Below are positions 1 to 64,000 of a stretch of DNA of 64,000 nucleotides, piece after piece; position 1 is the stretch's first letter, and each line of letters starts with the position of its first letter. This stretch comes from Candidatus Omnitrophota bacterium (lineage in GTDB: Bacteria; Omnitrophota; Omnitrophia; Omnitrophales; Aquincolibacteriaceae). The position numbers and the translations under genes were made by a program. The notes beneath the pieces are model-generated. The model did no database searches and was not told where the DNA came from. It worked only from the letters and a program-made list of their open reading frames with translations. The stretch lies in assembly GCA_043732705.1 (NCBI GenBank), contig JAYTHE010000032.1:66005-130004 (forward strand), read 5' to 3'.

Positions 1-1
1 T

Positions 2-379
2 CAAATGAGCTCAGTGATTAAGAATTTATTGGTGATGCCTAAGAACATGATGGCCAATATGGAAAAGAGCCGCGGAATTGTATTTTCCCAGGGGCTTTTG
101 TTGAAGCTCGTCCGCAAAGATCTCACCCGCGAAGAAGGCTATGCGCTGGTTCAACGCGCGGCCAAAAAAGTTTGGGACGAAGGCATTACGTTGAAAGAAG
201 CCGTGCTTTCCGATGACGCATTGATGCAGCATTTATCCCGTCAGGAAGTTGAAGAAGCTTTTGATTATGATTATCACATGCGCAACGTGCCGGTGATTAT
301 GGAACGTGCAGGAATTCCTGTGCGGACGGCTCAGGCCCGTAAAGAAGCGCGCATTAAAGAAAAGGAAATACGGAGATGA
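2..379 (+). CDS. purB: adenylosuccinate lyase, C-terminal fragment (gene continues upstream of the window)
   Basis: Frame is open from the window edge; the C-terminal residues resemble the PurB C-terminus and the gene sits directly upstream of purC. Confidence 0.6.
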   Translation, partial: QMSSVIKNLLVMPKNMMANMEKSRGIVFSQGLLLKLVRKDLTREEGYALVQRAAKKVWDEGITLKEAVLSDDALMQHLSRQEVEEAFDYDYHMRNVPVIMERAGIPVRTAQARKEARIKEKEIRR

Positions 380-1293
380 GTACCATGACTCAAAACGTTA
401 AGACAGTTTATCAAACCGAACTTAATCTTCCCGTCGTCGGCCGCGGCAAAGTGCGCGATATTTATGCCGTGGGCTCCGACAAGCTTTTGCTTGTAACATC
501 CGATCGCTTGAGCGCTTTCGATGTAGTTTTGCCTGATCCGATCCCAAACAAGGGCAAAGTTCTCAACCAGCTCACGATTTTTTGGTTGGATTATTTTAAA
601 AATATTATTCCGCAGCATTTGCTTTCAACGGATGTGAAGACGATGGGACTGCCTGCGGATGTTCTGGCGAAGCATGGCGAATTGCTCGAGGGGCGTTCCG
701 TTCTCGTCAAGCGTGCCAAGCCTTTGCCGATCGAGTGCGTTGTACGCGGATATATTACGGGTTCGGGTTGGAAAGATTATTTGAAGACCGGCTCTGTGTG
801 TGGACACAAGCTTCCAGAGGGTCTTAAACAATGTGAGAAATTCCCCGAGCCGCTTTTTACGCCCGCGACCAAAGCCGAAAGCGGACATGATGAAAACATT
901 GATTTTGAAACGGCAGCGAAACTTTGCGGAAAAGAAATTGCCGAAAAAGTGCGCGAGCTTTCAATTATGCTTTATGAAAAAGGTGCGGAATTTGCAAAAA
1001 CCAAAGGAATCATCATCGCCGATACAAAATTTGAATTTGGAATTTTGGATGGAAAGCTTATTTTGATCGACGAAGTATTGACGCCGGATAGTTCGCGTTT
1101 CTGGCCCGCGGATCAATATGAAGTGGGGCATGACCAGCCGAGTTTTGATAAACAGATTGTGCGTAACTATTTAGACGGTTTGGATTGGAATAAGGAAGCT
1201 CCGGGGCCGAAGTTGCCCGCGGATATCGCGCTGAAGACCGGTCTTGCTTATGTAGCCGCATATGAAAAATTGACAAACAAAAAATTTAGTTAG
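376..1293 (+). CDS. purC: phosphoribosylaminoimidazole-succinocarboxamide (SAICAR) synthase
   Basis: VGRGKVRDIY...SDRLSAFD signature; start overlaps the purB stop (ATGA). Confidence 0.9.
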   Translation: MSTMTQNVKTVYQTELNLPVVGRGKVRDIYAVGSDKLLLVTSDRLSAFDVVLPDPIPNKGKVLNQLTIFWLDYFKNIIPQHLLSTDVKTMGLPADVLAKHGELLEGRSVLVKRAKPLPIECVVRGYITGSGWKDYLKTGSVCGHKLPEGLKQCEKFPEPLFTPATKAESGHDENIDFETAAKLCGKEIAEKVRELSIMLYEKGAEFAKTKGIIIADTKFEFGILDGKLILIDEVLTPDSSRFWPADQYEVGHDQPSFDKQIVRNYLDGLDWNKEAPGPKLPADIALKTGLAYVAAYEKLTNKKFS

Positions 1294-1301
1294 TTTTTGT
1301 T

Positions 1302-1367
1302 TGTCATCCCCGCGAAGGCGGGGATCCAGTTACTAAAGACTAGATTCCCGCCTTCGCGGGAATGACA
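1302..1367. repeat. 66-bp imperfect inverted repeat made of two CCCCGCGAAGGCGGGG-type hairpins, purC-purS spacer
   Basis: tgtcatccccgcgaaggcggggatc ... gattcccgccttcgcgggaatgaca; the two arms are reverse complements of each other. Confidence 0.5.
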
Positions 1368-1388
1368 GAGAAGATTTGGAGAAACAGT

Positions 1389-1640
1389 ATGAAATTTAAA
1401 GCCAAAGTTTTAGTTTATCTTAAAAAATCAATTCTCGACGCGCAGGGTAATACAACTTTACACGCTTTGAAGAAAATCGGTTTTGCCGAAACCGAGAGCC
1501 TGCGTATCGGAAAGTATTTTGATTTGACGCTCGAAGCTGCTTCTCAGGCTGAAGCTGAAGCAAAAGCTAAGAAAATGAGTGAGCAGGTTCTTGCAAACAC
1601 CGTCATGGAAGACTTTTCAGTTGAGGTGAAAGCGCAATGA
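1389..1640 (+). CDS. purS: phosphoribosylformylglycinamidine (FGAM) synthase subunit PurS
   Basis: [20 protein letters not shown]... ~83 aa PurS-like; true start inside the longer track ORF. Confidence 0.85.
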
Positions 1641-2338
1641 AAGCGGCTGTCATCGTTTTTCCGGGATCAAACTGCGACACAGACTGTCAGCATGCTTTAC
1701 AGAATGTCATGGGTATTTCAACTGAAATGGTTTGGCATAAAGATGCCGTGCTGCCCAAAGTTGATTTAGTCGTTTTGCCGGGCGGATTCAGCTACGGCGA
1801 TTATCTGCGCACTGGCGCGATTGCAAAATTTTCGCCGATTATGGAGCAGGTAAAAAAGCATGCCGAACGCGGCGGGCTTGTGATCGGCATCTGCAACGGT
1901 TTTCAAATTCTTCTGGAAGCAGGGCTTTTACCGGGAGCGATGCTGCGTAACCGTAATCAGCATTTTATCTGTAAGCATGTTTGGTTGAAAACGGAATCCA
2001 ACCAAACGTCGTTTACAAGTATATTGAAGACAGGCGAGCTTTTGAATGTTCCCGTGGCACACGGTGAGGGCAATTATTACTGTGACGATGCGACACTTAA
2101 ATCTTTACAGGAAGGCAAACAGATTATTTTTACGTATTCGAATGAAAAAGGTGAAGTGAATGAAAATACGAATATTAATGGATCGCGCGCCAATATCGCG
2201 GGCATTTGTAACGCAAAACGTAATGTGCTTGGCATGATGCCGCATCCTGAACGCGCCAGTGAATCAGTTTTAAGTTCATGGGACGGAAAAAAGATTTGGG
2301 AAAGTTTATTGAGTCAGGCCGGAGTGGCGCTCAAATGA
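1637..2338 (+). CDS. purQ: FGAM synthase glutaminase subunit PurQ
   Basis: Class-I glutamine amidotransferase with GICNGFQ motif; ATGA overlap with purS. Confidence 0.9.
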
Positions 2339-4590
2339 CAACAACTGCTGTGGAAAAAAAGATGACACCCGAAATTATCAAGGCGCATGGGATTACAACC
2401 GACGAATACAGCCGGATTTTAAAAATCCTCGGCCGCGAACCGAATTTGACCGAGCTCGGAATGTTTAGCGTGATGTGGAGCGAGCATTGCTCCTACAAAA
2501 ATTCAAAGCCCATTCTCAAATTATTTTCAAAAATGAATGCGGATTTGCCGCGCCAGGAACAGCTTCTCGTGAAGCCGGGCGAAGAAAATGCGGGCATTAT
2601 TGATATCGGCGACGGCTGGGCGATTTGTTTTAAAATCGAAAGTCATAATCATCCTTCCGCGATTGAGCCGTTTCAAGGTGCCGCAACCGGCGTGGGCGGG
2701 ATCTTGCGTGACATTTTTACCATGGGCGCGCGGCCTGTATTGCTCATGAATTCATTACGTTTCGGAGATTTGAAGCAGCCGATTACACAGCGTTTATTTA
2801 AAGGTGTTGTTGCGGGTATCAGCCATTATGGTAATTGCATGGGGATTCCGACGGCGGGCGGCGAAGTTTATTTTGATCCTTGCTACGAAGGCAATCCGCT
2901 TGTGAATGCAATGGCGCTGGGCCTTATCCGTTCGGATGAAATTGTGCGCGGCAGCGCAACCGGCATCGGAAATTCAGTTTATTATCTTGGCGCGGCAACC
3001 GGACGCGACGGACTCGGCGGCGCGGCCTTCGCATCCAAAGAACTTTCTGAAGAAAGCCACGAAGACCGACCTGCGGTTCAAGCCGGCGATCCGTTTATGG
3101 AAAAGCTTTTGCTTGAAGCCTGCCTCGAACTTTTAAAAACCGACGCGGTTGTAGGTATGCAAGATATGGGCGCGGCGGGATTAACTTGCGCGGGCTGCGA
3201 AACAGCATCGCGCGGAAATTCAGCGGTCGAAATTGATTTACAGTATGTGCCACGCCGCGAAACAGGAATGATTCCTTACGAAATTATGCTTTCTGAATCC
3301 CAAGAGCGCATGCTTGTGATCGTAAAAAAAGGCCGCGAAAGTGAAGTGGAACGTATTTTTGAAAAATGGGATTTACATGCGGTTCGGATCGGAGAAGTCG
3401 TTGCCGGCAATGACTATATTGTTAAAGATAACGGCAAAGTTGTTGCGCAGATTCCGGCGAAAGCTCTCGCCGATGACGGTCCGGTTTATGTGCGTGAAGA
3501 ACAGCGACCCGCATATTTAGCTGAGGCTTCAAAATTGGATTTATCTAAAATTCCCGAGCCAAAAGATTTCACCGTGACCTTGCTCAAACTTTTGGGACAT
3601 CCTTCGCTTGCAAGTAAAGCATGGGTTTGGGAACAGTACGATCACATGGTCCGTACCGACACTGTTTTTTATCCCGGTCATGATGCTGCGTTAATCCGCG
3701 TTAAAGGGACGAATAAGGGCATTGCGGTTTCGACTGATTGCAATAGCTTGTATGTTTATCTTGATCCTTATCGCGGAGGAACCATTGCCGTGGCTGAAGC
3801 GGCCCGCAATGTCGCATGTACAGGAGCGCGTCCGGTCGGTATGTCAAATTGTTTAAACTATGGTAACCCAATGAAGCCGGAAATTTTCTGGCAATTCCAT
3901 CAATCGGTTTTGGGCCTCATCGAATCCTGCAAAACACTTGAAATTCCGGTGACCGGCGGCAATGTCAGCTTTTATAATGAAAGTCCGCAAGCCGCTGTTT
4001 TTCCGACGCCGACGATTACGATTGTAGGCTTGCTTGATAATCTTGAAAATCGCGTCCCGTCTTCATTTCAAAATGAAGGTGATTTGATTTTTGTCGTGGG
4101 CGAAACCAAAAATGAAATCGGCGCCAGCCATTATTTAATGGTTGAGCATGGTTTGCAGAAAGGCGTGCCGCCGATTCTTGATTTAAAGCGTGAAAAAAAT
4201 CTTCAACAGTTTTTAATCGCAGCTGCCGCGCAGAAGCAAGTCAACTCCGCGCATGACACATCAGAAGGCGGATTGGCATTTGCACTTGCAGAATGCTGCT
4301 TTAAGAACTGTAAAGGTTTGGGCGCCGTAGTGGATGGCCTTGAGCTTATCCGTCACTCTGAACTGCGTGATGATGCGCTTTATTTCGGTGAAAGCCAGTC
4401 ACGCGTGATTATTTCTGTAAATGCCGGTAAGAAAGAATCCGTGATTAAGCTTGCAATGCAATATGACTTACCGATTCTTCCGCTTGGAAAAGTCTCTGGT
4501 AAAGAATTGATCATGGATAAGTTGCAGATTTCGGTTGAAAAAATGAAACAGGTCTTTGATTCCGCCATTCCAAACATCATGGACGCATAA
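2335..4590 (+). CDS. purL: FGAM synthase II large subunit PurL
   Basis: AIR-synthase-related repeats; start MTTTAVEKK overlaps the purQ stop. Confidence 0.9.
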
Positions 4591-6132
4591 ATGGACATTT
4601 TTAAGTACCAGCGGTTGCTCAAAAAAGCTCAGATGCAAGACGCGGCCGAGCGATTGCGGAGGCGTGCAAAGACGCACGCCGCACAAAAGAGCGGTGGACG
4701 CGACGCAGCAGGTGAATTTTTTCAGCAGCCGCAGCACTATTGTGGAGTGTTCGGGATTTACAACCATCCCGAAGCAGCGCGTCTAACGCATCTCGGTCTT
4801 TTCGCTTTGCAGCATCGCGGTGAAGAAGCTGCTGGTATTTGCACATCCGACGGACGTGAACTCCACCTGATTAAAAATCGCGGTCTAGTTGGAGAAGTCT
4901 TCAACGAGGAAAGTTTTGCCAAGCTTCCGGGCTCGAGCGCAATCGGACATGTTCGTTACTCAACTACCGGCTCATCCAACCTTTTAAATACCCAGCCGTA
5001 CAAAGTGAACTATTTAAAAGGACAGCTCGCGGTGGGGCATAACGGTAATTTGGTGAATGCGCAGCAACTGCGCGCGGACCTCGAAGCATCTGGCGCGATT
5101 TTTGGCAGCACGATGGATTCCGAGGTTTTTGTGCATCTTATGGCCAATCCCGCGTACCCAACGTTGGAAGAAGCTCTAACGCACACTGTAAAGAAAGTCG
5201 AGGGCGCGTACTCGCTCGTTATGCTGACTCAAAAAGAATTGATCGGCGTGCGTGATCCAAATGGTTTTCGTCCACTTTGCTTAGGTAAAATCGGCGGATG
5301 CTACGTGATTGCTTCCGAAACCTGCGCGTTTGATTTAGTGGAAGCGGAATTAATCCGTGAAATTGAACCGGGCGAAGTCGTGATTATTGACGAGAACGGA
5401 GTGAAGAGCTTTTTCCCGCACGGCCGTAACTCGCGGAAGCCCGCTCAATGTGTTTTTGAATTTGTTTATTTTGCGCGTCCCGATTCGAATATTTTCGGAA
5501 ATAACGTTGCGCTGGTACGTGAAGAATTAGGCCGTCAGCTTGCCAAAGAAACAAACGTAGCCGCTGATCTTGTCATTCCGGTGCCGGACTCAGGCAATTT
5601 TGCGGCCATGGGATATTCAAAGCAATCCGGAATTCCTTTGGGGCATGGCTTCACACGCAACCATTATATTGGGCGAACCTTTATTAATCCCGAACAGGGA
5701 CAGCGGACACTCAAAGTAAAAATTAAACTGAATCCGATTAAGCAGGTTGTGAAAGATAAACGCGTTGTGGTGGTGGATGATTCGATTGTGCGCGGCAACA
5801 CGGCAAAATCGCGCGTCAAGCTTTTGCGTGCCGCGGGAGCCAAGGAAGTGCATATGCGCATCAGCTGTCCGCCACATCTTTGGCCATGCTATTACGGGAT
5901 TGATTTTCCTTCAAAAACGGAACTGATCGCATCCAACATGGAAATCAGCGAAATCAAAAAATATTTAGATGTCGACAGCATTGGTTATCTGTCGCTCGAT
6001 GGCATGCTGCAGGCAACAGGCAAGAATCCCAACGATTTTTGCTCGGCTTGTTTTGACGGAAAGTATCCGACTAAAATTACGGATGAAATTGATAAATTGA
6101 AGCTAGAAAGAAAAACGAGTTTATTCGCATGA
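4591..6132 (+). CDS. purF: amidophosphoribosyltransferase (long N-terminal extension before the catalytic Cys)
   Basis: CGVFGIY...HRGEEAAGI Ntn motif, PRTase domain and C-terminal Cys ligands. Confidence 0.85.
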   Translation: MDIFKYQRLLKKAQMQDAAERLRRRAKTHAAQKSGGRDAAGEFFQQPQHYCGVFGIYNHPEAARLTHLGLFALQHRGEEAAGICTSDGRELHLIKNRGLVGEVFNEESFAKLPGSSAIGHVRYSTTGSSNLLNTQPYKVNYLKGQLAVGHNGNLVNAQQLRADLEASGAIFGSTMDSEVFVHLMANPAYPTLEEALTHTVKKVEGAYSLVMLTQKELIGVRDPNGFRPLCLGKIGGCYVIASETCAFDLVEAELIREIEPGEVVIIDENGVKSFFPHGRNSRKPAQCVFEFVYFARPDSNIFGNNVALVREELGRQLAKETNVAADLVIPVPDSGNFAAMGYSKQSGIPLGHGFTRNHYIGRTFINPEQGQRTLKVKIKLNPIKQVVKDKRVVVVDDSIVRGNTAKSRVKLLRAAGAKEVHMRISCPPHLWPCYYGIDFPSKTELIASNMEISEIKKYLDVDSIGYLSLDGMLQATGKNPNDFCSACFDGKYPTKITDEIDKLKLERKTSLFA

Positions 6133-6143
6133 GCCTATTTTTG

Positions 6144-6169
6144 TTTTGCTCTGGGCTGCGCCCAACCGC
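6144..6169 (+). repeat. intergenic motif family copy 1 (TTTGCTCTG-hairpin-CAACCGC)
   Basis: ttttgctctgGGGCtgcGCCCaaccgc between purF and purM. Confidence 0.6.
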
Positions 6170-6184
6170 TAAGAGGCAATAATA

Positions 6185-7216
6185 GTGACAAAAAAACCTC
6201 TGAAAAAATGGACCTACGAAGCCGCGGGTGTGCCGCATTTAAAAGGCGACCCAAAATATAACGGAGAAATCCGCAATTGGATCGGCTCAACCAAAATTCC
6301 CGGTGTGATGGGCAGTGCCACGGGCTTCGCGTCGATGTTTGATTTAAGTGCGCGGGGTATTAAAGATCCTGTTATGGTAACTTCGACGGATGGTGTGGGT
6401 ACCAAGTTGGAACTTGCGTCATTGCAAAAAAAGCATGATACGATCGGAATTGATTTGGTCGCGATGTGCGTGAACGATATTCTCGCGGTCGGTGCGGCGC
6501 CCGTTGTCTTTTTAGATTATTTTGCGACAGGAAAGTTTAATCCCAAAACGACGCGTGAAGTTTTAAGAGGTGTAGTCGAAGGCTGCCGCCAGGCCGGCTG
6601 CGCGCTTGTGGGCGGTGAAACCGCGATTATGCCCGGATTTTACCAAACATCAGGCGGACATTCACAATACGATGTGGCTGGTTTTTCAGTAGGGCTAGTT
6701 TCCAAAAGCCGGATTATCGACGGCAGTAAAATAAAAAAGGGCGATGTTGTTTTAGGTATCGCATCATCCGGCGTGCATTCAAACGGTTTTTCGCTTGTGC
6801 GGAAATTATTTTCAAAAAAGGAATTATCCGGGAAAATCGGGCAATCGCTTTTAACTCCGACGCGAATTTATGTGAAACCTGTTTTGCGTTTGATGCAGTC
6901 TGTTTCGCTCCTGGGAATCGCGAATATTACCGGAGGCGGCTTGGTTGATAATTTGCCGCGCATTTTGCCCAAAGGCCTTTCGGCCGCGATTGATGCGAAG
7001 AGTTGGACAGTACCTGATATTTTTAAAAAGATGCAAAGTGCGGGCGGTATCAATTCGCGTGAAATGTTCCGTACTTTTAATATGGGGATCGGTATGACGC
7101 TTGTCATGCGCCCTGATCATGCGGCGACAGCGCAAAAAATTTTAAAATCATTGGGTTTTGTGTCATGGAAAATCGGTCACATTGTTTCCGGTAAACAGCA
7201 AGTGGAGATTGCATGA
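6185..7216 (+). CDS. purM: phosphoribosylformylglycinamidine cyclo-ligase (AIR synthetase)
   Basis: PurM-like N- and C-terminal domains (DGVGTK...). Confidence 0.9.
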   Translation: MTKKPLKKWTYEAAGVPHLKGDPKYNGEIRNWIGSTKIPGVMGSATGFASMFDLSARGIKDPVMVTSTDGVGTKLELASLQKKHDTIGIDLVAMCVNDILAVGAAPVVFLDYFATGKFNPKTTREVLRGVVEGCRQAGCALVGGETAIMPGFYQTSGGHSQYDVAGFSVGLVSKSRIIDGSKIKKGDVVLGIASSGVHSNGFSLVRKLFSKKELSGKIGQSLLTPTRIYVKPVLRLMQSVSLLGIANITGGGLVDNLPRILPKGLSAAIDAKSWTVPDIFKKMQSAGGINSREMFRTFNMGIGMTLVMRPDHAATAQKILKSLGFVSWKIGHIVSGKQQVEIA

Positions 7217-8493
7217 AAGTCTTAGTGGTTGGTTCCGGCGCGCGCGAGCATGCGTTGATTTGGAAAATGAAGCAAAGTCCGATTGTTACCAAGATTTTTG
7301 CCGCGCCAGGGAATGCTGGCATCGCGGATATCGCGGAATGTGTTTCAATTAAAGTTGAAGACATTCAAGGTTTGCTTGATTTTGCTTTAACAGAAAAAAT
7401 CGGATTGACGGTAGTGGGTCCGGAAATTCCACTTGTACTCGGAATTCAAAATGCTTTTCACGAACGCGGGCTTAAAGTATTTGGACCTTCAAAAGAAGCC
7501 GCATATCTTGAAGGCAGTAAAGTTTTTTCCAAGCAAATGATGACAAAATATGGAATTCCTACCGCGGAATATGAAATCTTTTCCAACCCAAACGAAGCCA
7601 AGCATTATGTGATTGAAACTGAAATGCCGGTTGTGATTAAGGCCGATGGGCTCGCAGCGGGCAAAGGCGTTATTATTTGTGAAACAGCCGAACAGGCGGT
7701 TGCCGCAATCACGCAAATCATGGAACAAAAAATTTTCGGAGATTCCGGAAATAAGATTGTGATTGAGGAAAAATTAGAAGGCGAGGAGATTTCCGTTTTT
7801 GCTTTAACTGACGGAGAAATGGTTTTACCTTTAATCAGCGCGCGTGACCATAAGCGTGCTTATGATAATGATCAGGGGCCGAATACCGGCGGAATGGGCG
7901 CTTTTTCACCGAACCCCCAATTTTCAGATGCAGACACTCAGGAAATGGTTCGGGTCGCGATTGAACCGCTTGTGAAGGGCATGAAAAATGAAGGCAAGCC
8001 TTTTCGTGGTGTCGTATTCGCGGGGATCATGATGACGGCAAAAGGCCCGTATGTGCTTGAATACAACGCGCGTTTTGGTGACCCCGAAACCGAAGTCATT
8101 TTACCGCGTTTAAAATCCGATATAGTTCCGTTATTCCAGCAAATCAGCGAAGGCCGTTTAACGACACGGCAGCTTGATTGGGATATGCGTCCATGCATGA
8201 CCGTTGTGATGGTTTCAGGCGGTTATCCCGGTGGTTACGCCAAGGGCCATCCGATTCATGGACTTCAAGCCTCTGCGCAAAGAAAAGATGTTTGCGTGTT
8301 TCATGCTGGAACCGCTTTTAACGATTCGAAGCAAGTTGTAACGGCGGGTGGGCGTGTGCTGGCGGTAACGGCCTGGGGTGAAACTATGCGTGAGGCGTTT
8401 GACCGCGTTTACCAGGCAGTTTCCGACATTAAATTTAAAGATGCGTATTTCCGCCGCGACATAGGCAAGAAGACGTTGGAAGTACTGCGCTGA
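7213..8493 (+). CDS. purD: phosphoribosylamine-glycine ligase
   Basis: MKVLVVGSGAREHAL... ATP-grasp fold; ATGA overlap with purM. Confidence 0.9.
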   Translation: MKVLVVGSGAREHALIWKMKQSPIVTKIFAAPGNAGIADIAECVSIKVEDIQGLLDFALTEKIGLTVVGPEIPLVLGIQNAFHERGLKVFGPSKEAAYLEGSKVFSKQMMTKYGIPTAEYEIFSNPNEAKHYVIETEMPVVIKADGLAAGKGVIICETAEQAVAAITQIMEQKIFGDSGNKIVIEEKLEGEEISVFALTDGEMVLPLISARDHKRAYDNDQGPNTGGMGAFSPNPQFSDADTQEMVRVAIEPLVKGMKNEGKPFRGVVFAGIMMTAKGPYVLEYNARFGDPETEVILPRLKSDIVPLFQQISEGRLTTRQLDWDMRPCMTVVMVSGGYPGGYAKGHPIHGLQASAQRKDVCVFHAGTAFNDSKQVVTAGGRVLAVTAWGETMREAFDRVYQAVSDIKFKDAYFRRDIGKKTLEVLR

Positions 8494-8497
8494 TATA

Positions 8498-8525
8498 TTT
8501 TGCTCTGTGCCAATGGCACAACCGC
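8498..8525 (+). repeat. intergenic motif family copy 2
   Basis: tttgctctgTGCCAaTGGCAcaaccgc immediately after the purD stop. Confidence 0.6.
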
Positions 8526-8534
8526 ACAATTATG

Positions 8535-8559
8535 TTTAGCTCTGGCTTCGCTCAACCGC
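8535..8559 (+). repeat. intergenic motif family copy 3 (tandem with copy 2)
   Basis: tttagctctggcttcgctcaaccgc followed by gaagtc (alternative pairing). Confidence 0.45.
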
Positions 8560-8588
8560 GAAGTCTATAAAATAAGGAGAAGGTTAGT

Positions 8589-9089
8589 ATGTCAAAAGTT
8601 CAAGTATCAATTCTTATGGGCAGTGACTCGGATTGGGAAGTTATGAAAGAAGCCTATGATGCCATGAAGGAATTTGGCGTTGTAAGCGATATGAACGTGA
8701 TGTCAGCTCATCGCACGCCGCATGAAGTTGGGGAATTTGTCTCACGCGCGGTGAGTGACGGTAAGAAAGTGATTATCGCAGGCGCGGGCAGCGCGGCGCA
8801 TTTGGCGGGAGTTTGTGCGGCGCATACGACATTACCCGTTATCGGTGTTCCGCTCAATGCCACTTCATTGGGCGGATTTGACGCTTTGCTTGCTACAGTT
8901 CAAATGCCCGCAGGTATTCCTGTTGCGACTGTCGCGGTTGGGAAGTCGGGCGCGCGCAATGCAGGTATTTTGGCTGTGCAAATTTTGGCGACTTCGGACG
9001 CGGTATTGGCAAAAAAATTAACAGAATTTAAAAAGACCATGGCCGACAAAGTAAAAGAAAAAAATGCGCGCATGCAGAAGACGCTGTGA
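8589..9089 (+). CDS. purE: N5-carboxyaminoimidazole ribonucleotide mutase / AIR carboxylase
   Basis: ILMGSDSDW...GAGSAAHL PurE signature. Confidence 0.9.
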   Translation: MSKVQVSILMGSDSDWEVMKEAYDAMKEFGVVSDMNVMSAHRTPHEVGEFVSRAVSDGKKVIIAGAGSAAHLAGVCAAHTTLPVIGVPLNATSLGGFDALLATVQMPAGIPVATVAVGKSGARNAGILAVQILATSDAVLAKKLTEFKKTMADKVKEKNARMQKTL

Positions 9090-9091
9090 TA

Positions 9092-9117
9092 TTTTTTTCT
9101 CTGCGTAAACGCAACCG
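9092..9117 (+). repeat. intergenic motif family copy 4
   Basis: tttttttctctGCGTaaACGCaaccg after the purE stop. Confidence 0.55.
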
Positions 9118-9133
9118 AGAAACCTAATAAACT

Positions 9134-9595
9134 ATGACTGAAACAGCGACAGCAGTAAAAAAAGTTTTAGTGGTTTGCACGGGGAATACATGCCGTTCTC
9201 CGATGGCGGAAGCCCTGCTCCGTTTAGAATTTAAGAAAAAAGGTTATGGCTCGCGCGTGGAAGTTTCTTCCTGCGGAACAGGAACCCGTGACGGAATTCC
9301 AGCCGCTTCAGAAGGTGTTTTTGTGATGCGTAACCGTGAAATTGATATTAGTCCGCATCGCAGCCGTAAAATCAAACCGGAATTTTTAAAAGACGCGGCC
9401 TTAATTATTGCCATGAATCCGATGCATACGGAGGCATTACTTGCGACCAATCCGGAAGTGAAGCCTAAGCTGATGACGTTTCAAATTACGGATCCGGTCG
9501 GAATGAGTATTCGTGTTTATCAGGAGACGCTTGATTCAATTCAGGTTCAAATTACAAAAGAATGGCCGGAAATCTTAAAAAGGCTGGGATTGTAA
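9134..9595 (+). CDS. low-molecular-weight protein tyrosine phosphatase
   Basis: VLVVCTGNTCRSPMAE P-loop (CX5R) near the N-terminus. Confidence 0.8.
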   Translation: MTETATAVKKVLVVCTGNTCRSPMAEALLRLEFKKKGYGSRVEVSSCGTGTRDGIPAASEGVFVMRNREIDISPHRSRKIKPEFLKDAALIIAMNPMHTEALLATNPEVKPKLMTFQITDPVGMSIRVYQETLDSIQVQITKEWPEILKRLGL

Positions 9596-10056
9596 TGAAT
9601 ATTCAAAAAATTGCGTTAGCCTGTGATCACCGCGGCATTGCGATTAAAAATGAAATTATCGGTTATTTAAAGAAGCGCGGAATCGAAGCGCTTGATTTTG
9701 GGACCAATACGGAAGCTTCCTGCGATTATCCCGATTTTATTTTACCGGCCGCGGTTTCGCTCTCAAAAGGCGAATCGCAACGCGCGATCGGGATTTGCTA
9801 TACGGGTATCGGCAGTGTGATTGCTGCGAATAAGGTCAAAGGTGTGCGAGCGGCTTTGGTCGAAGATGTTCCTCGCGCCCGGTTGACGCGTCAGCATAAT
9901 GATTCCAATATGCTGATTCTTGCGTCAGGTTTTCATTCCAGTAACGAATTAATGCAAATTGTCGAAGCCTGGCTCGACACCGACTTCGAAGGAGGCCGTC
10001 ATGAGCACCGCGTTCGCAAAATCGAGTCCTATGAAAACAAACACATCGCTTCTTGA
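9595..10056 (+). CDS. rpiB: ribose-5-phosphate isomerase B (RpiB/LacAB family)
   Basis: [21 protein letters not shown]...; a good ATG at 9595 inside the longer track ORF. Confidence 0.8.
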
Positions 10057-11299
10057 GCAATTAAAAAAAGGCGACCCCGCGATTTATGAATGCGTGCGCA
10101 ATGAAATGCGTCGGCAAAATCAGGGGATTGAGCTGATCGCCAGCGAGAATTTCACCTCGCTTGCCGTGATGGAAGCGATGGGTTCGGTGCTGACCAATAA
10201 ATATGCCGAAGGTTATCCCGGAAAACGCTGGTATGGCGGCTGCGAATATGTCGATGTGGTTGAACAGCTAGCGATTGACCGGGCTAAAAAGCTTTTCGGC
10301 GCGGAGCATGCGAATGTTCAGCCGCATAGCGGTGCTTCCGCGAATACGGCGGTCTTTATGGCGGTTTTAAATCCCGGTGATAAAATTCTCGGGATGAATT
10401 TATCGCATGGCGGACATTTGACGCATGGGCATCCGATGAATTTTTCGGGTAAGTTCTATCAAATTATTCCTTATGGCGTGAGCAAAGAAACCGAAACGAT
10501 TAATTATGACGAACTCGACGCTTTAGCGCGCGAGCACAAGCCTAAACTCATTTTGATGGGCGCTTCGGCCTATTCACGGCAGATTGATTTTGCGCGTGCG
10601 AGAAAAATCGCAGATGAGGTTGGGGCGTTAGTGATGGTCGATATGGCGCATTTCGCGGGATTGGTCGCGGTTGGCGCGCATCCTAATCCGGTTCCGTATG
10701 CTGACATTGTGACAACGACAACGCATAAAACTTTGCGCGGACCGCGCGGCGGCTTAATTCTTTGCAAAGAAAAATATGCCAAGGCTATTGATTCAGCGGT
10801 GTTTCCCGGAGTCCAAGGCGGACCTTTGATGCATGTGATTGCGGGCAAAGCCGTTTGTTTTCATGAAGCACTGCAGCCTTCGTTTAAAGATTACGGATTG
10901 CAAGTTGTCAAAAATGCGAAAGCGCTTTGCGAAGCGATGAAAGCTAAAGGCTGGCGCATCGTATCCGGCGGAACGGACAATCATTTAATGCTTGTTGACG
11001 TAAAATCAAAAGGTTTTAACGGCAAGCAGGTCCAGGAAGCTTTGGACGTGGTGCATATCACGGCAAATAAAAATACGATTCCGTTTGATGCGGAGTCGCC
11101 GTTCAAAGGTTCGGGTATTCGTCTCGGAACACCCGCGGTAACAACGCGCGGTTTAAAAGAGCCCGAAATGAAACTGATCGCAGGCTGGATTGATGACACG
11201 ATGAAAAATCTTGATAACGAAAGCGAACTTTCCAAAATTCGCGCCCAGGTGTTGGATTTAATGGCAAAGTTTCCGCTTTATCCGGAGATTAACGGCTGA
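10031..11299 (+). CDS. glyA: serine hydroxymethyltransferase
   Basis: [11 protein letters not shown]...; PLP-lysine region [13 protein letters not shown]. Confidence 0.9.
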
Positions 11300-11760
11300 T
11301 GCTTTGCCCCTATTGTAAAGTTGATAACGATAAAGTTCTCGATTCACGCTCGGTCAGCGATGGGGTGGTGATTCGCCGCCGCCGCGAATGTATCGGCTGC
11401 GGCCGACGTTTTACGACTTATGAGCGGATCGAGGAAATGCCGCTTTTCGTGATTAAGAAGGACCAGCGGCGTGAACCTTATGACCGTATTAAAGCCTTGG
11501 CGGGCGTGTATAAAGCCTGCGAGAAAAGGCCTGTGCCGCTTTCGGTGCAAGATGAAGTAGCTGAAGAGCTTGAGAAAATGATCCGAGATAAGTATGACAA
11601 GGAAATTCCCGCGAAAATGATCGGAGAATTTATTATGCGCAAACTCGCAAAAATTGATCAAATTGCGTATGTCCGGTTTGCGAGCGTTTACCGTGAATTT
11701 CAAGACGTCAGTCATTTTATGGATGAACTCAAGGGACTTTTAGATAAGTCTAAAAAATAG
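11299..11760 (+). CDS. nrdR: transcriptional repressor NrdR
   Basis: MLCPYCK...CIGCGRRFTTYERIE zinc ribbon plus ATP-cone. Confidence 0.9.
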   Translation: MLCPYCKVDNDKVLDSRSVSDGVVIRRRRECIGCGRRFTTYERIEEMPLFVIKKDQRREPYDRIKALAGVYKACEKRPVPLSVQDEVAEELEKMIRDKYDKEIPAKMIGEFIMRKLAKIDQIAYVRFASVYREFQDVSHFMDELKGLLDKSKK

Positions 11761-11933
11761 TCCTTAATACTGTGCTTGAAGGGGGGTCGGCGTTATGGTA
11801 TAAAAATGCCGACTTGTAGAGGGTTGAATTGCGTTAAACTGTTTTTTTAATTAACTCGGTAACAGCGCTGAGTTTTGGAATTCAAATTATTTGAATCCTA
11901 ATGAAGCACTTGTAACCACAAAAGGAGAATATC

Positions 11934-12188
11934 ATGGCGAAAGCAAATTCCGCGTTTATGAAACCGTTGACAGTGAGCGATAGTCTTGCCGCTGTTGTGG
12001 GGAAAGGTCCGATGCCGCGCAGTGAAGTTGTGAAGAAGATCTGGGTTTACATCAAGAAGAATAAGCTTCAGGACGACAAGAACAAACGTAATATCAATGC
12101 TGATGCAGCATTGAAAGTTGTTTTTGGCGGAAAAGCCGTCGTCAATATGTTTGAGATGACTAAGCTTGTTTCCAAGCACCTCTCGTAA
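11934..12188 (+). CDS. SWIB/MDM2-domain protein
   Basis: PRSEVVKKIWVYIKKNKLQD...NMFEMTKLVSKHL matches the SWIB core. Confidence 0.7.
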   Translation: MAKANSAFMKPLTVSDSLAAVVGKGPMPRSEVVKKIWVYIKKNKLQDDKNKRNINADAALKVVFGGKAVVNMFEMTKLVSKHLS

Positions 12189-12203
12189 TTTTTGATTCAA
12201 TCG

Positions 12204-12246
12204 GGCGGGAGTTAAACGCTCCCGCCCGTATCAATTTGTTTTTATT
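12204..12246 (+). terminator. rho-independent terminator
   Basis: gggcgggag-ttaaacg-ctcccgccc stem-loop followed by a T-rich tail. Confidence 0.6.
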
Positions 12247-12963
12247 ATGGTTGTAAGATTTTTTATAGTAGCGGGTTTTATCTTAGCGCTTGTCGCCGCG
12301 GGCGGTTCATTTTCTATTTATCAATCCTACCAAACGGAACGCGAACAACGTCTTGATGCCGAAAGCAAGTTTATGCAGGCGCAGGATTCCGCCGCCGCAA
12401 TTAAAGCCGACATGGAGCAACAAAAATCACGCGTGGTTGATTTAGAAGGCCAAGTCGAGTCCCTGAAGAAGGAAAGTCAAAATTTTAAAACTCAGCAAGC
12501 CGCAAAAGACACTGAAATTCAAAGTCTAAAAAATGATATCGCTTCAAAGTCTGAAGAGCTTCTGAAGTTAAAAGGGCAGCTGGAAACTTATAAGCAAAAG
12601 GAACGAATTCCTGCGGCTGTCGGCACGAATGTTTCAGGTCTTGCGGGAGCGGCTGCACCCTCTTCAACGACGCCTGTTTTAAAGCTGGAACCAAGCGGTG
12701 CTTCCGCAGTGATTCCAGCCGAAGCGCCGCCGTCCGATGACAGCCGTATTTTGACGGTTAACCGCAAGTTCAATTTTATTGTTGTGAATCTTGGATTGCG
12801 CGATGGTTTAAGAATGGGCGATAAAGTTCAGGTTGTTCAGGGCGGTAATCCAAAAGCTTCGGCGCAAATTGAAAAAATTTACGATAAATTTTCAGCGGCA
12901 ACGTTGCTTGATGAAGATAAAGGAAATCCTGTTCATGAAGGCGACTCTGTTCGTAAAGGTTAA
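12247..12963 (+). CDS. hypothetical membrane-anchored coiled-coil protein with Ala/Pro linker and C-terminal beta domain
   Basis: N-terminal TM, heptad-rich middle, no recognised catalytic motif. Confidence 0.45.
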   Translation: MVVRFFIVAGFILALVAAGGSFSIYQSYQTEREQRLDAESKFMQAQDSAAAIKADMEQQKSRVVDLEGQVESLKKESQNFKTQQAAKDTEIQSLKNDIASKSEELLKLKGQLETYKQKERIPAAVGTNVSGLAGAAAPSSTTPVLKLEPSGASAVIPAEAPPSDDSRILTVNRKFNFIVVNLGLRDGLRMGDKVQVVQGGNPKASAQIEKIYDKFSAATLLDEDKGNPVHEGDSVRKG

Positions 12964-13177
12964 TTTTCTTATTTGGGCCTGCCTATTGGCCTCATTTCTT
13001 TTCTTTTTCTCAGCTGCGTTTGCTGCGGGTGATTCCACTGGCGCGAGTTCTGATCAGCTGCTTCAAATCAATAAGAAGCTCGATGAGTCACAAAAGCGCG
13101 AAGAACGGATTCTTGCCAATCAGGAAAAAATTATCGCTGAAATTATAAAATCCCGTAAATGGGCATATAATAACTAA
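12935..13177 (+). CDS. hypothetical small secreted protein (signal peptide + coiled coil)
   Basis: MKATLFVKVNFLIWACLLASFLFFFSAAFAAG signal-like N-terminus; start uncertain. Confidence 0.3.
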   Translation: MKATLFVKVNFLIWACLLASFLFFFSAAFAAGDSTGASSDQLLQINKKLDESQKREERILANQEKIIAEIIKSRKWAYNN

Positions 13178-13183
13178 CTCCTC

Positions 13184-14476
13184 ATGTCCGACCTTGTTTT
13201 TGAGGGTTCCCGGCGTTTTTTGGGAACTTTGCAGCCCTCCGGTGATAAATCCGTTTCCCACCGCGCGCTTCTTTTTGGGGCGATTTCTTCCGGCGTGAGC
13301 CGTTATGAAGGCTTTCTCGCGTCCGAAGATTGTCTTTGCACCTTGCAAGCCCTCCGTGACTTAGGTGTTACCATCCGGCATGATCCCGCGAATCAAACCA
13401 TCGAAGTCCATGGCGTTGGAATGCATGGACTCAAACAGCCCGCAGTTGATCTCAATATGGGTAATTCCGGAACCGCGATGCGCTTGATGCTCGGCCTTTT
13501 AGCGGGACAAAAATTAAGCGCGACACTTTTTGGCGATGCTTCACTTTCTTCCAGGCCGATGCGTCGCGTAACCGATCCCTTGAAGCAGATGGGGGCGCAG
13601 ATCAAAGGCGGGGAAAAAGGTAATTTTGCGCCGCTTACAATTCAAGGCGGAAAACTAAAAGCGATCGAATTTCACAATAAGTTACGCAGCGCGCAACTAA
13701 AATCCGCGCTGCTGTTTGCCGGAATGTATGCTGACGGTGTAACAAAAATTATTGAAGATATCCCTTCCCGCGATCACACGGAAAGATTTTTAAATGCCGC
13801 AGGGGCGGTCTTTAAACAACAGGGCGGTATTTTGGAAATTCAAAAGACCGAATCTTTAAAAGCATTGTCAGGGCGCATCCCGGGCGATATTTCTTCCGCG
13901 GCTTTTTTTATCGTGGGCGCGAGTTTAACCCCAGGCTCCGACGTGACATTCCGCCATGTTGGTTTAAATCCGACACGTGTGGGTTTACTCAACGTTTTGA
14001 AACGCATGGGCGCTCATATTGAAGTGACGCAGGAAAGCGATATTCCCGAACCTATCGGAGCTATCCGCGTACGCGGCAGCAAACTAGCCGGAACCCGGAT
14101 TAAGCATGATGAAATTCCTGCGTTGATTGATGAGCTTCCAATTTTGATGGTAGCGATGTCGCTTGCGGAAGGTGAAAGCCTCGTTTCGGGAGCGGAAGAA
14201 TTACGGGTTAAAGAAACTGATCGAATTTTGGCGATGGTGACCAACCTTAAAAAAGCGGGTGCTGACATTGAGGAGCTAGTGGATGGCTGTATTGTTCGTG
14301 GTGTTGCATCTTTGAAGGGCGCGGAGATTGACAGTTTTGGGGATCATCGCGTGGCGATGAGTTTTGCGGTCGCAAGCTGTGCCGCGGCAGGCCCCATGCG
14401 CATTTTGAATACCGATTGCATCGCGACATCTTATCCAGATTTTACCCGCCATTTTAAGCTTTTAACCGCCGGTTGA
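13184..14476 (+). CDS. aroA: 3-phosphoshikimate 1-carboxyvinyltransferase (EPSP synthase)
   Basis: LQPSGDKSVSHRALLFGA...; full-length two-domain EPSPS. Confidence 0.9.
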   Translation: MSDLVFEGSRRFLGTLQPSGDKSVSHRALLFGAISSGVSRYEGFLASEDCLCTLQALRDLGVTIRHDPANQTIEVHGVGMHGLKQPAVDLNMGNSGTAMRLMLGLLAGQKLSATLFGDASLSSRPMRRVTDPLKQMGAQIKGGEKGNFAPLTIQGGKLKAIEFHNKLRSAQLKSALLFAGMYADGVTKIIEDIPSRDHTERFLNAAGAVFKQQGGILEIQKTESLKALSGRIPGDISSAAFFIVGASLTPGSDVTFRHVGLNPTRVGLLNVLKRMGAHIEVTQESDIPEPIGAIRVRGSKLAGTRIKHDEIPALIDELPILMVAMSLAEGESLVSGAEELRVKETDRILAMVTNLKKAGADIEELVDGCIVRGVASLKGAEIDSFGDHRVAMSFAVASCAAAGPMRILNTDCIATSYPDFTRHFKLLTAG

Positions 14477-14496
14477 GTCGAGCCATCCTGTTTCAT

Positions 14497-14525
14497 TTGA
14501 CAGGGTTAGGGGTGTTGCTTATACT
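14497..14525 (+). promoter_or_regulatory. sigma-70-type promoter TTGACA-17-TATACT upstream of mreB
   Basis: Exact -35 consensus, 17-nt spacer, near-consensus -10, ~40 nt before the mreB start. Confidence 0.55.
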
Positions 14526-14566
14526 AGCCCCCAATTTCAGACCCATTTTAAGCAAGTGATGGTGAC

Positions 14567-15625
14567 ATGTTTTTCATTGACCGAATTCTTAGTTTCTTTT
14601 CAAGCGATATCGGAATTGATCTTGGAACCGCCAATACTCTTGTGTATGTCAAGGGGCAGGGCGTAGTCCTTTGTGAACCCTCCGTCGTCGCCGTTGATAA
14701 AGTGACGGGACAAGTGCTTAAAGTCGGCGAAGAAGCGAAGCGTATGTTGGGCCGTACTCCCGGAAGTATTGTTGCTATCCGTCCGATGAAAGATGGCGTG
14801 ATTGCTGATTTTGATATTACCGAAGCTATGCTGCGCCATTTTATTCAAAAAGTTCACCGCAAAAATACTCTCATCAGTCCGCGCGTTGTCATTGCCGTAC
14901 CGAGTGGAATCACCGAAGTTGAAAAACGCGCCGTGAAAGATTCTGCGGAACGCGCCGGAGCCCGTTCGCCGGTTTATTTAGTTGAAGAACCGATTGCCGC
15001 TGCGATTGGTGTGGGCCTCCCGATTCAGGAGCCGACCGCAAGTATGATCGTGGACATCGGCGGCGGTACAACTGAAATCGCCGTGATTTCTTTGGGCGGA
15101 ATTGTTTTTTCAAAAAGTTTACGCGTCGGCGGTGATGAATTTGATGATGCCGTTATTTCCCACCTTAAAAAATCTTACAATCTTTTGATTGGTGAAAGAA
15201 CCGCGGAAGAAATTAAAATCCGTATCGGTTCCGCGTATCCGCTTGAAGAAGAAATGACGATGGATGTCAAAGGTCGCGATATTTTGGCCGGTCTTCCCAA
15301 GACAATTACAGTGACCAGCGAAGAAATTCGTGAAGCTCTTTCCGAGTCTCTTTCCGCGATTTTAGAAGGCGTGCGTATCGCGCTTGAACGTACTCCGCCG
15401 GAACTTTCTTCCGACTTAATCGATAAGGGTTTAATTTTAGCGGGCGGCGGTTCTTTGATTCGCGGGCTTGATAAGCTAGTAAGCGAAGAAACAGGTTTGC
15501 CAGTTCATATTGCAGATGATCCGTTAACTGCCGTTGCCCTCGGTACAGGCCGCTATTTGACCGATTTTAATTTGCTTAAGAGTTTGTCTGTGAATCGCGG
15601 CGGCGCGAGTGCCCGCGAATACTGA
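14567..15625 (+). CDS. mreB: rod shape-determining protein MreB
   Basis: [15 protein letters not shown]... actin-like ATPase. Confidence 0.9.
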
Positions 15626-15763
15626 TTAACGAGCGTCCGGTAAATTGGGAGATCATTTTGCCGGTGAAATTCCTCGAGAGTTACCCCGCCGATATTGATT
15701 CGATACGAGTTCTTATGACACGCCTAGTCTATTTACTATTGTCCTGCAAAATTTATTCGCGAT

Positions 15764-16561
15764 ATGTTTAAACGTTTTTTAGCCTTTGCCGCCGCGGCCT
15801 TCGTCCTAATTGCTTTTACTTTCCAATTTCCAAAAATCCGCAATGTCACGGGCGTATGGGCTCACTCCTTCTTCCGGCCTTTTTTAGAATCAACCAGCCT
15901 TGTCAGCGCTCAAGCGGGGCATGTGCGCAACCAGTTTTATAATTATTGGAACGCAATTGATAAGCAGCATGAACAAGAACAGGAAATCAATGAGCTTGAG
16001 TCAAGGCTTGTGCATTTTGATGAAGTTCTGGGAGAAAATAACCGTTTGAAACGCCTGCTTGATTTTCGTGATTCACTTTCGCAAAAAGCCGTCGGTGTCC
16101 GAATTATGGGGTATGGACTCAAACCCTGGAAAAAGTCTGTGTTGTTGAATAAGGGAAGCAGCCAAGGTATTAAGCCCTTGTCCGCTTTGGTTGTGCCTTC
16201 GGGACTTGTGGGGCGAATTGTAGATGTGGGTTTGCTTTCATCCCAGGCTATTTTTTTAACGGACCCCGAATCCCGCGTCACGGCGGTGACGCTCAATAGC
16301 CGCGCGCAAGGAATTGCGGAGGGAAATGGCGGCGACAAGCTCAAGCTGCGGTACCTGAATTTAGATGATGCGGTTCAAGTCGGCGAAATTGTGGTTACTT
16401 CCGGTCTCAGCGATATTTACCCAAAAGGTTTGCGGGTCGGCCGGATTGAGTCTGTTGAGCGCGATCCGGATGGTTTGCATTTGTCGGCGACGGTTCGTCC
16501 GGCTGTAAAATTTTCAAGAATTGAGGAAATGCTGTGTTTGGAACCCTCCGATTTAAAATAG
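15764..16561 (+). CDS. mreC: rod shape-determining protein MreC
   Basis: N-terminal TM/coiled coil; C-terminal VGRIVDV...VVTSGLSDIYPKGLRVGRI beta domain. Confidence 0.85.
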   Translation: MFKRFLAFAAAAFVLIAFTFQFPKIRNVTGVWAHSFFRPFLESTSLVSAQAGHVRNQFYNYWNAIDKQHEQEQEINELESRLVHFDEVLGENNRLKRLLDFRDSLSQKAVGVRIMGYGLKPWKKSVLLNKGSSQGIKPLSALVVPSGLVGRIVDVGLLSSQAIFLTDPESRVTAVTLNSRAQGIAEGNGGDKLKLRYLNLDDAVQVGEIVVTSGLSDIYPKGLRVGRIESVERDPDGLHLSATVRPAVKFSRIEEMLCLEPSDLK

Positions 16562-17055
16562 TTCTCCTTTCGCTTGGACTGTTAATTTTTGACTGCTGCA
16601 TTGCGCCGGTCATTGAAGTATCAGGCGCGCGGCCGGTCTTTTCATTTTTATTGATCGCCTATGCCGCATTCCACTGGGATTCCCATCGAATTTTGCCGCT
16701 GGCCGCTTTTCTTGGTTTAGCGCGAGATATCTTGGGGGGGGGGATTTTGGGCGTTGAAATGTTGGCGCTTGTTTGTGGCGGGTTTGTGTTTGATGCGGTC
16801 GCGCATAAAATCGAACGGGAATTTCCTGGAATTTATTTTTTATTGACCGTGATCTTTTGCTTTTTTGTTCTTTCCGGAGAAATAGTTTTGGACTCCATTT
16901 TGGGCAGAGTCTCATTGGTGGGCTGGGAACACCTGCGCGTTATTTTTATGAGCTCCGTTTATACCGGATTATTTTTGCCGCTCTTTTATCAAATCGCGGA
17001 TTTTCTTTTTAAGCCGCATTCGGAACTACGACAGTATGATCTTTTCAGAGCTTGA
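16534..17055 (+). CDS. mreD: rod shape-determining protein MreD
   Basis: Polytopic small membrane protein directly after mreC; contains a G10 homopolymer. Confidence 0.7.
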   Translation: MFGTLRFKIVLLSLGLLIFDCCIAPVIEVSGARPVFSFLLIAYAAFHWDSHRILPLAAFLGLARDILGGGILGVEMLALVCGGFVFDAVAHKIEREFPGIYFLLTVIFCFFVLSGEIVLDSILGRVSLVGWEHLRVIFMSSVYTGLFLPLFYQIADFLFKPHSELRQYDLFRA

Positions 17056-17073
17056 TCCGAATCGGATACCGTT

Positions 17074-18789
17074 GTGATCGGCAGGCATCATCTTTTTCAG
17101 ACGACGATTCTCAGCTTAATCGCTGTTTTAACCGGCGGCCTTTTTTATATGCAGGTCATACGTGGCGATGAATTCGCTCAAATGAGCGAAAGAAATTATA
17201 TTCGTCTCATTCCGCTTGAAGCGCCGCGCGGCCGTGTTTTTGACGCTCAGGGGCGACTGCTGGCCGCCAACCGGCCCTCTTTTGATGTGGTTGCAATTCC
17301 TGAAGACGTGCGGGCCACAACTTTTGCTCAGCTCGCGCCTTTGCTCGGAATGACGCCGCTGGAAGTGCGCAAGCGTTTGGCCGAGAAACGGGAATATAAT
17401 TTCGCGCCCGCGGTTATTGCCGAGGATGTTTCTCAGGAGCTTGCCTATAAAATTGAAGAACATCGTCCCGAATTGCCGGGAGTTTCCATTCGCGTTTCCG
17501 GAATTCGTTATTACCCTTACGGAAAAACAGCTTCGCATATCATCGGCTATATCGGAAAAATCAGTCCCACAGAATATGAAAAATCTGACCGCGGGCGGTT
17601 TGGAATGAATTCCATGGTCGGGCGCGCGGGCTTGGAGCGGTCCTATGATGAAGATCTACGCGGCTGGCGCGGCGGAAAAACAATCCAGGTCAATTCTGCC
17701 GGGCGGCTTGTGAAAGTTATTTCGGCGCGCAACCCGGAACCTGGAAAAGACGTGCATTTGACGATTGATTTGGAATTCCAAAAAAAGATTATGCAGATGA
17801 TTGAAGGCAAGACTGCGACGGTGGCGGTGATTGATTTGGAAACCGAAGGTTTGTTGGCCCTCGCAAGTACGCCGGCGTATGACCCCAATGTTTTTGTCAG
17901 CCCGGTGCGCAGCGATGAAAGAACCGAGCTTTTGACCAGCACGCATTCGCCGTTGCTGGATCGAGCGATGAATTCAGCTTATCCTCCCGGTTCGATTTTT
18001 AAACTTGTTACGGGCCTTTCAGGCCTCGAAACGGGAGCTATCCAGCCGGGAAGCCGGTTTTATTGCGGAGGACAGTTTTTTACAAGTCCAAAAGCGCGGC
18101 CCATGAAATGCTGGTGGCATACAGGCCATGGCAGTATTAATTTATATGAAGCGCTTGAACGCTCATGCAATGTTTACTTCTATAATGTGGCGCGCAAAGT
18201 GGGACCAGAGCAAATTGCTTACCACGCGCGTTTGTTTGGTTTTGGCGCGCCATATTCATTGGAAACCGGCCAGGTTACGGCGGGGCTGATTCCTGACCCG
18301 CAGTGGAAAATGAAAAAAATGCATGAAAAATGGTATGAAGGCGAAACGTTGAATATGGGAATCGGCCAAGGTTATGTTCAAGCCAATCCGCTGCAAATCC
18401 TACGCATGACTTCGATGATCGCAAAAGACGGAGAAATCGTTGAGCCGCATCTTGTAAAAAAAGAAAAGGATCCCATGGCGCGCAAGCCGCGTTTGCCGGT
18501 AAAGCGTGAAAACCTTGCCGCTCTGCGCAAGGGCATGTTTCAAGTGGTTCAATCACCTTATGGCACAGGACAATTAGCGCGTGTCGATTATGCCAGGCTC
18601 GCGGGTAAAACAGGCACGGCTCAAAATCCGCCGCATGAACCCCATAGTTGGATGACCGGTTTTCTGCCATTTAATAAGCCCAAGCTTGCGCTCGTTGTTT
18701 TTGTTGAAAATGGGGGATCGGGCGGTATTACCAGCGGGAAAATTGTTAAGCAGGTTCTTATGGCCGCGAAGGAGCAAAACCTTGTTTAA
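17074..18789 (+). CDS. mrdA: penicillin-binding protein 2 (peptidoglycan D,D-transpeptidase)
   Basis: SIFK (SxxK), SCN and KTG motifs. Confidence 0.85.
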   Translation: MIGRHHLFQTTILSLIAVLTGGLFYMQVIRGDEFAQMSERNYIRLIPLEAPRGRVFDAQGRLLAANRPSFDVVAIPEDVRATTFAQLAPLLGMTPLEVRKRLAEKREYNFAPAVIAEDVSQELAYKIEEHRPELPGVSIRVSGIRYYPYGKTASHIIGYIGKISPTEYEKSDRGRFGMNSMVGRAGLERSYDEDLRGWRGGKTIQVNSAGRLVKVISARNPEPGKDVHLTIDLEFQKKIMQMIEGKTATVAVIDLETEGLLALASTPAYDPNVFVSPVRSDERTELLTSTHSPLLDRAMNSAYPPGSIFKLVTGLSGLETGAIQPGSRFYCGGQFFTSPKARPMKCWWHTGHGSINLYEALERSCNVYFYNVARKVGPEQIAYHARLFGFGAPYSLETGQVTAGLIPDPQWKMKKMHEKWYEGETLNMGIGQGYVQANPLQILRMTSMIAKDGEIVEPHLVKKEKDPMARKPRLPVKRENLAALRKGMFQVVQSPYGTGQLARVDYARLAGKTGTAQNPPHEPHSWMTGFLPFNKPKLALVVFVENGGSGGITSGKIVKQVLMAAKEQNLV

Positions 18790-19861
18790 ACTTTTTCGCA
18801 GGATTCACTTCTCGATGCTTTTTGCGATGCTGGGGCTTTCTGTTCTAGGCGTGCTTTTTATTTTCAGCGCATCTTATGACCAGCCCGGATATTTTGAGCT
18901 CAAGCAATGTGTTTGGATCGCGGCCGGAATCGCGGTTTATTTTATGACCGCCTCAGCAGGTTACCGCACTTTTCTGAGCCTGTCTTATTTGCTTTATGTT
19001 GTATCCGTTATTTTGTTGGTGGCAGTAGCGTTATTTGGACAAAAAGTTTATGGGGCGCAGCGATGGCTGACTCTGGGGCCGCTTGTCGTTCAGCCATCTG
19101 AGTTCGCAAAAATTTTTACGCTTGTCGCGGTTGTTAAGTATGTCGGGAATTACGACCCGAGAAATAATCAGTTCAAAGCTATCGGCGGGGCGACTGCGAT
19201 TGTCATACTGCCATTTTTATTTATTTTAAAACAACCCGATTTAGGCAGTGCTTTGTTGTTTATTCCAATGTTGCTTGCGGTTCTTTTTTTATGGGGGATT
19301 CGCATTCGGTATCTCATTTTAACAATTACTTCCGCGCTGATTGCCATGCCGATCGCGTGGAATTTTTTGAAGCCCTATCAGAAAAAACGTTTACTTGTTT
19401 TTATCGATCCCAACGCGGATCCGCTCGGTTCAGGCTACACCGCTCTTCAATCTAAGATTGCGGTCGGCTCGGGAGGATTATTTGGAAAAGGTTATTTGCT
19501 CGGCACACAAACCCAGCTTAATTTTGTACCTGAGCATCATACGGATTTTATTTTCAGTGTCGTGGGGGAGGAATGGGGGTTCATCGGCTCCTTGGCGGTA
19601 ATTTGTTTGTATGTTTTGCTTTTTATCGCTCTTTTCAGAATATGTGATCAGACCACGGACCCCAAGGCAAAAATGCTGGTGAGCGGCGTATCCGCGCTCA
19701 TTTTTGCCCAAGTTTTTATCAATATCGGAATGACATTTGGCTGGATGCCCATCACCGGATTGACATTGCCCTTCGTGAGTTATGGGGGGTCGTCCTATAT
19801 TTTAATGTGCTTTTGCTTGGCGTTAGCTTTGAGCGTTCACAGGGAACGATCCATATTTTAA
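18782..19861 (+). CDS. rodA: peptidoglycan glycosyltransferase RodA (SEDS family)
   Basis: FtsW/RodA/SpoVE topology; probable TTG start overlapping the mrdA stop. An ATG at 18710 or 18815 is possible instead. Confidence 0.8.
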   Translation: MFKLFRRIHFSMLFAMLGLSVLGVLFIFSASYDQPGYFELKQCVWIAAGIAVYFMTASAGYRTFLSLSYLLYVVSVILLVAVALFGQKVYGAQRWLTLGPLVVQPSEFAKIFTLVAVVKYVGNYDPRNNQFKAIGGATAIVILPFLFILKQPDLGSALLFIPMLLAVLFLWGIRIRYLILTITSALIAMPIAWNFLKPYQKKRLLVFIDPNADPLGSGYTALQSKIAVGSGGLFGKGYLLGTQTQLNFVPEHHTDFIFSVVGEEWGFIGSLAVICLYVLLFIALFRICDQTTDPKAKMLVSGVSALIFAQVFINIGMTFGWMPITGLTLPFVSYGGSSYILMCFCLALALSVHRERSIF

Positions 19862-19916
19862 CTAGTTATTGATAGCTTCTTTCGAGCCAAATAGATAGAA
19901 TTCCTCGTTTCAATTT

Positions 19917-19991
19917 TCGGGGTGTAGCTCAGCTTGGCTAGAGCGCTTGCTTTGGGAGCAAGATGTCGTAGGTTCAAATCCTGCCATCCCG
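19917..19991 (+). tRNA. tRNA-Pro (anticodon UGG)
   Basis: Cloverleaf CGGGGTG/CATCCCG acceptor, GCTC..GAGC D-arm, anticodon loop TTTGGGA, T-loop TTCAAAT; CCA not encoded. Confidence 0.9.
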
Positions 19992-20029
19992 ATACTAAAA
20001 GACCGAGATTCATTCTCGGTCTTTTAGTA
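19991..20029 (+). terminator. hairpin/terminator downstream of tRNA-Pro
   Basis: atactaaaagaccgag-attcatt-ctcggtcttttagtat, 16-bp stem. Confidence 0.5.
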
Positions 20030-20181
20030 TTTGAGCTCAGGATTTGAAGGGAGCTTCGCAATTTATAAAGCTGAACGGCTCAAAAAACTGACTTAATGTC
20101 AGATTTTTGAAAAGTGAAGACGGCGCGAAGCGGGAGGCGACTCAAAGCGAATGCCGCGGCTAGCGGACATAAGCGAAGAGC

Positions 20182-20201
20182 GTCAAATCCTGCCAACCCG
20201 A
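20182..20201 (+). repeat. partial direct duplicate of the tRNA-Pro 3' end (att-like)
   Basis: gtcaaatcctgccaacccga vs tRNA gttcaaatcctgccatcccga, 19/21 identical; an inverted T-loop fragment caggatttgaagg lies at 20037-20049. Confidence 0.5.
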
Positions 20202-20229
20202 TTTTTATGATCCTCAGGATCATAAAAAT
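20201..20229. repeat. 29-nt near-perfect palindrome
   Basis: atttttatgatcc-tca-ggatcataaaaat. Confidence 0.6.
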
Positions 20230-20241
20230 CTTCGATCAGTT

Positions 20242-20270
20242 ATATTTTGCTCTGGGCTTCGCCCAACCGC
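20242..20270 (+). repeat. intergenic motif family copy 5
   Basis: tattttgctctgGGGCttcGCCCaaccgc. Confidence 0.6.
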
Positions 20271-20603
20271 ATCTCGCGCCAATGGCGTAACCTGCGTGCT
20301 GCTGGTCAATCTTAATCATGCTTGATCAGGTGCATCCTACCACGAGCTTGCCTGGTCTGTGTCTTTGATCGAAATAAAATAAGAAGTTGCATTTTCTCCG
20401 GCATTTCGTTACATTTATTAGATGGGAAGCAGGAGCTTGTTGCCCTATTACTTGTTGTTAGCGACCTCGAACACCCCCATGGATGATGTTTCTGCTGAAG
20501 TTTTGCAGAAAATATCCGTAAATTAAAGGGTTGCTTTGGCTCCTTTTAATGAATTTATAAAAATATATGAAGCCGATTTTTACGGCAAAGGATTAGTATA
20601 AAA

Positions 20604-21779
20604 ATGGAACATAGCGGTTACGCAAAACGAAAACTGATTTGGCGCAATATTCTATTTTTTGTGTTCACTACCCTTGTTGCTTTGGTGGGTTGTCCTTTAT
20701 ACCTTCTGCATTATGGGATTTCTCCGTCTATTATTGGGTTGACCGCTTTTTTTATGGTGGCAACTGGCATGTCAATTACGGTGGGGTATCATCGCTTGTT
20801 TGCCCACGCGACCTTCAAAGCGCATCCCGTCGTTCGTTTTCTCCTTCTTTTTTTTGGTGCAGCGGCCTTTCAACAGGCAGCCTTAGAATGGTCTGCACAG
20901 CATCGTGATCATCACCGTTATGTTGATACAGATCGTGATCCTTACGATATTAAAAAGGGATTCTTTTACGCGCATATCGGCTGGCTTATTTTTTGGGAGC
21001 ATGTTGTAGATTTTGATAATGCGCATGACTTGGCCAAAGATCCCATGGTCGCACATCAAAATAAGCACTATTTTGCGTGGTGCATTGTTGCAGGGGTAAT
21101 TACGCCGGTGCTCATCGGCGCTCTTATGGGGCACGCTTTAGGAGCCTTTCTTTTTGCGGTTTGCCTGCGCATTACGCTTGTTTATCATTCCACCTTTTGC
21201 ATTAATTCGGTTTGCCATATGTTCGGCACCGCGACTTACGATCCTGATTCTTCCGCAAAAGATAATTGGCTTAGCGCGCTTGCGACAAACGGTGAAGGAT
21301 ATCATAATTTTCACCACCGCTTTCCGAGCGATTATCGTAATGGTGTGCGTTGGTATCATTTTGATCCGAGCAAGTGGTTGATCAAAGGCTTAGCAACGCT
21401 TGGCTTGACTTGGGACTTGAAGCAGGTTTCTGATTTTAGAATTCTTGCCGCGCGCCTTTACGGAGAAAATGTCCGCGTTACCAAAGCATTGGCGTTGTTG
21501 CAAAAACACGAAGCTGAAAAACTACAGGCTCAGTTGGTGTGGACGCAGCGTTATGAGGCCGTGAGACGCAACTTAACCGAATGGCAAACTCAGTTTGAGT
21601 CTTACCAGGCTTTAGCTCGTGAGCGGATGAGCGAGTCTTCACATGAATTGCGCGTCTCGGCTCGAAAAAACATGAAAGAAGCACGCCGGAAATTTAAAAC
21701 TACGCATATCCAGTGGAAGGAATTGACGCGGAAGCATCCCGTGCATCTTCAGGGTTTGTTGCTTGCGGGAATTGCATAA
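20604..21779 (+). CDS. acyl-CoA/acyl-lipid delta-9 fatty acid desaturase with ~110-aa C-terminal coiled-coil extension
   Basis: Histidine boxes HRLFAH, HRDHHRY, HNFHHRF; four TM segments. Confidence 0.85.
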   Translation: MEHSGYAKRKLIWRNILFFVFTTLVALVGCPLYLLHYGISPSIIGLTAFFMVATGMSITVGYHRLFAHATFKAHPVVRFLLLFFGAAAFQQAALEWSAQHRDHHRYVDTDRDPYDIKKGFFYAHIGWLIFWEHVVDFDNAHDLAKDPMVAHQNKHYFAWCIVAGVITPVLIGALMGHALGAFLFAVCLRITLVYHSTFCINSVCHMFGTATYDPDSSAKDNWLSALATNGEGYHNFHHRFPSDYRNGVRWYHFDPSKWLIKGLATLGLTWDLKQVSDFRILAARLYGENVRVTKALALLQKHEAEKLQAQLVWTQRYEAVRRNLTEWQTQFESYQALARERMSESSHELRVSARKNMKEARRKFKTTHIQWKELTRKHPVHLQGLLLAGIA

Positions 21780-21797
21780 TTTTCGATTTTAATAAAA

Positions 21798-21836
21798 GCC
21801 CCCAATCGGTTTTACCGGTTGGGGGTTTCTTTTTTT
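21798..21836 (+). terminator. rho-independent terminator after the desaturase
   Basis: gcccccaatcgg...ccggttggggg stem then tttcttttttt. Confidence 0.7.
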
Positions 21837-21943
21837 GTTTAAGCCAAGCGCTGAAACCACAACCCCCGTTGCTATTATAATTATTTTGTTTTCTCTATTC
21901 GAAGCGTATAGTTTTTGATAGTTTAAGCGTGTCTGGATTATTT

Positions 21944-22540
21944 ATGCCGAACAAAATCATTATTTATTTAGCTTCACAGTCACCGCGAAGGCGGCATTTA
22001 ATCCGCAAGGCCGGATATGGCTGCCGTGTGATTCCAAGCTCCTATGTCGAAAAGCATGAATCGCGCGCGCTTCCTCGACAGCTTGTTCTGAAACATGCCC
22101 GCGGTAAATTAGCTCAAGCTAAGATTCCGTCCGGTGCGCGCTTTGTTATTGCTGCTGATACCGTTGTTGCGCTGCATGGAAAAGTTTACGGCAAACCATC
22201 GAACTTGAAGCATGCTGAGCGAATGCTTAAAACTTTGTCTGGTCATACGCATGATGTCTATACGGGCTGGGCCATGCGCGATTTATTGTCTGGGCGGAAA
22301 ACAGTCCGCTGCGTGCGTTCACGTGTTAAAATCCGCGAGCTCAGTAAAGAAGCGATACGTCAATATTTTAAGAAAATGAACCCGCTTGATAAAGCCGGTT
22401 CTTACGCAGTGCAGTCGCGTCCGTCGGTGGTGCGCTTTATTGACGGGTCTTATTCCAACGTTATGGGGTTTCCCATGGAAGACTTTGAAGCAAGAATGAA
22501 AATGATTTTAAAAGGCGCCGGGCGTAATGAAAAAAAATAA
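21944..22540 (+). CDS. maf: Maf-like nucleoside triphosphate pyrophosphatase
   Basis: IIYLASQSPRRRHLI ... Maf fold. Confidence 0.8.
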   Translation: MPNKIIIYLASQSPRRRHLIRKAGYGCRVIPSSYVEKHESRALPRQLVLKHARGKLAQAKIPSGARFVIAADTVVALHGKVYGKPSNLKHAERMLKTLSGHTHDVYTGWAMRDLLSGRKTVRCVRSRVKIRELSKEAIRQYFKKMNPLDKAGSYAVQSRPSVVRFIDGSYSNVMGFPMEDFEARMKMILKGAGRNEKK

Positions 22541-23342
22541 CCGCCGCGCACTGCTTTGTTTTACAGCCTTGTTAACCGCACTTGTGACGTCCGCAGCTTA
22601 TGCAGAAGACCAGGAAGACTATAAAATTCTCCGTGAAATAGTAATCAATGAATTTAAGAAAGAAGTCCCAGCCGAACAGGGCAGTGAGTTTGCGGATATT
22701 TTGCGCCGTTTCAAAGCCAAGGAAAAGAAGGTCGCGATCATTTTAGGTGCCTGTTTGGATCAGGGCACGGAAGTAGACGACGAGCTTTTCCGGAAATTTC
22801 AAGAGAAACAAACCCCGGTTTCTCTTTTTGTAGACCAGGGATGGCTCAAAAAAAATTCGGATAAATTAAAAAAAATTACTTTGTCTAAAAACGTCACGCT
22901 TGAAAATCATGGTCTTTTTTGCCGGCCTCTTTCGGTTGCCGGGAAAGGAATGAAGGGACATCCGGGCACGGCGGATGTTGACGAGGCTTTCGAAGAAATT
23001 GAGAAAAACGCGCGGGAAATCGAGCAGTTTTCAGGCCGTTTGCCAAGATTCTTTGCGTCAGGGTTTGATTCTTATGATGATGTGTCCTTGAAAATTGTAT
23101 CCGTGTTGGGTTATACGGCAGTTCAGGGCGATTTAAAATTACGCGCGCGTGATGTTGAGTCGGATAGTTCGCTTAAAGATTTTTTAGGGCAAGTTAATCC
23201 GGGGTCGATTATTTTAATTCCCGCCAATCGTCCGGGCTCCGCGGCTGTTTGGATTCCCAAATTACTTGAAGGCCTCGAGCGCGGTGGGTATCAGGTTGTC
23301 GCGCTGGACGACGCGGTGAATGCCGAAGAAGAAAGCCGTTAG
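22527..23342 (+). CDS. secreted protein, divergent polysaccharide-deacetylase (CE4)-like
   Basis: Signal peptide; weak NodB-like motifs (ENHG..., RFFASGFDSY). Confidence 0.35.
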   Translation: MKKNNRRALLCFTALLTALVTSAAYAEDQEDYKILREIVINEFKKEVPAEQGSEFADILRRFKAKEKKVAIILGACLDQGTEVDDELFRKFQEKQTPVSLFVDQGWLKKNSDKLKKITLSKNVTLENHGLFCRPLSVAGKGMKGHPGTADVDEAFEEIEKNAREIEQFSGRLPRFFASGFDSYDDVSLKIVSVLGYTAVQGDLKLRARDVESDSSLKDFLGQVNPGSIILIPANRPGSAAVWIPKLLEGLERGGYQVVALDDAVNAEEESR

Positions 23343-23347
23343 GTAGA

Positions 23348-24235
23348 ATGTTGAGTCCGACTGCTGATTCTTTCGAAAGTATTTTTTCATTTCTCCCCAA
23401 GCAAAAAGCGCAAGAGCCGCTTATTATTCATTTTCTTAAAAATTTAGGTTTTGCAAGATACGAACTGATTCAAACGCGTGAAGGTAAGTGGGCGCAGATT
23501 CGTGTTTACTTTTCCAGTCAAACCCAGGCAAAACGACTTCGACTTGCGGTTGAAAAGAACCCTATTTCCAAAGTTTGTTTTTCTGAGCGAAAACTGGCCT
23601 ATAAAGAATGGGCGGAAAAATGGAAAGAAGATTATCAGATTCAAACCTTAGGAAAGTCTTTTGTGGTCGTACCCGCATGGCGCAAAAAAGAATTTAAACC
23701 CGATATGTTTCCAAAGCGCATTCCGATTTGGATTGATCCTTTAAGTGCGTTTGGCTCAGGAGAACATGAAACAACACGCTTGGTTGTGCGGCTTATGGAG
23801 ACCGTGAAAGGACGGTTTCAATCTTTTTTGGATGTGGGGACGGGTACAGGTATTCTTTCAATTGCGGCTGCATATTGCGGGGCCAATAAAATCAGCGGCT
23901 TTGATAACGATAAGCCTTCCGTGGAATGCGCGCGATTTAATTTTCAGCAGAATGGATTAAATAAAAATCTGGCGCAATTTACAGGAGCAGAATTGGCACG
24001 TTTTAAAACAAAGACATCATTTGATTTAGTTTGCGCGAATATCAATTCACATATTCTTGAAAATTACCGCAAGCAAATTGTTGCTGCAGCAAAAAAGGGC
24101 GGGTGGGTTTTGGTCTCAGGAATTTTACATCAAACCTATGCTTCATTTCGCGAAGCTTTCGACGGAAAAGATTTGCGTTGTTTGAAGGTCCTGCGCGGCC
24201 GCCGCTGGGTAGCGGTTTTATATCGCAAGCTTTAG
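23348..24235 (+). CDS. prmA: ribosomal protein L11 methyltransferase
   Basis: FGSGEHETTRL and LDVGTGTGILSIAA SAM-binding motif. Confidence 0.8.
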   Translation: MLSPTADSFESIFSFLPKQKAQEPLIIHFLKNLGFARYELIQTREGKWAQIRVYFSSQTQAKRLRLAVEKNPISKVCFSERKLAYKEWAEKWKEDYQIQTLGKSFVVVPAWRKKEFKPDMFPKRIPIWIDPLSAFGSGEHETTRLVVRLMETVKGRFQSFLDVGTGTGILSIAAAYCGANKISGFDNDKPSVECARFNFQQNGLNKNLAQFTGAELARFKTKTSFDLVCANINSHILENYRKQIVAAAKKGGWVLVSGILHQTYASFREAFDGKDLRCLKVLRGRRWVAVLYRKL

Positions 24236-24264
24236 CCGCATTACGAGCTTGCGAAGCAATGCAT

Positions 24265-24972
24265 TTAATAGCGGAGATTCCAGTCGGATTGGGAATAAAC
24301 TTCGGATTTTAATTTTTCAATATCGGGGACCGGACCAAATTTTTTTTCTGCCCCCCATGCTTTTTGAAGCGACGCGATGATGGTTTGCTTTTTAACCGGA
24401 ATATTGGTCAAAAAGTCTTGATGCGCACGTTTGGCACGGTAAGCAGGCTCACGATCGGGATTTCCCAGGTAATCTGAAATTTTAGGAAGATCGAATTGGT
24501 AAAGAAAAGTTCCGTGAAAAAGAAAGAATTTTTTACCGCGGCGCATGGCATTGCCTGAAAACTTTCGGTCGGCCCAAGTTAAGTCGCTGATGCCTTGAAT
24601 TTCAATTTTTTCTTTGAGCTTCCAGGTTTCAGCCGCTTGTAAATTTCTTTCCATGACCAGCTTCGTGTCGGTTTTAATGCCAGAGTTTTCTGCGGCTTTG
24701 AGAATTAAAGAAAAATTGAGACAGCCGGCTCCTTGAAGTACCGTGGCTCCGCCGCTTTTTCTTCTTAATATTCGGACATTGTCCTTTTTGCAGTTCTTGG
24801 TTTTGACTTCATTTTTCCATTTACTGGAATAACCTAGCACGACGAAGTAATCGGGAGATTCCCAGACTCTCAAAACTTCTCCGTTTAAGCCGGACTCAGC
24901 GTTTTCGAGCAAGGTTTCATCCAAGGCAAGATTTGATTCAGGGTCCTGGAAAGAGTGGTTGAGGAACAACAT
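24265..24972 (-). CDS. lipoate-protein ligase / octanoyltransferase family protein (BPL_LplA_LipB domain)
   Basis: LRRKSGGATVLQGAGCLNFSLI... conserved Lys-containing motif. Confidence 0.65.
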   Translation of the reverse strand: MLFLNHSFQDPESNLALDETLLENAESGLNGEVLRVWESPDYFVVLGYSSKWKNEVKTKNCKKDNVRILRRKSGGATVLQGAGCLNFSLILKAAENSGIKTDTKLVMERNLQAAETWKLKEKIEIQGISDLTWADRKFSGNAMRRGKKFFLFHGTFLYQFDLPKISDYLGNPDREPAYRAKRAHQDFLTNIPVKKQTIIASLQKAWGAEKKFGPVPDIEKLKSEVYSQSDWNLRY

Positions 24973-25011
24973 ACAGGCACATTAGCACGCAATTGAAAAG
25001 GGCTCAAGCAA

Positions 25012-25192
25012 ACCTGAATGTCTCATCCGTTTTCTGTTGCGTCGGCACATTTGCCTGCGTCTACGGCGTTATGCTCGCAAAGCTTCCCTCGACGTGCTAC
25101 GAGAGCACGCCTGCGGGTTCTTTGCTCGCAAGCCTTGTATTCTCAGGCAACTCTGCGCGACTCACGACGAAACGGATGAGACATTTAGGTTA
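25012..25192. repeat. 181-bp MITE-like / structured element with 20-bp terminal inverted repeats
   Basis: cctgaatgtctcatccgttt ... aaacggatgagacatttagg (19/20 complementary) enclosing internal direct repeats and a cgtgct-acgag-agcacg hairpin; ORF-poor divergent region upstream of aceE. Confidence 0.45.
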
Positions 25193-25297
25193 GGGGTTTT
25201 ATAAAAGGTCAAAAAAGATTTGATTGGGGGGGGAGATTCATGTAAATTGGTGGCTCATTTTGAGCCCAACTCGGGTATCTCTAACACGTTATCATCT

Positions 25298-28069
25298 ATG
25301 AAATCCAAGAAAAATATGAGCACAGCACAAGACAGCGAAAACGCCCTGACAGACTTACCTGCGGTGGGTAGCCCCACTTCATCTTCATTACCCAAAAATA
25401 TTACCGACGAAAATACGCAAGAATGGCAAAAGTGGCTTGATTCTCTGGAGCATATCCTCGAGGTGGCCCTGAAAGACCAGGCTGGTCCCGACCGTGCGCC
25501 TTTTATTATGGATACCCTGATCAAACGTCTCCGTAAATCCGGGATTCCGTTGCCGGCTCCTGTAAGCACGCCTTATATCAATACTATCCCGGCGACTGAA
25601 GAACCTGATTATCCCGGTGACCGTGAAATCGAACGCCGCATAAAAAGCTTAGTCCGTTGGAATGCCATGGCGATGGTGGTTAAGGCCAATGAAGTTCATC
25701 CGGGTTTGGGCGGACATATTTCAACCTTTGCTTCAAGCGCCACACTTTATGAAGTTGGGTTTAATCATTTCTTTCATGGCGGCGATAAAGAAGGGCGTCC
25801 CGCGGATTTCATTTATTTTCAGGGGCATGCATCGCCCGGTAATTATGCGCGCGCATATCTTGAACGCCGTTTGAACAAAGAACATCTGCATAATTTCCGA
25901 CAAGAACTTGCTCCAGGCGGAGGCCTTTCGTCTTATCCACATCCTTACTTGATGCCGAACTTCTGGCAATTTCCGACTGTGTCCATGGGCTTGGGACCGA
26001 TCATGTCGATTTATCAAGCTCGGTTTATGAATTATTTGAAAGCCCGCGGAATTTTTACCGGCGAAATGCCCAAGGTTTGGTCTTATGTCGGCGACGGCGA
26101 AACAGGCGAGCCCGAAACATTTGGTGCGCTTAATTTTGCGGGTCGCGACAAATTAGATAATTTAATTTGGGTTGTGAACTGTAATCTTCAGCGTTTGGAT
26201 GGTCCCGTTCACGGCAACGGAAAAATTATTCAGGAATTCGAATCAGTTTTCCGCGGCGCGGGCTGGAATGTGATCAAAGTGATTTGGGGTTCGGAGTGGG
26301 ATGAACTCATGAAGAAAGACAGCAAGGGCTTGCTTCTGAAACGTATGAGCGAATGCTGCGACGGAGATTATCAAAAATATTCTGTTGAGCCGGGAAGTTA
26401 TACCCGTAAACATTTCTTCGGCAAATATCCCGAGCTGCTTGCGATGGTGAATCATATGACCGATGCGCAAATTACAAAGTTATTGCGCGGAGGACATGAC
26501 CCTAAGAAAGTTTATGCCGCTTACAAAGCCGCGGTTGAGCATAAAGGCCAGCCGACTGTGATTCTCGCTAAAACTATCAAAGGTTACGGTTTAGGTGAAG
26601 CCGGTGAAGGCCGCAATATTACGCATCAACAGAAGAAGTTGAATGAAAAAGAATTACGCGAATTCCGCCAGCGCTTTGATATTCCTATCGGCGATGAAGA
26701 AATTGTTACGACCCCGTTTTACCGTCCGCCTGTGGATAGTCCGGAAATGAAATATCTTTTTGAGCGCCGTAAAGCTCTCGGCGGCTTTGTTCCTGAGCGT
26801 AAGGTTAAAGCAGCCTTGTTGCAAACTCCGGGATTCGATTATTACGATGAGTTTACAAAAGGTTCGGGTGAAGCCGAAGTTTCGACGACGATGGCTTTCG
26901 TGCGTATTCTGACCAAGCTTTTACGCGAACCCAATATCGGAAAAAATATCGTTCCGATTATTCCGGATGAAGCGCGTACTTTCGGTATGGACGCGCTTTT
27001 TCGCCAGGTTGGAATTTACGCTCCGCAAGGTCAGCTTTATGAACCTGTCGACATCGAGTCTTTGCTTTACTTTAAAGAAGCCAAAGACGGTCAGATTCTT
27101 GAAGAAGGAATTAATGAGGCCGGTTCAATGTGCTCATTTATTTCAGCGGGAACGGCGCATGCTACGGTCGGTACTTATATGATTCCGTTCTACATTTACT
27201 ATTCGATGTTCGGATTCCAGCGTGTGGGTGATTTGATTTGGCTTGCCGGTGATATCCGCGCCAAAGGATTTATGCTTGGCGGAACTTCCGGCCGCACGAC
27301 ATTAAACGGCGAAGGATTACAGCATCAAGACGGACATAGCCAATTGATGGCAAGCACGGTTCCGAGTCTTGTGGCCTATGATCCTGCATTTGCTTATGAG
27401 CTCGCTGTGATTATTGAAGACGGTATTGAGCGCATGTATAAAAAAGGCGAAGAGCTTTTTTACTATTTGAGCGTCTATAACGAAAATCATGTGATGCCCG
27501 CGATGCCTGCAGGAAGCCGTGAGGGTATTCTCAAGGGGCTTTATAAATTCAAGGCCAGCGATAAGAAGCTTAAATTGCGCGCCCAGCTTTTAGGAAGCGG
27601 TCCGATTATTCAATCCGCGCTTAAAGCCCAACAGATGCTTGAAAAGTATGGCGTTGCCGCGGATGTTTGGTCAGTAACCAGCTATAATCAGCTGCGCCGC
27701 GAAGCGCTTGAAGTTCAGCGCGCAAACCGCCTCAATCCAACAGCTAAACCGAATAAGTCTTATGTTGAGCAGTCCTTTGACAAGCAAGAGGGTGTTTTTG
27801 TGGCGGTTTCGGATAACATGAAAATTGTAGCCGAGCAAATCACGCCTTGGGTGCCGGGTAAATTTACGGTACTCGGAACGGATGGGTTTGGACGCAGTGA
27901 TACTCGTGCACAATTGCGCCGTTTTTTTGAAATCGATGCTGAGAGTGTTGTGATTGCGACTTTATATGCTTTGATGGAAAAAGGTGAAGTCGATGCGAAA
28001 GTTGTTAAACAAGCGATGCAAGATTTGAATTATTCTGCCGATAAAACCTATCCTCATATAGTCATATGA
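25298..28069 (+). CDS. aceE: pyruvate dehydrogenase E1 component (homodimeric type)
   Basis: TPP-binding and transketolase-like domains; the N-terminus resembles E. coli AceE once the start is set at MKSKKNM. Confidence 0.85.
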   Translation: MKSKKNMSTAQDSENALTDLPAVGSPTSSSLPKNITDENTQEWQKWLDSLEHILEVALKDQAGPDRAPFIMDTLIKRLRKSGIPLPAPVSTPYINTIPATEEPDYPGDREIERRIKSLVRWNAMAMVVKANEVHPGLGGHISTFASSATLYEVGFNHFFHGGDKEGRPADFIYFQGHASPGNYARAYLERRLNKEHLHNFRQELAPGGGLSSYPHPYLMPNFWQFPTVSMGLGPIMSIYQARFMNYLKARGIFTGEMPKVWSYVGDGETGEPETFGALNFAGRDKLDNLIWVVNCNLQRLDGPVHGNGKIIQEFESVFRGAGWNVIKVIWGSEWDELMKKDSKGLLLKRMSECCDGDYQKYSVEPGSYTRKHFFGKYPELLAMVNHMTDAQITKLLRGGHDPKKVYAAYKAAVEHKGQPTVILAKTIKGYGLGEAGEGRNITHQQKKLNEKELREFRQRFDIPIGDEEIVTTPFYRPPVDSPEMKYLFERRKALGGFVPERKVKAALLQTPGFDYYDEFTKGSGEAEVSTTMAFVRILTKLLREPNIGKNIVPIIPDEARTFGMDALFRQVGIYAPQGQLYEPVDIESLLYFKEAKDGQILEEGINEAGSMCSFISAGTAHATVGTYMIPFYIYYSMFGFQRVGDLIWLAGDIRAKGFMLGGTSGRTTLNGEGLQHQDGHSQLMASTVPSLVAYDPAFAYELAVIIEDGIERMYKKGEELFYYLSVYNENHVMPAMPAGSREGILKGLYKFKASDKKLKLRAQLLGSGPIIQSALKAQQMLEKYGVAADVWSVTSYNQLRREALEVQRANRLNPTAKPNKSYVEQSFDKQEGVFVAVSDNMKIVAEQITPWVPGKFTVLGTDGFGRSDTRAQLRRFFEIDAESVVIATLYALMEKGEVDAKVVKQAMQDLNYSADKTYPHIVI

Positions 28070-28083
28070 GGATAGGTTTTTTT
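28047..28083 (+). terminator. rho-independent terminator overlapping the 3' end of aceE
   Basis: cctatcctcatat-agtc-atatgaggatagg (13-bp perfect stem) followed by T7. Confidence 0.65.
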
Positions 28084-28088
28084 AATTA

Positions 28089-28116
28089 TTAAGCTCTGAG
28101 CCTTTGGCTCAACCGC
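28089..28116 (+). repeat. intergenic motif family copy 6
   Basis: ttaagctctgaGCCtttGGCtcaaccgc between aceE and aceF. Confidence 0.6.
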
Positions 28117-28133
28117 AATACATTAGCTAGGAG

Positions 28134-29501
28134 TTGAAGATGGAAGTTCGTTTACCGCAGCTTGGGGAAGGTGCCGATACAGGTACTGTCGTAAATATTT
28201 TGGTTAAAGTCGGTGATACCGTCAAAAAGAATCAAACTTTAATTGAGCTTGAAAGCGGTAAAGCTGTCGCGCCGATCCCTTCAACCGGCGACGGAACGGT
28301 TCAAACTTTGAATGTTAAACAAGGTGATAAAGTTTCTGTCGGCCAATTAATCGCTACGTTGTCGGGTTCAGGCACGATTTCTTCTGGCTCTGCGCCTGCG
28401 GCGCAACCGCAAACACCGGTTCAGCAGCCAATTCAGCAAAACACCTTTAATGCCGCGCCTTCACAGGTTCTGCCTGCTGCAGGTGCCTATCAATATCAGT
28501 CGCAAAGTGGTTTTCCGCCTGCGGCTGCGCCTTCGGTTCGTGCAATTGCGCGAGATCTTGGGATTGATTTAGGACGAGTCCGCGGAACGGAAAACGGCGG
28601 ACGTATTGGTTTAGCTGATTTGCGTAATTACTTTATGCAGATTCAGGCGATGGCATTCGCTGGATCAGGTTCTGCGGCTGCTAGTACTTCTGCCTCCGCG
28701 ACGCAGTCGCAACCGGCGGCTGCAATTGATTTTTCGCAATGGGGAACCGTAACCAAGAAACCGCTTTCGGGTTTACGCCGTGCAATCGCGAAGCAAATGA
28801 GCAGTTCATGGAATACCATTCCGCATGTCACTCAATTTGATGATGCGGATGTAACCGTAATCAGCCAGCTGCGCAAAAAATATGCGGCTGAATATGAAAA
28901 GAAAGGCGCGAACTTAACTTTGACTGCCATTATTTTGAAAGCAGTTACAGTTGCGCTCAAAAAACATCCTGTATTGAACTCAAGTATCGATCTTGAGAAA
29001 GATGAGCTGATTTTAAAAGAGTATATTCATCTGGGTGTTGCGGTGGATACAGACCAAGGGTTAATTGTGCCTGTGATTCGCAATGCTGATAAAAAATCAA
29101 TTTTTGAATTAGCTCAGGAACTCGGACAGCTTGCTGAAAAGACACGCGCCCGCAAAATTTCCGGTGAAGAACTTAAAGGCGGAACTTTTACGATTTCGAA
29201 TTTGGGCGGAATTGGCGGCGGACATTTTACGCCGATTGTGAATAAGCCTGAAGTCGCGATTCTTGGAATCGGCCGCGGAGTTCCCAAGACAGTCGTACGG
29301 GACGGAAAAATTGAAATTCGCACACTGATGCCTGTTTGCGTATCATATGATCACCGTGTGGTTGATGGGGCTGATGGAGCAAGATTTACACGCGCATTTG
29401 TCGAAGCATTGGAAAAAATTACTGATGCTGACATCAAATTAAGCTCTACAACAAAGGCTCAACCGGCTGCTAAAAAACCGGTCAAGAAGGGGAAGAAATA
29501 A
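28134..29501 (+). CDS. aceF: dihydrolipoamide acetyltransferase E2
   Basis: Single lipoyl domain (ELESGKAVA), Ala/Pro linker, E3-binding domain, catalytic DHRVVDGA. Confidence 0.85.
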   Translation: MKMEVRLPQLGEGADTGTVVNILVKVGDTVKKNQTLIELESGKAVAPIPSTGDGTVQTLNVKQGDKVSVGQLIATLSGSGTISSGSAPAAQPQTPVQQPIQQNTFNAAPSQVLPAAGAYQYQSQSGFPPAAAPSVRAIARDLGIDLGRVRGTENGGRIGLADLRNYFMQIQAMAFAGSGSAAASTSASATQSQPAAAIDFSQWGTVTKKPLSGLRRAIAKQMSSSWNTIPHVTQFDDADVTVISQLRKKYAAEYEKKGANLTLTAIILKAVTVALKKHPVLNSSIDLEKDELILKEYIHLGVAVDTDQGLIVPVIRNADKKSIFELAQELGQLAEKTRARKISGEELKGGTFTISNLGGIGGGHFTPIVNKPEVAILGIGRGVPKTVVRDGKIEIRTLMPVCVSYDHRVVDGADGARFTRAFVEALEKITDADIKLSSTTKAQPAAKKPVKKGKK

Positions 29502-29502
29502 A

Positions 29503-30930
29503 ATGGCCAAGATGGAAGCGGATATTGTTGTATTAGGCGCGGGCCCCGGCGGTTATGCAGCGGCTTTTTATGCCGCTACAAAAGGACGTAAAGTTTTATT
29601 GATCGAAAGAGACACCCGTTTGGGCGGCGTTTGTTTAAATCGCGGTTGTATTCCATCTAAAGCCTTGTTACATGCGACAGCGTTAATGAGCGAGGCCCGC
29701 GAAGGTGTTCATTGGGGAATTGAATTCAGCGCTCCTAAAATTAATTTAGAAAAATTACGTGCTTGGAAAGAATCTGTTTTAAGTAAGTTGTCAGAGGGGA
29801 TCCGGGGGTTGGCGAAACGCCGCAACGTGGAAGTGATTCAGGGCCGCGGTCATTTTGAAGGCAATAATGTTCTGCGTTTAGAAACTGAAGACGGACAAAA
29901 GTTTATTCATTATAAAAAATTGATAATGGCTGTCGGTTCCTCACCGGCATTACCGGCTGTTTTTGATTTGGGTAATAAGCGCATCATGACTTCAACGGAA
30001 GCTTTGGAACTTGAAGAAATCCCCGAAACATTGCTGGTTGTCGGCGGCGGTTATATCGGAATGGAATTAGGAACAGTTTATGCCGAGCTCGGCAGTAAAG
30101 TCACCGTTGTTGAAGCATTGGACACGATTCTGGCCGGCGCCGATCAGGATTTAGCGCGTCCGGTACAAGAGTATGCCAAGAAGAATTTTAAAGAGGTGCG
30201 TGTTAAAGCTAAGGTTTCCAAAATGGCAACGCATGGCAAGCAAATTAAAGTTGTTATGGAATATGAAGGCAAAAAGCTTGAAGAAACATATGACCGTGTT
30301 TTGGTTTCGGTGGGGCGTGTGCCGAATACGGGCGACTTAGGTTTAAAAAGTACTTCGATTCAGCTTGATCCCAAGGGTTTTATTAAAGTCAATTCCGGAC
30401 AGCAAACAGATGATCCGGATATTTATGCCATCGGTGACGTTGTCGGTGGGCTAATGCTGGCCCATAAGGCTTCAAAAGAAGCGCGTATTGCCGTTGATCA
30501 GGTTTGCGGTGAAAGCAGTGTTTTTGAGGACGTTGTCATTCCCGCGGTCGTTTTCACTAATCCCGAAGTGGCTTGGTGTGGTTTAACTGAGTCGGATGCG
30601 CGTAAGAAGAATATTGCCGTTGAAGTTGTTAAATTTCCTTGGGCTGCCAGCGGACGCGCAATGACTTTGGACCGCACGGATGGTTTAACAAAACTTATTA
30701 TTGAACCGGGAACCGATCGGATTTTAGGAGTGGGCCTGGTAGGCGTAGGCGCGGGCGACATGATTGCTGAAGGTGTTTTGGCGGTTGAAATGGGCGCGAC
30801 AGCACTTGATTTAGCATCTTGCGTCCATCCGCATCCGACGCTTTCAGAAACTTTGCAGGAAGCCGCGGAAATGTTTTACGGTCACTCATCTCATGCTTAC
30901 TCGCGTCCTCGGGACCATGTTGGGGTTTGA
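29503..30930 (+). CDS. lpdA: dihydrolipoyl dehydrogenase E3
   Basis: GAGPGGY FAD motif, redox disulfide GGVCLNRGCIPSK, C-terminal HPHPTLSE. Confidence 0.9.
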   Translation: MAKMEADIVVLGAGPGGYAAAFYAATKGRKVLLIERDTRLGGVCLNRGCIPSKALLHATALMSEAREGVHWGIEFSAPKINLEKLRAWKESVLSKLSEGIRGLAKRRNVEVIQGRGHFEGNNVLRLETEDGQKFIHYKKLIMAVGSSPALPAVFDLGNKRIMTSTEALELEEIPETLLVVGGGYIGMELGTVYAELGSKVTVVEALDTILAGADQDLARPVQEYAKKNFKEVRVKAKVSKMATHGKQIKVVMEYEGKKLEETYDRVLVSVGRVPNTGDLGLKSTSIQLDPKGFIKVNSGQQTDDPDIYAIGDVVGGLMLAHKASKEARIAVDQVCGESSVFEDVVIPAVVFTNPEVAWCGLTESDARKKNIAVEVVKFPWAASGRAMTLDRTDGLTKLIIEPGTDRILGVGLVGVGAGDMIAEGVLAVEMGATALDLASCVHPHPTLSETLQEAAEMFYGHSSHAYSRPRDHVGV

Positions 30931-30974
30931 CCAATAATAGTTTTGAATCGGTAGTATAATATCTCAGGTAAAAA

Positions 30975-31448
30975 ATGCGCCCCATACAAGAACTTGTAAA
31001 AAATATTAAAATCGGTCAAATCGTTAATCCACGGTTGATCCAAGCCCCGCCTGAAATTACTGTTCGCACTGCGGTTGAGATCATGCAAAACAACAAATCA
31101 GGCTATATTGTAATTGCTGATCACCAAAGAAAAGTGGTCGGAATTTTTACCGAAACTGATGTGCTGCAAAAAGTTTTTGGAAAAAAAGATGCATGGGAAA
31201 AGCCCGTGTCACAGTATATGACTCAAAATCCCAAAGTTCTCAGCGTGCGTGATACGGTCGGCCAGGCGATTGAGCTCATGGGTAAAAATCACTTTTACCA
31301 TATTCCGCTTGTGGACGAAAAGGCGGCACTTGTGAATGTTATTTCGGTGCGGACACTGATTCGATTTTTGGCGGAGTTTTACCCGACGGAAATTTATAAT
31401 TTGCCGCCCCGATATAATCAGATTATGGAAACCGCAGAGGGCGGGTAA
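30975..31448 (+). CDS. CBS-domain pair protein
   Basis: Two CBS motifs, ~157 aa. Confidence 0.7.
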   Translation: MRPIQELVKNIKIGQIVNPRLIQAPPEITVRTAVEIMQNNKSGYIVIADHQRKVVGIFTETDVLQKVFGKKDAWEKPVSQYMTQNPKVLSVRDTVGQAIELMGKNHFYHIPLVDEKAALVNVISVRTLIRFLAEFYPTEIYNLPPRYNQIMETAEGG

Positions 31449-31460
31449 AGCGATTTTTTT

Positions 31461-31500
31461 GTTTGCTGAGCAAGCCTCAGCAAACACTTTTAGAATTTAT
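31461..31500 (+). terminator. hairpin (possible terminator/attenuator) in the kor leader
   Basis: gtttgctgag-caagc-ctcagcaaac 10-bp stem; more hairpins follow before korA. Confidence 0.45.
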
Positions 31501-31572
31501 TTTACGTTTGCGATCCTCGATAAAACTCGGATCGCAGTTGCGCGAAGCGCAGAGCAAATAGGAAATAATAGA

Positions 31573-33438
31573 ATGGATACTGAAAAAGAAACGAAGCATG
31601 TGCAGAAGCAGGAGCCTCAGGAGCTTTCCGCGATTACAGTGAGATTTGCAGGCGATTCCGGCGACGGAATGCAGCTGACAGGTGATCAATTTACTGACAC
31701 GACGGCGATGATGGGCAATGACTTTGCAACGTTTCCGGATTATCCGGCTGAAATTCGCGCTCCGGTTGGTACGCTTCCCGGAGTGAGCAGTTTTCAAATT
31801 CAATTTTCTAAATCCATTATTTTTACTCCGGGCGACATGTCGGATGTTTTGGTCGCGATGAATCCTGCCGCGCTCAAAGTTAACCTTTCCAATATTAAGA
31901 AAAATGGTTTGATCATTGTTAACTCGGACGCGTTCAATGAAATCAATTTGCGGAAATCTGCCTGGAAAGTGAATCCGCTTTTAGATGAAACGCTTAAAGA
32001 TTTTCAAGTTATCAAGGTTCCGCTTTCAGAACTGACAAAAAACGCGCTTAAAGAACATCCGTTGAAGCTGACAGAAGTTGACCGCTGCAAAAACTTTTTC
32101 GCGTTGGGAATGATGTTTTGGCTTTATGACCGGGTTTTAGATCACACCGTTGATTGGATTACAAAAAAGTTTGTAAAAAAACCCGAGATGGTAAATGCCA
32201 ATGTGGCCGCACTTAAAGCCGGGTACAATTTTGCTGATATCACCGAAACTTTGCCGACTCAATACCGGATTCCTAAAACAAAAATGGAGCCGGGCACTTA
32301 CCGTAAAATTTCAGGCAATGAAGCAACCGCGATTGGGTTGATTACTGCCGCGCAGCTTGCGGGCAAGACTCTTTTTTATGGTTCCTATCCCATTACGCCT
32401 GCAAGCAATATTTTGCATGATTTGGCACGCTACAAAAATTTTGGCGTGCGGACTTTCCAGGCTGAAGATGAGATCGCCGCGATGGGAACAACCATTGGCG
32501 CGGCCTTCGGCGGTGCGATCGGCGTTACGGGCACCAGCGGCCCGGGAATTTGTTTAAAGTCCGAAGCACTTGGTTTGGCTGTTATGGCCGAACTTCCCGT
32601 GGTTGTGATTGATGTGCAGCGTGGCGGGCCAAGTACCGGTATGCCCACAAAAACCGAACAAACAGATTTGTTGCAGGTGATGTTTGGCCGCAACGGAGAA
32701 TCTCCTGTAGCGGTTGTTGCACCCAAGACGCCTTCGGATTGCTTTGCGATGGCGTTAGAAGCTGTGCGCTTGGCTTTGACGCATATGACACCGGTTATCT
32801 TTTTGTCGGAAGGTTATTTGGCGAATGCGGCGGAACCCTGGAAACTTCCTAAAATCGAAGATCTGCCAAAAATCGAAATTAAGCATCCTGTTGCTGAAGA
32901 GGGTAAACCTTTTTATCCGTATGCGCGCGATGAAAAGACATTGGCCCGTCCCTGGGCGCTTCCGGGAACGCCAGGGCTTGAGCATCGCATCGGAGGGCTT
33001 TCGAAAGCTGATTTAACCGGGAACGTAAGCTATGACCCTGAAAATAATCAAAAGATGATTAATTATCGTGCTGAAAAAGTGGCGCGCATCGCGAATGATA
33101 TTCCTGAAATTGAAGTCCGCGGCGAGCAGAAAGGGAAATTGTTGATTTTGGGATGGGGTGGAACCTTTGGCGCGATTTTCCAGGGAATGGAAGAGCTTGC
33201 AGGTCAGGGTATTCATGTTTCGCATGCTCATTTAAATTATCTCAATCCGTTTCCAAGAAATTTAGGCAAGGTGCTTTCTAGCTTTGAGAAAATTTTAATT
33301 CCCGAATTGAATATGGGGCAGCTTTTAATGTTAATTCGAAATGGCTTTCCCGGAGTGAACGCGGTGGGTCTGAATAAAGTCAAAGGTTTGCCGTTTCATG
33401 GTGCCGAAATCGCCGAGCGAGTGAAGGAGCTTTTATGA
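31573..33438 (+). CDS. korA: 2-oxoacid:ferredoxin oxidoreductase alpha(/gamma) subunit
   Basis: POR N-terminal and domain III regions; RBS-supported ATG at 31573 inside the longer track ORF. Confidence 0.85.
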   Translation: MDTEKETKHVQKQEPQELSAITVRFAGDSGDGMQLTGDQFTDTTAMMGNDFATFPDYPAEIRAPVGTLPGVSSFQIQFSKSIIFTPGDMSDVLVAMNPAALKVNLSNIKKNGLIIVNSDAFNEINLRKSAWKVNPLLDETLKDFQVIKVPLSELTKNALKEHPLKLTEVDRCKNFFALGMMFWLYDRVLDHTVDWITKKFVKKPEMVNANVAALKAGYNFADITETLPTQYRIPKTKMEPGTYRKISGNEATAIGLITAAQLAGKTLFYGSYPITPASNILHDLARYKNFGVRTFQAEDEIAAMGTTIGAAFGGAIGVTGTSGPGICLKSEALGLAVMAELPVVVIDVQRGGPSTGMPTKTEQTDLLQVMFGRNGESPVAVVAPKTPSDCFAMALEAVRLALTHMTPVIFLSEGYLANAAEPWKLPKIEDLPKIEIKHPVAEEGKPFYPYARDEKTLARPWALPGTPGLEHRIGGLSKADLTGNVSYDPENNQKMINYRAEKVARIANDIPEIEVRGEQKGKLLILGWGGTFGAIFQGMEELAGQGIHVSHAHLNYLNPFPRNLGKVLSSFEKILIPELNMGQLLMLIRNGFPGVNAVGLNKVKGLPFHGAEIAERVKELL

Positions 33439-34472
33439 GTCCCGAAACATTAACACCGGCACCGGTGCCGTATCAAAAAGCGGACTTCGAATCCAATCAA
33501 GAAGTCCGTTGGTGTCCCGGTTGTGGCGACTATTCGATTCTTGCGACAATGCAGAGAACTTTAACCAAGTTCAATCGCCCGAAACACGAATATGCTTTTA
33601 TTTCTGGCATTGGCTGTTCAAGTCGCTTTCCTTATTACATGAATACGTATGGATTTCATACGATTCATGGGCGCGCGCCCACAATTGCGTCCGGCTTGCG
33701 CTGCGTGAATCCGAATCTTTCGATTTGGGTCATTACCGGCGACGGTGATGGCCTCAGTATTGGAGGCAATCATTTAATTCATTGTATGCGCCGCAATATC
33801 AATCTGAATATCTTGCTTGTGAATAATGAGATCTATGGTTTGACCAAAGGTCAATATTCACCGACTTCGCGTGTCGGAACAGTGACCAAGTCAACGCCGA
33901 TGGGATCGATTGATTATCCGTTGAACGCGCTTTGTGTTGCGATCGCTTCGGAAGCGACTTTTATCGCGCGCACTTTAGATTCGGATCCGAATCACATGAG
34001 CATGATTATGGAACGCGCTGAAAAACACAAAGGTGTTTCGTTTGTGGAGATTTTACAGAACTGTGTTATTTTTAATGATAAGGTTCACGCGCCGGTAGTG
34101 GCCCGCGAAAACCGCGAAGACCGCATGATTTACCTTGAGCATGGCAAGCCGCTTCTGTTCGGAAAAAATAAAGCGAAGGCGATTCGGCTGAGCGGGCTGC
34201 GCGCAGAGATCGCCGATGCAAACGATGCGGATGCTAAAGAGCATTTACTAATTCATAACGAGAAAGATGCGACCCCGAATTACGCGTACTTGCTGACGCA
34301 GATGACTTATCCGGAAATGCCGGTGCCTTTCGGTGTTTTTCGCGATATTGACCGTCCTACTTATGATGAACTGATGCTCGGCCAGGAAAAGGCGGCATTA
34401 GAAGCGCGCGGCAAAGGCGATTTAAAAAAATTGATTTACGGTTCGAATACTTGGGAGGTAAAACCTACATGA
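33435..34472 (+). CDS. korB: 2-oxoacid:ferredoxin oxidoreductase beta subunit (TPP-binding)
   Basis: CPGCGD...GDGD TPP motif; ATGA overlap with korA. Confidence 0.9.
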   Translation: MSPETLTPAPVPYQKADFESNQEVRWCPGCGDYSILATMQRTLTKFNRPKHEYAFISGIGCSSRFPYYMNTYGFHTIHGRAPTIASGLRCVNPNLSIWVITGDGDGLSIGGNHLIHCMRRNINLNILLVNNEIYGLTKGQYSPTSRVGTVTKSTPMGSIDYPLNALCVAIASEATFIARTLDSDPNHMSMIMERAEKHKGVSFVEILQNCVIFNDKVHAPVVARENREDRMIYLEHGKPLLFGKNKAKAIRLSGLRAEIADANDADAKEHLLIHNEKDATPNYAYLLTQMTYPEMPVPFGVFRDIDRPTYDELMLGQEKAALEARGKGDLKKLIYGSNTWEVKPT

Positions 34473-34984
34473 TTCTTCATCGTAAACCCGGCGATTCTCA
34501 CGAAAATTCAGTGAAGCATGTTTTTCATCCGGGTGACAAAGTTCCCATGAGCGCGGGCGCTCAGCGGAGTCCGTCTGACGAATACCAAAATATTATGATG
34601 GAAAAGCCGGTTTCTGAACTTCTTAGTAAGAAAAGTTTTTTGTATGTTCTGCCCTCTGACTCGGTTGAAAAAATCGTTCATATTTTGCAAAAAGAAAAGC
34701 AAAGCGCCGTTCTCATTATTCAGCATGAACGTCTCATGGGGATTGTCAGTAAACGTGATCTTTTGCGAAGAACCGCGGGAAATGAAACCAAGCTTTCGAG
34801 TATGAAAGCTTTGGACGTGATGACCGCCAACCCTGAGATTGTAAAAGCAGCTGACCCGCTTTCTTTCGCGGTTAATAAAATGGCCATGGGCGGCTTTAGG
34901 CATTTACCGGTTTTATCTGAAGAAGGGGATCCGATCGGGATTATCTCGATTCAGGATGTATTGAGTTTTTTAGCTCAGCTTTAA
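34469..34984 (+). CDS. CBS-domain pair protein
   Basis: Start overlaps the korB stop with a strong RBS (gggagg); two CBS motifs. Confidence 0.7.
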   Translation: MILHRKPGDSHENSVKHVFHPGDKVPMSAGAQRSPSDEYQNIMMEKPVSELLSKKSFLYVLPSDSVEKIVHILQKEKQSAVLIIQHERLMGIVSKRDLLRRTAGNETKLSSMKALDVMTANPEIVKAADPLSFAVNKMAMGGFRHLPVLSEEGDPIGIISIQDVLSFLAQL

Positions 34985-34992
34985 CAGTTTCT

Positions 34993-35023
34993 TTTTTGCC
35001 TCTGTGCTTTGGGCACAACCGGC
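34993..35023 (+). repeat. intergenic motif family copy 7
   Basis: ttttttgcctctGTGCtttggGCACaaccggc. Confidence 0.55.
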
Positions 35024-35063
35024 GATTTAATTTCTCATCTATTTCTCGACCTTTTCATATCAA

Positions 35064-35107
35064 GTGCCCGTAGCTCAGTTGGATAGAGCAACAGATTTCT
35101 AATTTGA
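35064..35107 (+). pseudogene. 3'-truncated tRNA-Arg(TCT): acceptor 5' strand, D-arm and anticodon arm only
   Basis: GTGCCCG-TA-GCTCAGTTGGATAGAGC-A-ACAGA-TTTCTAA-TTTGA; no T-arm or 3' acceptor strand follows. Confidence 0.6.
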
Positions 35108-35584
35108 TTCAGCTGTTTTCATAACTACTTAAAAAATAACGCTTTTTATTGTCAGTTCAACACTTGCGCGAAAATCTCTTGTTGATTAATATACTCTAAA
35201 ATGCCCAATTTACCGAAGTTAGACAGGGGACAGGTACAAAAGCAGGTCTGTTTGCAGGAGTTTTCAGGGTATCTCCTTATCCTGATCAAACTAGCCACTG
35301 CTATAGAATATAGAGACTTTCTCTATACGAGGGCAGGTTGGTTGAACTCCATTTTTTAATATTAGCTTTCACTAACGATGAAGGCAAGTTTTGAGCATGA
35401 AGCTGTTGCTTCAGTTCAAAGATATGTCAGACCGAAGGCACATGGTACCACCCGCAAAAGAAATCAATCTTTTTTTTCAAGAGAGTGATATGCAAATGCA
35501 ATGATTCCGAACGCAATAAGCAAAACTGCAAAAATTGCATTTTGGTTCATAAAAAAACTGATTTTATACCCTGATTTTTAGCAA

Positions 35585-35734
35585 TTAAAGTTTTTTATTT
35601 CCACCGATAAGATTAACCAACACCATGACCACGGCAACAACGAGCAGGATATGAATAAATCCACCCATGGTATAACTGCTTACTAAACCCAAAACCCATA
35701 AAACTAAAAGCACAACAGCAATTGTGTACAACAT
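35585..35734 (-). CDS. lmo0937-family small membrane protein (49 aa)
   Basis: MLYTIAVVLLVLWVLGLVSSYTMGGFIHILLVVAVVMVLVNLIGGNKKL read from the minus strand; below the ORF-track cutoff. Confidence 0.55.
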   Translation of the reverse strand: MLYTIAVVLLVLWVLGLVSSYTMGGFIHILLVVAVVMVLVNLIGGNKKL

Positions 35735-35752
35735 ACACGCTCCTTATAGTTG

Positions 35753-35788
35753 TCGCATCCGAGTGAAAATTTTTTCACTCGGATGCGA
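35753..35788. terminator. perfect palindromic (bidirectional) terminator downstream of the BON gene
   Basis: tcgcatccgagtgaaaa-tt-ttttcactcggatgcga. Confidence 0.65.
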
Positions 35789-35797
35789 AGTTTATTC

Positions 35798-36592
35798 TTA
35801 GATATTTTTAGGAGTGTTAACTGACATATTGTTGACGATGCTTTGAACGCCGACAATATCGCTCGTGAGTTTTGTCACGAGGTCTTTTTCCGCGCCATTT
35901 TTAGCGTCACCGTTTAATGTCACGATACCGTCCTTGGTCGAGACGGAAGTTTTAACTGCGCTCGTAGAGCGATGAGTCAAAAGCGCCATTTTAACCTGAG
36001 CGGTAATCGACGCATCATCAATTTTCTCTTGCATCGTTTGTTTTGTATCTCCCTTGACCGTTTGATCCGAATTACTTTGTGCATTTGCGACAGTCATTTC
36101 ATTTTTAACTTCCCGAACACCTTCAATATCCGCGTATTCAGCAGTCAATTCCTTTTGAGATTCGCTGGCCGCTTCTCCGCGCAATGTGACAATGCCTTCC
36201 TCGACATACACCTGTGTGTTCGTGGCGCTTACATTTCGGTGGAAGAGCAGCGCAGCTTTGATATTCAGCGCAAGCCACGCATTCGATTTTTCGTCCGGAT
36301 AGCCTACTTTGAGTTCTAAGAGGTTATCAACTTTGGTAACGCCCGGCAGATTGGATACAGTTTCTTGAGCCAATGCTTTGTGGGATTGTTGATTGACTGT
36401 TCCTGACAAGGTCACCATACCGTTTTTGGAAGTCGCTTTGACAGCGTCCTCTTTGAGGTAGGTTTTGAACACATAGGATTCTTTAGCGGAGGACTCAATA
36501 CGATCATCCATTTCGGAAGCACGAAGCGGCGTGCTTGCTGACAGAAGAGCCATTACAGCCACGGTTAGAATTCGTTGATAATTAAATTTCAT
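35798..36592 (-). CDS. periplasmic OsmY-like protein with three BON domains
   Basis: Signal peptide plus three repeats of GxVTLxGxV...xVxGVxxVxNxL; RBS aaggatgg before the ATG at 36592. Confidence 0.8.
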   Translation of the reverse strand: MKFNYQRILTVAVMALLSASTPLRASEMDDRIESSAKESYVFKTYLKEDAVKATSKNGMVTLSGTVNQQSHKALAQETVSNLPGVTKVDNLLELKVGYPDEKSNAWLALNIKAALLFHRNVSATNTQVYVEEGIVTLRGEAASESQKELTAEYADIEGVREVKNEMTVANAQSNSDQTVKGDTKQTMQEKIDDASITAQVKMALLTHRSTSAVKTSVSTKDGIVTLNGDAKNGAEKDLVTKLTSDIVGVQSIVNNMSVNTPKNI

Positions 36593-36658
36593 AGAACCAT
36601 CCTTCGTTTTTAGTTTGTTTTGCGATCCGAGCATCATGGCTCGAAAGAAAGTAAAAAA

Positions 36659-36674
36659 CTATGGGGTTAAACCC
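36659..36674 (-). promoter_or_regulatory. GGGG-N4-CCCC-ATA regulon motif copy (upstream of the BON gene)
   Basis: Minus strand GGGTTTAACCCCATAG, ~62 nt upstream of the BON start. Confidence 0.5.
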
Positions 36675-36783
36675 TATTGCAACCTTTTATTGAACGTAAG
36701 GGTTTGCCTGATAGGCCGATGTAGGCAATCGGCTTATAGTTACATGGATTTGATCCAAAGAATTATCGCAGCCGCCGGGCAGG

Positions 36784-37557
36784 GTGTTTATGCCGAAAAA
36801 GTTAAAACAGATGATTCTCAAGCATAAAGTTGTGAGTAGAAGACTCGCAACAAGAGAACAGCATTACAGTCACTTGCTGGAGCAGTCGCGCTACAGTGAA
36901 AAGCATTTTCGCCGCCTGGCCCGCCAGATTCTTCTGACGCAAGAAAAGGAACGTAAACAAATCAGCCGCGAGCTTCACGATGGAATCGCCCAGACTTTGG
37001 CGGGAATCAATCTTTATCTTGAGACGCTCAAGGTCAAGACCGCCGTCAGTGGCAATGGCTCCACAAAAAAAATCACGCTTGCCCAAAGTCTTGTCGAAAA
37101 ATCGTTGAAAATCGTGCTGGGCTTTGCTCGTGACCTGCGTCCGACGCTTTTGGATGATTTGGGGCTTTTCCCTGCTTTGCAAGCGCATATGAAAAGCTTT
37201 ACAAAACGCACCGGTATTTTGATCCGTTTTAAAACTTTTCAAGGTGAGGAGAAATTAAACAGTGTTAAACGCACGGTGCTTTACCGCGTTGCGCAAGCCA
37301 CTCTTGAAAATGTCGCACGGCATGCGCAGGCGAGCCTTGTGAAAATTAAAATTCAAAAAATAACCCGCTTCATTCAAATGGAAATCAAAGATAACGGAAA
37401 ATCTTTTCGAGTTAAGAACTTGTCACCGGTTACAAAAAGTAATCGGTTGAGTTTGCATGGTATGCGTGAGTATGTTGAGATGGTAGGGGGGCGCTTTACC
37501 GTAAAATCTATAATGGGCATCGGCACAACGGTTAAGGTTGAGGTTCCATTCCTATGA
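36784..37557 (+). CDS. cytoplasmic sensor histidine kinase, HisKA_3 (NarX/DegS-type) + HATPase_c
   Basis: Phospho-His box ELHDGIAQTL; no TM segments; coiled-coil N-terminus. Confidence 0.8.
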   Translation: MFMPKKLKQMILKHKVVSRRLATREQHYSHLLEQSRYSEKHFRRLARQILLTQEKERKQISRELHDGIAQTLAGINLYLETLKVKTAVSGNGSTKKITLAQSLVEKSLKIVLGFARDLRPTLLDDLGLFPALQAHMKSFTKRTGILIRFKTFQGEEKLNSVKRTVLYRVAQATLENVARHAQASLVKIKIQKITRFIQMEIKDNGKSFRVKNLSPVTKSNRLSLHGMREYVEMVGGRFTVKSIMGIGTTVKVEVPFL

Positions 37558-38243
37558 AAAAAAACACCGCGAGGACCACAGTTTTGCTTGTGGATGATCA
37601 CGCTGTGCTCCGTGAAGGGCTTCGGATGGTACTGGAAGCCGAAAAAGATATGCACGTCATCGCCGAGGCTCGCAGCGGGCGTGAGGCTGTTGAGTTTGTT
37701 AAACAGTTTCGGCCCGATGTGGTTGTCATGGATATTGCCATGCCGCTTCTCAATGGATTTGAAGCCGCCAGGCAGATCATAAAATCTTTTTCCGCCACAA
37801 GAATTTTGATTCTTTCGGCCTATAGTGATGATGAGTACATTGATCAAATGATCGCGATCGGTGTCGCCGGGTACTTGATCAAACAAAGCTCCGCGCAGAT
37901 TTTATCTAAAGCAATACGAGAGGTCAGCAAAGGCCGCTTGTTTTTCAGCGCGGAAATTGCAAAGCGCCTCGAAGAGAAAAATAAAAAGTCATTGGGGCGC
38001 AATGGAGTCCTTAAAAATAAAAATATACGATTGAGTTCGCGCGAAGCCGAAGTCCTTCAGCTGATTGCTGAAGGCAAAGCGAATAAGGAAATTGCTTCAG
38101 AATTAACGATTAGTATTAAAACAGTCGAGAAGCACCGCCAACATCTGATGGAAAAACTCAATATTCATGATACCGCCGGGCTGACTCGCCACGCTATTTC
38201 TGCGGGAGTGATTGAAAGTAGTATTCAGTTGCCCGTTCGTTAG
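37554..38243 (+). CDS. NarL/LuxR-family response regulator (REC + HTH)
   Basis: Receiver Asp in VVVMDIAMP; C-terminal LSSREAEVLQLIAEGKANKEIASELTISIKTVEKH. Confidence 0.85.
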   Translation: MKKNTARTTVLLVDDHAVLREGLRMVLEAEKDMHVIAEARSGREAVEFVKQFRPDVVVMDIAMPLLNGFEAARQIIKSFSATRILILSAYSDDEYIDQMIAIGVAGYLIKQSSAQILSKAIREVSKGRLFFSAEIAKRLEEKNKKSLGRNGVLKNKNIRLSSREAEVLQLIAEGKANKEIASELTISIKTVEKHRQHLMEKLNIHDTAGLTRHAISAGVIESSIQLPVR

Positions 38244-38288
38244 GCTCCTGCGGAAAGATGATTGTTTTCAACTCATTAGGGGAATACC

Positions 38289-38303
38289 CCATATTGTCTG
38301 TCT
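38289..38303 (+). promoter_or_regulatory. GGGG-N4-CCCC-ATA regulon motif copy
   Basis: GGGGAATACCCCATA, then 21 nt, then TACGAT; ~55 nt upstream of 38358. Confidence 0.5.
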
Positions 38304-38357
38304 TGTTTACAGCATACGATCTTGTCCAAGAATGGTTTTCAACCTAAAGAGGAATGA

Positions 38358-38699
38358 ATGAATAATCCTGAAGCAAAGACACCGCTCGCCACCAAAGCAT
38401 CGCAATCAAATTTAAAGGATGTCGAAAAAGTTAACCGCAACGAAAAAGAAGCCGGATCTCGAGAAGATTGGGAGGGGGGCGCATCACGTCCAATGGACGC
38501 GATAGTTCCGGAGGAAAAACTTCCCAATAGCAGCTCCGCAAAAAATTTACAGGCTCAGGCTGAAAGTGTTCCTAAAACACCGAGTGGTGATAATGGGCCG
38601 CCCGAGAATCTGCAATCTCTCCCAACTCAAGATACGCATACAGTGAGTCCGGAACAAGAAGTTGAAAATAAGCCCAAGCGGCAGCGACTTCCTTTTTAA
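38358..38699 (+). CDS. intrinsically disordered hydrophilic protein, SREDWEGG / GPPxNLQSLPTQxTH family, paralog 1
   Basis: Low-complexity, highly charged; shares two blocks with 50468..51049. Confidence 0.55.
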   Translation: MNNPEAKTPLATKASQSNLKDVEKVNRNEKEAGSREDWEGGASRPMDAIVPEEKLPNSSSAKNLQAQAESVPKTPSGDNGPPENLQSLPTQDTHTVSPEQEVENKPKRQRLPF

Positions 38700-38732
38700 G
38701 CGGTAATTTTCTCCGATCTAACCTTGCCCTGA

Positions 38733-38747
38733 GGGTAATACCCCATA
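38733..38747 (+). promoter_or_regulatory. GGGG-N4-CCCC-ATA regulon motif copy
   Basis: GGGTAATACCCCATA, then 22 nt, then TATGAT; upstream of the lipoprotein gene at 38822. Confidence 0.5.
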
Positions 38748-38821
38748 GTTTCATTGATGGACTTAGTCCTATGATCAACTCTGACAACAAAAGCCTGCCC
38801 ACAGGCAGGCAGGAGGAAAAT

Positions 38822-39058
38822 ATGAAAAAATTATTAGTCGCTTCTATGATTTTATCGGTGGCTTTGGGACTGTCGGCGTGTAGTGGTGCGTTTTGGGGCG
38901 GTGCGGGCGGCGGAACAGCTGCGGCAGGCGCGGGCTATGAAGTTAACGCAAAATTAAAGATGGACCAGCTGAAGAAAGATCTCGCTGCAGGTAAGATCAA
39001 TCAGGCTGAATACGATATTCGCGTCGATCAAATTAAAAAAATGTCGCTGATTTATTAA
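38822..39058 (+). CDS. small lipoprotein with Gly/Ala-rich linker and SHOCT-like C-terminal motif, paralog 1
   Basis: Lipobox LSAC; ...LKKDLAAGKINQAEYDIRVDQIKKM; RBS caggagg. Confidence 0.55.
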   Translation: MKKLLVASMILSVALGLSACSGAFWGGAGGGTAAAGAGYEVNAKLKMDQLKKDLAAGKINQAEYDIRVDQIKKMSLIY

Positions 39059-39080
39059 TCGGCATTTAAAAGGGAGCGTC

Positions 39081-39206
39081 ATGAGAAAAATTCAGTGGGG
39101 TTTAATCCTTTTTTGTGTCTTAGGCCTATTTGCAGGTTGTCATAGTGGAATTATGAAAGGTGCCGGATCTGATATGTCCAGAATGGGAGATAGCTTACAG
39201 AAATAA
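39081..39206 (+). CDS. entericidin (EcnA/EcnB)-like small lipoprotein, 41 aa
   Basis: MRKIQWGLILFCVLGLFAGCHSGIMKGAGSDMSRMGDSLQK; lipobox plus the G-x-G-x-D-hxxxG entericidin pattern; below the ORF cutoff. Confidence 0.7.
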   Translation: MRKIQWGLILFCVLGLFAGCHSGIMKGAGSDMSRMGDSLQK

Positions 39207-39236
39207 AACAGTCAACTGTTTAAGGTAAAGGCTTTT

Positions 39237-39641
39237 ATGAAAAAAAATGTGGGCTTGTGGATTGATCACCGTGAGGCAGTGATGGTTTTTGCTTCACCTG
39301 AAGGGGAAGTCATCAAGAAAATCAGTTCTGCCGCTGAGAAGCATGCCGGCAGGATTGATGGTGAGCGCTCAACTGCGCCTTATGAGTCACAGCTGGTGCA
39401 CGCAGATGACAGCCAACAACGTGCTCTCACGGGACATTTAAACCATTACTATGATGAAGTGATTGCCGACATTCATGACGCAGAATCCATTCTGATATTT
39501 GGCCCCGGCGAAGCAAAAACCGAGCTTAAAAATAGAATGCAGCTTTCAAAAGCGAATTGTTCCGCGGTTATTGTTGAAGCTGCAGACAAGATGACTGACC
39601 CGCAAATTGCGGCAAAAGTTTGGGACTATTTTAAAATTTAA
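39237..39641 (+). CDS. eRF1-like 'host attachment protein' (baeRF-type) family protein
   Basis: Pattern GLWIDHREAVMVF ... ILIFGPGEAKTEL ... VIVEAADKMTDPQIA resembles PF10116-like proteins. Confidence 0.4.
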   Translation: MKKNVGLWIDHREAVMVFASPEGEVIKKISSAAEKHAGRIDGERSTAPYESQLVHADDSQQRALTGHLNHYYDEVIADIHDAESILIFGPGEAKTELKNRMQLSKANCSAVIVEAADKMTDPQIAAKVWDYFKI

Positions 39642-40191
39642 CGATAAAGCATCAAAATTCTTGCCGTATTAAAGTGAGTATAAAATTTATTTAGCGATGT
39701 CATAAATTTCTGACATATTTCTATCATTTCAGACATAGCGCCCGCATTTTAAAGCCTTCCCCTCGAAAGAAACAGGCATGAAGATTGCCTGGTTTTCAAA
39801 TAATATATCCTGAAAGTTTGAGGGAGGCTTTATGCTCGGAAAATCAACTATGGGTATAAAGTTTTCAGCGAAAAAGGTAGGTCTTTGGGCCAAGTTTAAA
39901 AAATGCGAACTGAAGCGGTTAAGGGCGTGGATAGATTAGTATTTTAAACGCAAAGCGGGCTGACCCGCCCGCCTGAAATCGAAAAAATTTAGAATGAGAT
40001 TGATTCGTCGCGGAGATGATCGAGGAGACAAAGAAGATCTGCTCTTAGAACGCTTAAAAAAATTCCTTGTGAGTACGGTTGGCAAAAGAGATTTAAATCT
40101 TAGGTGTTCTCCCAGTTTGTCTTTGTAAGGGGAAATAAATCTATTTTTTTTATTTGCTTTGCCTATATTATAGTCACGCGAAGATAATTTT

Positions 40192-40222
40192 TTGACGTCA
40201 AATGCGATTGAGTTAACTCAAT
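40192..40222 (+). promoter_or_regulatory. two adjacent palindromes (TTGACGTCAA; ATTGAGTTAACTCAAT) 20 nt upstream of the CHASE3 kinase
   Basis: A perfect 10-bp and a perfect 16-bp palindrome immediately 5' of the RBS/GTG start. Confidence 0.4.
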
Positions 40223-40241
40223 TCCGAAGAAGGAAAGACTC

Positions 40242-42545
40242 GTGTTAACCACTTTCTATTCTCAAATTTTACGCTTAATCCGTAAATGGATTTCAGGAAG
40301 AGAGTTTTTTCTTTCGGCCGTAATTTTGGTTTCTCTGCTTTCGGTGAATTCATGGCTTTCTTTCCGCAATATCAATCTCGTGCGCCATGACGCCGAATTA
40401 GTTATTCATACCCAAAAAGTAATTAACGCTCTTGAGGCGGCGCTTTCATTTGCAAAAGATGCGGAGACCGGGCAGCGAGGCTATCTTCTTACCGGCAAAC
40501 AATCCTATCTCGAACCGTATAATCATGCGGTACCGGCCATTTATGGGCAATTGGCGCTGCTGAAACAATTGACCCGTGATAATGCATCGCAGCAGAAACG
40601 CCTGGATGAATTTAAAGCGCGCATTGGATTAAGGTTGAAAGTGCTGGATGAAGTTATCAATGCACAAGAAGGTTTACGCTATCAGTTTACCCGTAAGACT
40701 TTATTGGGCGACCGCGGCAAAGTCGAGATGGACGCCTTGCGCCGGCAGGCCGCTACCATTGAAAAGGTAGAACGCGATTTGTTAGAGCAAAGAACGGAAC
40801 GCTCCACTGTCTCATACCACATCGCGCTTTTCACCAGTTTTCTGTCAAGTTCGATCGGGTTAGGCTTGCTTGTCGCGTTTCTTTTTCTTTTAAGGAAACA
40901 TTTAATTTCTAAAGACAAAGATATGGCCGCGATTTTTGAGCAGCACGAAAGATTTCGAATCACAATCGGAAGTATCGGCGATGCGGTTCTGACCACAGAT
41001 ACACAGGGCCGCGTTACATACTTAAATGAAATTGCGCAAAAATTGACAGGCTGGAAAGAAAAAGATGCTTTCGGGAAGCCTCTAGAGGTAGTTCTTCACA
41101 TTTTAAATGAAAGTTCCCGCCGTATTGTTGAAAGCCCCGCATATCAGGCGTTAAGAGAAGGCACCATTGTCGGGCTGGCTTATGGGACGCTTCTGATCGC
41201 GAAGGACGGAAAAGAAATTCAAATCGAGGACAGTGCCGCACCGATCCGCAATCAGCAAGGTGATGTTGTGGGGGTTGTGCTCGTGTTCCGGGATGTAACT
41301 GATCGTAAAAAATCAGAAGCTGTTTTACTCGAAAGCGAAAAGCGTTATCGACAGTTAATTCAAGGTCTGCCCGCAGCTGTTTATACCTGTGATGCTGACG
41401 GCTACATTATGCTTTATAACCCCGCAGCGGCTGTGCTTTGGGGCCGGGAACCCGAGTTGGGGAAAGAGCTGTGGTGCGGCTCGCATCGAATCTATAGGTC
41501 AAACGGAGAACCTCTCCCGTTAGAGCAATGCCCCATGGCCGTTGTTTTGGAAGGAAAAGAGCCGAAGCGCGGTCAGGAAATTATTATTGAAAGGCCCGAT
41601 GGTACGCGGCGGAATGTTCTACCTTATCCCCAGGCGATTCTTAATAAAGACGGAATTCTCATGGGTGCGATTAACATGCTTGTGGATATCACCGAGCGTA
41701 AAAAAGCAGAGCAAGATTTAATCCGCACGGCCAAAGAGCTTGCAGCTTCAAACACTGAATTAGAAAAAGCGAATATACAGCTTAAGAAATCGACGCATGA
41801 ACTTGAACTGGCAAATATAAGCCTAAAAAAACTCGATGAGATGAAAACGAATTTTATTGCGATCGCATCGCATGAACTCAAGACCCCTCTGACCGCGATG
41901 AAAGGTTTTTTAAGTTTAGTCATCGAAGGCGCGAACGGAAAGCTGCGAGCCGCACAAAAGGAAAGTTTACTTTTTGTAAAAGAAGGCAGTGATCGAATGC
42001 ACCGGCTGATTGACAGTCTATTGAATCTATCGAAAATGGAGCTTGGGCAAATGCCGATGAAAATGAGCGAGAAGGTAAGTGTTAAGAGAATTTTGAGCGA
42101 GACCGTGCGAACATTTCATAATTTAGCCGAAAAGAAGAGCATTTCAATTCAAGAGGAAGTCGAAAGTGATTTAAAAGAAGTTTGTGGCGACGAAGACCGT
42201 TTACGGGAAGTGTTTGATAATCTTGTTTCCAATGCTCTGAAATATACTCCACGTGGCGGAACTATTTGGATTCGAGCGAAAAATAATTCAAAAAAAGTAG
42301 AAATTAAAATTGAAGATACCGGAATTGGAATGAGAAAAGAAGATCTTTGTAAAATATTTGAACCTTTCCAGCACTTGAGGCGCAGCGGCTTGGAAGGCGA
42401 AGAAAGCACCGGATTGGGTTTAGCGTTAGTCAGAAAAATTATCGATGCGCATGGCGGAGAAGTTCAAGTTGAAAGCGTGCTCGGAAAAGGTTCGATTTTT
42501 ATGGTGCTGCTTCCGCAAAAAAATTTGATGGAGGCGGCGCGATGA
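40242..42545 (+). CDS. sensor histidine kinase: CHASE3 - TM - 2x PAS - HisKA - HATPase_c
   Basis: GTG start; CHASE3-like N-terminus, PAS blocks, H-box IASHELKTPLTAMKG, G-boxes. Confidence 0.85.
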   Translation: MLTTFYSQILRLIRKWISGREFFLSAVILVSLLSVNSWLSFRNINLVRHDAELVIHTQKVINALEAALSFAKDAETGQRGYLLTGKQSYLEPYNHAVPAIYGQLALLKQLTRDNASQQKRLDEFKARIGLRLKVLDEVINAQEGLRYQFTRKTLLGDRGKVEMDALRRQAATIEKVERDLLEQRTERSTVSYHIALFTSFLSSSIGLGLLVAFLFLLRKHLISKDKDMAAIFEQHERFRITIGSIGDAVLTTDTQGRVTYLNEIAQKLTGWKEKDAFGKPLEVVLHILNESSRRIVESPAYQALREGTIVGLAYGTLLIAKDGKEIQIEDSAAPIRNQQGDVVGVVLVFRDVTDRKKSEAVLLESEKRYRQLIQGLPAAVYTCDADGYIMLYNPAAAVLWGREPELGKELWCGSHRIYRSNGEPLPLEQCPMAVVLEGKEPKRGQEIIIERPDGTRRNVLPYPQAILNKDGILMGAINMLVDITERKKAEQDLIRTAKELAASNTELEKANIQLKKSTHELELANISLKKLDEMKTNFIAIASHELKTPLTAMKGFLSLVIEGANGKLRAAQKESLLFVKEGSDRMHRLIDSLLNLSKMELGQMPMKMSEKVSVKRILSETVRTFHNLAEKKSISIQEEVESDLKEVCGDEDRLREVFDNLVSNALKYTPRGGTIWIRAKNNSKKVEIKIEDTGIGMRKEDLCKIFEPFQHLRRSGLEGEESTGLGLALVRKIIDAHGGEVQVESVLGKGSIFMVLLPQKNLMEAAR

Positions 42546-42925
42546 AAAAGCATATTCTTATTGTCGAAGATGACTTTGCGATCGGCAAGCTCCTTCAAAT
42601 GTCTTTTACGCATGCAGGATTTACCGTTTCTTTGGCGCGCGATGAAGCCTCTTTTTGCGAGTTGGCGAAAAATACATCCCCCGATTTTATTTTGCTTGAT
42701 CTGATGATTAACAATCGAAAAAGCATCGAATTTTATGAGGCATTAGTTGAAGAAGGGTTGAATCCGCATATCCCGGTGATTGTTTTGACAGCGTCTGTCC
42801 AGGGATTGGTTTCTGTGAAAGGCCCCTCCGGAAAATCTTATCGGGCCTTCGGCAAGCCTTTCGAAACTAAAAACCTGATTGAATTAGTGGGTTCTTCTTT
42901 TTCAGTCAAGCCTTCGAAAGCCTAA
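42542..42925 (+). CDS. single-domain response regulator (receiver only), paralog family member
   Basis: ILIVEDDF...ILLDLMI...; ATGA overlap with the kinase. Confidence 0.75.
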   Translation: MKKHILIVEDDFAIGKLLQMSFTHAGFTVSLARDEASFCELAKNTSPDFILLDLMINNRKSIEFYEALVEEGLNPHIPVIVLTASVQGLVSVKGPSGKSYRAFGKPFETKNLIELVGSSFSVKPSKA

Positions 42926-43056
42926 AAAACCCGTGTAAAAGTGTCTCGTCTTTCGTACAGAATTCTTAAAAATCTGACACATTTCAGCCGCACAAAACAG
43001 CTCTTTTAAGAAATAATATTTTTGTTCCCAATAAGAAGCATGCGCAGTGGCCGAGC

Positions 43057-43072
43057 TGGCACTCCTGATGCT
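43057..43072 (+). promoter_or_regulatory. candidate sigma-54 promoter (TGGCAC-N5-ATGCT)
   Basis: cTGGCACtcctgATGCt, GG-N10-GC spacing correct; ~120 nt upstream of the ferritin-like gene. Confidence 0.4.
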
Positions 43073-43191
43073 ACTCTGATGTTGGGGTTTTCTCAAAGAA
43101 TGAGCTTCAGACGCTTGCCGATGGGGGCTAAAAATGAACAATGAAGATTGGGATTTAGAATAATTCAATTGAATATTATTCGAATTTTTAA

Positions 43192-43788
43192 ATGAAAAAG
43201 GAAAAAATGAAAAATAAAGGTTCTGATTTGGAGCAAAAATCAAAAAGCCGGTTTGTGATGGATGTAAAGGAAATCCGCCGCCGCGCCCGCAAACATGTCG
43301 AAGAAGGTGCTGTCACGGAAGGTTACGAAGGTGACCGCAAGACTATCTTAAAGCTGCTCAATGATGCGCTTGCGACCGAAATTATTTGTGTATTACGCTA
43401 CAAGCGCCATTATTTCATGGCGCAAGGCATTCATGCGAAACCGATTGCTGAAGAATTCCAGGAGCATGCCACTGAAGAACAGGCGCATGCCGACAGTATC
43501 GCGGAAAGAATTATGCAGCTGGGCGGTGAACCTGACCTGAATCCTGAAGGCTTGACTACCCGCAGCCACTCACAGTATGTGGAAGGCGAGTCTTTGCTTG
43601 ATATGGTTAAAGAAGATTTGGTTGCGGAAAGAATCGCGATTGATTCTTACAAAGAAATCATCGCCTATGTCGGCGGCAAAGACCCGACGACCCGCCGTCT
43701 TATGGAGGAAATTCTTTCGAAGGAAGAAGAACATGCGGATGATATGGCGGATATTTTGGCGGCCCTAGATCCGGCCAAAAAAATGTGA
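43192..43788 (+). CDS. bacterioferritin/ferritin-like di-iron protein
   Basis: Ferritin-like four-helix bundle with paired E..H ligand motifs (EIICVLRY...EEQAHADSIAERI). Confidence 0.65.
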   Translation: MKKEKMKNKGSDLEQKSKSRFVMDVKEIRRRARKHVEEGAVTEGYEGDRKTILKLLNDALATEIICVLRYKRHYFMAQGIHAKPIAEEFQEHATEEQAHADSIAERIMQLGGEPDLNPEGLTTRSHSQYVEGESLLDMVKEDLVAERIAIDSYKEIIAYVGGKDPTTRRLMEEILSKEEEHADDMADILAALDPAKKM

Positions 43789-43812
43789 CGGTAAAACGGT
43801 AAAGATTAATTT

Positions 43813-43998
43813 ATGGAATTGATTTTTGAGTGGATAGCGTGGTTTGCCTTGTTCTTGGGATGTATTTTTATTTTATGGAAACTGTACTTATTCACGACGT
43901 GGAACATTGAGAGAACTGTTTTTCTTGGCGGAATCGGCGCTTATCTGGGTTCGAAGTCAAAAAACGCGCGGAAGAAGCAAGCCGTGGCCGCGAAATGA
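43813..43998 (+). CDS. hypothetical small membrane protein (61 aa)
   Basis: Two hydrophobic helices; stop overlaps the GT4 start (ATGA). Confidence 0.3.
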   Translation: MELIFEWIAWFALFLGCIFILWKLYLFTTWNIERTVFLGGIGAYLGSKSKNARKKQAVAAK

Positions 43999-45266
43999 AA
44001 ATATTGATGGTGACGAACACCTATTTAAATGTGGTGGGTGGCCTTGAAAAATCAATCCAGTCTTTTACGCAAAAATTAAGAGAATTGGGACACAAGGTAT
44101 TGATCGCCGGTCCTGACTTTGTCGGCGAAGAAATCGGCGGCAGCAAGGGGGCTCATCCTTTAGCGGACAAATATGCGCCAGTGGTTTTTCCTTTTCGTGG
44201 GAAACTTGAAAAAATTATTGCTCAATTTAATCCTGATGTCATCCACGCCCACCATCCTTTTTTAATGGGAGAAATGGCTTTGCGCTTCTCGGCCTATTAC
44301 GCGCGGCCCGTTATTTTTACTTACCATATTATGTTCAATCAATACGCGCATTATTTACCGTCTGTGTCTTCGTGCCTTTCCGGAACTTTCTTGGTGGAAA
44401 TGGCTGCGGGATTTTGCAATCTTTCAACCCGGGTGATTGCGCCGAGCGAAAGCGTACGTAAAATTTTATGCGATCAAGGCGTTAAAAAACCAATTGATGT
44501 CGTTCCAACCGGAGTTGATATCGCAAAGTTTTCGCGCGGGAACCGTGAAAAAAAGAGAAGAGAACTTGGTTTATCAAAAGAATCGATTCTGCTCGGTTAT
44601 GTGGGGCGTCTCGCGCCCGAGAAAAACCTTGAATTTTTGACAGCTCAGGTTGCACAGTTAATGAACACAAATAAAAATGTTCACTTTCTTGTCGTTGGGA
44701 AAGGTCCTTCCGAAAAAGATTTGGAGAAAGCCTTTAGCCATATGGATATATTGCCGCGTCTTCACTTTTTGGGTGCGCTTCAAGGGCAGGATTTGGTGGA
44801 TTGCTACCATGCAATGGACGTGTTTGTGTTTGCGTCCAAAAGCGAAACTCAAGGTTTGGTTCTCTGCGAAGCGATGGCAGCGGGAGTGCCTGTGGTAGCT
44901 TTGGATGCGCCGGGAGTCCGTGAAGTTGTCAAGGATTTTGAAAATGGCCGGCTAATCTCCGGCGGACATGAAGAGGAGTTTCAATCCGCCTTGGTGTGGT
45001 GCGTGAGCCAGGAGGGCAGGAAGCTTATTCAGTTGAAACAAAACGCCCGGGAAACCGTCAACGCTTTCGGACTTGAAATTTGCGCGGTTCGCGCGCTGGA
45101 GACATATCGTTCAGCTATGCAAGATTATTCTTGTCTTAAAAATGCTCATAAAAACAGAGAGCTAAAGTTATGGCAGTGTTTTCGGATTGAATTGAAAATA
45201 GCGGGTAATTTTCTCCGCTCTTTTTTTCGTGCAGTGAGTAAGACGCTTTTTAAACAAGCAGCCTGA
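43995..45266 (+). CDS. GT4-family glycosyltransferase, paralog 1
   Basis: MKILMVTNTY..VGGLEKSIQ N-terminus; E-x7-E region ...FASKSETQGLVLCEAMAAGVPVVA. Confidence 0.8.
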   Translation: MKILMVTNTYLNVVGGLEKSIQSFTQKLRELGHKVLIAGPDFVGEEIGGSKGAHPLADKYAPVVFPFRGKLEKIIAQFNPDVIHAHHPFLMGEMALRFSAYYARPVIFTYHIMFNQYAHYLPSVSSCLSGTFLVEMAAGFCNLSTRVIAPSESVRKILCDQGVKKPIDVVPTGVDIAKFSRGNREKKRRELGLSKESILLGYVGRLAPEKNLEFLTAQVAQLMNTNKNVHFLVVGKGPSEKDLEKAFSHMDILPRLHFLGALQGQDLVDCYHAMDVFVFASKSETQGLVLCEAMAAGVPVVALDAPGVREVVKDFENGRLISGGHEEEFQSALVWCVSQEGRKLIQLKQNARETVNAFGLEICAVRALETYRSAMQDYSCLKNAHKNRELKLWQCFRIELKIAGNFLRSFFRAVSKTLFKQAA

Positions 45267-45276
45267 GGAGGGCATA

Positions 45277-45402
45277 ATGAAAAGGTTTATGTTGGTTTTA
45301 ATCATGATTCTTTTTGTGGGAGCATTCAATGGTTGTCATAGCGGAACGATGCGTGGAGTCGGTTCGGACATTTCGAGGGTCGGAGACCACTTGCAGAAAT
45401 AA
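45277..45402 (+). CDS. entericidin-like small lipoprotein, paralog 2 (41 aa)
   Basis: MKRFMLVLIMILFVGAFNGCHSGTMRGVGSDISRVGDHLQK; RBS gaggaggg. Confidence 0.7.
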   Translation: MKRFMLVLIMILFVGAFNGCHSGTMRGVGSDISRVGDHLQK

Positions 45403-45484
45403 ATGAACAGATTTATTGCCTGCAAGCTAAACGCAAGAGTACCTTTTATTTCTTTTTAGGAAACAGTACAATATGTTTTAACTT

Positions 45485-45895
45485 ATGGATCAAAAGAAAA
45501 GTGCTCCCGATGCGGGAGTGGTTAAACCCAGAGTTCTTGTCGTGGATGACGAGCAGTCCATGCGGCGTCTTTTGTGCCATACTCTCTCTCTCTCCGGCTT
45601 TAATATTTCAACTGCAGCTAATGCGGCAGAATTTCGTGAGCAAGTTTTTATTCAAAAACCAGAGGTTATTATTCTCGATATTTTGCTGGGTGACCATAAC
45701 GGTCCCGAAGTTTATTTGGAACTGCTGGATGAGGGCTTGGATTCAAATATTCCCGTCATTTTTCTTTCGGCACTGATTGAAAAAAGGTGGATGCCCAAAT
45801 CGATTGAGAGTAACCCGCGCCATGCATTTATCAGCAAGCCGTTTGAGTACCAAGAACTAATACTCAAATTGCGAGAGTTTGCGGCGCTTAAATAA
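45485..45895 (+). CDS. single-domain response regulator (receiver only), paralog family member
   Basis: VLVVDDEQ...IILDILLGDHNGPEVY...IPVIFLSAL. Confidence 0.75.
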   Translation: MDQKKSAPDAGVVKPRVLVVDDEQSMRRLLCHTLSLSGFNISTAANAAEFREQVFIQKPEVIILDILLGDHNGPEVYLELLDEGLDSNIPVIFLSALIEKRWMPKSIESNPRHAFISKPFEYQELILKLREFAALK

Positions 45896-48779
45896 TAAGT
45901 GGGGGATTGCTTTTACCGTGCCAAAGCAGAGTTCTTTTTTAAATCGTCTCCGTTTGAGTAACCTTCTTATTCCTCGGAAGCTGGGCCTGATTGTGGCTAT
46001 TTTTTCGCTTATCATTTGCGCCCTGCTTTCAGTCAATCTCTTTGGAATGGGGGTTCTCTCCGATGTTCGTGCTTATGTTGCCGGTGAAGGAATATGGTCA
46101 AAATCACAAAAAGAAGCCGTTTATGCATTGATGCGGTATGTGATTTTTTATCAGGAAAAAGATTATCAGAATTATTTGGACCATCTCAAAGTTCCTCTGG
46201 GGGACCGTAAAGCCTTAATCGAGCTTTCAAAGCCCAACCCTGACTTTCTCGTTGTGGATGCCGGCTTTATTGAAGGTCAAAATCATCCGCGTGATGTGCG
46301 TGGCATGGGGTATTTATTTAAGCGTTTTTATTTTATTTCTTATATTCGTGATGCCATTCAAGCCTGGAAAGAAGCGGATCAGCTGCTGAATGAATTGATT
46401 CGAGCGGGAGAAGAAGTCAGGAAATATGTCCGGTCCGGAAATGTCACTGAAGAGAAAACGACGCAGTTTTTAGAACGCATAGATAAAATCAATAATACCT
46501 TGGCGCCGCTTGAAGATTCATTTTCTTATCGGTTAGGGGAAGGTGCACGGTGGCTTGTCAGCCTGTTGGTTTGTGTGATGTTCGGGGTTACAGGTATACT
46601 GTTGATTCTAGGAATTATTATCGCAAATTTTATTGCGCGCCAGCTGATCCAGGAAATATACCGGCTTAGAAACGCGGCGGCCAAAATTGCCGAGGGGGAT
46701 TACAGTCAGCCGATAGAAAATCACACCTTGGATGAAGTCGGGGACCTTGCCCGGAGCTTTCAGCAAATGGCGGCTCAGCGACAACACGCGGAAAGAGTTA
46801 AAAATGAATTTTTTGCGACCGTTTCTCATGAACTTCGTACGCCCTTAACATTAGTGCTGACACCGCTTGAATCGCTTTTAATGGGCGAATATGGCCCGTT
46901 ATCGGAACCCGCGCAGCGGATTTTGGGAACGATGCACAATAACGCGATACGACTGCTTCAGATGGTGACCGGGCTGCTTGATTTCTCAAAATTTGAAGCC
47001 GGGCGGATGGAAGTTAAGCGTGAAGATACCGATATCATCGGGGTTACGCAGTCGATTCTCGATGATTTTACGGCCATTGTCAGCCAGAAAAAAATAAAAG
47101 TTCGGCTGAGCGCAAATCAGCCCTCTATTTCGGTTCTTATGGATCGTTATTTTTACGAGCGAATTTTATTTAATCTTCTTTCCAATGCGGTTAAATTTAC
47201 ACCCGAAGAAGGTGAAATTTCTGTTGCGCTTGAACTGCGCGGTGAATATTTGCGCTTGGTGGTTTGTGATACTGGCATTGGCATCTCGGAAGAAAATCAA
47301 AAAATCCTGTTTGAAAAATTTAAACAGCTTGAAGGCGCATCAACACGGCGCTTTGAAGGAACTGGCCTGGGGCTTGCTTTAGTCAAAGAATTTTCCGAAC
47401 TTCTTGGCGGACAGGTTTTGGTTCACAGCGAAGCCGGAAAAGGATCGACATTTACCGTGGAGTGTTTTGCCCCGGCCGCAGCGTCTGTGGCAAAGATCGA
47501 AACTGTGCGTCCCAAAAGAAAACTGGTTCAGCAATTTCCGGTGAATACGGAGTTATCACTCATTTCCGATTCAGTTGATAGGAAGGAATTACCCAAACTT
47601 CTGATTGCTGAAGATAATCCCGAGCTGGCGTTTTATTTGTCCGAGCAGATGCAGGATATTGCGCGCTTAAAAATCGCGAAAGACGGGGAAGAAGCATTGA
47701 AGCTTGCCGAAGAATGGCTGCCTGATCTTGTTCTTTCTGATGTCATGATGCCCAAATTAGACGGAATCGCCCTATGCCGGGCGATTAAAAGCCATCCGAA
47801 AATGGCTTACATTCCGGTTATTTTGCTGACCGCATTGACTTACCGGGATGCTCTTTTAAAAGGATGGGAAGCGGGCGCGGACGAGTATTTGTTTAAACCT
47901 TTTCACCCCACTGAACTTTTAACACGGGTTAAATCCGTGCTTGAAAATTGCAAAGAGCGCCGTGAAACACAAATTGCGCTTAAAGAGTCACACGACCAGC
48001 TTGAAGTCAAAGTCCGCGAGAGAACCGAGGAGCTTCTCGGGGCGAATGAGCGTTTAAAAGAGCTGGATGAATTAAAAACACAATTTATTTTGACCGCGTC
48101 GCATGAGCTCAGGACTCCGCTAACGTCGATTAAGGGCTATGTTGAAATGGTTTTGTACGGTGAGGCGGGCGCGCTCAATGACGAACAAAAAGAGTTTTTG
48201 GGATATGTCAAGGACTCCACCGACCGTTTGCAGCGTTTACTGCGCGAACTTTTGGATATTTCAAAAATAGAATCCGGCGGAGTAGCCATGCATCGGGAAT
48301 TTACTGATATGCGGATTTTAATTAAAGAAGAGCAGGCTCTTTTTAAAGCGCAGGCGCTGGATAAAAAAATTCAGATTCTGATGGATGTTGATCCGGAGTT
48401 AAAGTTTATTTTTTGTGATTCGGATAAAATTCGCGAGGTTTTGGATAATTTGCTCAGCAATGCCATAAAATATACACCCGCAAAAGGGCAAATTAAAATT
48501 TTCGCGCAAAACCAGGAGCATGGAATTTTAATTGGTGTTCAGGATAATGGCATTGGAATTAAAAAGAAAGACCACCGCCTGATTTTTGAACCTTTTCAAC
48601 ATTTGGGAAAGAATGGAACGAATGCCTCAGAGGAAAGTACGGGTTTGGGTTTAACGCTTGTTGAAAAAATTGTTGAAGCGCATGGCGGGCAAGTTCAGGT
48701 CCAAAGCGAAGAGGGTCAAGGCGCGCTTTTTACTGTAAACTTACCTTTCGATATGAATGAAAAAAAACAACCGGAGTAA
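45879..48779 (+). CDS. hybrid sensor kinase with two transmitter modules: sensor-TM-HAMP-HisKA-HATPase-REC-coiled coil-HisKA-HATPase
   Basis: Two H-boxes (ATVSHELRTPLT; LTASHELRTPLTSIKGY), two G-box sets, and an internal receiver (LLIAEDNPE...LVLSDVMMPKLDG). TTG/GTG start uncertain. Confidence 0.85.
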   Translation: MRRLNNKWGIAFTVPKQSSFLNRLRLSNLLIPRKLGLIVAIFSLIICALLSVNLFGMGVLSDVRAYVAGEGIWSKSQKEAVYALMRYVIFYQEKDYQNYLDHLKVPLGDRKALIELSKPNPDFLVVDAGFIEGQNHPRDVRGMGYLFKRFYFISYIRDAIQAWKEADQLLNELIRAGEEVRKYVRSGNVTEEKTTQFLERIDKINNTLAPLEDSFSYRLGEGARWLVSLLVCVMFGVTGILLILGIIIANFIARQLIQEIYRLRNAAAKIAEGDYSQPIENHTLDEVGDLARSFQQMAAQRQHAERVKNEFFATVSHELRTPLTLVLTPLESLLMGEYGPLSEPAQRILGTMHNNAIRLLQMVTGLLDFSKFEAGRMEVKREDTDIIGVTQSILDDFTAIVSQKKIKVRLSANQPSISVLMDRYFYERILFNLLSNAVKFTPEEGEISVALELRGEYLRLVVCDTGIGISEENQKILFEKFKQLEGASTRRFEGTGLGLALVKEFSELLGGQVLVHSEAGKGSTFTVECFAPAAASVAKIETVRPKRKLVQQFPVNTELSLISDSVDRKELPKLLIAEDNPELAFYLSEQMQDIARLKIAKDGEEALKLAEEWLPDLVLSDVMMPKLDGIALCRAIKSHPKMAYIPVILLTALTYRDALLKGWEAGADEYLFKPFHPTELLTRVKSVLENCKERRETQIALKESHDQLEVKVRERTEELLGANERLKELDELKTQFILTASHELRTPLTSIKGYVEMVLYGEAGALNDEQKEFLGYVKDSTDRLQRLLRELLDISKIESGGVAMHREFTDMRILIKEEQALFKAQALDKKIQILMDVDPELKFIFCDSDKIREVLDNLLSNAIKYTPAKGQIKIFAQNQEHGILIGVQDNGIGIKKKDHRLIFEPFQHLGKNGTNASEESTGLGLTLVEKIVEAHGGQVQVQSEEGQGALFTVNLPFDMNEKKQPE

Positions 48780-48790
48780 TCAATAAAGTT

Positions 48791-50149
48791 ATGAATAAAA
48801 CTGTTCTTGTTGTGGATGATGACAGTCGAATCGCGAATCTCATTTCGACTCGCTTAAAGAAGCAAGGATATTTGCCCGTGATTGTTGAAGATGGCAACAG
48901 CGCGATTGAATGGGTCGAGCGTAATGAAGCGGCATTGATTATGTTGGATGTCCGGCTTCCAGATATTAACGGTGTTGATGTGTTAAGACAAATCATCAAA
49001 AAGAAACCGGGTCTATTTGTAATTATGATTAGTGCGCATGCGGACGTTCAAAACGCGGTGGAATGTATCAAAATCGGAGCCACGGACTTTCTTGAAAAGC
49101 CGTTTGAATTTCCTACCTTTGACGCAAAAGTGAAGCAGATTTTTCAGCAGCTGGGATTAAAGGCCGAGGTTGCCGCTTTAAAACAGGAATTAGGAATTAC
49201 TTATAAAGATAAAAGTTTAATCGGAAAAAGCCCCGCGATGATTAAGGTTTTTCAATCGATTGGCATCGCGGCAAAAAGTGAAGCCAGTGTCTTGATTCAC
49301 GGAGAAAGCGGAACAGGAAAAGAGCTTGTTTCAAGAGCAATTCATTTTAACGGGACACAAAAACAGGGCCCTTTTATGGCGGTGAATTGCGGAGCCATTC
49401 CGGAAAACCTTCTTGAAAGTGAATTATTTGGACATGAGAAGGGATCTTTTACGGGCGCGGTAGGCCGTAAGCTGGGAAAATTCGAGGAAGCGCAAAACGG
49501 AACTATATTTTTAGATGAAATCGGGGAAATGCCACTGTCATTGCAGGTTAAATTGCTGCGGGTGCTGCAAGAGCGAGAAATCGTCCGCGTGGGCGGAACG
49601 GTCTCCATTCCCATTCATGCCCGCTTTATTACGGCGACAAACCGCGATTTAAAGAAAATGGTGCAAGAAGGGTTGTTCCGCGAAGATCTTTATTACCGGA
49701 TCAATGTATTTCCGATTCGTTTGCCGCCCTTACGCGAAAGAAAAGAGGATATTACAGATCTTTTCCGCCACTTCGTAAACCGGCATAGCGAAGGCAAAGC
49801 GTCGGTTAAGACAGATGAAGGCGCGTTAAGAAGACTGGAAGAGTATGACTGGCCCGGAAATATCCGCGAGCTAGAAAATTTTGTCGAACGTCTTTTGCTT
49901 TTATTGGGAGAAAAAAATCACATTACCGAAAAAGATATCGATGCTATGGATGGATTAAGCGATGCTCCTGCTTCAGAAAAAGCCGAAGCGCCTAAAGAAA
50001 GAGCTCAGGTGTTGGGCGAGACGGAGCGGGCAATTCTTGAAAAGGCATTGCAAGACGCCAATGGTAATATTGCTAAGGCTTCTAAGCTTGTTCAGATGAG
50101 CCGTGATTCTTTTTATCGGAAGATGAAAAAATATTCAATTGCCCGGTAA
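48791..50149 (+). CDS. sigma-54-dependent response regulator (NtrC family: REC - AAA+ - Fis-type HTH)
   Basis: GESGTGKE Walker A, GSFTGA (GAFTGA-type) motif, C-terminal HTH. Confidence 0.9.
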   Translation: MNKTVLVVDDDSRIANLISTRLKKQGYLPVIVEDGNSAIEWVERNEAALIMLDVRLPDINGVDVLRQIIKKKPGLFVIMISAHADVQNAVECIKIGATDFLEKPFEFPTFDAKVKQIFQQLGLKAEVAALKQELGITYKDKSLIGKSPAMIKVFQSIGIAAKSEASVLIHGESGTGKELVSRAIHFNGTQKQGPFMAVNCGAIPENLLESELFGHEKGSFTGAVGRKLGKFEEAQNGTIFLDEIGEMPLSLQVKLLRVLQEREIVRVGGTVSIPIHARFITATNRDLKKMVQEGLFREDLYYRINVFPIRLPPLRERKEDITDLFRHFVNRHSEGKASVKTDEGALRRLEEYDWPGNIRELENFVERLLLLLGEKNHITEKDIDAMDGLSDAPASEKAEAPKERAQVLGETERAILEKALQDANGNIAKASKLVQMSRDSFYRKMKKYSIAR

Positions 50150-50467
50150 GTCTTATAACAAGAACGGCTGTTATCTCCATTTGTGCTTAAAACGCGCTAT
50201 GCGATGCGTTAAAGTCCGCTATTGCTAAGCTGGATGGGGCCGCGCTGAATTTTCCAGCCTGCATGGCTTCCCAAGGCTTTTCCTTCCTAGTCCGACAATT
50301 GCAAAAAACCGTCAGAGCCCTCTGACACTATTTTCTTAATTGAGATTTTTTCAAAAGACGTTTTTTTCTTAAGTTGTTTATCTGTATGAAGATATGACTT
50401 TGGCATGCGCCGTGGATATACAGAGTCAACGGAATGAAATACGTGAGGGAAAAAGGAGGGCTTGTTT

Positions 50468-51049
50468 ATGGAAAAGAGTCATTACGAACAAATCAAAAAT
50501 AATAATAATTTCAATTCATCGACGAGGGGATCCAAACGCAGACCACCGATGCAAAGTGAGTTTGATGAGCCTAAATTATCCTATTGCGATGTCCCTCAGC
50601 CGGCTGTAAGTGCTTGCGGGATAGCTCAATCGACAAATGCGCAAGCCTGTGATCAAACAGCTTATTCACGCTCGCAAGGAACTTCTGATCAGACTTTTAA
50701 AAATAAAAAAGATCAGAAAGACGCTGTGTCCCGTGAAGACTGGGAAGGCGGCGGGTCGCGTCCCGCGGCAGCATTCTCAGACGAAATGTTTCCCCATAAT
50801 AACCCTGCAAATGACTTACAGACACAAGCTGACAGTGTTCCAAAAGCTAAATATGGCGACTTTGGGCCGCCTAAAAATCTTCAATCGCTTCCGACCCAAA
50901 ATACGCATGAGCTGGCTGCGGAAGAGGAGCTTGATGATGAAGTGCGTGTAAAAGCAGCGAAGAACTCCGGAGAAGAAGTCCATTGGAACGAAAGAGCGGA
51001 CCGCCTTAAAAAGCGGGGAGAAGATTATAGAGGGCGTCGCAGTGCTTAG
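50468..51049 (+). CDS. intrinsically disordered hydrophilic protein, SREDWEGG / GPPKNLQSLPTQNTH family, paralog 2
   Basis: Shares SREDWEGGGSRP and GPPKNLQSLPTQNTH blocks with 38358..38699; RBS aaaggaggg. Confidence 0.55.
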   Translation: MEKSHYEQIKNNNNFNSSTRGSKRRPPMQSEFDEPKLSYCDVPQPAVSACGIAQSTNAQACDQTAYSRSQGTSDQTFKNKKDQKDAVSREDWEGGGSRPAAAFSDEMFPHNNPANDLQTQADSVPKAKYGDFGPPKNLQSLPTQNTHELAAEEELDDEVRVKAAKNSGEEVHWNERADRLKKRGEDYRGRRSA

Positions 51050-51155
51050 CATTACGTCCTCGGCGGAGAGTCAAGCTCCGCGTCAACCGAAGGAGATGGC
51101 GGGCTTCAAAAGCAGTAGTCCCGCCGCTCTTCTCGGAATAGTTAAGGAGGCTGTT

Positions 51156-51545
51156 ATGAATGAACGGATTTTAGTCATCGAAAACAGAGGGCCTAGCTAT
51201 CAAATTTTGAAGGATAAGTTGGAAGAAAAAGGCTGCGTTGTTTTAACGGCTCAAAACGAACACGAGTTTTGGGGGCATGCTTGCGAGACGAATGTTGAAT
51301 TAGTTCTTTTTGATATTTGCCTCAAGAACCGGCTCAGTTCCGAGGTTTACGCGGCAATTTTAAACTTTCAACAAAGCCGAAAAATCCCGGTCATTTTTAA
51401 GACCGGGATGACTGACCAGGACGAACACGGAGCCATGCTGTATGACGAGAACTATATTTTTTTTCCGGAACCGGTTGGTTTTGAGCGTCTCTATGTAGAA
51501 ATACAAAAACTACTTAATCAAAGACAGCTGGCCCATGCTGCCTAA
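51156..51545 (+). CDS. receiver-like single-domain protein with partly degenerate acidic pocket (EN in place of DD)
   Basis: MNERILVIENRGPS...LVLFDICL...IPVIFKTG; RBS aaggagg; paralogous to the other stand-alone receivers. Confidence 0.55.
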   Translation: MNERILVIENRGPSYQILKDKLEEKGCVVLTAQNEHEFWGHACETNVELVLFDICLKNRLSSEVYAAILNFQQSRKIPVIFKTGMTDQDEHGAMLYDENYIFFPEPVGFERLYVEIQKLLNQRQLAHAA

Positions 51546-51557
51546 GAGAAGGAAACA

Positions 51558-52043
51558 ATGAAAAAAATTTTAGTGGTGGATGATGAATGGGCCATTCTTG
51601 AACTTTTACGGATCAAACTTACAAAAAAGGGGTTTGATGTGATTACCGCGAGCAATGAAAAAGAGTTTTTTGAACAGGTTTTTGAAAATAAACCGGATTT
51701 GATTATTTTGGATATTTGGCTCGGGAACGAAGGCGGCGGAACGAAGCTTTATGACGTGGCGCTTGACGGAGGGCTTGATCCGGATGTTCCGGTTATTTTT
51801 ATGAGCGCACTTGTAGAAGAAGGTACGCCGCCCAAAAGAGCGTCCAAGGGAGGGCGTTTTGCTCTGTACGGCAAACCATTCGATTTTAATTTTTTGTTGG
51901 AAGACATTTATTGTTTAACGGGGGTTGAGTCGGGGTTGAATTCGGCGGAAGTTGACAGAGATAGGATTGGGAAGGCTGCAAATTTAGGGAAATATAAAAG
52001 TGGGTCGAATGGCGGGCCAGCCCCGCAGCTAAAAACCGGATAA
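51558..52043 (+). CDS. single-domain response regulator (receiver only) with Gly-rich C-terminal tail
   Basis: ILVVDDEW...IILDIWLGNEGGGTKLY...VPVIFMSAL. Confidence 0.75.
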   Translation: MKKILVVDDEWAILELLRIKLTKKGFDVITASNEKEFFEQVFENKPDLIILDIWLGNEGGGTKLYDVALDGGLDPDVPVIFMSALVEEGTPPKRASKGGRFALYGKPFDFNFLLEDIYCLTGVESGLNSAEVDRDRIGKAANLGKYKSGSNGGPAPQLKTG

Positions 52044-52154
52044 GGAAATGAAAGCAGATCAGGGAAATTTGCATATGTCAACTTAACGAGATTAAGGAGG
52101 AAGCAAAAATGAAATACTTAAAACTAAAAAAAAGAATGGGATTCTATTACAGTC

Positions 52155-52391
52155 ATGGCTTTTGTGATTGCCGTGAGCGTGCTAAGTGGTTGCGCAAGCC
52201 ATTCTAAAATTGTTCATACCGAAACGGTAAGCAATCCGCCGGCACAGACTGTAGTTGTGGAGCAACAAACAACCAAAACAACGGCAGAGAGCCACGACTC
52301 CGGAATTTTAGGTGGAGCTTTCCATGTCGTCGGGGAAGTTTTGGCATTTCCGTTTGTCGTTATCGCAGATGTTTTTCGTTTCATCTTTTAA
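52155..52391 (+). CDS. putative small lipoprotein (start ambiguous; A8 tract and strong RBS upstream)
   Basis: MAFVIAVSVLSGCASHS lipobox; alternative start ATG 52109 lies in another frame across an A8 run. Confidence 0.35.
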   Translation: MAFVIAVSVLSGCASHSKIVHTETVSNPPAQTVVVEQQTTKTTAESHDSGILGGAFHVVGEVLAFPFVVIADVFRFIF

Positions 52392-52411
52392 CAGATAAAA
52401 AGGAGTTATTT

Positions 52412-52645
52412 ATGAAAACTTACGCATCTTTAGGGCTTTTGATCGCAGCGATTGCTTTTTCAGGGTGCAGCGGAGCTTTTTGGGGTGGAACGGCAGCCGG
52501 AGCAGCAGGCGGAGCGGCCGGTTATGAAGTCAATTCCAAAGTGCAAATGGACCGCTTGAATAAGGATCTTGCCGCGGGACGTATCAATCAACAGGAATAT
52601 GACATTCGCAAAGATCAAATTCAACGGGGTTCGGTTTTCTATTAA
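52412..52645 (+). CDS. small lipoprotein with Gly/Ala linker and SHOCT-like C-terminal motif, paralog 2
   Basis: Lipobox FSGC; ...LNKDLAAGRINQQEYDIRKDQIQ; paralog of 38822..39058. Confidence 0.55.
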   Translation: MKTYASLGLLIAAIAFSGCSGAFWGGTAAGAAGGAAGYEVNSKVQMDRLNKDLAAGRINQQEYDIRKDQIQRGSVFY

Positions 52646-52693
52646 TCGCTTTATTCGGTAACAGAACGTTGAAAGCAAAGGAGGCTGGTTACG

Positions 52694-52867
52694 TTGAATT
52701 GGGCAATTAGTTTTTTGATTATCGCATTGGTTGCTGCGATTTTAGGATTTGGAGGTATTGCCGCAACTGCTGTGGATATGGCGAAGGTCGTATTCGTAGT
52801 TTTTCTGGTGCTGGCATTGCTTTCAGGTTTGATCGGCATTTTCCAGGGTAAGGGGCCGCGGGTTTAA
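52694..52867 (+). CDS. DUF1328-family small membrane protein (57 aa)
   Basis: [45 protein letters not shown]; TTG start 10 nt after aaggagg. Confidence 0.6.
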
Positions 52868-52898
52868 ATAAAAAAGAAGAAACAAACAAGGAGGAGTT

Positions 52899-53240
52899 AT
52901 GCAGACACACACTAAGGTAAATGAGAAAAAAGACAAAATTCATGATGCTCTTGAGCTGCTTAATGATGCGGCAAAAGAGAAAAAGGATGAAGTTTTTGAA
53001 GTGATCAACACTAAGTATGAACATGTCCGGGATATGTTCGCAGGCGCTGCCGAAAACGGACAGGCCATTGCAAAGGAAGCCAAGAAGCAGCTTTCAAAAA
53101 CGCTTCAAACGGAAAAGATAAAAATTAAACAAGTCGCGGGCGATCTGAATAAGAAAGTTCACAGAAGCCCATGGGCCTATTTAGGCGGCGCGGCATTAAG
53201 TTCTTTTGTCGTTGGAATTTTACTGGCGCGCAAAAAATGA
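52899..53240 (+). CDS. DUF883 (ElaB/YqjD/YgaM) membrane-anchored stress protein, paralog 1
   Basis: C-terminal PWAYLGGAALSSFVVGILLARKK matches the ElaB tail anchor. Confidence 0.75.
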   Translation: MQTHTKVNEKKDKIHDALELLNDAAKEKKDEVFEVINTKYEHVRDMFAGAAENGQAIAKEAKKQLSKTLQTEKIKIKQVAGDLNKKVHRSPWAYLGGAALSSFVVGILLARKK

Positions 53241-53383
53241 TTCCGACTTATATTGTGGCGCTGCTGGCGGACCTGGCTTTTTTGTTATGGCTCGCCAGCG
53301 GCTTAGCATTCAATTGGTTTGAAGATTTCCTGGGCTCGTCGGAAACGAAAGGAGCTTTTTATGAAAGCGAATCTGGATCTTAA
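53237..53383 (+). CDS. hypothetical small membrane protein (48 aa), translationally coupled to DUF883
   Basis: ATGA overlap with 52899..53240; one hydrophobic helix. Confidence 0.3.
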   Translation: MIPTYIVALLADLAFLLWLASGLAFNWFEDFLGSSETKGAFYESESGS

Positions 53384-53459
53384 CTGCGTCTCTATTTTTT
53401 TGGCAAGGCGAGGGGGATGTTGGTTTTTGATTTTCTGAAAAGCAAAATAAAGGGGATTT

Positions 53460-53585
53460 ATGAATAAACTTATAAAAAAATCACAAAGTGAAAAGGGCGG
53501 ATTAAGAGGCGGGATTTTACTATGGCTGATTGGCGTGCCGTTGCCGCTCATTCTTTTGTTTTCACTTTTACGCGGTTGCCACTAA
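53460..53585 (+). CDS. small KGG-motif (stress-induced) membrane protein, 41 aa
   Basis: MNKLIKKSQSEKGGLRGGILLWLIGVPLPLILLFSLLRGCH; RBS aaagggg. Confidence 0.4.
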   Translation: MNKLIKKSQSEKGGLRGGILLWLIGVPLPLILLFSLLRGCH

Positions 53586-53603
53586 GCGGAGAAGCGGTGA
53601 TCT

Positions 53604-53777
53604 ATGTATGGAGTCATCGGAACCTTGGTTTTAATTCTGGATGTCGCTGTGATCGTCGATTGCCTGCAGTCGCCTATGAGCGCAGCAGAAAAATGCCTTT
53701 GGATCTTTTTGGTTCTGTTTTTGCCTGTCTTAGGCATGCTGCTTTACTTCTTATTGGCGAAACGACCTATTTTATAA
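53604..53777 (+). CDS. PLDc_N-family small membrane protein (57 aa)
   Basis: MYGVIGTLVLILDVAVIVDCLQSPMSAAEKCLWIFLVLFLPVLGMLLYFLLAKRP. Confidence 0.55.
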   Translation: MYGVIGTLVLILDVAVIVDCLQSPMSAAEKCLWIFLVLFLPVLGMLLYFLLAKRPIL

Positions 53778-53839
53778 CGAAAAGAACAGGAAGAATAAAA
53801 AGATGGGCACAGCCAGGATCGAGTCACTTCTTCGGTGCT

Positions 53840-53856
53840 GGGGTAAATGCCCCATA
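53840..53856 (+). promoter_or_regulatory. GGGG-N4-CCCC-ATA regulon motif copy
   Basis: GGGGTAAATGCCCCATA, then 21 nt, then TAAGCT; upstream of the DUF883 paralog at 53953. Confidence 0.5.
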
Positions 53857-53952
53857 TGAACGAAGTCAGTGGAAGGTTAAGCTTGCGTTTACGAAATAAG
53901 GGCTTTTTTGAGGTGAATCACGGAAATTTTAAATAAAAAAGGAAAACATAAT

Positions 53953-54294
53953 ATGACAACTCATTCGAAAGAAAATGAAAAGAAAGACAAAATTCACGAG
54001 GCATTGGAATTGTTGAATGAAGCCGCCAAAGAAAAAAAAGACGAGGTGTATGGCGTGATTAATTCCAAATATGAGCATCTTCGTGAAATGTTTGCCGGCG
54101 CGGTTGAGACAGGGCAGGACTTTGCGGACGACGCGAAGAAAAATATTTCCAAAACACTTTCAGCGGAAGAGAAGAAATTGAAACAAATCGCCGCTCAATG
54201 GGATAAGGAAGTTCGTAAAAATCCTTGGACTTATATCGGCGGAGCGGCGCTTGGCTCGCTTTGTTTGGGGCTTTTACTGGGCCGGAAGAAATAG
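53953..54294 (+). CDS. DUF883 (ElaB/YqjD) membrane-anchored stress protein, paralog 2
   Basis: ~60% identical to 52899..53240; PWTYIGGAALGSLCLGLLLGRKK tail. Confidence 0.75.
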   Translation: MTTHSKENEKKDKIHEALELLNEAAKEKKDEVYGVINSKYEHLREMFAGAVETGQDFADDAKKNISKTLSAEEKKLKQIAAQWDKEVRKNPWTYIGGAALGSLCLGLLLGRKK

Positions 54295-54318
54295 TAAGCA
54301 GTCAACTTGCTAAAAAGG

Positions 54319-54729
54319 ATGTTTATGAAGTTGAAAAATGCTTGGTTTATCGCAGAGCTTTTAGGCGCATTCGGAGTTGTGCAAAAGTACAAGAAAAATA
54401 CGGCAGAGTGGGTGCGGATTCAAACCGCGATGGTTTGGCTTAAGAGTATTGCTTTTGCACGTGATCTTGTGATTTATCAGGTGGGGATTTCAGCTTGCGT
54501 TTTAGTTCTGGTTATTAGTGCGGTTTTGATGGAAGTGGCGTTCATTTTTTGTTTGCCAATGAGCCTGCAATCAAAGATAACCGCTGTCTTCGTAGTGAGC
54601 GGAATTGATTTTGCGGCGGCGTTAAGCTTTCTGGGTTACTTTTTATCTTCTGAGCGTTGGCTTAAGCAGGCGGCCAGTTACAACGCTTGCGTTTCGGAAA
54701 TGATACAGAAAACGAATTCAAAAAAATAA
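54319..54729 (+). CDS. hypothetical inner-membrane protein, YqjE (DUF1469)-like position and size
   Basis: ~135 aa with 2-3 TM segments immediately after a DUF883 gene, as in the E. coli yqjD-yqjE arrangement. Confidence 0.4.
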   Translation: MFMKLKNAWFIAELLGAFGVVQKYKKNTAEWVRIQTAMVWLKSIAFARDLVIYQVGISACVLVLVISAVLMEVAFIFCLPMSLQSKITAVFVVSGIDFAAALSFLGYFLSSERWLKQAASYNACVSEMIQKTNSKK

Positions 54730-54744
54730 AAGAGAGGTATTGAT

Positions 54745-54903
54745 ATGGCAACGTCAACAATTTTACTCATCGTGCTTATAGTATTACTGATTGGCGGATT
54801 GCCGACATGGCCGCATAGCAAGAGTTGGGGATATTATCCTGCCGGCGGAATAGGGACTGTACTTCTGATTGTTTTGATTTTGGCATTGATGGGCCGAATC
54901 TAA
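54745..54903 (+). CDS. DUF3309-family small membrane protein (52 aa)
   Basis: MATSTILLIVLIVLLIGGLPTWPHSKSWGYYPAGGIGTVLLIVLILALMGRI. Confidence 0.6.
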   Translation: MATSTILLIVLIVLLIGGLPTWPHSKSWGYYPAGGIGTVLLIVLILALMGRI

Positions 54904-54941
54904 CATTTTTCAAAACGAAGTACAAAACAGCAGGAGGCTTT

Positions 54942-55469
54942 ATGTTGACTAAGATCGAAGAGAAGAAAACTGAGGTTGCGGTTGGCATTGCAGTCGACAA
55001 GCAGGTTGATATTGCGCTTCCCAAAAATGATCGTAAGGAGCTGGCGCATGCTCTCTCGCTTATATTGGCCGATACGTACGCGCTTTATTTGAAAACTCAA
55101 AACTTTCATTGGAATGTGAAGGGTGCACGTTTTCCATCGTTGCACATTCTTTTTGAAAGCCAATATCTCGAATTAGCGGCTGCGGTGGATTTAATCGCAG
55201 AACGGATCCGGGCGCTTGGATGTCTTGCCCCGGCAAGCTTCAGCGAGTTTGCGAAATTGACCTGTCTAGAAGAGGGCAATTCTCAAATTCCTGCAGCAGA
55301 AATGGTCGCGGTCCTCATGCATGATCACGAACGAGTAGCGCAAAGTATGCGTGCTATAGTGCCTAGGGCAGAGAAGACACATGATCACGCTTCCGTTGAC
55401 CTTCTTTCACAAAGAATATCAACGCATGAAAAGACAGCATGGATGCTTCGCAGCACAAACGAAACCTAA
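54942..55469 (+). CDS. dps: DNA starvation/stationary phase protection protein Dps
   Basis: LKTQNFHWNVKG...HILFESQY ferroxidase-centre region; RBS caggagg before the ATG at 54942. Confidence 0.85.
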   Translation: MLTKIEEKKTEVAVGIAVDKQVDIALPKNDRKELAHALSLILADTYALYLKTQNFHWNVKGARFPSLHILFESQYLELAAAVDLIAERIRALGCLAPASFSEFAKLTCLEEGNSQIPAAEMVAVLMHDHERVAQSMRAIVPRAEKTHDHASVDLLSQRISTHEKTAWMLRSTNET

Positions 55470-55562
55470 GTCAAACCAGATAAGCGTTCGTCTTTAACGG
55501 GCTTTTTTGCGCCGAGTGTAAAGACACAGAGACGAGTTGCTTTTTTTGGGATAGGATGAAGT

Positions 55563-57878
55563 ATGTGGAAAAAATGGCTTCCATGGCGTTTCTTCATTAG
55601 GGCACTTGCGCGCAAAAAGGGTTTTCTTGACCCCATTGCTTTTTTTTCCAAACTCCAAAGTTTTGGTCAGCCTTCCGAAGTGACCATGCCGATTGAAATT
55701 GTGCGTCTTGCGACAATATTAATTGCGCGCGGCTCGCTGAATGTTGTCGCGATTCAACATAACCTGGATTGGAATTGGCCTTATTGGGTCGTGCGCCAAT
55801 TTGATCCAAAAGATGTATCGTTTATTCCGCGCGCATTTTCACTGACTCATATTAATTTAACGCATCGTAATTGGACCGCTGTCGGTATTCCTGATCTGAG
55901 TTTGTATCCGATTGTTGACCCGCGAGGATTGCTGACCCCTTTTTTAGACGGCTGGTCTCTGGATGCTTGGGTGGTCCAAGGCGAAGGTGATCAAAACCTG
56001 ATTCCTGCGTATTTAAAAACAACTACTCAGAAATGGCATCTGGAAAAAACCCCCTCAATTACGACTCACTCAAACCATCATCATCTGAAACTTAATTCGC
56101 ATATCAGTGTTGAAAAAAGCAAAGAGGGGCCTTATTGCATGATGACTGTTGAAGCGAGTTCGGCCTCAGCCGCTTGGCTTGTGATTTCATTGCGTCCCCT
56201 TAACCCCGAGGGGGTGAGTGAAATCAGAAATATTACGCTCCTTGATCAAGGGTTAACGTGGCAGGTTAATAAAAAGGAGCGGATTTATTTTAATGAAGTT
56301 CCTGACAAGCATTATTTCTCTGAATTTCGAGAAGGCGACGTTTACCGTAAAGTTATGGCCGCAAATAAACACCCCGAAAAACTTTCGGCACAAAATGCCG
56401 AATCTGTTGAATGCTCTTCGGGAATGGCGACCGCGGCAGCCATGTTTCGTATTCCGGAACACGGACAAAGAAAAATCGAAATTCAAATTCCTTTGACGAT
56501 CTCTCTGATCAGGAAGCCCGTTCCGCAGAGTTTTATTGTGGCTTCAAGTGGCGAAGCGGAACAAATTTGGTCGGAAGCTCTACGGGGCCATACTAAACTT
56601 CAGGTTGCGGATAAACAGACGCAGGCCGTTTATGATGCTGCGGTTTATGCCATGATTCTACATACGCCCGGTATCGATGCTTTTCCCGGGCCGTATACCT
56701 ATAAACATTTTTGGTTCCGTGACGCGGCTTTTATTGTGAATGCTCTTTTGGGCGCAAACTTGATTGCAAGAGCCGAGAAAATTCTAGATCACTTTCCGGC
56801 TCGCCAAAGACTTACGGGTTACTTTTGTTCACAAGACGGCGAATGGGACTCCAACGGACAAGTGCTTTGGATTTACCGCCGGTTTTGTGAGTTAACAGGT
56901 ACTTTGCCCAAGGCTGCATGGAAAGATTCAATAAAAAGAGGCGCAGAATGGATGAAACGTAAAAGATTGCCCGAAGATCTTGAACAGCCGCATGCCGGAC
57001 TTTTTCCTCCCGGCTTTAGCGCCGAACATTTGGGTCCCAACGACTATTATTATTGGGATGATTTTTGGGGAGTAGAAGGATTTTTTTCCGCCGCTTACCT
57101 CATGCAGGGCTATCAAGATTCCCAAAGCGCGCAACAATATGAAAATGAGGCCGGCCATTTTGAAACTTGTCTCCTTCGCAGCCTAGATCAAAGTGAAGCA
57201 CGACTTAAGACAAAAGCCATGCCTGCATCACCTTATCGCCGTCTGGATACCGGAGCGATTGGTTCTTTGGCGATTGGTTATCCGCTCACTTTTTGGGAAC
57301 CTGATGATTTGCGTGTTATGCAGACAGTTGAATATCTTTTGAAAAATCATTTTATCGAACATGGATTTTTCCATGACATGAGTCACTCGGGTATTAATCC
57401 GTATCTGACATTAACAGTCGCGCAAACTCTATTGAGAAATTACGACCCGCGTTACGCGGATATCATGAGGCGTATTCAAAAGCTGGCATCGCCGACAGGA
57501 CAATGGCCCGAAGCCGTTCATCCTCAGACTTTGGGCGGCTGTATGGGAGATGGCCAGCATATCTGGGCCGCAGCGGAATGGATTCTCATGATTAAAAATT
57601 GTTTTGTACGCGAAGAAAAAGAAAGACTTATTCTTTGTTCGGGAGTTTTGCCGGAATGGTATGAGGGCGGCAAAAAAGCTTCCTTCGGAGTGACTCCCAT
57701 TTCACAAGGTTTAATTTCGGTGGAGCTTTTTTCAGAAGGTACCGGAGTGCGAGTGAGCTGGAAAGCCGAATGGCGCGGAGCGGTTCCGACGATTGAGGTC
57801 CGGCTTCCCGGTTACACAATGATCAACGTCAATTCCGGCGAGACCACGGTATTGCTGGCAAAGGAAAAGCATTCATGA
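55563..57878 (+). CDS. glycoside hydrolase, (alpha/alpha)6 six-hairpin superfamily (GH15/GH63/GDE-like)
   Basis: 771 aa; HFWFRDAAF-type motif and Trp/acidic-rich C-terminal half; exact family not assignable. Confidence 0.5.
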   Translation: MWKKWLPWRFFIRALARKKGFLDPIAFFSKLQSFGQPSEVTMPIEIVRLATILIARGSLNVVAIQHNLDWNWPYWVVRQFDPKDVSFIPRAFSLTHINLTHRNWTAVGIPDLSLYPIVDPRGLLTPFLDGWSLDAWVVQGEGDQNLIPAYLKTTTQKWHLEKTPSITTHSNHHHLKLNSHISVEKSKEGPYCMMTVEASSASAAWLVISLRPLNPEGVSEIRNITLLDQGLTWQVNKKERIYFNEVPDKHYFSEFREGDVYRKVMAANKHPEKLSAQNAESVECSSGMATAAAMFRIPEHGQRKIEIQIPLTISLIRKPVPQSFIVASSGEAEQIWSEALRGHTKLQVADKQTQAVYDAAVYAMILHTPGIDAFPGPYTYKHFWFRDAAFIVNALLGANLIARAEKILDHFPARQRLTGYFCSQDGEWDSNGQVLWIYRRFCELTGTLPKAAWKDSIKRGAEWMKRKRLPEDLEQPHAGLFPPGFSAEHLGPNDYYYWDDFWGVEGFFSAAYLMQGYQDSQSAQQYENEAGHFETCLLRSLDQSEARLKTKAMPASPYRRLDTGAIGSLAIGYPLTFWEPDDLRVMQTVEYLLKNHFIEHGFFHDMSHSGINPYLTLTVAQTLLRNYDPRYADIMRRIQKLASPTGQWPEAVHPQTLGGCMGDGQHIWAAAEWILMIKNCFVREEKERLILCSGVLPEWYEGGKKASFGVTPISQGLISVELFSEGTGVRVSWKAEWRGAVPTIEVRLPGYTMINVNSGETTVLLAKEKHS

Positions 57879-59443
57879 AAATTTTAATGATGACCAATAC
57901 CTACGCACCCATTGTCGGAGGGCTTGAAAAATCCATTCAGGTTTTCAGTGAGCAATTCAGATTAAAAGGGCATGAAGTTAAGATTGTCGCGCCCGAGTTC
58001 GAAAAAATGCCGGCACATGAAAAAGATGTGATTCGTGTGCCTTCGCTTGAAAAATTTGTCGGGACAGATTTTTCTGTGGGTTTACCGCTGCCTGAATTAC
58101 TTCAAAATTTGATCGAGAAATTTAAGCCCGATATCGTGCATTCCCACCATCCCTTTCTCATGGGGGATTTGGCTTTGCGTGTTTGTGGACAGCATAAAAT
58201 TCCACTGGTGTTCACTTATCACACCATGTTTGAGCATTACACGAACTACTTTGGACTCGAAAACCAGGCCATGCAGAAATTTGTCGTCGAAATTGCTACC
58301 GGATACGCCAAAATGGTGGATCAAGTCATTGTTCCAAGCGATAGTGTGGCGCGCCTTTTGGTAGAGAGAAAAATTCAGACGCCGATTGCTGTTGTTCCCA
58401 CCGGTCTTGATGTGGCACATTTTTCTCCCGCAGCCACGACACTCAGGAGACAGTTTAAAATTCCTCAAAAAGCTTTCGTTGTCGGACATTTAGGGCGACT
58501 CTCTCCTGAGAAAAATCTGATGTTTTTGACCGAAGCGGTTGCTGAGTTTCTTACCCAGCACAAAGAAGCTCATTTTTTGATTGTAGGCAGCGGACCCAGT
58601 GAAAGAGAAATGAAAAAAATGATGCGTGTGAAAGGAGTTTTAAACCGTGCGCATTTTGCGGGGGTGCAGAAAGGAAAAAAATTAGTCGAGGCTTATCATG
58701 CAATGGATGTTTTTGCTTTCGCCTCTAAGAGTGAAACGCAGGGTATGGTGGTGACTGAGGCAATGGCCGCAGGATTACCGGTTGTGGCTTTAGATGCTCC
58801 CGGAGTGCGTGAGGTTGTCCATGATAAAAAAAATGGCCGTCTGCTTGAGGAAGAATCCCGCAAGAAGTTTGCGGCCGCGCTGGCATGGTGCTTGATCCGA
58901 ACCGCACCTCAATGGAATTTGATAAAAAAGCAGGCTCTTGCAACCGCGAATGAATTCTCGTTGGAGACTTGCGCGACCAAGGCTTTAAAAGTTTATGAAA
59001 CTGTTTGTGCGAATCATGTTATTCCGTCAGACGATAAGTGGGGAGCTTGGCATGCGCTCGCGGGGAGATTTAAGACGGAGCTAGGGCTTTTACTTAATTT
59101 AGGTAAAGCCGCAGGATCTGCAGTGATTCAGGCGACGGTTACGGAAAGCCCGCTCAAAGAAAAAATTGTAAATGCTTATCAGAAAAAAATTACGGAATCA
59201 GTTGAATCTTGGACTGTGGCACTTAAAAAAAATCGCAAACAAGCGGAAGATGTGTTAAGGGGAGAGCAACCAAGATCTGAAAATGAAGATGAGGCCATTG
59301 CCAAAAAAATTCATATTTACGAATCGGAATTGATCGAGCTTAATCGCAAAGTTGCAAAAGCCTGCGAAGATTTTGAAAAATACTTTGATGACGCTCACGC
59401 AAATTTAAAAAAAGAGTTTGAAGGTGGAGCTCCGAGACAATGA
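57875..59443 (+). CDS. GT4-family glycosyltransferase, paralog 2, with ~140-aa C-terminal coiled-coil extension
   Basis: MKILMMTNTYAPIVGGLEKSIQ...; FASKSETQGMVVTEAMAAGLPVVA. Confidence 0.8.
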   Translation: MKILMMTNTYAPIVGGLEKSIQVFSEQFRLKGHEVKIVAPEFEKMPAHEKDVIRVPSLEKFVGTDFSVGLPLPELLQNLIEKFKPDIVHSHHPFLMGDLALRVCGQHKIPLVFTYHTMFEHYTNYFGLENQAMQKFVVEIATGYAKMVDQVIVPSDSVARLLVERKIQTPIAVVPTGLDVAHFSPAATTLRRQFKIPQKAFVVGHLGRLSPEKNLMFLTEAVAEFLTQHKEAHFLIVGSGPSEREMKKMMRVKGVLNRAHFAGVQKGKKLVEAYHAMDVFAFASKSETQGMVVTEAMAAGLPVVALDAPGVREVVHDKKNGRLLEEESRKKFAAALAWCLIRTAPQWNLIKKQALATANEFSLETCATKALKVYETVCANHVIPSDDKWGAWHALAGRFKTELGLLLNLGKAAGSAVIQATVTESPLKEKIVNAYQKKITESVESWTVALKKNRKQAEDVLRGEQPRSENEDEAIAKKIHIYESELIELNRKVAKACEDFEKYFDDAHANLKKEFEGGAPRQ

Positions 59444-61830
59444 TTTTAAGAAGATTTGTACGAAAATATTGCGTGTGGCTGAACCCTGATGAGCTGCGAA
59501 TGCGCCTGCTCGGATTGTCGCGTCCCGACAAGCCGCAAGAAGGGCGTGGGTTGGTTTTGATTCAAATCGACGGATTTTCCTATCGCAACTGTGAACGCGC
59601 AATGAAAAAAGGGCATATGCCTTTTTTGAAAAAACTGATCAATCGCGAGCATTATCAGTTTAGAGATATGTATTCGGGAATTCCTTCCAATACGCCCGCT
59701 TTTCAAGGGGAGTTTTTTTTTGGTAAAGCGCAATGTGTGCCCGCTTTTCAATACTGGAATCGTAAAAGCGGAAAAATTAACACGATGTATGAAAAGGAAA
59801 GCGCGGAAGCGATGGAGCGTTCGCTGATGCAGAACGAGCCGGGATTGATTGCGGGAGGAACGGCCTACGGAAATATTTTTTCAGGAGGCGCGGCCGAATC
59901 CCATGTGTGTGCTTCGACGGCGGATTGGCTCGGAGTGGTTAAAACTTGGAATCCTTACTCGGTCTTCGTCACTTTTTTGTTAAGCCCGTTTACGCTCATA
60001 CGCGGCCTATTTCTTTGTATCGTCGAAGCGGGTTTGGCATTTTTTGATTTTTTGAGGGCTCTCGCTAAAAAAGATATTCTGAATGAATTCGCATTTATCT
60101 TAATGCGCGTTTTTGTTTCCATTATGATGCGTGAAATTATTACAGCGCATGCGTGCATGGATATTTACCGCGGAACTAAAGTGGTTCATGTCAATTATTT
60201 TGGTTATGACGAACAGGCGCATCGCCGGGGTCCGTCCACGCGCTTTGCTTTTTGGAGTTTAAGCGGCATCGACAGCGCGATTAAAAAAATATGGAACGCC
60301 GCGGCGCATTCAGATTTACGTCATTATGATGTGTGGATTTACTCCGACCACGGACAGGAAACCGTGCAGCCCTTTCCAAGTATTTCAGATAAGAGCATTC
60401 AGACGCTGGTTCAGGAAGTCTATAGTGAGATGGGCATGTCTGAATCCGAAGTCTTTTCCTCGGTATTTGTGAAAAGACACGAACTTTCCGGCGATACGGT
60501 CATGAGTCAGCGGTTTTTGGGAGCACAAGATCAAGGTGAGGATGTCACGTGGCCGGTTGTGACAACTTTGGGACCCATTTGTCATATTTATTTTCAAAAA
60601 AAGCATATGGATGGGGAGAAACGGATTTTTGCTGAAAATCTTTTGAAGAAAAATATAAATCTGCCTGTGGTCGTGATTCCGCTAGAAAACGGAAAAGCAG
60701 AATACCGAACTCAGACTGAAACTTTAACTTTACCAGAAGATGCCTCGAAACTCTTGGGAGATGATCATCCCTACCGGGATGCCGTCACGAAAGACTTGGA
60801 AACTTTTTTGCAGCTTGAAAATTCCGGGGATCTTATTTTATTCGGTTGGTGTCATGGTAAACAGGCCATTTCTTTTTCAAGCGAACGCGGAGCCCATGCC
60901 GGCCTCGGACCGCATGAAACACAGGCGTTCGTGCTTTTGCCGCCGGATGCTGCGATTGAAAAAGATCCCAAGGTTTTGATCCGCGGAAATGATTTAAGAC
61001 AGGCCGCATTGAAAGTTCTCGGACGTGTAAAACACGATCGAAGGTCTCTGGTTGAGGCTGTTGCCACGGAACGCAGGAAATTGCGTGTTATGTCTTATAA
61101 CGTGCATAGCTGCATCGGTATGGACGGAAATTTATCGGTGGAACGGATTGCCCGTGTAATCGCCAAGTATGACCCGGATATTGTGGCTTTGCAGGAATTG
61201 GACGCGGGCCGCAGAATCAAAGGCTGTGACCAAGCGGCTGCCATTGCGCGCGAATTAGAAATGAATTTTCATTTTCATTCAGTGCATGGCGCGGAAAAGC
61301 AATGCTTTGGCAACGCGATTCTGAGTTGTCATCCCATGAAAATGATTCAGGCGGAACAACTGCCTTCCTTAAGAAAATCAGCTTTACTTGAGACGCGGGG
61401 AGTTTTGCAAATGGAGGTGGATTTTTATGGGCATAAAATACAGGTTTTTAACACACATTTGAGTATTTGGACTCCGGAGTTAAAATTGCAAATCCAAAAA
61501 TTAATACACGCTGAAATTTTGGGAAAACCCGGGCCCGAAGAGCATGTTATTTTATGCGGAGATTTCAACATGACGCCGCAATCTCAACTTTATCGCTTGC
61601 TCGCACAGTCTTTTCAAACCCCTCATTTTAAGAAGCAGAAAGGAATTTCTGAAAATACATGGATCAGTCACTGGCCAATCCGGAAACTCGATCATATTTT
61701 AATGCGCGGCGGTTTGACCGCTAAGTTTGTCAATGTGCCGCGGACAAGGCTTGAGCGCGATGCGTCTGATCATCTTCCGGTGGTTGCGGATTTCGTATTT
61801 AATCCGGTTTATCAAGGGAGTACGTTATGA
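59440..61830 (+). CDS. fusion protein: alkaline-phosphatase-superfamily (type I phosphodiesterase-like) domain + TM helices + C-terminal EEP phosphoesterase domain
   Basis: N-terminus LVLIQIDGFSYRN...GIPSNTPAF; C-terminus VMSYNVHSCIG...ALQELD...DHLPVVADF. Confidence 0.5.
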   Translation: MILRRFVRKYCVWLNPDELRMRLLGLSRPDKPQEGRGLVLIQIDGFSYRNCERAMKKGHMPFLKKLINREHYQFRDMYSGIPSNTPAFQGEFFFGKAQCVPAFQYWNRKSGKINTMYEKESAEAMERSLMQNEPGLIAGGTAYGNIFSGGAAESHVCASTADWLGVVKTWNPYSVFVTFLLSPFTLIRGLFLCIVEAGLAFFDFLRALAKKDILNEFAFILMRVFVSIMMREIITAHACMDIYRGTKVVHVNYFGYDEQAHRRGPSTRFAFWSLSGIDSAIKKIWNAAAHSDLRHYDVWIYSDHGQETVQPFPSISDKSIQTLVQEVYSEMGMSESEVFSSVFVKRHELSGDTVMSQRFLGAQDQGEDVTWPVVTTLGPICHIYFQKKHMDGEKRIFAENLLKKNINLPVVVIPLENGKAEYRTQTETLTLPEDASKLLGDDHPYRDAVTKDLETFLQLENSGDLILFGWCHGKQAISFSSERGAHAGLGPHETQAFVLLPPDAAIEKDPKVLIRGNDLRQAALKVLGRVKHDRRSLVEAVATERRKLRVMSYNVHSCIGMDGNLSVERIARVIAKYDPDIVALQELDAGRRIKGCDQAAAIARELEMNFHFHSVHGAEKQCFGNAILSCHPMKMIQAEQLPSLRKSALLETRGVLQMEVDFYGHKIQVFNTHLSIWTPELKLQIQKLIHAEILGKPGPEEHVILCGDFNMTPQSQLYRLLAQSFQTPHFKKQKGISENTWISHWPIRKLDHILMRGGLTAKFVNVPRTRLERDASDHLPVVADFVFNPVYQGSTL

Positions 61831-63488
61831 CAAAAGGGAAAGTCGGTATTGTTTTGGGGATTATGATTTTTTTAGGCGCAGCTGTTTTTATTCTCGGCCG
61901 CGGTGAAAAACTCCAGCAGCCTATCCAATGGGCTGCGGGCCAACTTCGCTACACGAAGTATCAAGAAACAAACTTTTTAAGTTTTAAAGTGTTACAAAGC
62001 CTCTATGAAAACCCGAATCCCAACGGGATGCTTGCGCTTAAATTAAAAAAATTTTGGAAAACACCTATTATCAGTAATGAAGCTTATTATCGGGGCGCCC
62101 AGCCCCATCATCCTGTTGACCCAAAGCTTGGTCCCGCGTTAAAGGTGATGACCTGGAATATTGAAAAATCCTATCACATTCGAGATGTGATTAAGTTGTT
62201 AACCTCCGATGATGAATTCCACAAAATGGTTAACTTGGAAAAGGCGCCGCCGGAATCAGAAGCTTTTAAAAATTTAGCGAGGCAGCGTGAACGGATGCAG
62301 CAGGCGGACATTATTCTGCTGCAAGAGATGGATATCGGCGTGAGCCGCTCGGGTTATATTGACGCGGCAAGGGAATTGGCGCAAGCCTTAAATATGAATT
62401 ATGCTTATGGACCTGAGCAGTTAGAAATTGACCCCGTGATTATGGGAACAGAAAAAATATTGCATTCAGACGGCTCGATTGATCAAGAAGCCACCCAGCA
62501 TTACAAAGCCGACCCCGAAAAATATAAAGGTGTTTTTGGTTCGGCCGTATTGTCGCGGTATCCCATTAAAAAAGTTGAGCTTTTTCAGCTGAATCATCAG
62601 GCTTATGACTGGTACGCGAAAGAGAAAGGCAAAACTACTTTTTTGGAAAAAGCGCGCCGGTTAGGCGCTGAAGTTACTTTTAAGAATGAAGTGACGCGCG
62701 AAATTAAAATGGGCGGGCGAATTTTCTTTCGTGTCGATTTGGATGTTCCCGACGTCCAAGGTGGAACGCTCAGCGTGATTGATATTCATTTGGAAATAAA
62801 ATGTCAGCCGCTGGGCCGGAAAATTCAGATGGAAGAAATCTTGGAATATATCCGGAAAATTAAAAATCCCATGATTGTTGCCGGTGATTTTAATTCAGCT
62901 CCCGATGATTTAAGCCCGACCTCTATTTCTCGTACGGCGGAACGCGCGGTTAAAAATCCGACCAATTGGTTTTCCGCGGGAGTGGCAGTCCTTCTTCCTC
63001 AAGCGCTTTTAATCAATACTTCCCGGGCATTGGGTAATGTTACAAAGAACTTTCAGGATCCCACGGCGAAAGATATTCCCGTACTTGCACCGAATAAAAT
63101 AAAAGGTTTGTTTGATTTGATGCAGAATTTTAGGTCATCACAGGGCTATGCTTTTGATTTTCGCGGCGAAAAAGAAAGGTCCATGGGCGGGCATACAGGC
63201 ACTCTCGCAAATGCCAATCAACGCGATCTCTTAGGCTTTAAAACAAGTTTCAGCGTGAAGCGTCCGTTGGGACCGATTGGTAAATACCGGCTGGATTGGA
63301 TTTTTGTTAAATCTTATTTGAAAGATCCTTTGGATGTTTCGGGTCCGCATCGCATGGCGCCGCATTTTGGCGAGACGCTGGAAGAATTAAATACCGGTGT
63401 TCAACCGCAGCTGTCCGACCATCATCCCAGTGTGGTTGATCTTCCTTTGCAGGAGCCCAAATTAATCAAAGACGGGACAGGTAAATAA
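61827..63488 (+). CDS. membrane-anchored EEP (endonuclease/exonuclease/phosphatase) family protein
   Basis: VMTWNIEKS...ILLQEMD...GDFNSAPDD...SDHHPSVVDL catalytic motifs; N-terminal signal anchor. Confidence 0.55.
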   Translation: MTKGKVGIVLGIMIFLGAAVFILGRGEKLQQPIQWAAGQLRYTKYQETNFLSFKVLQSLYENPNPNGMLALKLKKFWKTPIISNEAYYRGAQPHHPVDPKLGPALKVMTWNIEKSYHIRDVIKLLTSDDEFHKMVNLEKAPPESEAFKNLARQRERMQQADIILLQEMDIGVSRSGYIDAARELAQALNMNYAYGPEQLEIDPVIMGTEKILHSDGSIDQEATQHYKADPEKYKGVFGSAVLSRYPIKKVELFQLNHQAYDWYAKEKGKTTFLEKARRLGAEVTFKNEVTREIKMGGRIFFRVDLDVPDVQGGTLSVIDIHLEIKCQPLGRKIQMEEILEYIRKIKNPMIVAGDFNSAPDDLSPTSISRTAERAVKNPTNWFSAGVAVLLPQALLINTSRALGNVTKNFQDPTAKDIPVLAPNKIKGLFDLMQNFRSSQGYAFDFRGEKERSMGGHTGTLANANQRDLLGFKTSFSVKRPLGPIGKYRLDWIFVKSYLKDPLDVSGPHRMAPHFGETLEELNTGVQPQLSDHHPSVVDLPLQEPKLIKDGTGK

Positions 63489-63489
63489 A

Positions 63490-64000
63490 ATGTTGAATGG
63501 CGAGGAACAGCTTAAAAAAAATCCGGTTGTGCTTTTACATGCATTTCCGCTTTCCTCCGAAATGTGGCAGCCTCATGTAGATTCGCTCTCAAAAGACTTT
63601 CGTTTAATTACACCTGATTTGACGGGCTTAGGAAAATCACCCGTAAAAACAAAAGTTTCAATTGAGGGGATGGCGGAAGATATTTTTAAATCATTGGAAG
63701 ACATGAATCTCAAGCAGCCTGTTTTTTTGGCCGGCCTTTCGATGGGAGGATACGTTGCTTTTGAATTTTTCAGAAAATATCCTGAGCGAGTTAAAGGATT
63801 GGGATTATTTTCAACGCGTGCGAGCGCAGATACGCCGGCAACTCGTGAAAAGCGCTTTCAAGGTATTGAGAAGATTGAAAAAGAAGGTTTAGAGTCGTTT
63901 TTGGGAGGGAATTTACCCAGTCTGATAGGTAAAACGACCGCTGAAAAACATCCCGAAATACTGACGCAGCTTAAGATTATAGCCGGTGGCAACACGCCAG
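63490..64000 (+). CDS. alpha/beta-hydrolase fold protein (N-terminal part; continues beyond the window)
   Basis: VVLLHAFPLSS...GLSMGGYVAF nucleophile elbow; starts 1 nt after the preceding stop. Confidence 0.6.
   Translation, partial: MLNGEEQLKKNPVVLLHAFPLSSEMWQPHVDSLSKDFRLITPDLTGLGKSPVKTKVSIEGMAEDIFKSLEDMNLKQPVFLAGLSMGGYVAFEFFRKYPERVKGLGLFSTRASADTPATREKRFQGIEKIEKEGLESFLGGNLPSLIGKTTAEKHPEILTQLKIIAGGNTP

Follow-up and report, generated by a model that had tools for sequence, protein, structure and literature searches.

The 64,000-nt window analysed here (Candidatus Omnitrophota bacterium, GCA_043732705.1, contig JAYTHE010000032.1, positions 66,005–130,004, forward strand) ends in five plus-strand genes, g1–g5, which occupy position 55563 to the window end by ORF reading. 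The evolutionarily conserved unit comprises three of these genes rather than five, namely g1, the GT4 gene g2 and g3, and constitutes an uncharacterised module found in many bacterial phyla, on which no publication was found in the literature. Tentatively, this module may be stress-linked and remodel membrane lipid head groups or make a glycolipid. The locus is laid out as follows:

52694–55469, plus strand: upstream stress-gene run, from a DUF1328-like gene to Dps/ferritin
54825–55469, plus strand: Dps/ferritin gene
55486–55510, plus strand: terminator-like hairpin and T-run 3′ of the Dps gene (consensus scan)
55563–57878, plus strand: g1, GH15-like protein, 771 aa
57875–59443, plus strand: g2, GT4 retaining glycosyltransferase (Pfam), 522 aa
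59440–61830, plus strand: g3, fusion of an NPP-type phosphodiesterase and an EEP domain (Pfam), 796 aa
61827–63488, plus strand: g4, second EEP phosphoesterase, accessory, 553 aa
63490–64000, plus strand: g5, α/β-fold hydrolase, accessory, truncated by the end of the window, at least 170 aa

The junctions were read directly from the sequence and agree with the tight packing claimed in the original prediction: ATGA overlaps join g1 to g2 (57875), g2 to g3 (59440) and g3 to g4 (61827), while g4 and g5 lie 1 nt apart, the ATG at 63490 following the TAA by one base. The predicted families were likewise borne out by Pfam and, for g1 and at the fold level only, by an AlphaFold model. The gene g1 plausibly opens the transcription unit, as a terminator-like hairpin with a T-run at 55486–55502 follows the upstream Dps gene, and 55486–55510 is the probable 5′ boundary; the site is just a pattern match, and such sites are no more numerous in the region than expected from shuffling. 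Since four-base overlaps are common in the window (e.g. at 7213, 33435, 37554 and 42542), those between g1 and g4 are by themselves just an indication of an operon. What goes beyond chance is the retention of the gene order in other phyla.

In genome loci found via g1, GT4 was located within 3 kb downstream in 50 of 60, and g3 came next in 23 of 47. In metagenome loci found via g3, this gene was accompanied by g1 and GT4 in 31 of 44, with the same order in 27. The g1–GT4–g3 order was retained across at least eight phylum-level labels, reciprocally from these two independent anchors. Furthermore, GT4 and g3 occur as single fusion proteins (1,237 aa; P0184, P0228 and also L038), and GtrA is fused to g1 in 13 of the best 120 g1 matches. 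Retained order and fusions contradict, for the three-gene core, the notion that the five genes are mere neighbours with unrelated functions, which we regard as scarcely credible even though g4 and g5 are missing from the closest relative and four-base overlaps are frequent in this genome. In line with the original reading, homologs are kept adjacent elsewhere, in many phyla, and the genes received no assignment to glycogen metabolism or another known pathway. In some genomes, such as Marinobacter, g1 is found with neither GT4 nor g3 nearby, an observation that speaks against a lipid-directed function.

The original view of a five-gene operon acting as one unit thus stands as regards packing but not conservation, since the closest relative (L084, 82% identity) has just g1, GT4 and g3. 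The remaining two genes are occasional add-ons of few lineages, each found in three other loci. The g4 product (EEP, 46 bits in Pfam) has an N-terminal membrane (signal-)anchor helix at aa 6–24, and homologs of it with 56–66% identity were found 3′ of g3 solely in L086, L098 and L119. The g5 product matches the α/β hydrolases (66 bits in Pfam), and homologs with 50–53% identity directly follow g3 in L096, L111 and L134; in another Omnitrophota locus, L002, an α/β-hydrolase domain is fused to GT4.

The g1 product yielded no sequence match in Pfam, NCBIfam or the PDB. Its AlphaFold (AF2) model (pLDDT 82, pTM 0.84) shows a β-sandwich, an (α/α)6 barrel and a second β-sandwich:

aa 1–100: conserved, cationic/aromatic N-terminal region
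aa ~130–310: β-sandwich (AF2 model)
aa ~330–681: (α/α)6 barrel (AF2 model)
aa 682–765: C-terminal β-sandwich (AF2 model)

Foldseek ranked the bacterial GH15 glucoamylase 1lf6 first (E 6e-16), with GH94 and GH65 structures next. The N-terminal β-sandwich plus barrel is common to GH15 glucoamylases, glucodextranases and trehalases and to the related GH65 and GH94 phosphorylases, with identities of about 10–12%. The FWFRD segment of g1 aligned with the GH15 motif VWSRD, both conforming to the substrate-binding W-x-R-D pattern, and E488 and E650 are candidate catalytic residues. The candidate acid and base glutamates would in both cases reside on loops after barrel helices 5 and 11. Acidic and aromatic barrel residues are invariant among homologs, of which there are more than 4,568 at about 50% identity across phyla; at 50% identity, 1,865 clusters were counted. 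In contrast to GH15, g1 leaves PF00723 and the other GH Pfam models unmatched (profile-profile probability 21%), and it differs from these families in possessing a further N-terminal stretch of 100 residues, which is highly conserved, and in its association or fusion with membrane proteins. The predicted six-hairpin glycoside hydrolase therefore survives as a fold assignment but has no sequence-level family match, and at this level the modelled g1 could be a hydrolase, a phosphorylase or a transglycosylase, which are indistinguishable here.

The g2 product was assigned to GT4, as predicted, by PF00534 (121 bits) and PF13439 (115 bits). Its GT4 core (aa 1–385) is followed by a lineage-specific C-terminal tail of 137 aa (59030–59443, plus strand), originally predicted to be a coiled coil, for which BLAST comparison returned matches in the close relatives L001 and L004 only. 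The top NCBIfam match was α-monoglucosyl-diacylglycerol synthase and the next GlcNAc-phosphatidylglycerol synthase; at 150 bits, the former is far below the 400-bit cut-off of this lipid-glycosyltransferase equivalog, which counts against a lipid acceptor. The best PDB matches were MshA and PimA.

The g3 product was confirmed as a fusion of an alkaline-phosphatase-superfamily domain (PF01663, 39.5 bits, cut-off 23) with an EEP domain (PF03372, 72.7 bits), and its AF2 model has a pLDDT of 82:

aa ~37–500: NPP-type (alkaline-phosphatase superfamily) phosphodiesterase domain
aa 174–243 (59959–60168, plus strand): hydrophobic/amphipathic helical hairpin, a conserved insertion in the NPP domain
aa ~547–790: EEP phosphoesterase domain

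The N-terminal domain profile matched the Xanthomonas NPP 2gsn (E 6e-5) with aligned catalytic motifs, including the two-metal set with a threonine nucleophile. All of the NPP residues D44, T85, D257, H261, D303, H304 and H486 and the EEP residues N554, E586, H673, D708, N710, D777 and H778 are invariant in the family. The top NCBIfam match of the EEP domain was the PRK05421 model, whose family presumably includes E. coli YbhP, encoded by a gene that we take to lie in the clsB lipid operon. Unlike 2gsn and YbhP-type EEPs, whose own lipid-metabolism substrates are unknown or different, g3 unites both domains in one protein and carries the hairpin within the NPP domain. The closest folds of its EEP domain are generic (nocturnin, TDP2), with sphingomyelinase ranking 44th, an observation less in keeping with a lipid substrate.

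The family-averaged hydropathy of g3 peaks in 19-aa windows starting at aa 174–191 (mean KD 1.7–2.0), and the model places helices at 172–181, 183–207 and 213–243. Because this segment lies between the catalytic residues T85 and D257, it should not be a single membrane pass and is probably a monotopic anchor. The transmembrane helices of the original prediction are thus retained as a conserved hydrophobic segment, but one inserted at ~aa 174–243 inside the NPP domain.

Across 163 loci, co-operonic partners recurred as follows:

DedA/VTT: 26 of 163 loci
ACP plus PlsC acyltransferase, resembling the acyl-ACP–phospholipid acyltransferase Aas: 19 of 163 loci
CDP-alcohol phosphatidyltransferase, mostly directly 3′ of g3: 11 of 163 loci
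GtrA: 6 of 163 loci
α/β hydrolase: 4 of 163 loci

DedA/VTT, GtrA, the Aas-like ACP-acyltransferase and the CDP-alcohol phosphatidyltransferase are membrane-lipid genes, so the link of the module to lipids is one of association. These partners and the g3 hairpin favour a membrane (phospho)glycolipid over a soluble compatible solute, so that, of the candidates for the predicted turnover of a glycosylated phospho-compound, a phosphoglycolipid is clearly better supported and a solute less likely. In the latter case, GT4 would glycosylate a small phosphorylated acceptor (cf. sucrose-phosphate synthase and MshA), g3 would take off the phosphate, and g1 would hydrolyse the solute once stress ends. 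A glycosyltransferase, a phosphatase and an (α/α)6 hydrolase are the standard layout of solute pathways, MshA, the best solved relative of GT4, acts on the soluble acceptor inositol phosphate, which also tells against a lipid, and distant g1 relatives faintly match GH15 and mannosylglycerate-hydrolase models. We nevertheless consider solute metabolism unlikely given the lipid-related partners, the GtrA membrane domains fused to g1, and the membrane hairpin and two diesterase-type domains of g3, which is not a HAD-type sugar-phosphate phosphatase.

The stress setting fits a solute as well. The upstream run contains DUF1328-like, two ElaB/YqjD (DUF883)-like 113-aa paralogs, PLDc_N-like, YqjE-like (140 aa), DUF3309-like and Dps/ferritin genes, and this set also precedes the module in L001 and L084. 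In distant loci, g3 is immediately preceded by homologs of the 113-aa and the 140-aa protein, and Dps, ElaB-like, YqjE-like, DUF1328, DUF3309, BON and DUF892 genes lie near the module in unrelated lineages. From its genomic setting, the module would be expressed in stationary phase or under general stress, and not specifically when phosphate is scarce. No Pho-regulon genes were found among the conserved neighbours.

For membrane-lipid remodelling, we infer three steps on the cytoplasmic side of the inner membrane. Held there by its hairpin and with both phosphoesterase sites intact, g3 would either cleave phospholipid head-group phosphodiesters in a phospholipase-C-like manner to yield diacylglycerol and then free the head-group phosphate, or dephosphorylate a phosphatidyl-alcohol-phosphate intermediate. 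GT4 would then use an NDP-sugar to glycosylate the resulting lipid, either diacylglycerol or the head group of a phospholipid, giving an α-glycolipid. Finally, g1, a remote relative of GH15 enzymes that its N-terminal region or, in other lineages, a fused GtrA domain would tether to the membrane, may trim, exchange or remove that sugar head group. Depending on the lineage, the module is extended by DedA/VTT or GtrA as a scramblase-type protein, by an Aas-like acyltransferase, by α/β hydrolases or by a CDP-alcohol phosphatidyltransferase. The role of g1 is the weakest step, as a translationally coupled glycosidase and glycosyltransferase would form a futile pair unless g1 were synthetic, editing or recycling.

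A variant of this scheme, which we deem very unlikely, involves inositol phospholipids. Here, the CDP-alcohol phosphatidyltransferase would make phosphatidylinositol phosphate, g3 would dephosphorylate it, a PimA/PIG-A-like GT4 would glycosylate the phosphatidylinositol, and g1 would edit the glycan. MshA and PimA each have an inositol-phosphate acceptor, some members of the EEP superfamily are inositol phosphatases, and the sole NCBIfam match of the module-associated CDP-alcohol transferase was archaetidylinositol-phosphate synthase (27 bits). All three hints are weak, however; no inositol-1-phosphate synthase or cytidylyltransferase lay beside the CDP-alcohol transferase genes checked, and many carriers, e.g. 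Marinobacter and Methylobacter, are not known as producers of inositol lipids.

Also improbable is a role of the module in making or editing a glycan or a polyprenyl-phosphate-linked sugar (e.g. a periplasmic glucan or a surface glycan with phospho-substituents), with GT4 elongating, g1 trimming or transglycosylating as a glycanase, the alkaline-phosphatase-type domain transferring or removing phospho-head groups, and GtrA and DedA handling the carrier. Both of the latter families are linked to the handling of polyprenyl-phosphate and are fused to or adjoin g1, glycosyltransferase–glycoside hydrolase pairs typify glycan synthesis operons, and the GH94-like domain of cyclic glucan synthase ranked 30 among the g1 fold matches. 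Against this, there is just one glycosyltransferase, polyprenyl-phosphate-sugar synthases are normally GT2 rather than GT4, no polymerase, exporter or Wzx/Wzy-type genes were found among the conserved neighbours, and both the PlsC-type acyltransferase and the CDP-alcohol phosphatidyltransferase are indicative of glycerolipids.

Among known systems, the module follows a logic like that of PlcP–Agt lipid remodelling without being homologous to it. In SAR11, Phaeobacter, Agrobacterium and P. aeruginosa, this system pairs a phospholipase C with a GT4 (PMC4796936). Both place a phosphodiesterase gene beside GT4, would convert phospholipid via diacylglycerol to glycosyl-diacylglycerol, and are widespread in aquatic bacteria. 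They differ in that PlcP–Agt lacks a GH15-like partner, the phosphodiesterase of the module is an NPP–EEP fusion, the Pfam matches of g1–g5 are confined to alkaline-phosphatase, EEP, GT4 and α/β-hydrolase families, and the lipid product of the module is predicted. As the context is general stress instead of Pho, with no such regulon genes in the neighbourhood, the analogy to phosphate-starvation remodelling is one of logic only. In the glycolipid operons GpgSDF of P. aeruginosa and HexSDF of C. difficile, a cytoplasmic GT4 adds a sugar to a membrane lipid, another enzyme alters this head group, and a putative flippase is also encoded (PMC12713373), a layout with which the proposed scheme agrees. 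There, the modifying enzyme is a deacetylase and the flippase YbhN-type, whereas GT4 in the module is accompanied by a GH15-like protein, by the phosphodiesterase fusion and by DedA or GtrA; g2 scored 123 bits against the GpgS model (cut-off 480). Elsewhere in the window, a ferritin-like gene precedes a second GT4 gene (43192–45266, plus strand), and the latter, at 43995, is indeed the predicted paralog of g2, with 45% identity over 385 aa.

Five genes run along the forward strand at the end of the window; NPP denotes the alkaline-phosphatase-superfamily phosphodiesterase type and EEP the endonuclease/exonuclease/phosphatase superfamily.

55563–57878, + strand: g1, putative GH15-like protein, 771 aa
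57875–59443, + strand: g2, GT4 glycosyltransferase, 522 aa
59440–61830, + strand: g3, NPP–EEP fusion phosphodiesterase, 796 aa
61827–63488, + strand: g4, second EEP protein, 553 aa
63490 to the window end, + strand: g5, alpha/beta hydrolase, at least 170 aa

ORFs and junction sequence confirmed this series of genes, as described in the original prediction: ATGA is read at 57875, 59440 and 61827, and the ATG at 63490 lies one base past a TAA. Since four-base overlaps are common in the window (others occur at 7213, 33435, 37554 and 42542), by themselves they indicate an operon and nothing beyond. The promoter and terminator scan, in which the number of sites did not exceed the shuffle expectation, placed a hairpin with a T-run at 55486–55502, 3′ of the upstream Dps gene, so g1 probably opens the transcription unit. 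Rfam found no riboswitch or other RNA element in the window, the sole match being a tRNA (19918–19992). Throughout the window (1–64000), almost every long ORF lies on the + strand and the GC skew is steadily positive.

Homologs of g1 number more than 4,568 at approximately 50% identity and form 1,865 clusters at 50% identity, with labels from Omnitrophota, Planctomycetota, Nitrospinota, Nitrospirota, Desulfobacterota, and Alpha- and Gammaproteobacteria; the named genera include Marinobacter, Methylobacter, Rheinheimera and Azoarcus. The module g1–GT4–g3, with GT4 standing for the counterpart of g2 in other loci, is present in cultured Methylobacter and in genomes labelled Rheinheimera and Azoarcus; Marinobacter, likewise cultured, has g1 alone. 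Linkage was assessed from two anchors, namely 80 genome loci found through g1 (60 informative for GT4 and 47 for g3) and 80 metagenome loci found through g3 (44 informative). GT4 was located within 3 kb downstream of g1 in 50 of 60 genome loci, directly adjoining it in 36 of these, and was followed by g3 in 23/47. Independently, g1 and GT4 were both present in 31 of the 44 metagenome loci, with the gene order of the window in 27. Fusion proteins join GT4 to g3 (1,237 aa), GtrA to g1 (13 among the top 120 g1 matches) and GT4 to an alpha/beta hydrolase. The identity of about 50% kept across phyla among thousands of core homologs implies strong selection, and mere adjacency of the five genes is a scarcely credible explanation.

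The conserved unit comprises three genes rather than the five of the original prediction. The closest relative, L084 (82% identity), carries just g1–GT4–g3, without g4 and g5. Homologs of g4 (56–66% identity) occur in three loci, downstream of g3, and those of g5 (50–53% identity) in three others, directly behind g3. Given the linkage counts, the content of L084 and these few occurrences, the core is g1–GT4–g3, and g4 and g5 are occasional accessories. In a 66%-identical relative (L085, 12307–12660), an N-terminal remnant of 117 aa is all that is left of GT4 between g1 and g3, and in L056 and L059 g3 lies directly behind g1; thus, g1 and g3 can persist without an adjoining GT4. A contig binned as "Halobacteria archaeon" (L072) carries a bacterial-type g1–GT4–g3 at 49% identity, which reflects either mis-binning or inter-domain transfer.

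By sequence, g1 has no Pfam match at E ≤ 0.01 and none in NCBIfam or the PDB. Its AlphaFold (AF2) model (pLDDT 82, pTM 0.84) consists of four parts: the N-terminal 100 residues, which are of low model confidence yet highly conserved, a beta-sandwich, an (alpha/alpha)6 barrel and a C-terminal beta-sandwich. The bacterial GH15 fold, an N-terminal beta-sandwich plus the barrel, is present in this model, and Foldseek ranked the bacterial GH15 glucoamylase 1lf6 first (E 6e-16, TM 0.55/0.63), followed by GH94 and GH65 phosphorylases, a debranching enzyme, GH63 and GH116, with identities of 9–12% throughout. The family threshold of GH15 (PF00723) was not reached by g1, with distant relatives scoring 13–17 bits against a cut-off of 22. 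Searching the PDB with the g1 family profile (A2) retrieved GH15 at only E 0.05, and hhalign against a purpose-built GH15 alignment gave a probability of 21%, not enough to map the active site in full. In the weak family-profile match (E 0.05), FWFRD of g1 was aligned with the GH15 motif VWSRD of 1lf6; PYRRLD was aligned with PPRRLD of a genuine GH15 protein. Candidate catalytic residues are E488, conserved in at least 90%, and the invariant E650, which appear to be placed on the loops holding the GH15 acid and base. The invariant R559, R560, H608 and H666 are compatible with hydrolase and phosphorylase activity alike, and the similarity to GH65/GH94 phosphorylases lies in the fold (E 1e-15 to 1e-11, TM approximately 0.5), with no Pfam match. 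Because of the fold match to 1lf6 and the motif alignments, yet with so low a profile–profile probability, g1 is best described as a putative, very distant GH15-like protein and a candidate hydrolase, phosphorylase or transglycosylase.

Pfam assigned g2 to the retaining, GT-B-type GT4 family (Glyco_transf_4, 115 bits, and Glycos_transf_1, 121 bits; cut-offs 28.5 and 26.4). The best NCBIfam model was alpha-monoglucosyl-diacylglycerol synthase NF049988 (150 bits, below the equivalog cut-off of 400), and the GlcNAc-PG synthase GpgS model NF053787 scored 123 bits, below its cut-off of 480; these models rank first and third among the family matches, and their scores do not establish orthology. The MshA model also scored near the top, and the closest solved relatives in the PDB are MshA and PimA. 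The C-terminal tail of 137 residues was matched in only two close relatives (L001 and L004). Two further assignments were rejected. A known glycogen, trehalose or sucrose pathway was dismissed because g1 matches no glycoside hydrolase model in Pfam or NCBIfam and GT4 falls under every equivalog cut-off. Likewise, anti-phage defence was discarded, as the GT4-conflict Pfam match is marginal and lies beneath stronger GT4 matches, and PADLOC found no such system.

The fusion of an alkaline-phosphatase-like and an EEP domain previously suggested for g3 was borne out by Pfam, with an NPP-type domain (PF01663, 39.5 bits, cut-off 23) joined to an EEP domain (PF03372, 72.7 bits). Across 32 homologs, D44, T85, D257, H261, D303, H304 and H486 of the NPP domain, which provide a two-metal site and a threonine nucleophile, are invariant, as are N554, E586, H673, D708, N710, D777 and H778 of the EEP domain. 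The N-domain profile matched Xanthomonas NPP 2gsn (E 6e-5) and brought the motifs into register; in the fold search, the top 50 matches listed all fell on the EEP domain and were generic. Residues 174–243 form a helical hairpin, whose first part holds the peak family-averaged hydropathy of the protein. As catalytic residues of a single folded domain flank this hairpin on both sides and a signal peptide is absent, g3 would be anchored monotopically at the cytoplasmic face. The second EEP protein, g4 (PF03372, 46.1 bits), has an N-terminal anchor helix and the catalytic motifs WNI, LQE, GDFN and SDH and is predicted to be periplasmic, and g5 is an alpha/beta hydrolase by Pfam.

Genes chained to the module were counted across 163 loci and are overwhelmingly of membrane-lipid function.

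Partner genes chained to the module, with number of loci and position
DedA/VTT: 26 loci, mostly just upstream of g1
ACP + PlsC acyltransferase, Aas-like: 19 loci, mostly between g1 and GT4
142-aa membrane protein: 12 loci, upstream
CDP-alcohol phosphatidyltransferase: 11 loci, mostly directly after g3
GtrA: 6 loci, upstream
DUF3108: 6 loci, variable position
DUF883-like: 5 loci, upstream
Alpha/beta hydrolase: 4 loci, downstream

No Pho-regulon genes recurred among the conserved neighbours. An inositol-lipid variant of membrane-lipid remodelling is very unlikely, as neither an inositol-phosphate synthase nor a cytidylyltransferase was found beside the CDP-alcohol transferase genes checked. L022, L145 and L149 seem to represent another sub-variant of the module, in which g3 is followed by a CDP-alcohol phosphatidyltransferase and then by ORFs of 165 and 222 aa. 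In L022, the only one of the three with annotation, these ORFs encode a histidine-phosphatase-family protein and a GST.

Directly upstream of the module in the window lie stress-type genes for DUF1328-like, two ElaB/YqjD-like, PLDc_N-like, YqjE-like and DUF3309-like proteins and Dps, and further upstream those for a BON protein, another ferritin and numerous two-component regulators. The small stress-type membrane proteins at 52694–54903 include the ElaB/YqjD (DUF883)-like paralogs of 113 aa each and the YqjE-like protein of 140 aa. Both the 113-aa and the 140-aa proteins have homologs directly upstream of g3 in distant metagenome loci of unrelated lineages (L101, L108, L138 and L156), and DUF892 or ergothioneine genes occur near the module in other loci. 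In L123, L125 and L126 (approximately 9500–11750), g1–GT4–g3 is directly followed by egtB and egtD, which again point to stress or antioxidant functions. This stress context, together with the likeness of GT4 to MshA, would suit synthesis and turnover of a compatible solute, but the membrane partners and the g3 hairpin argue against this alternative, which is improbable.

We tentatively favour a module that acts at the membrane face on lipid head groups. The original prediction, turnover of either a phosphoglycolipid head group or a compatible solute by five genes, holds in part, with the lipid option preferred and the unit reduced to three genes. What the data show directly is that the genes are linked, that their catalytic sites are intact and which partners they have; all substrates and the order of steps are inferred. 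In this scheme, g3 would supply or process the lipid acceptor, through phospholipase-C-like release of diacylglycerol or dephosphorylation of a phosphatidyl-alcohol phosphate; GT4 would glycosylate the acceptor delivered by g3; and g1 might edit or take off the sugar added by GT4, with scramblase-type, acyltransferase and head-group-transferase partners differing by lineage. A pathway for glycans or polyprenyl-phosphate-linked sugars has a low probability.

Among known systems, the nearest by logic to such head-group remodelling are PlcP–Agt lipid remodelling (PMC4796936) and the GpgSDF/HexSDF glycolipid operons (PMC12713373). In a comparison with PlcP–Agt by Pfam family, the phosphoesterases among the five genes are of the NPP and EEP types, and beyond NPP, EEP, GT4 and alpha/beta hydrolase none of the five genes matched a Pfam family; neither system has a precedent for a GH15-like partner. 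On the grounds of these families, the sub-equivalog GT4 scores and the GH15-like partner, the module appears to belong to neither. A full-text literature search retrieved the PlcP–Agt analogue and no description of a g1–GT4–g3 module. No core member has been characterised, and g1 represents a glycoside hydrolase-like family outside Pfam and NCBIfam. If lipid remodelling is correct, the module would constitute a second, non-homologous route to change membrane head groups in environmental bacteria, would probably add a new CAZy family acting on glycolipids, and would explain what a common "hypothetical protein" does. Rather unlikely is the more far-reaching proposal that g1 founds a new membrane-tethered glycoside hydrolase/phosphorylase family on lipid-linked sugars and, with GT4 and the NPP–EEP protein, forms an unrecognised, stress-induced pathway of many phyla, non-homologous to PlcP–Agt, by which phospholipid head groups are exchanged for sugars or the reverse. 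The wide distribution of the module, its strong conservation and its presence in culturable bacteria make it worth experiments, and its occurrence in cultured genera makes the question directly testable.

Some further features of the window and its relatives were observed. The listed Dps ORF (54825–55469) begins with TTG and carries a 39-residue extension unlike Dps; translation probably begins at Met40 instead, near position 54942. The GT4 gene at 43995 is a paralog of g2, as anticipated (45% identity over 385 aa). It follows a ferritin-like gene (43192–45266 for the pair) some 11 kb upstream of Dps and g1–GT4, whose arrangement the pair mirrors; the pair may be a partial duplication of the stress/glycosyltransferase unit. 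Between the two ferritin/GT4 units sits a dense signalling block (40242–52043), syntenic in L084, with a CHASE3/PAS histidine kinase, a hybrid kinase, a sigma-54 activator and five single-domain response regulators. The contig of L084 also has genes of the MamF/MmsF family (magnetosome-type) and of GH1 (20268–20609 and 21971–22316) within a few kb on the downstream side of its triad, and GH1 likewise occurs just upstream of GtrA–g1 in several loci of Omnitrophota type, L005 and L065 among them.
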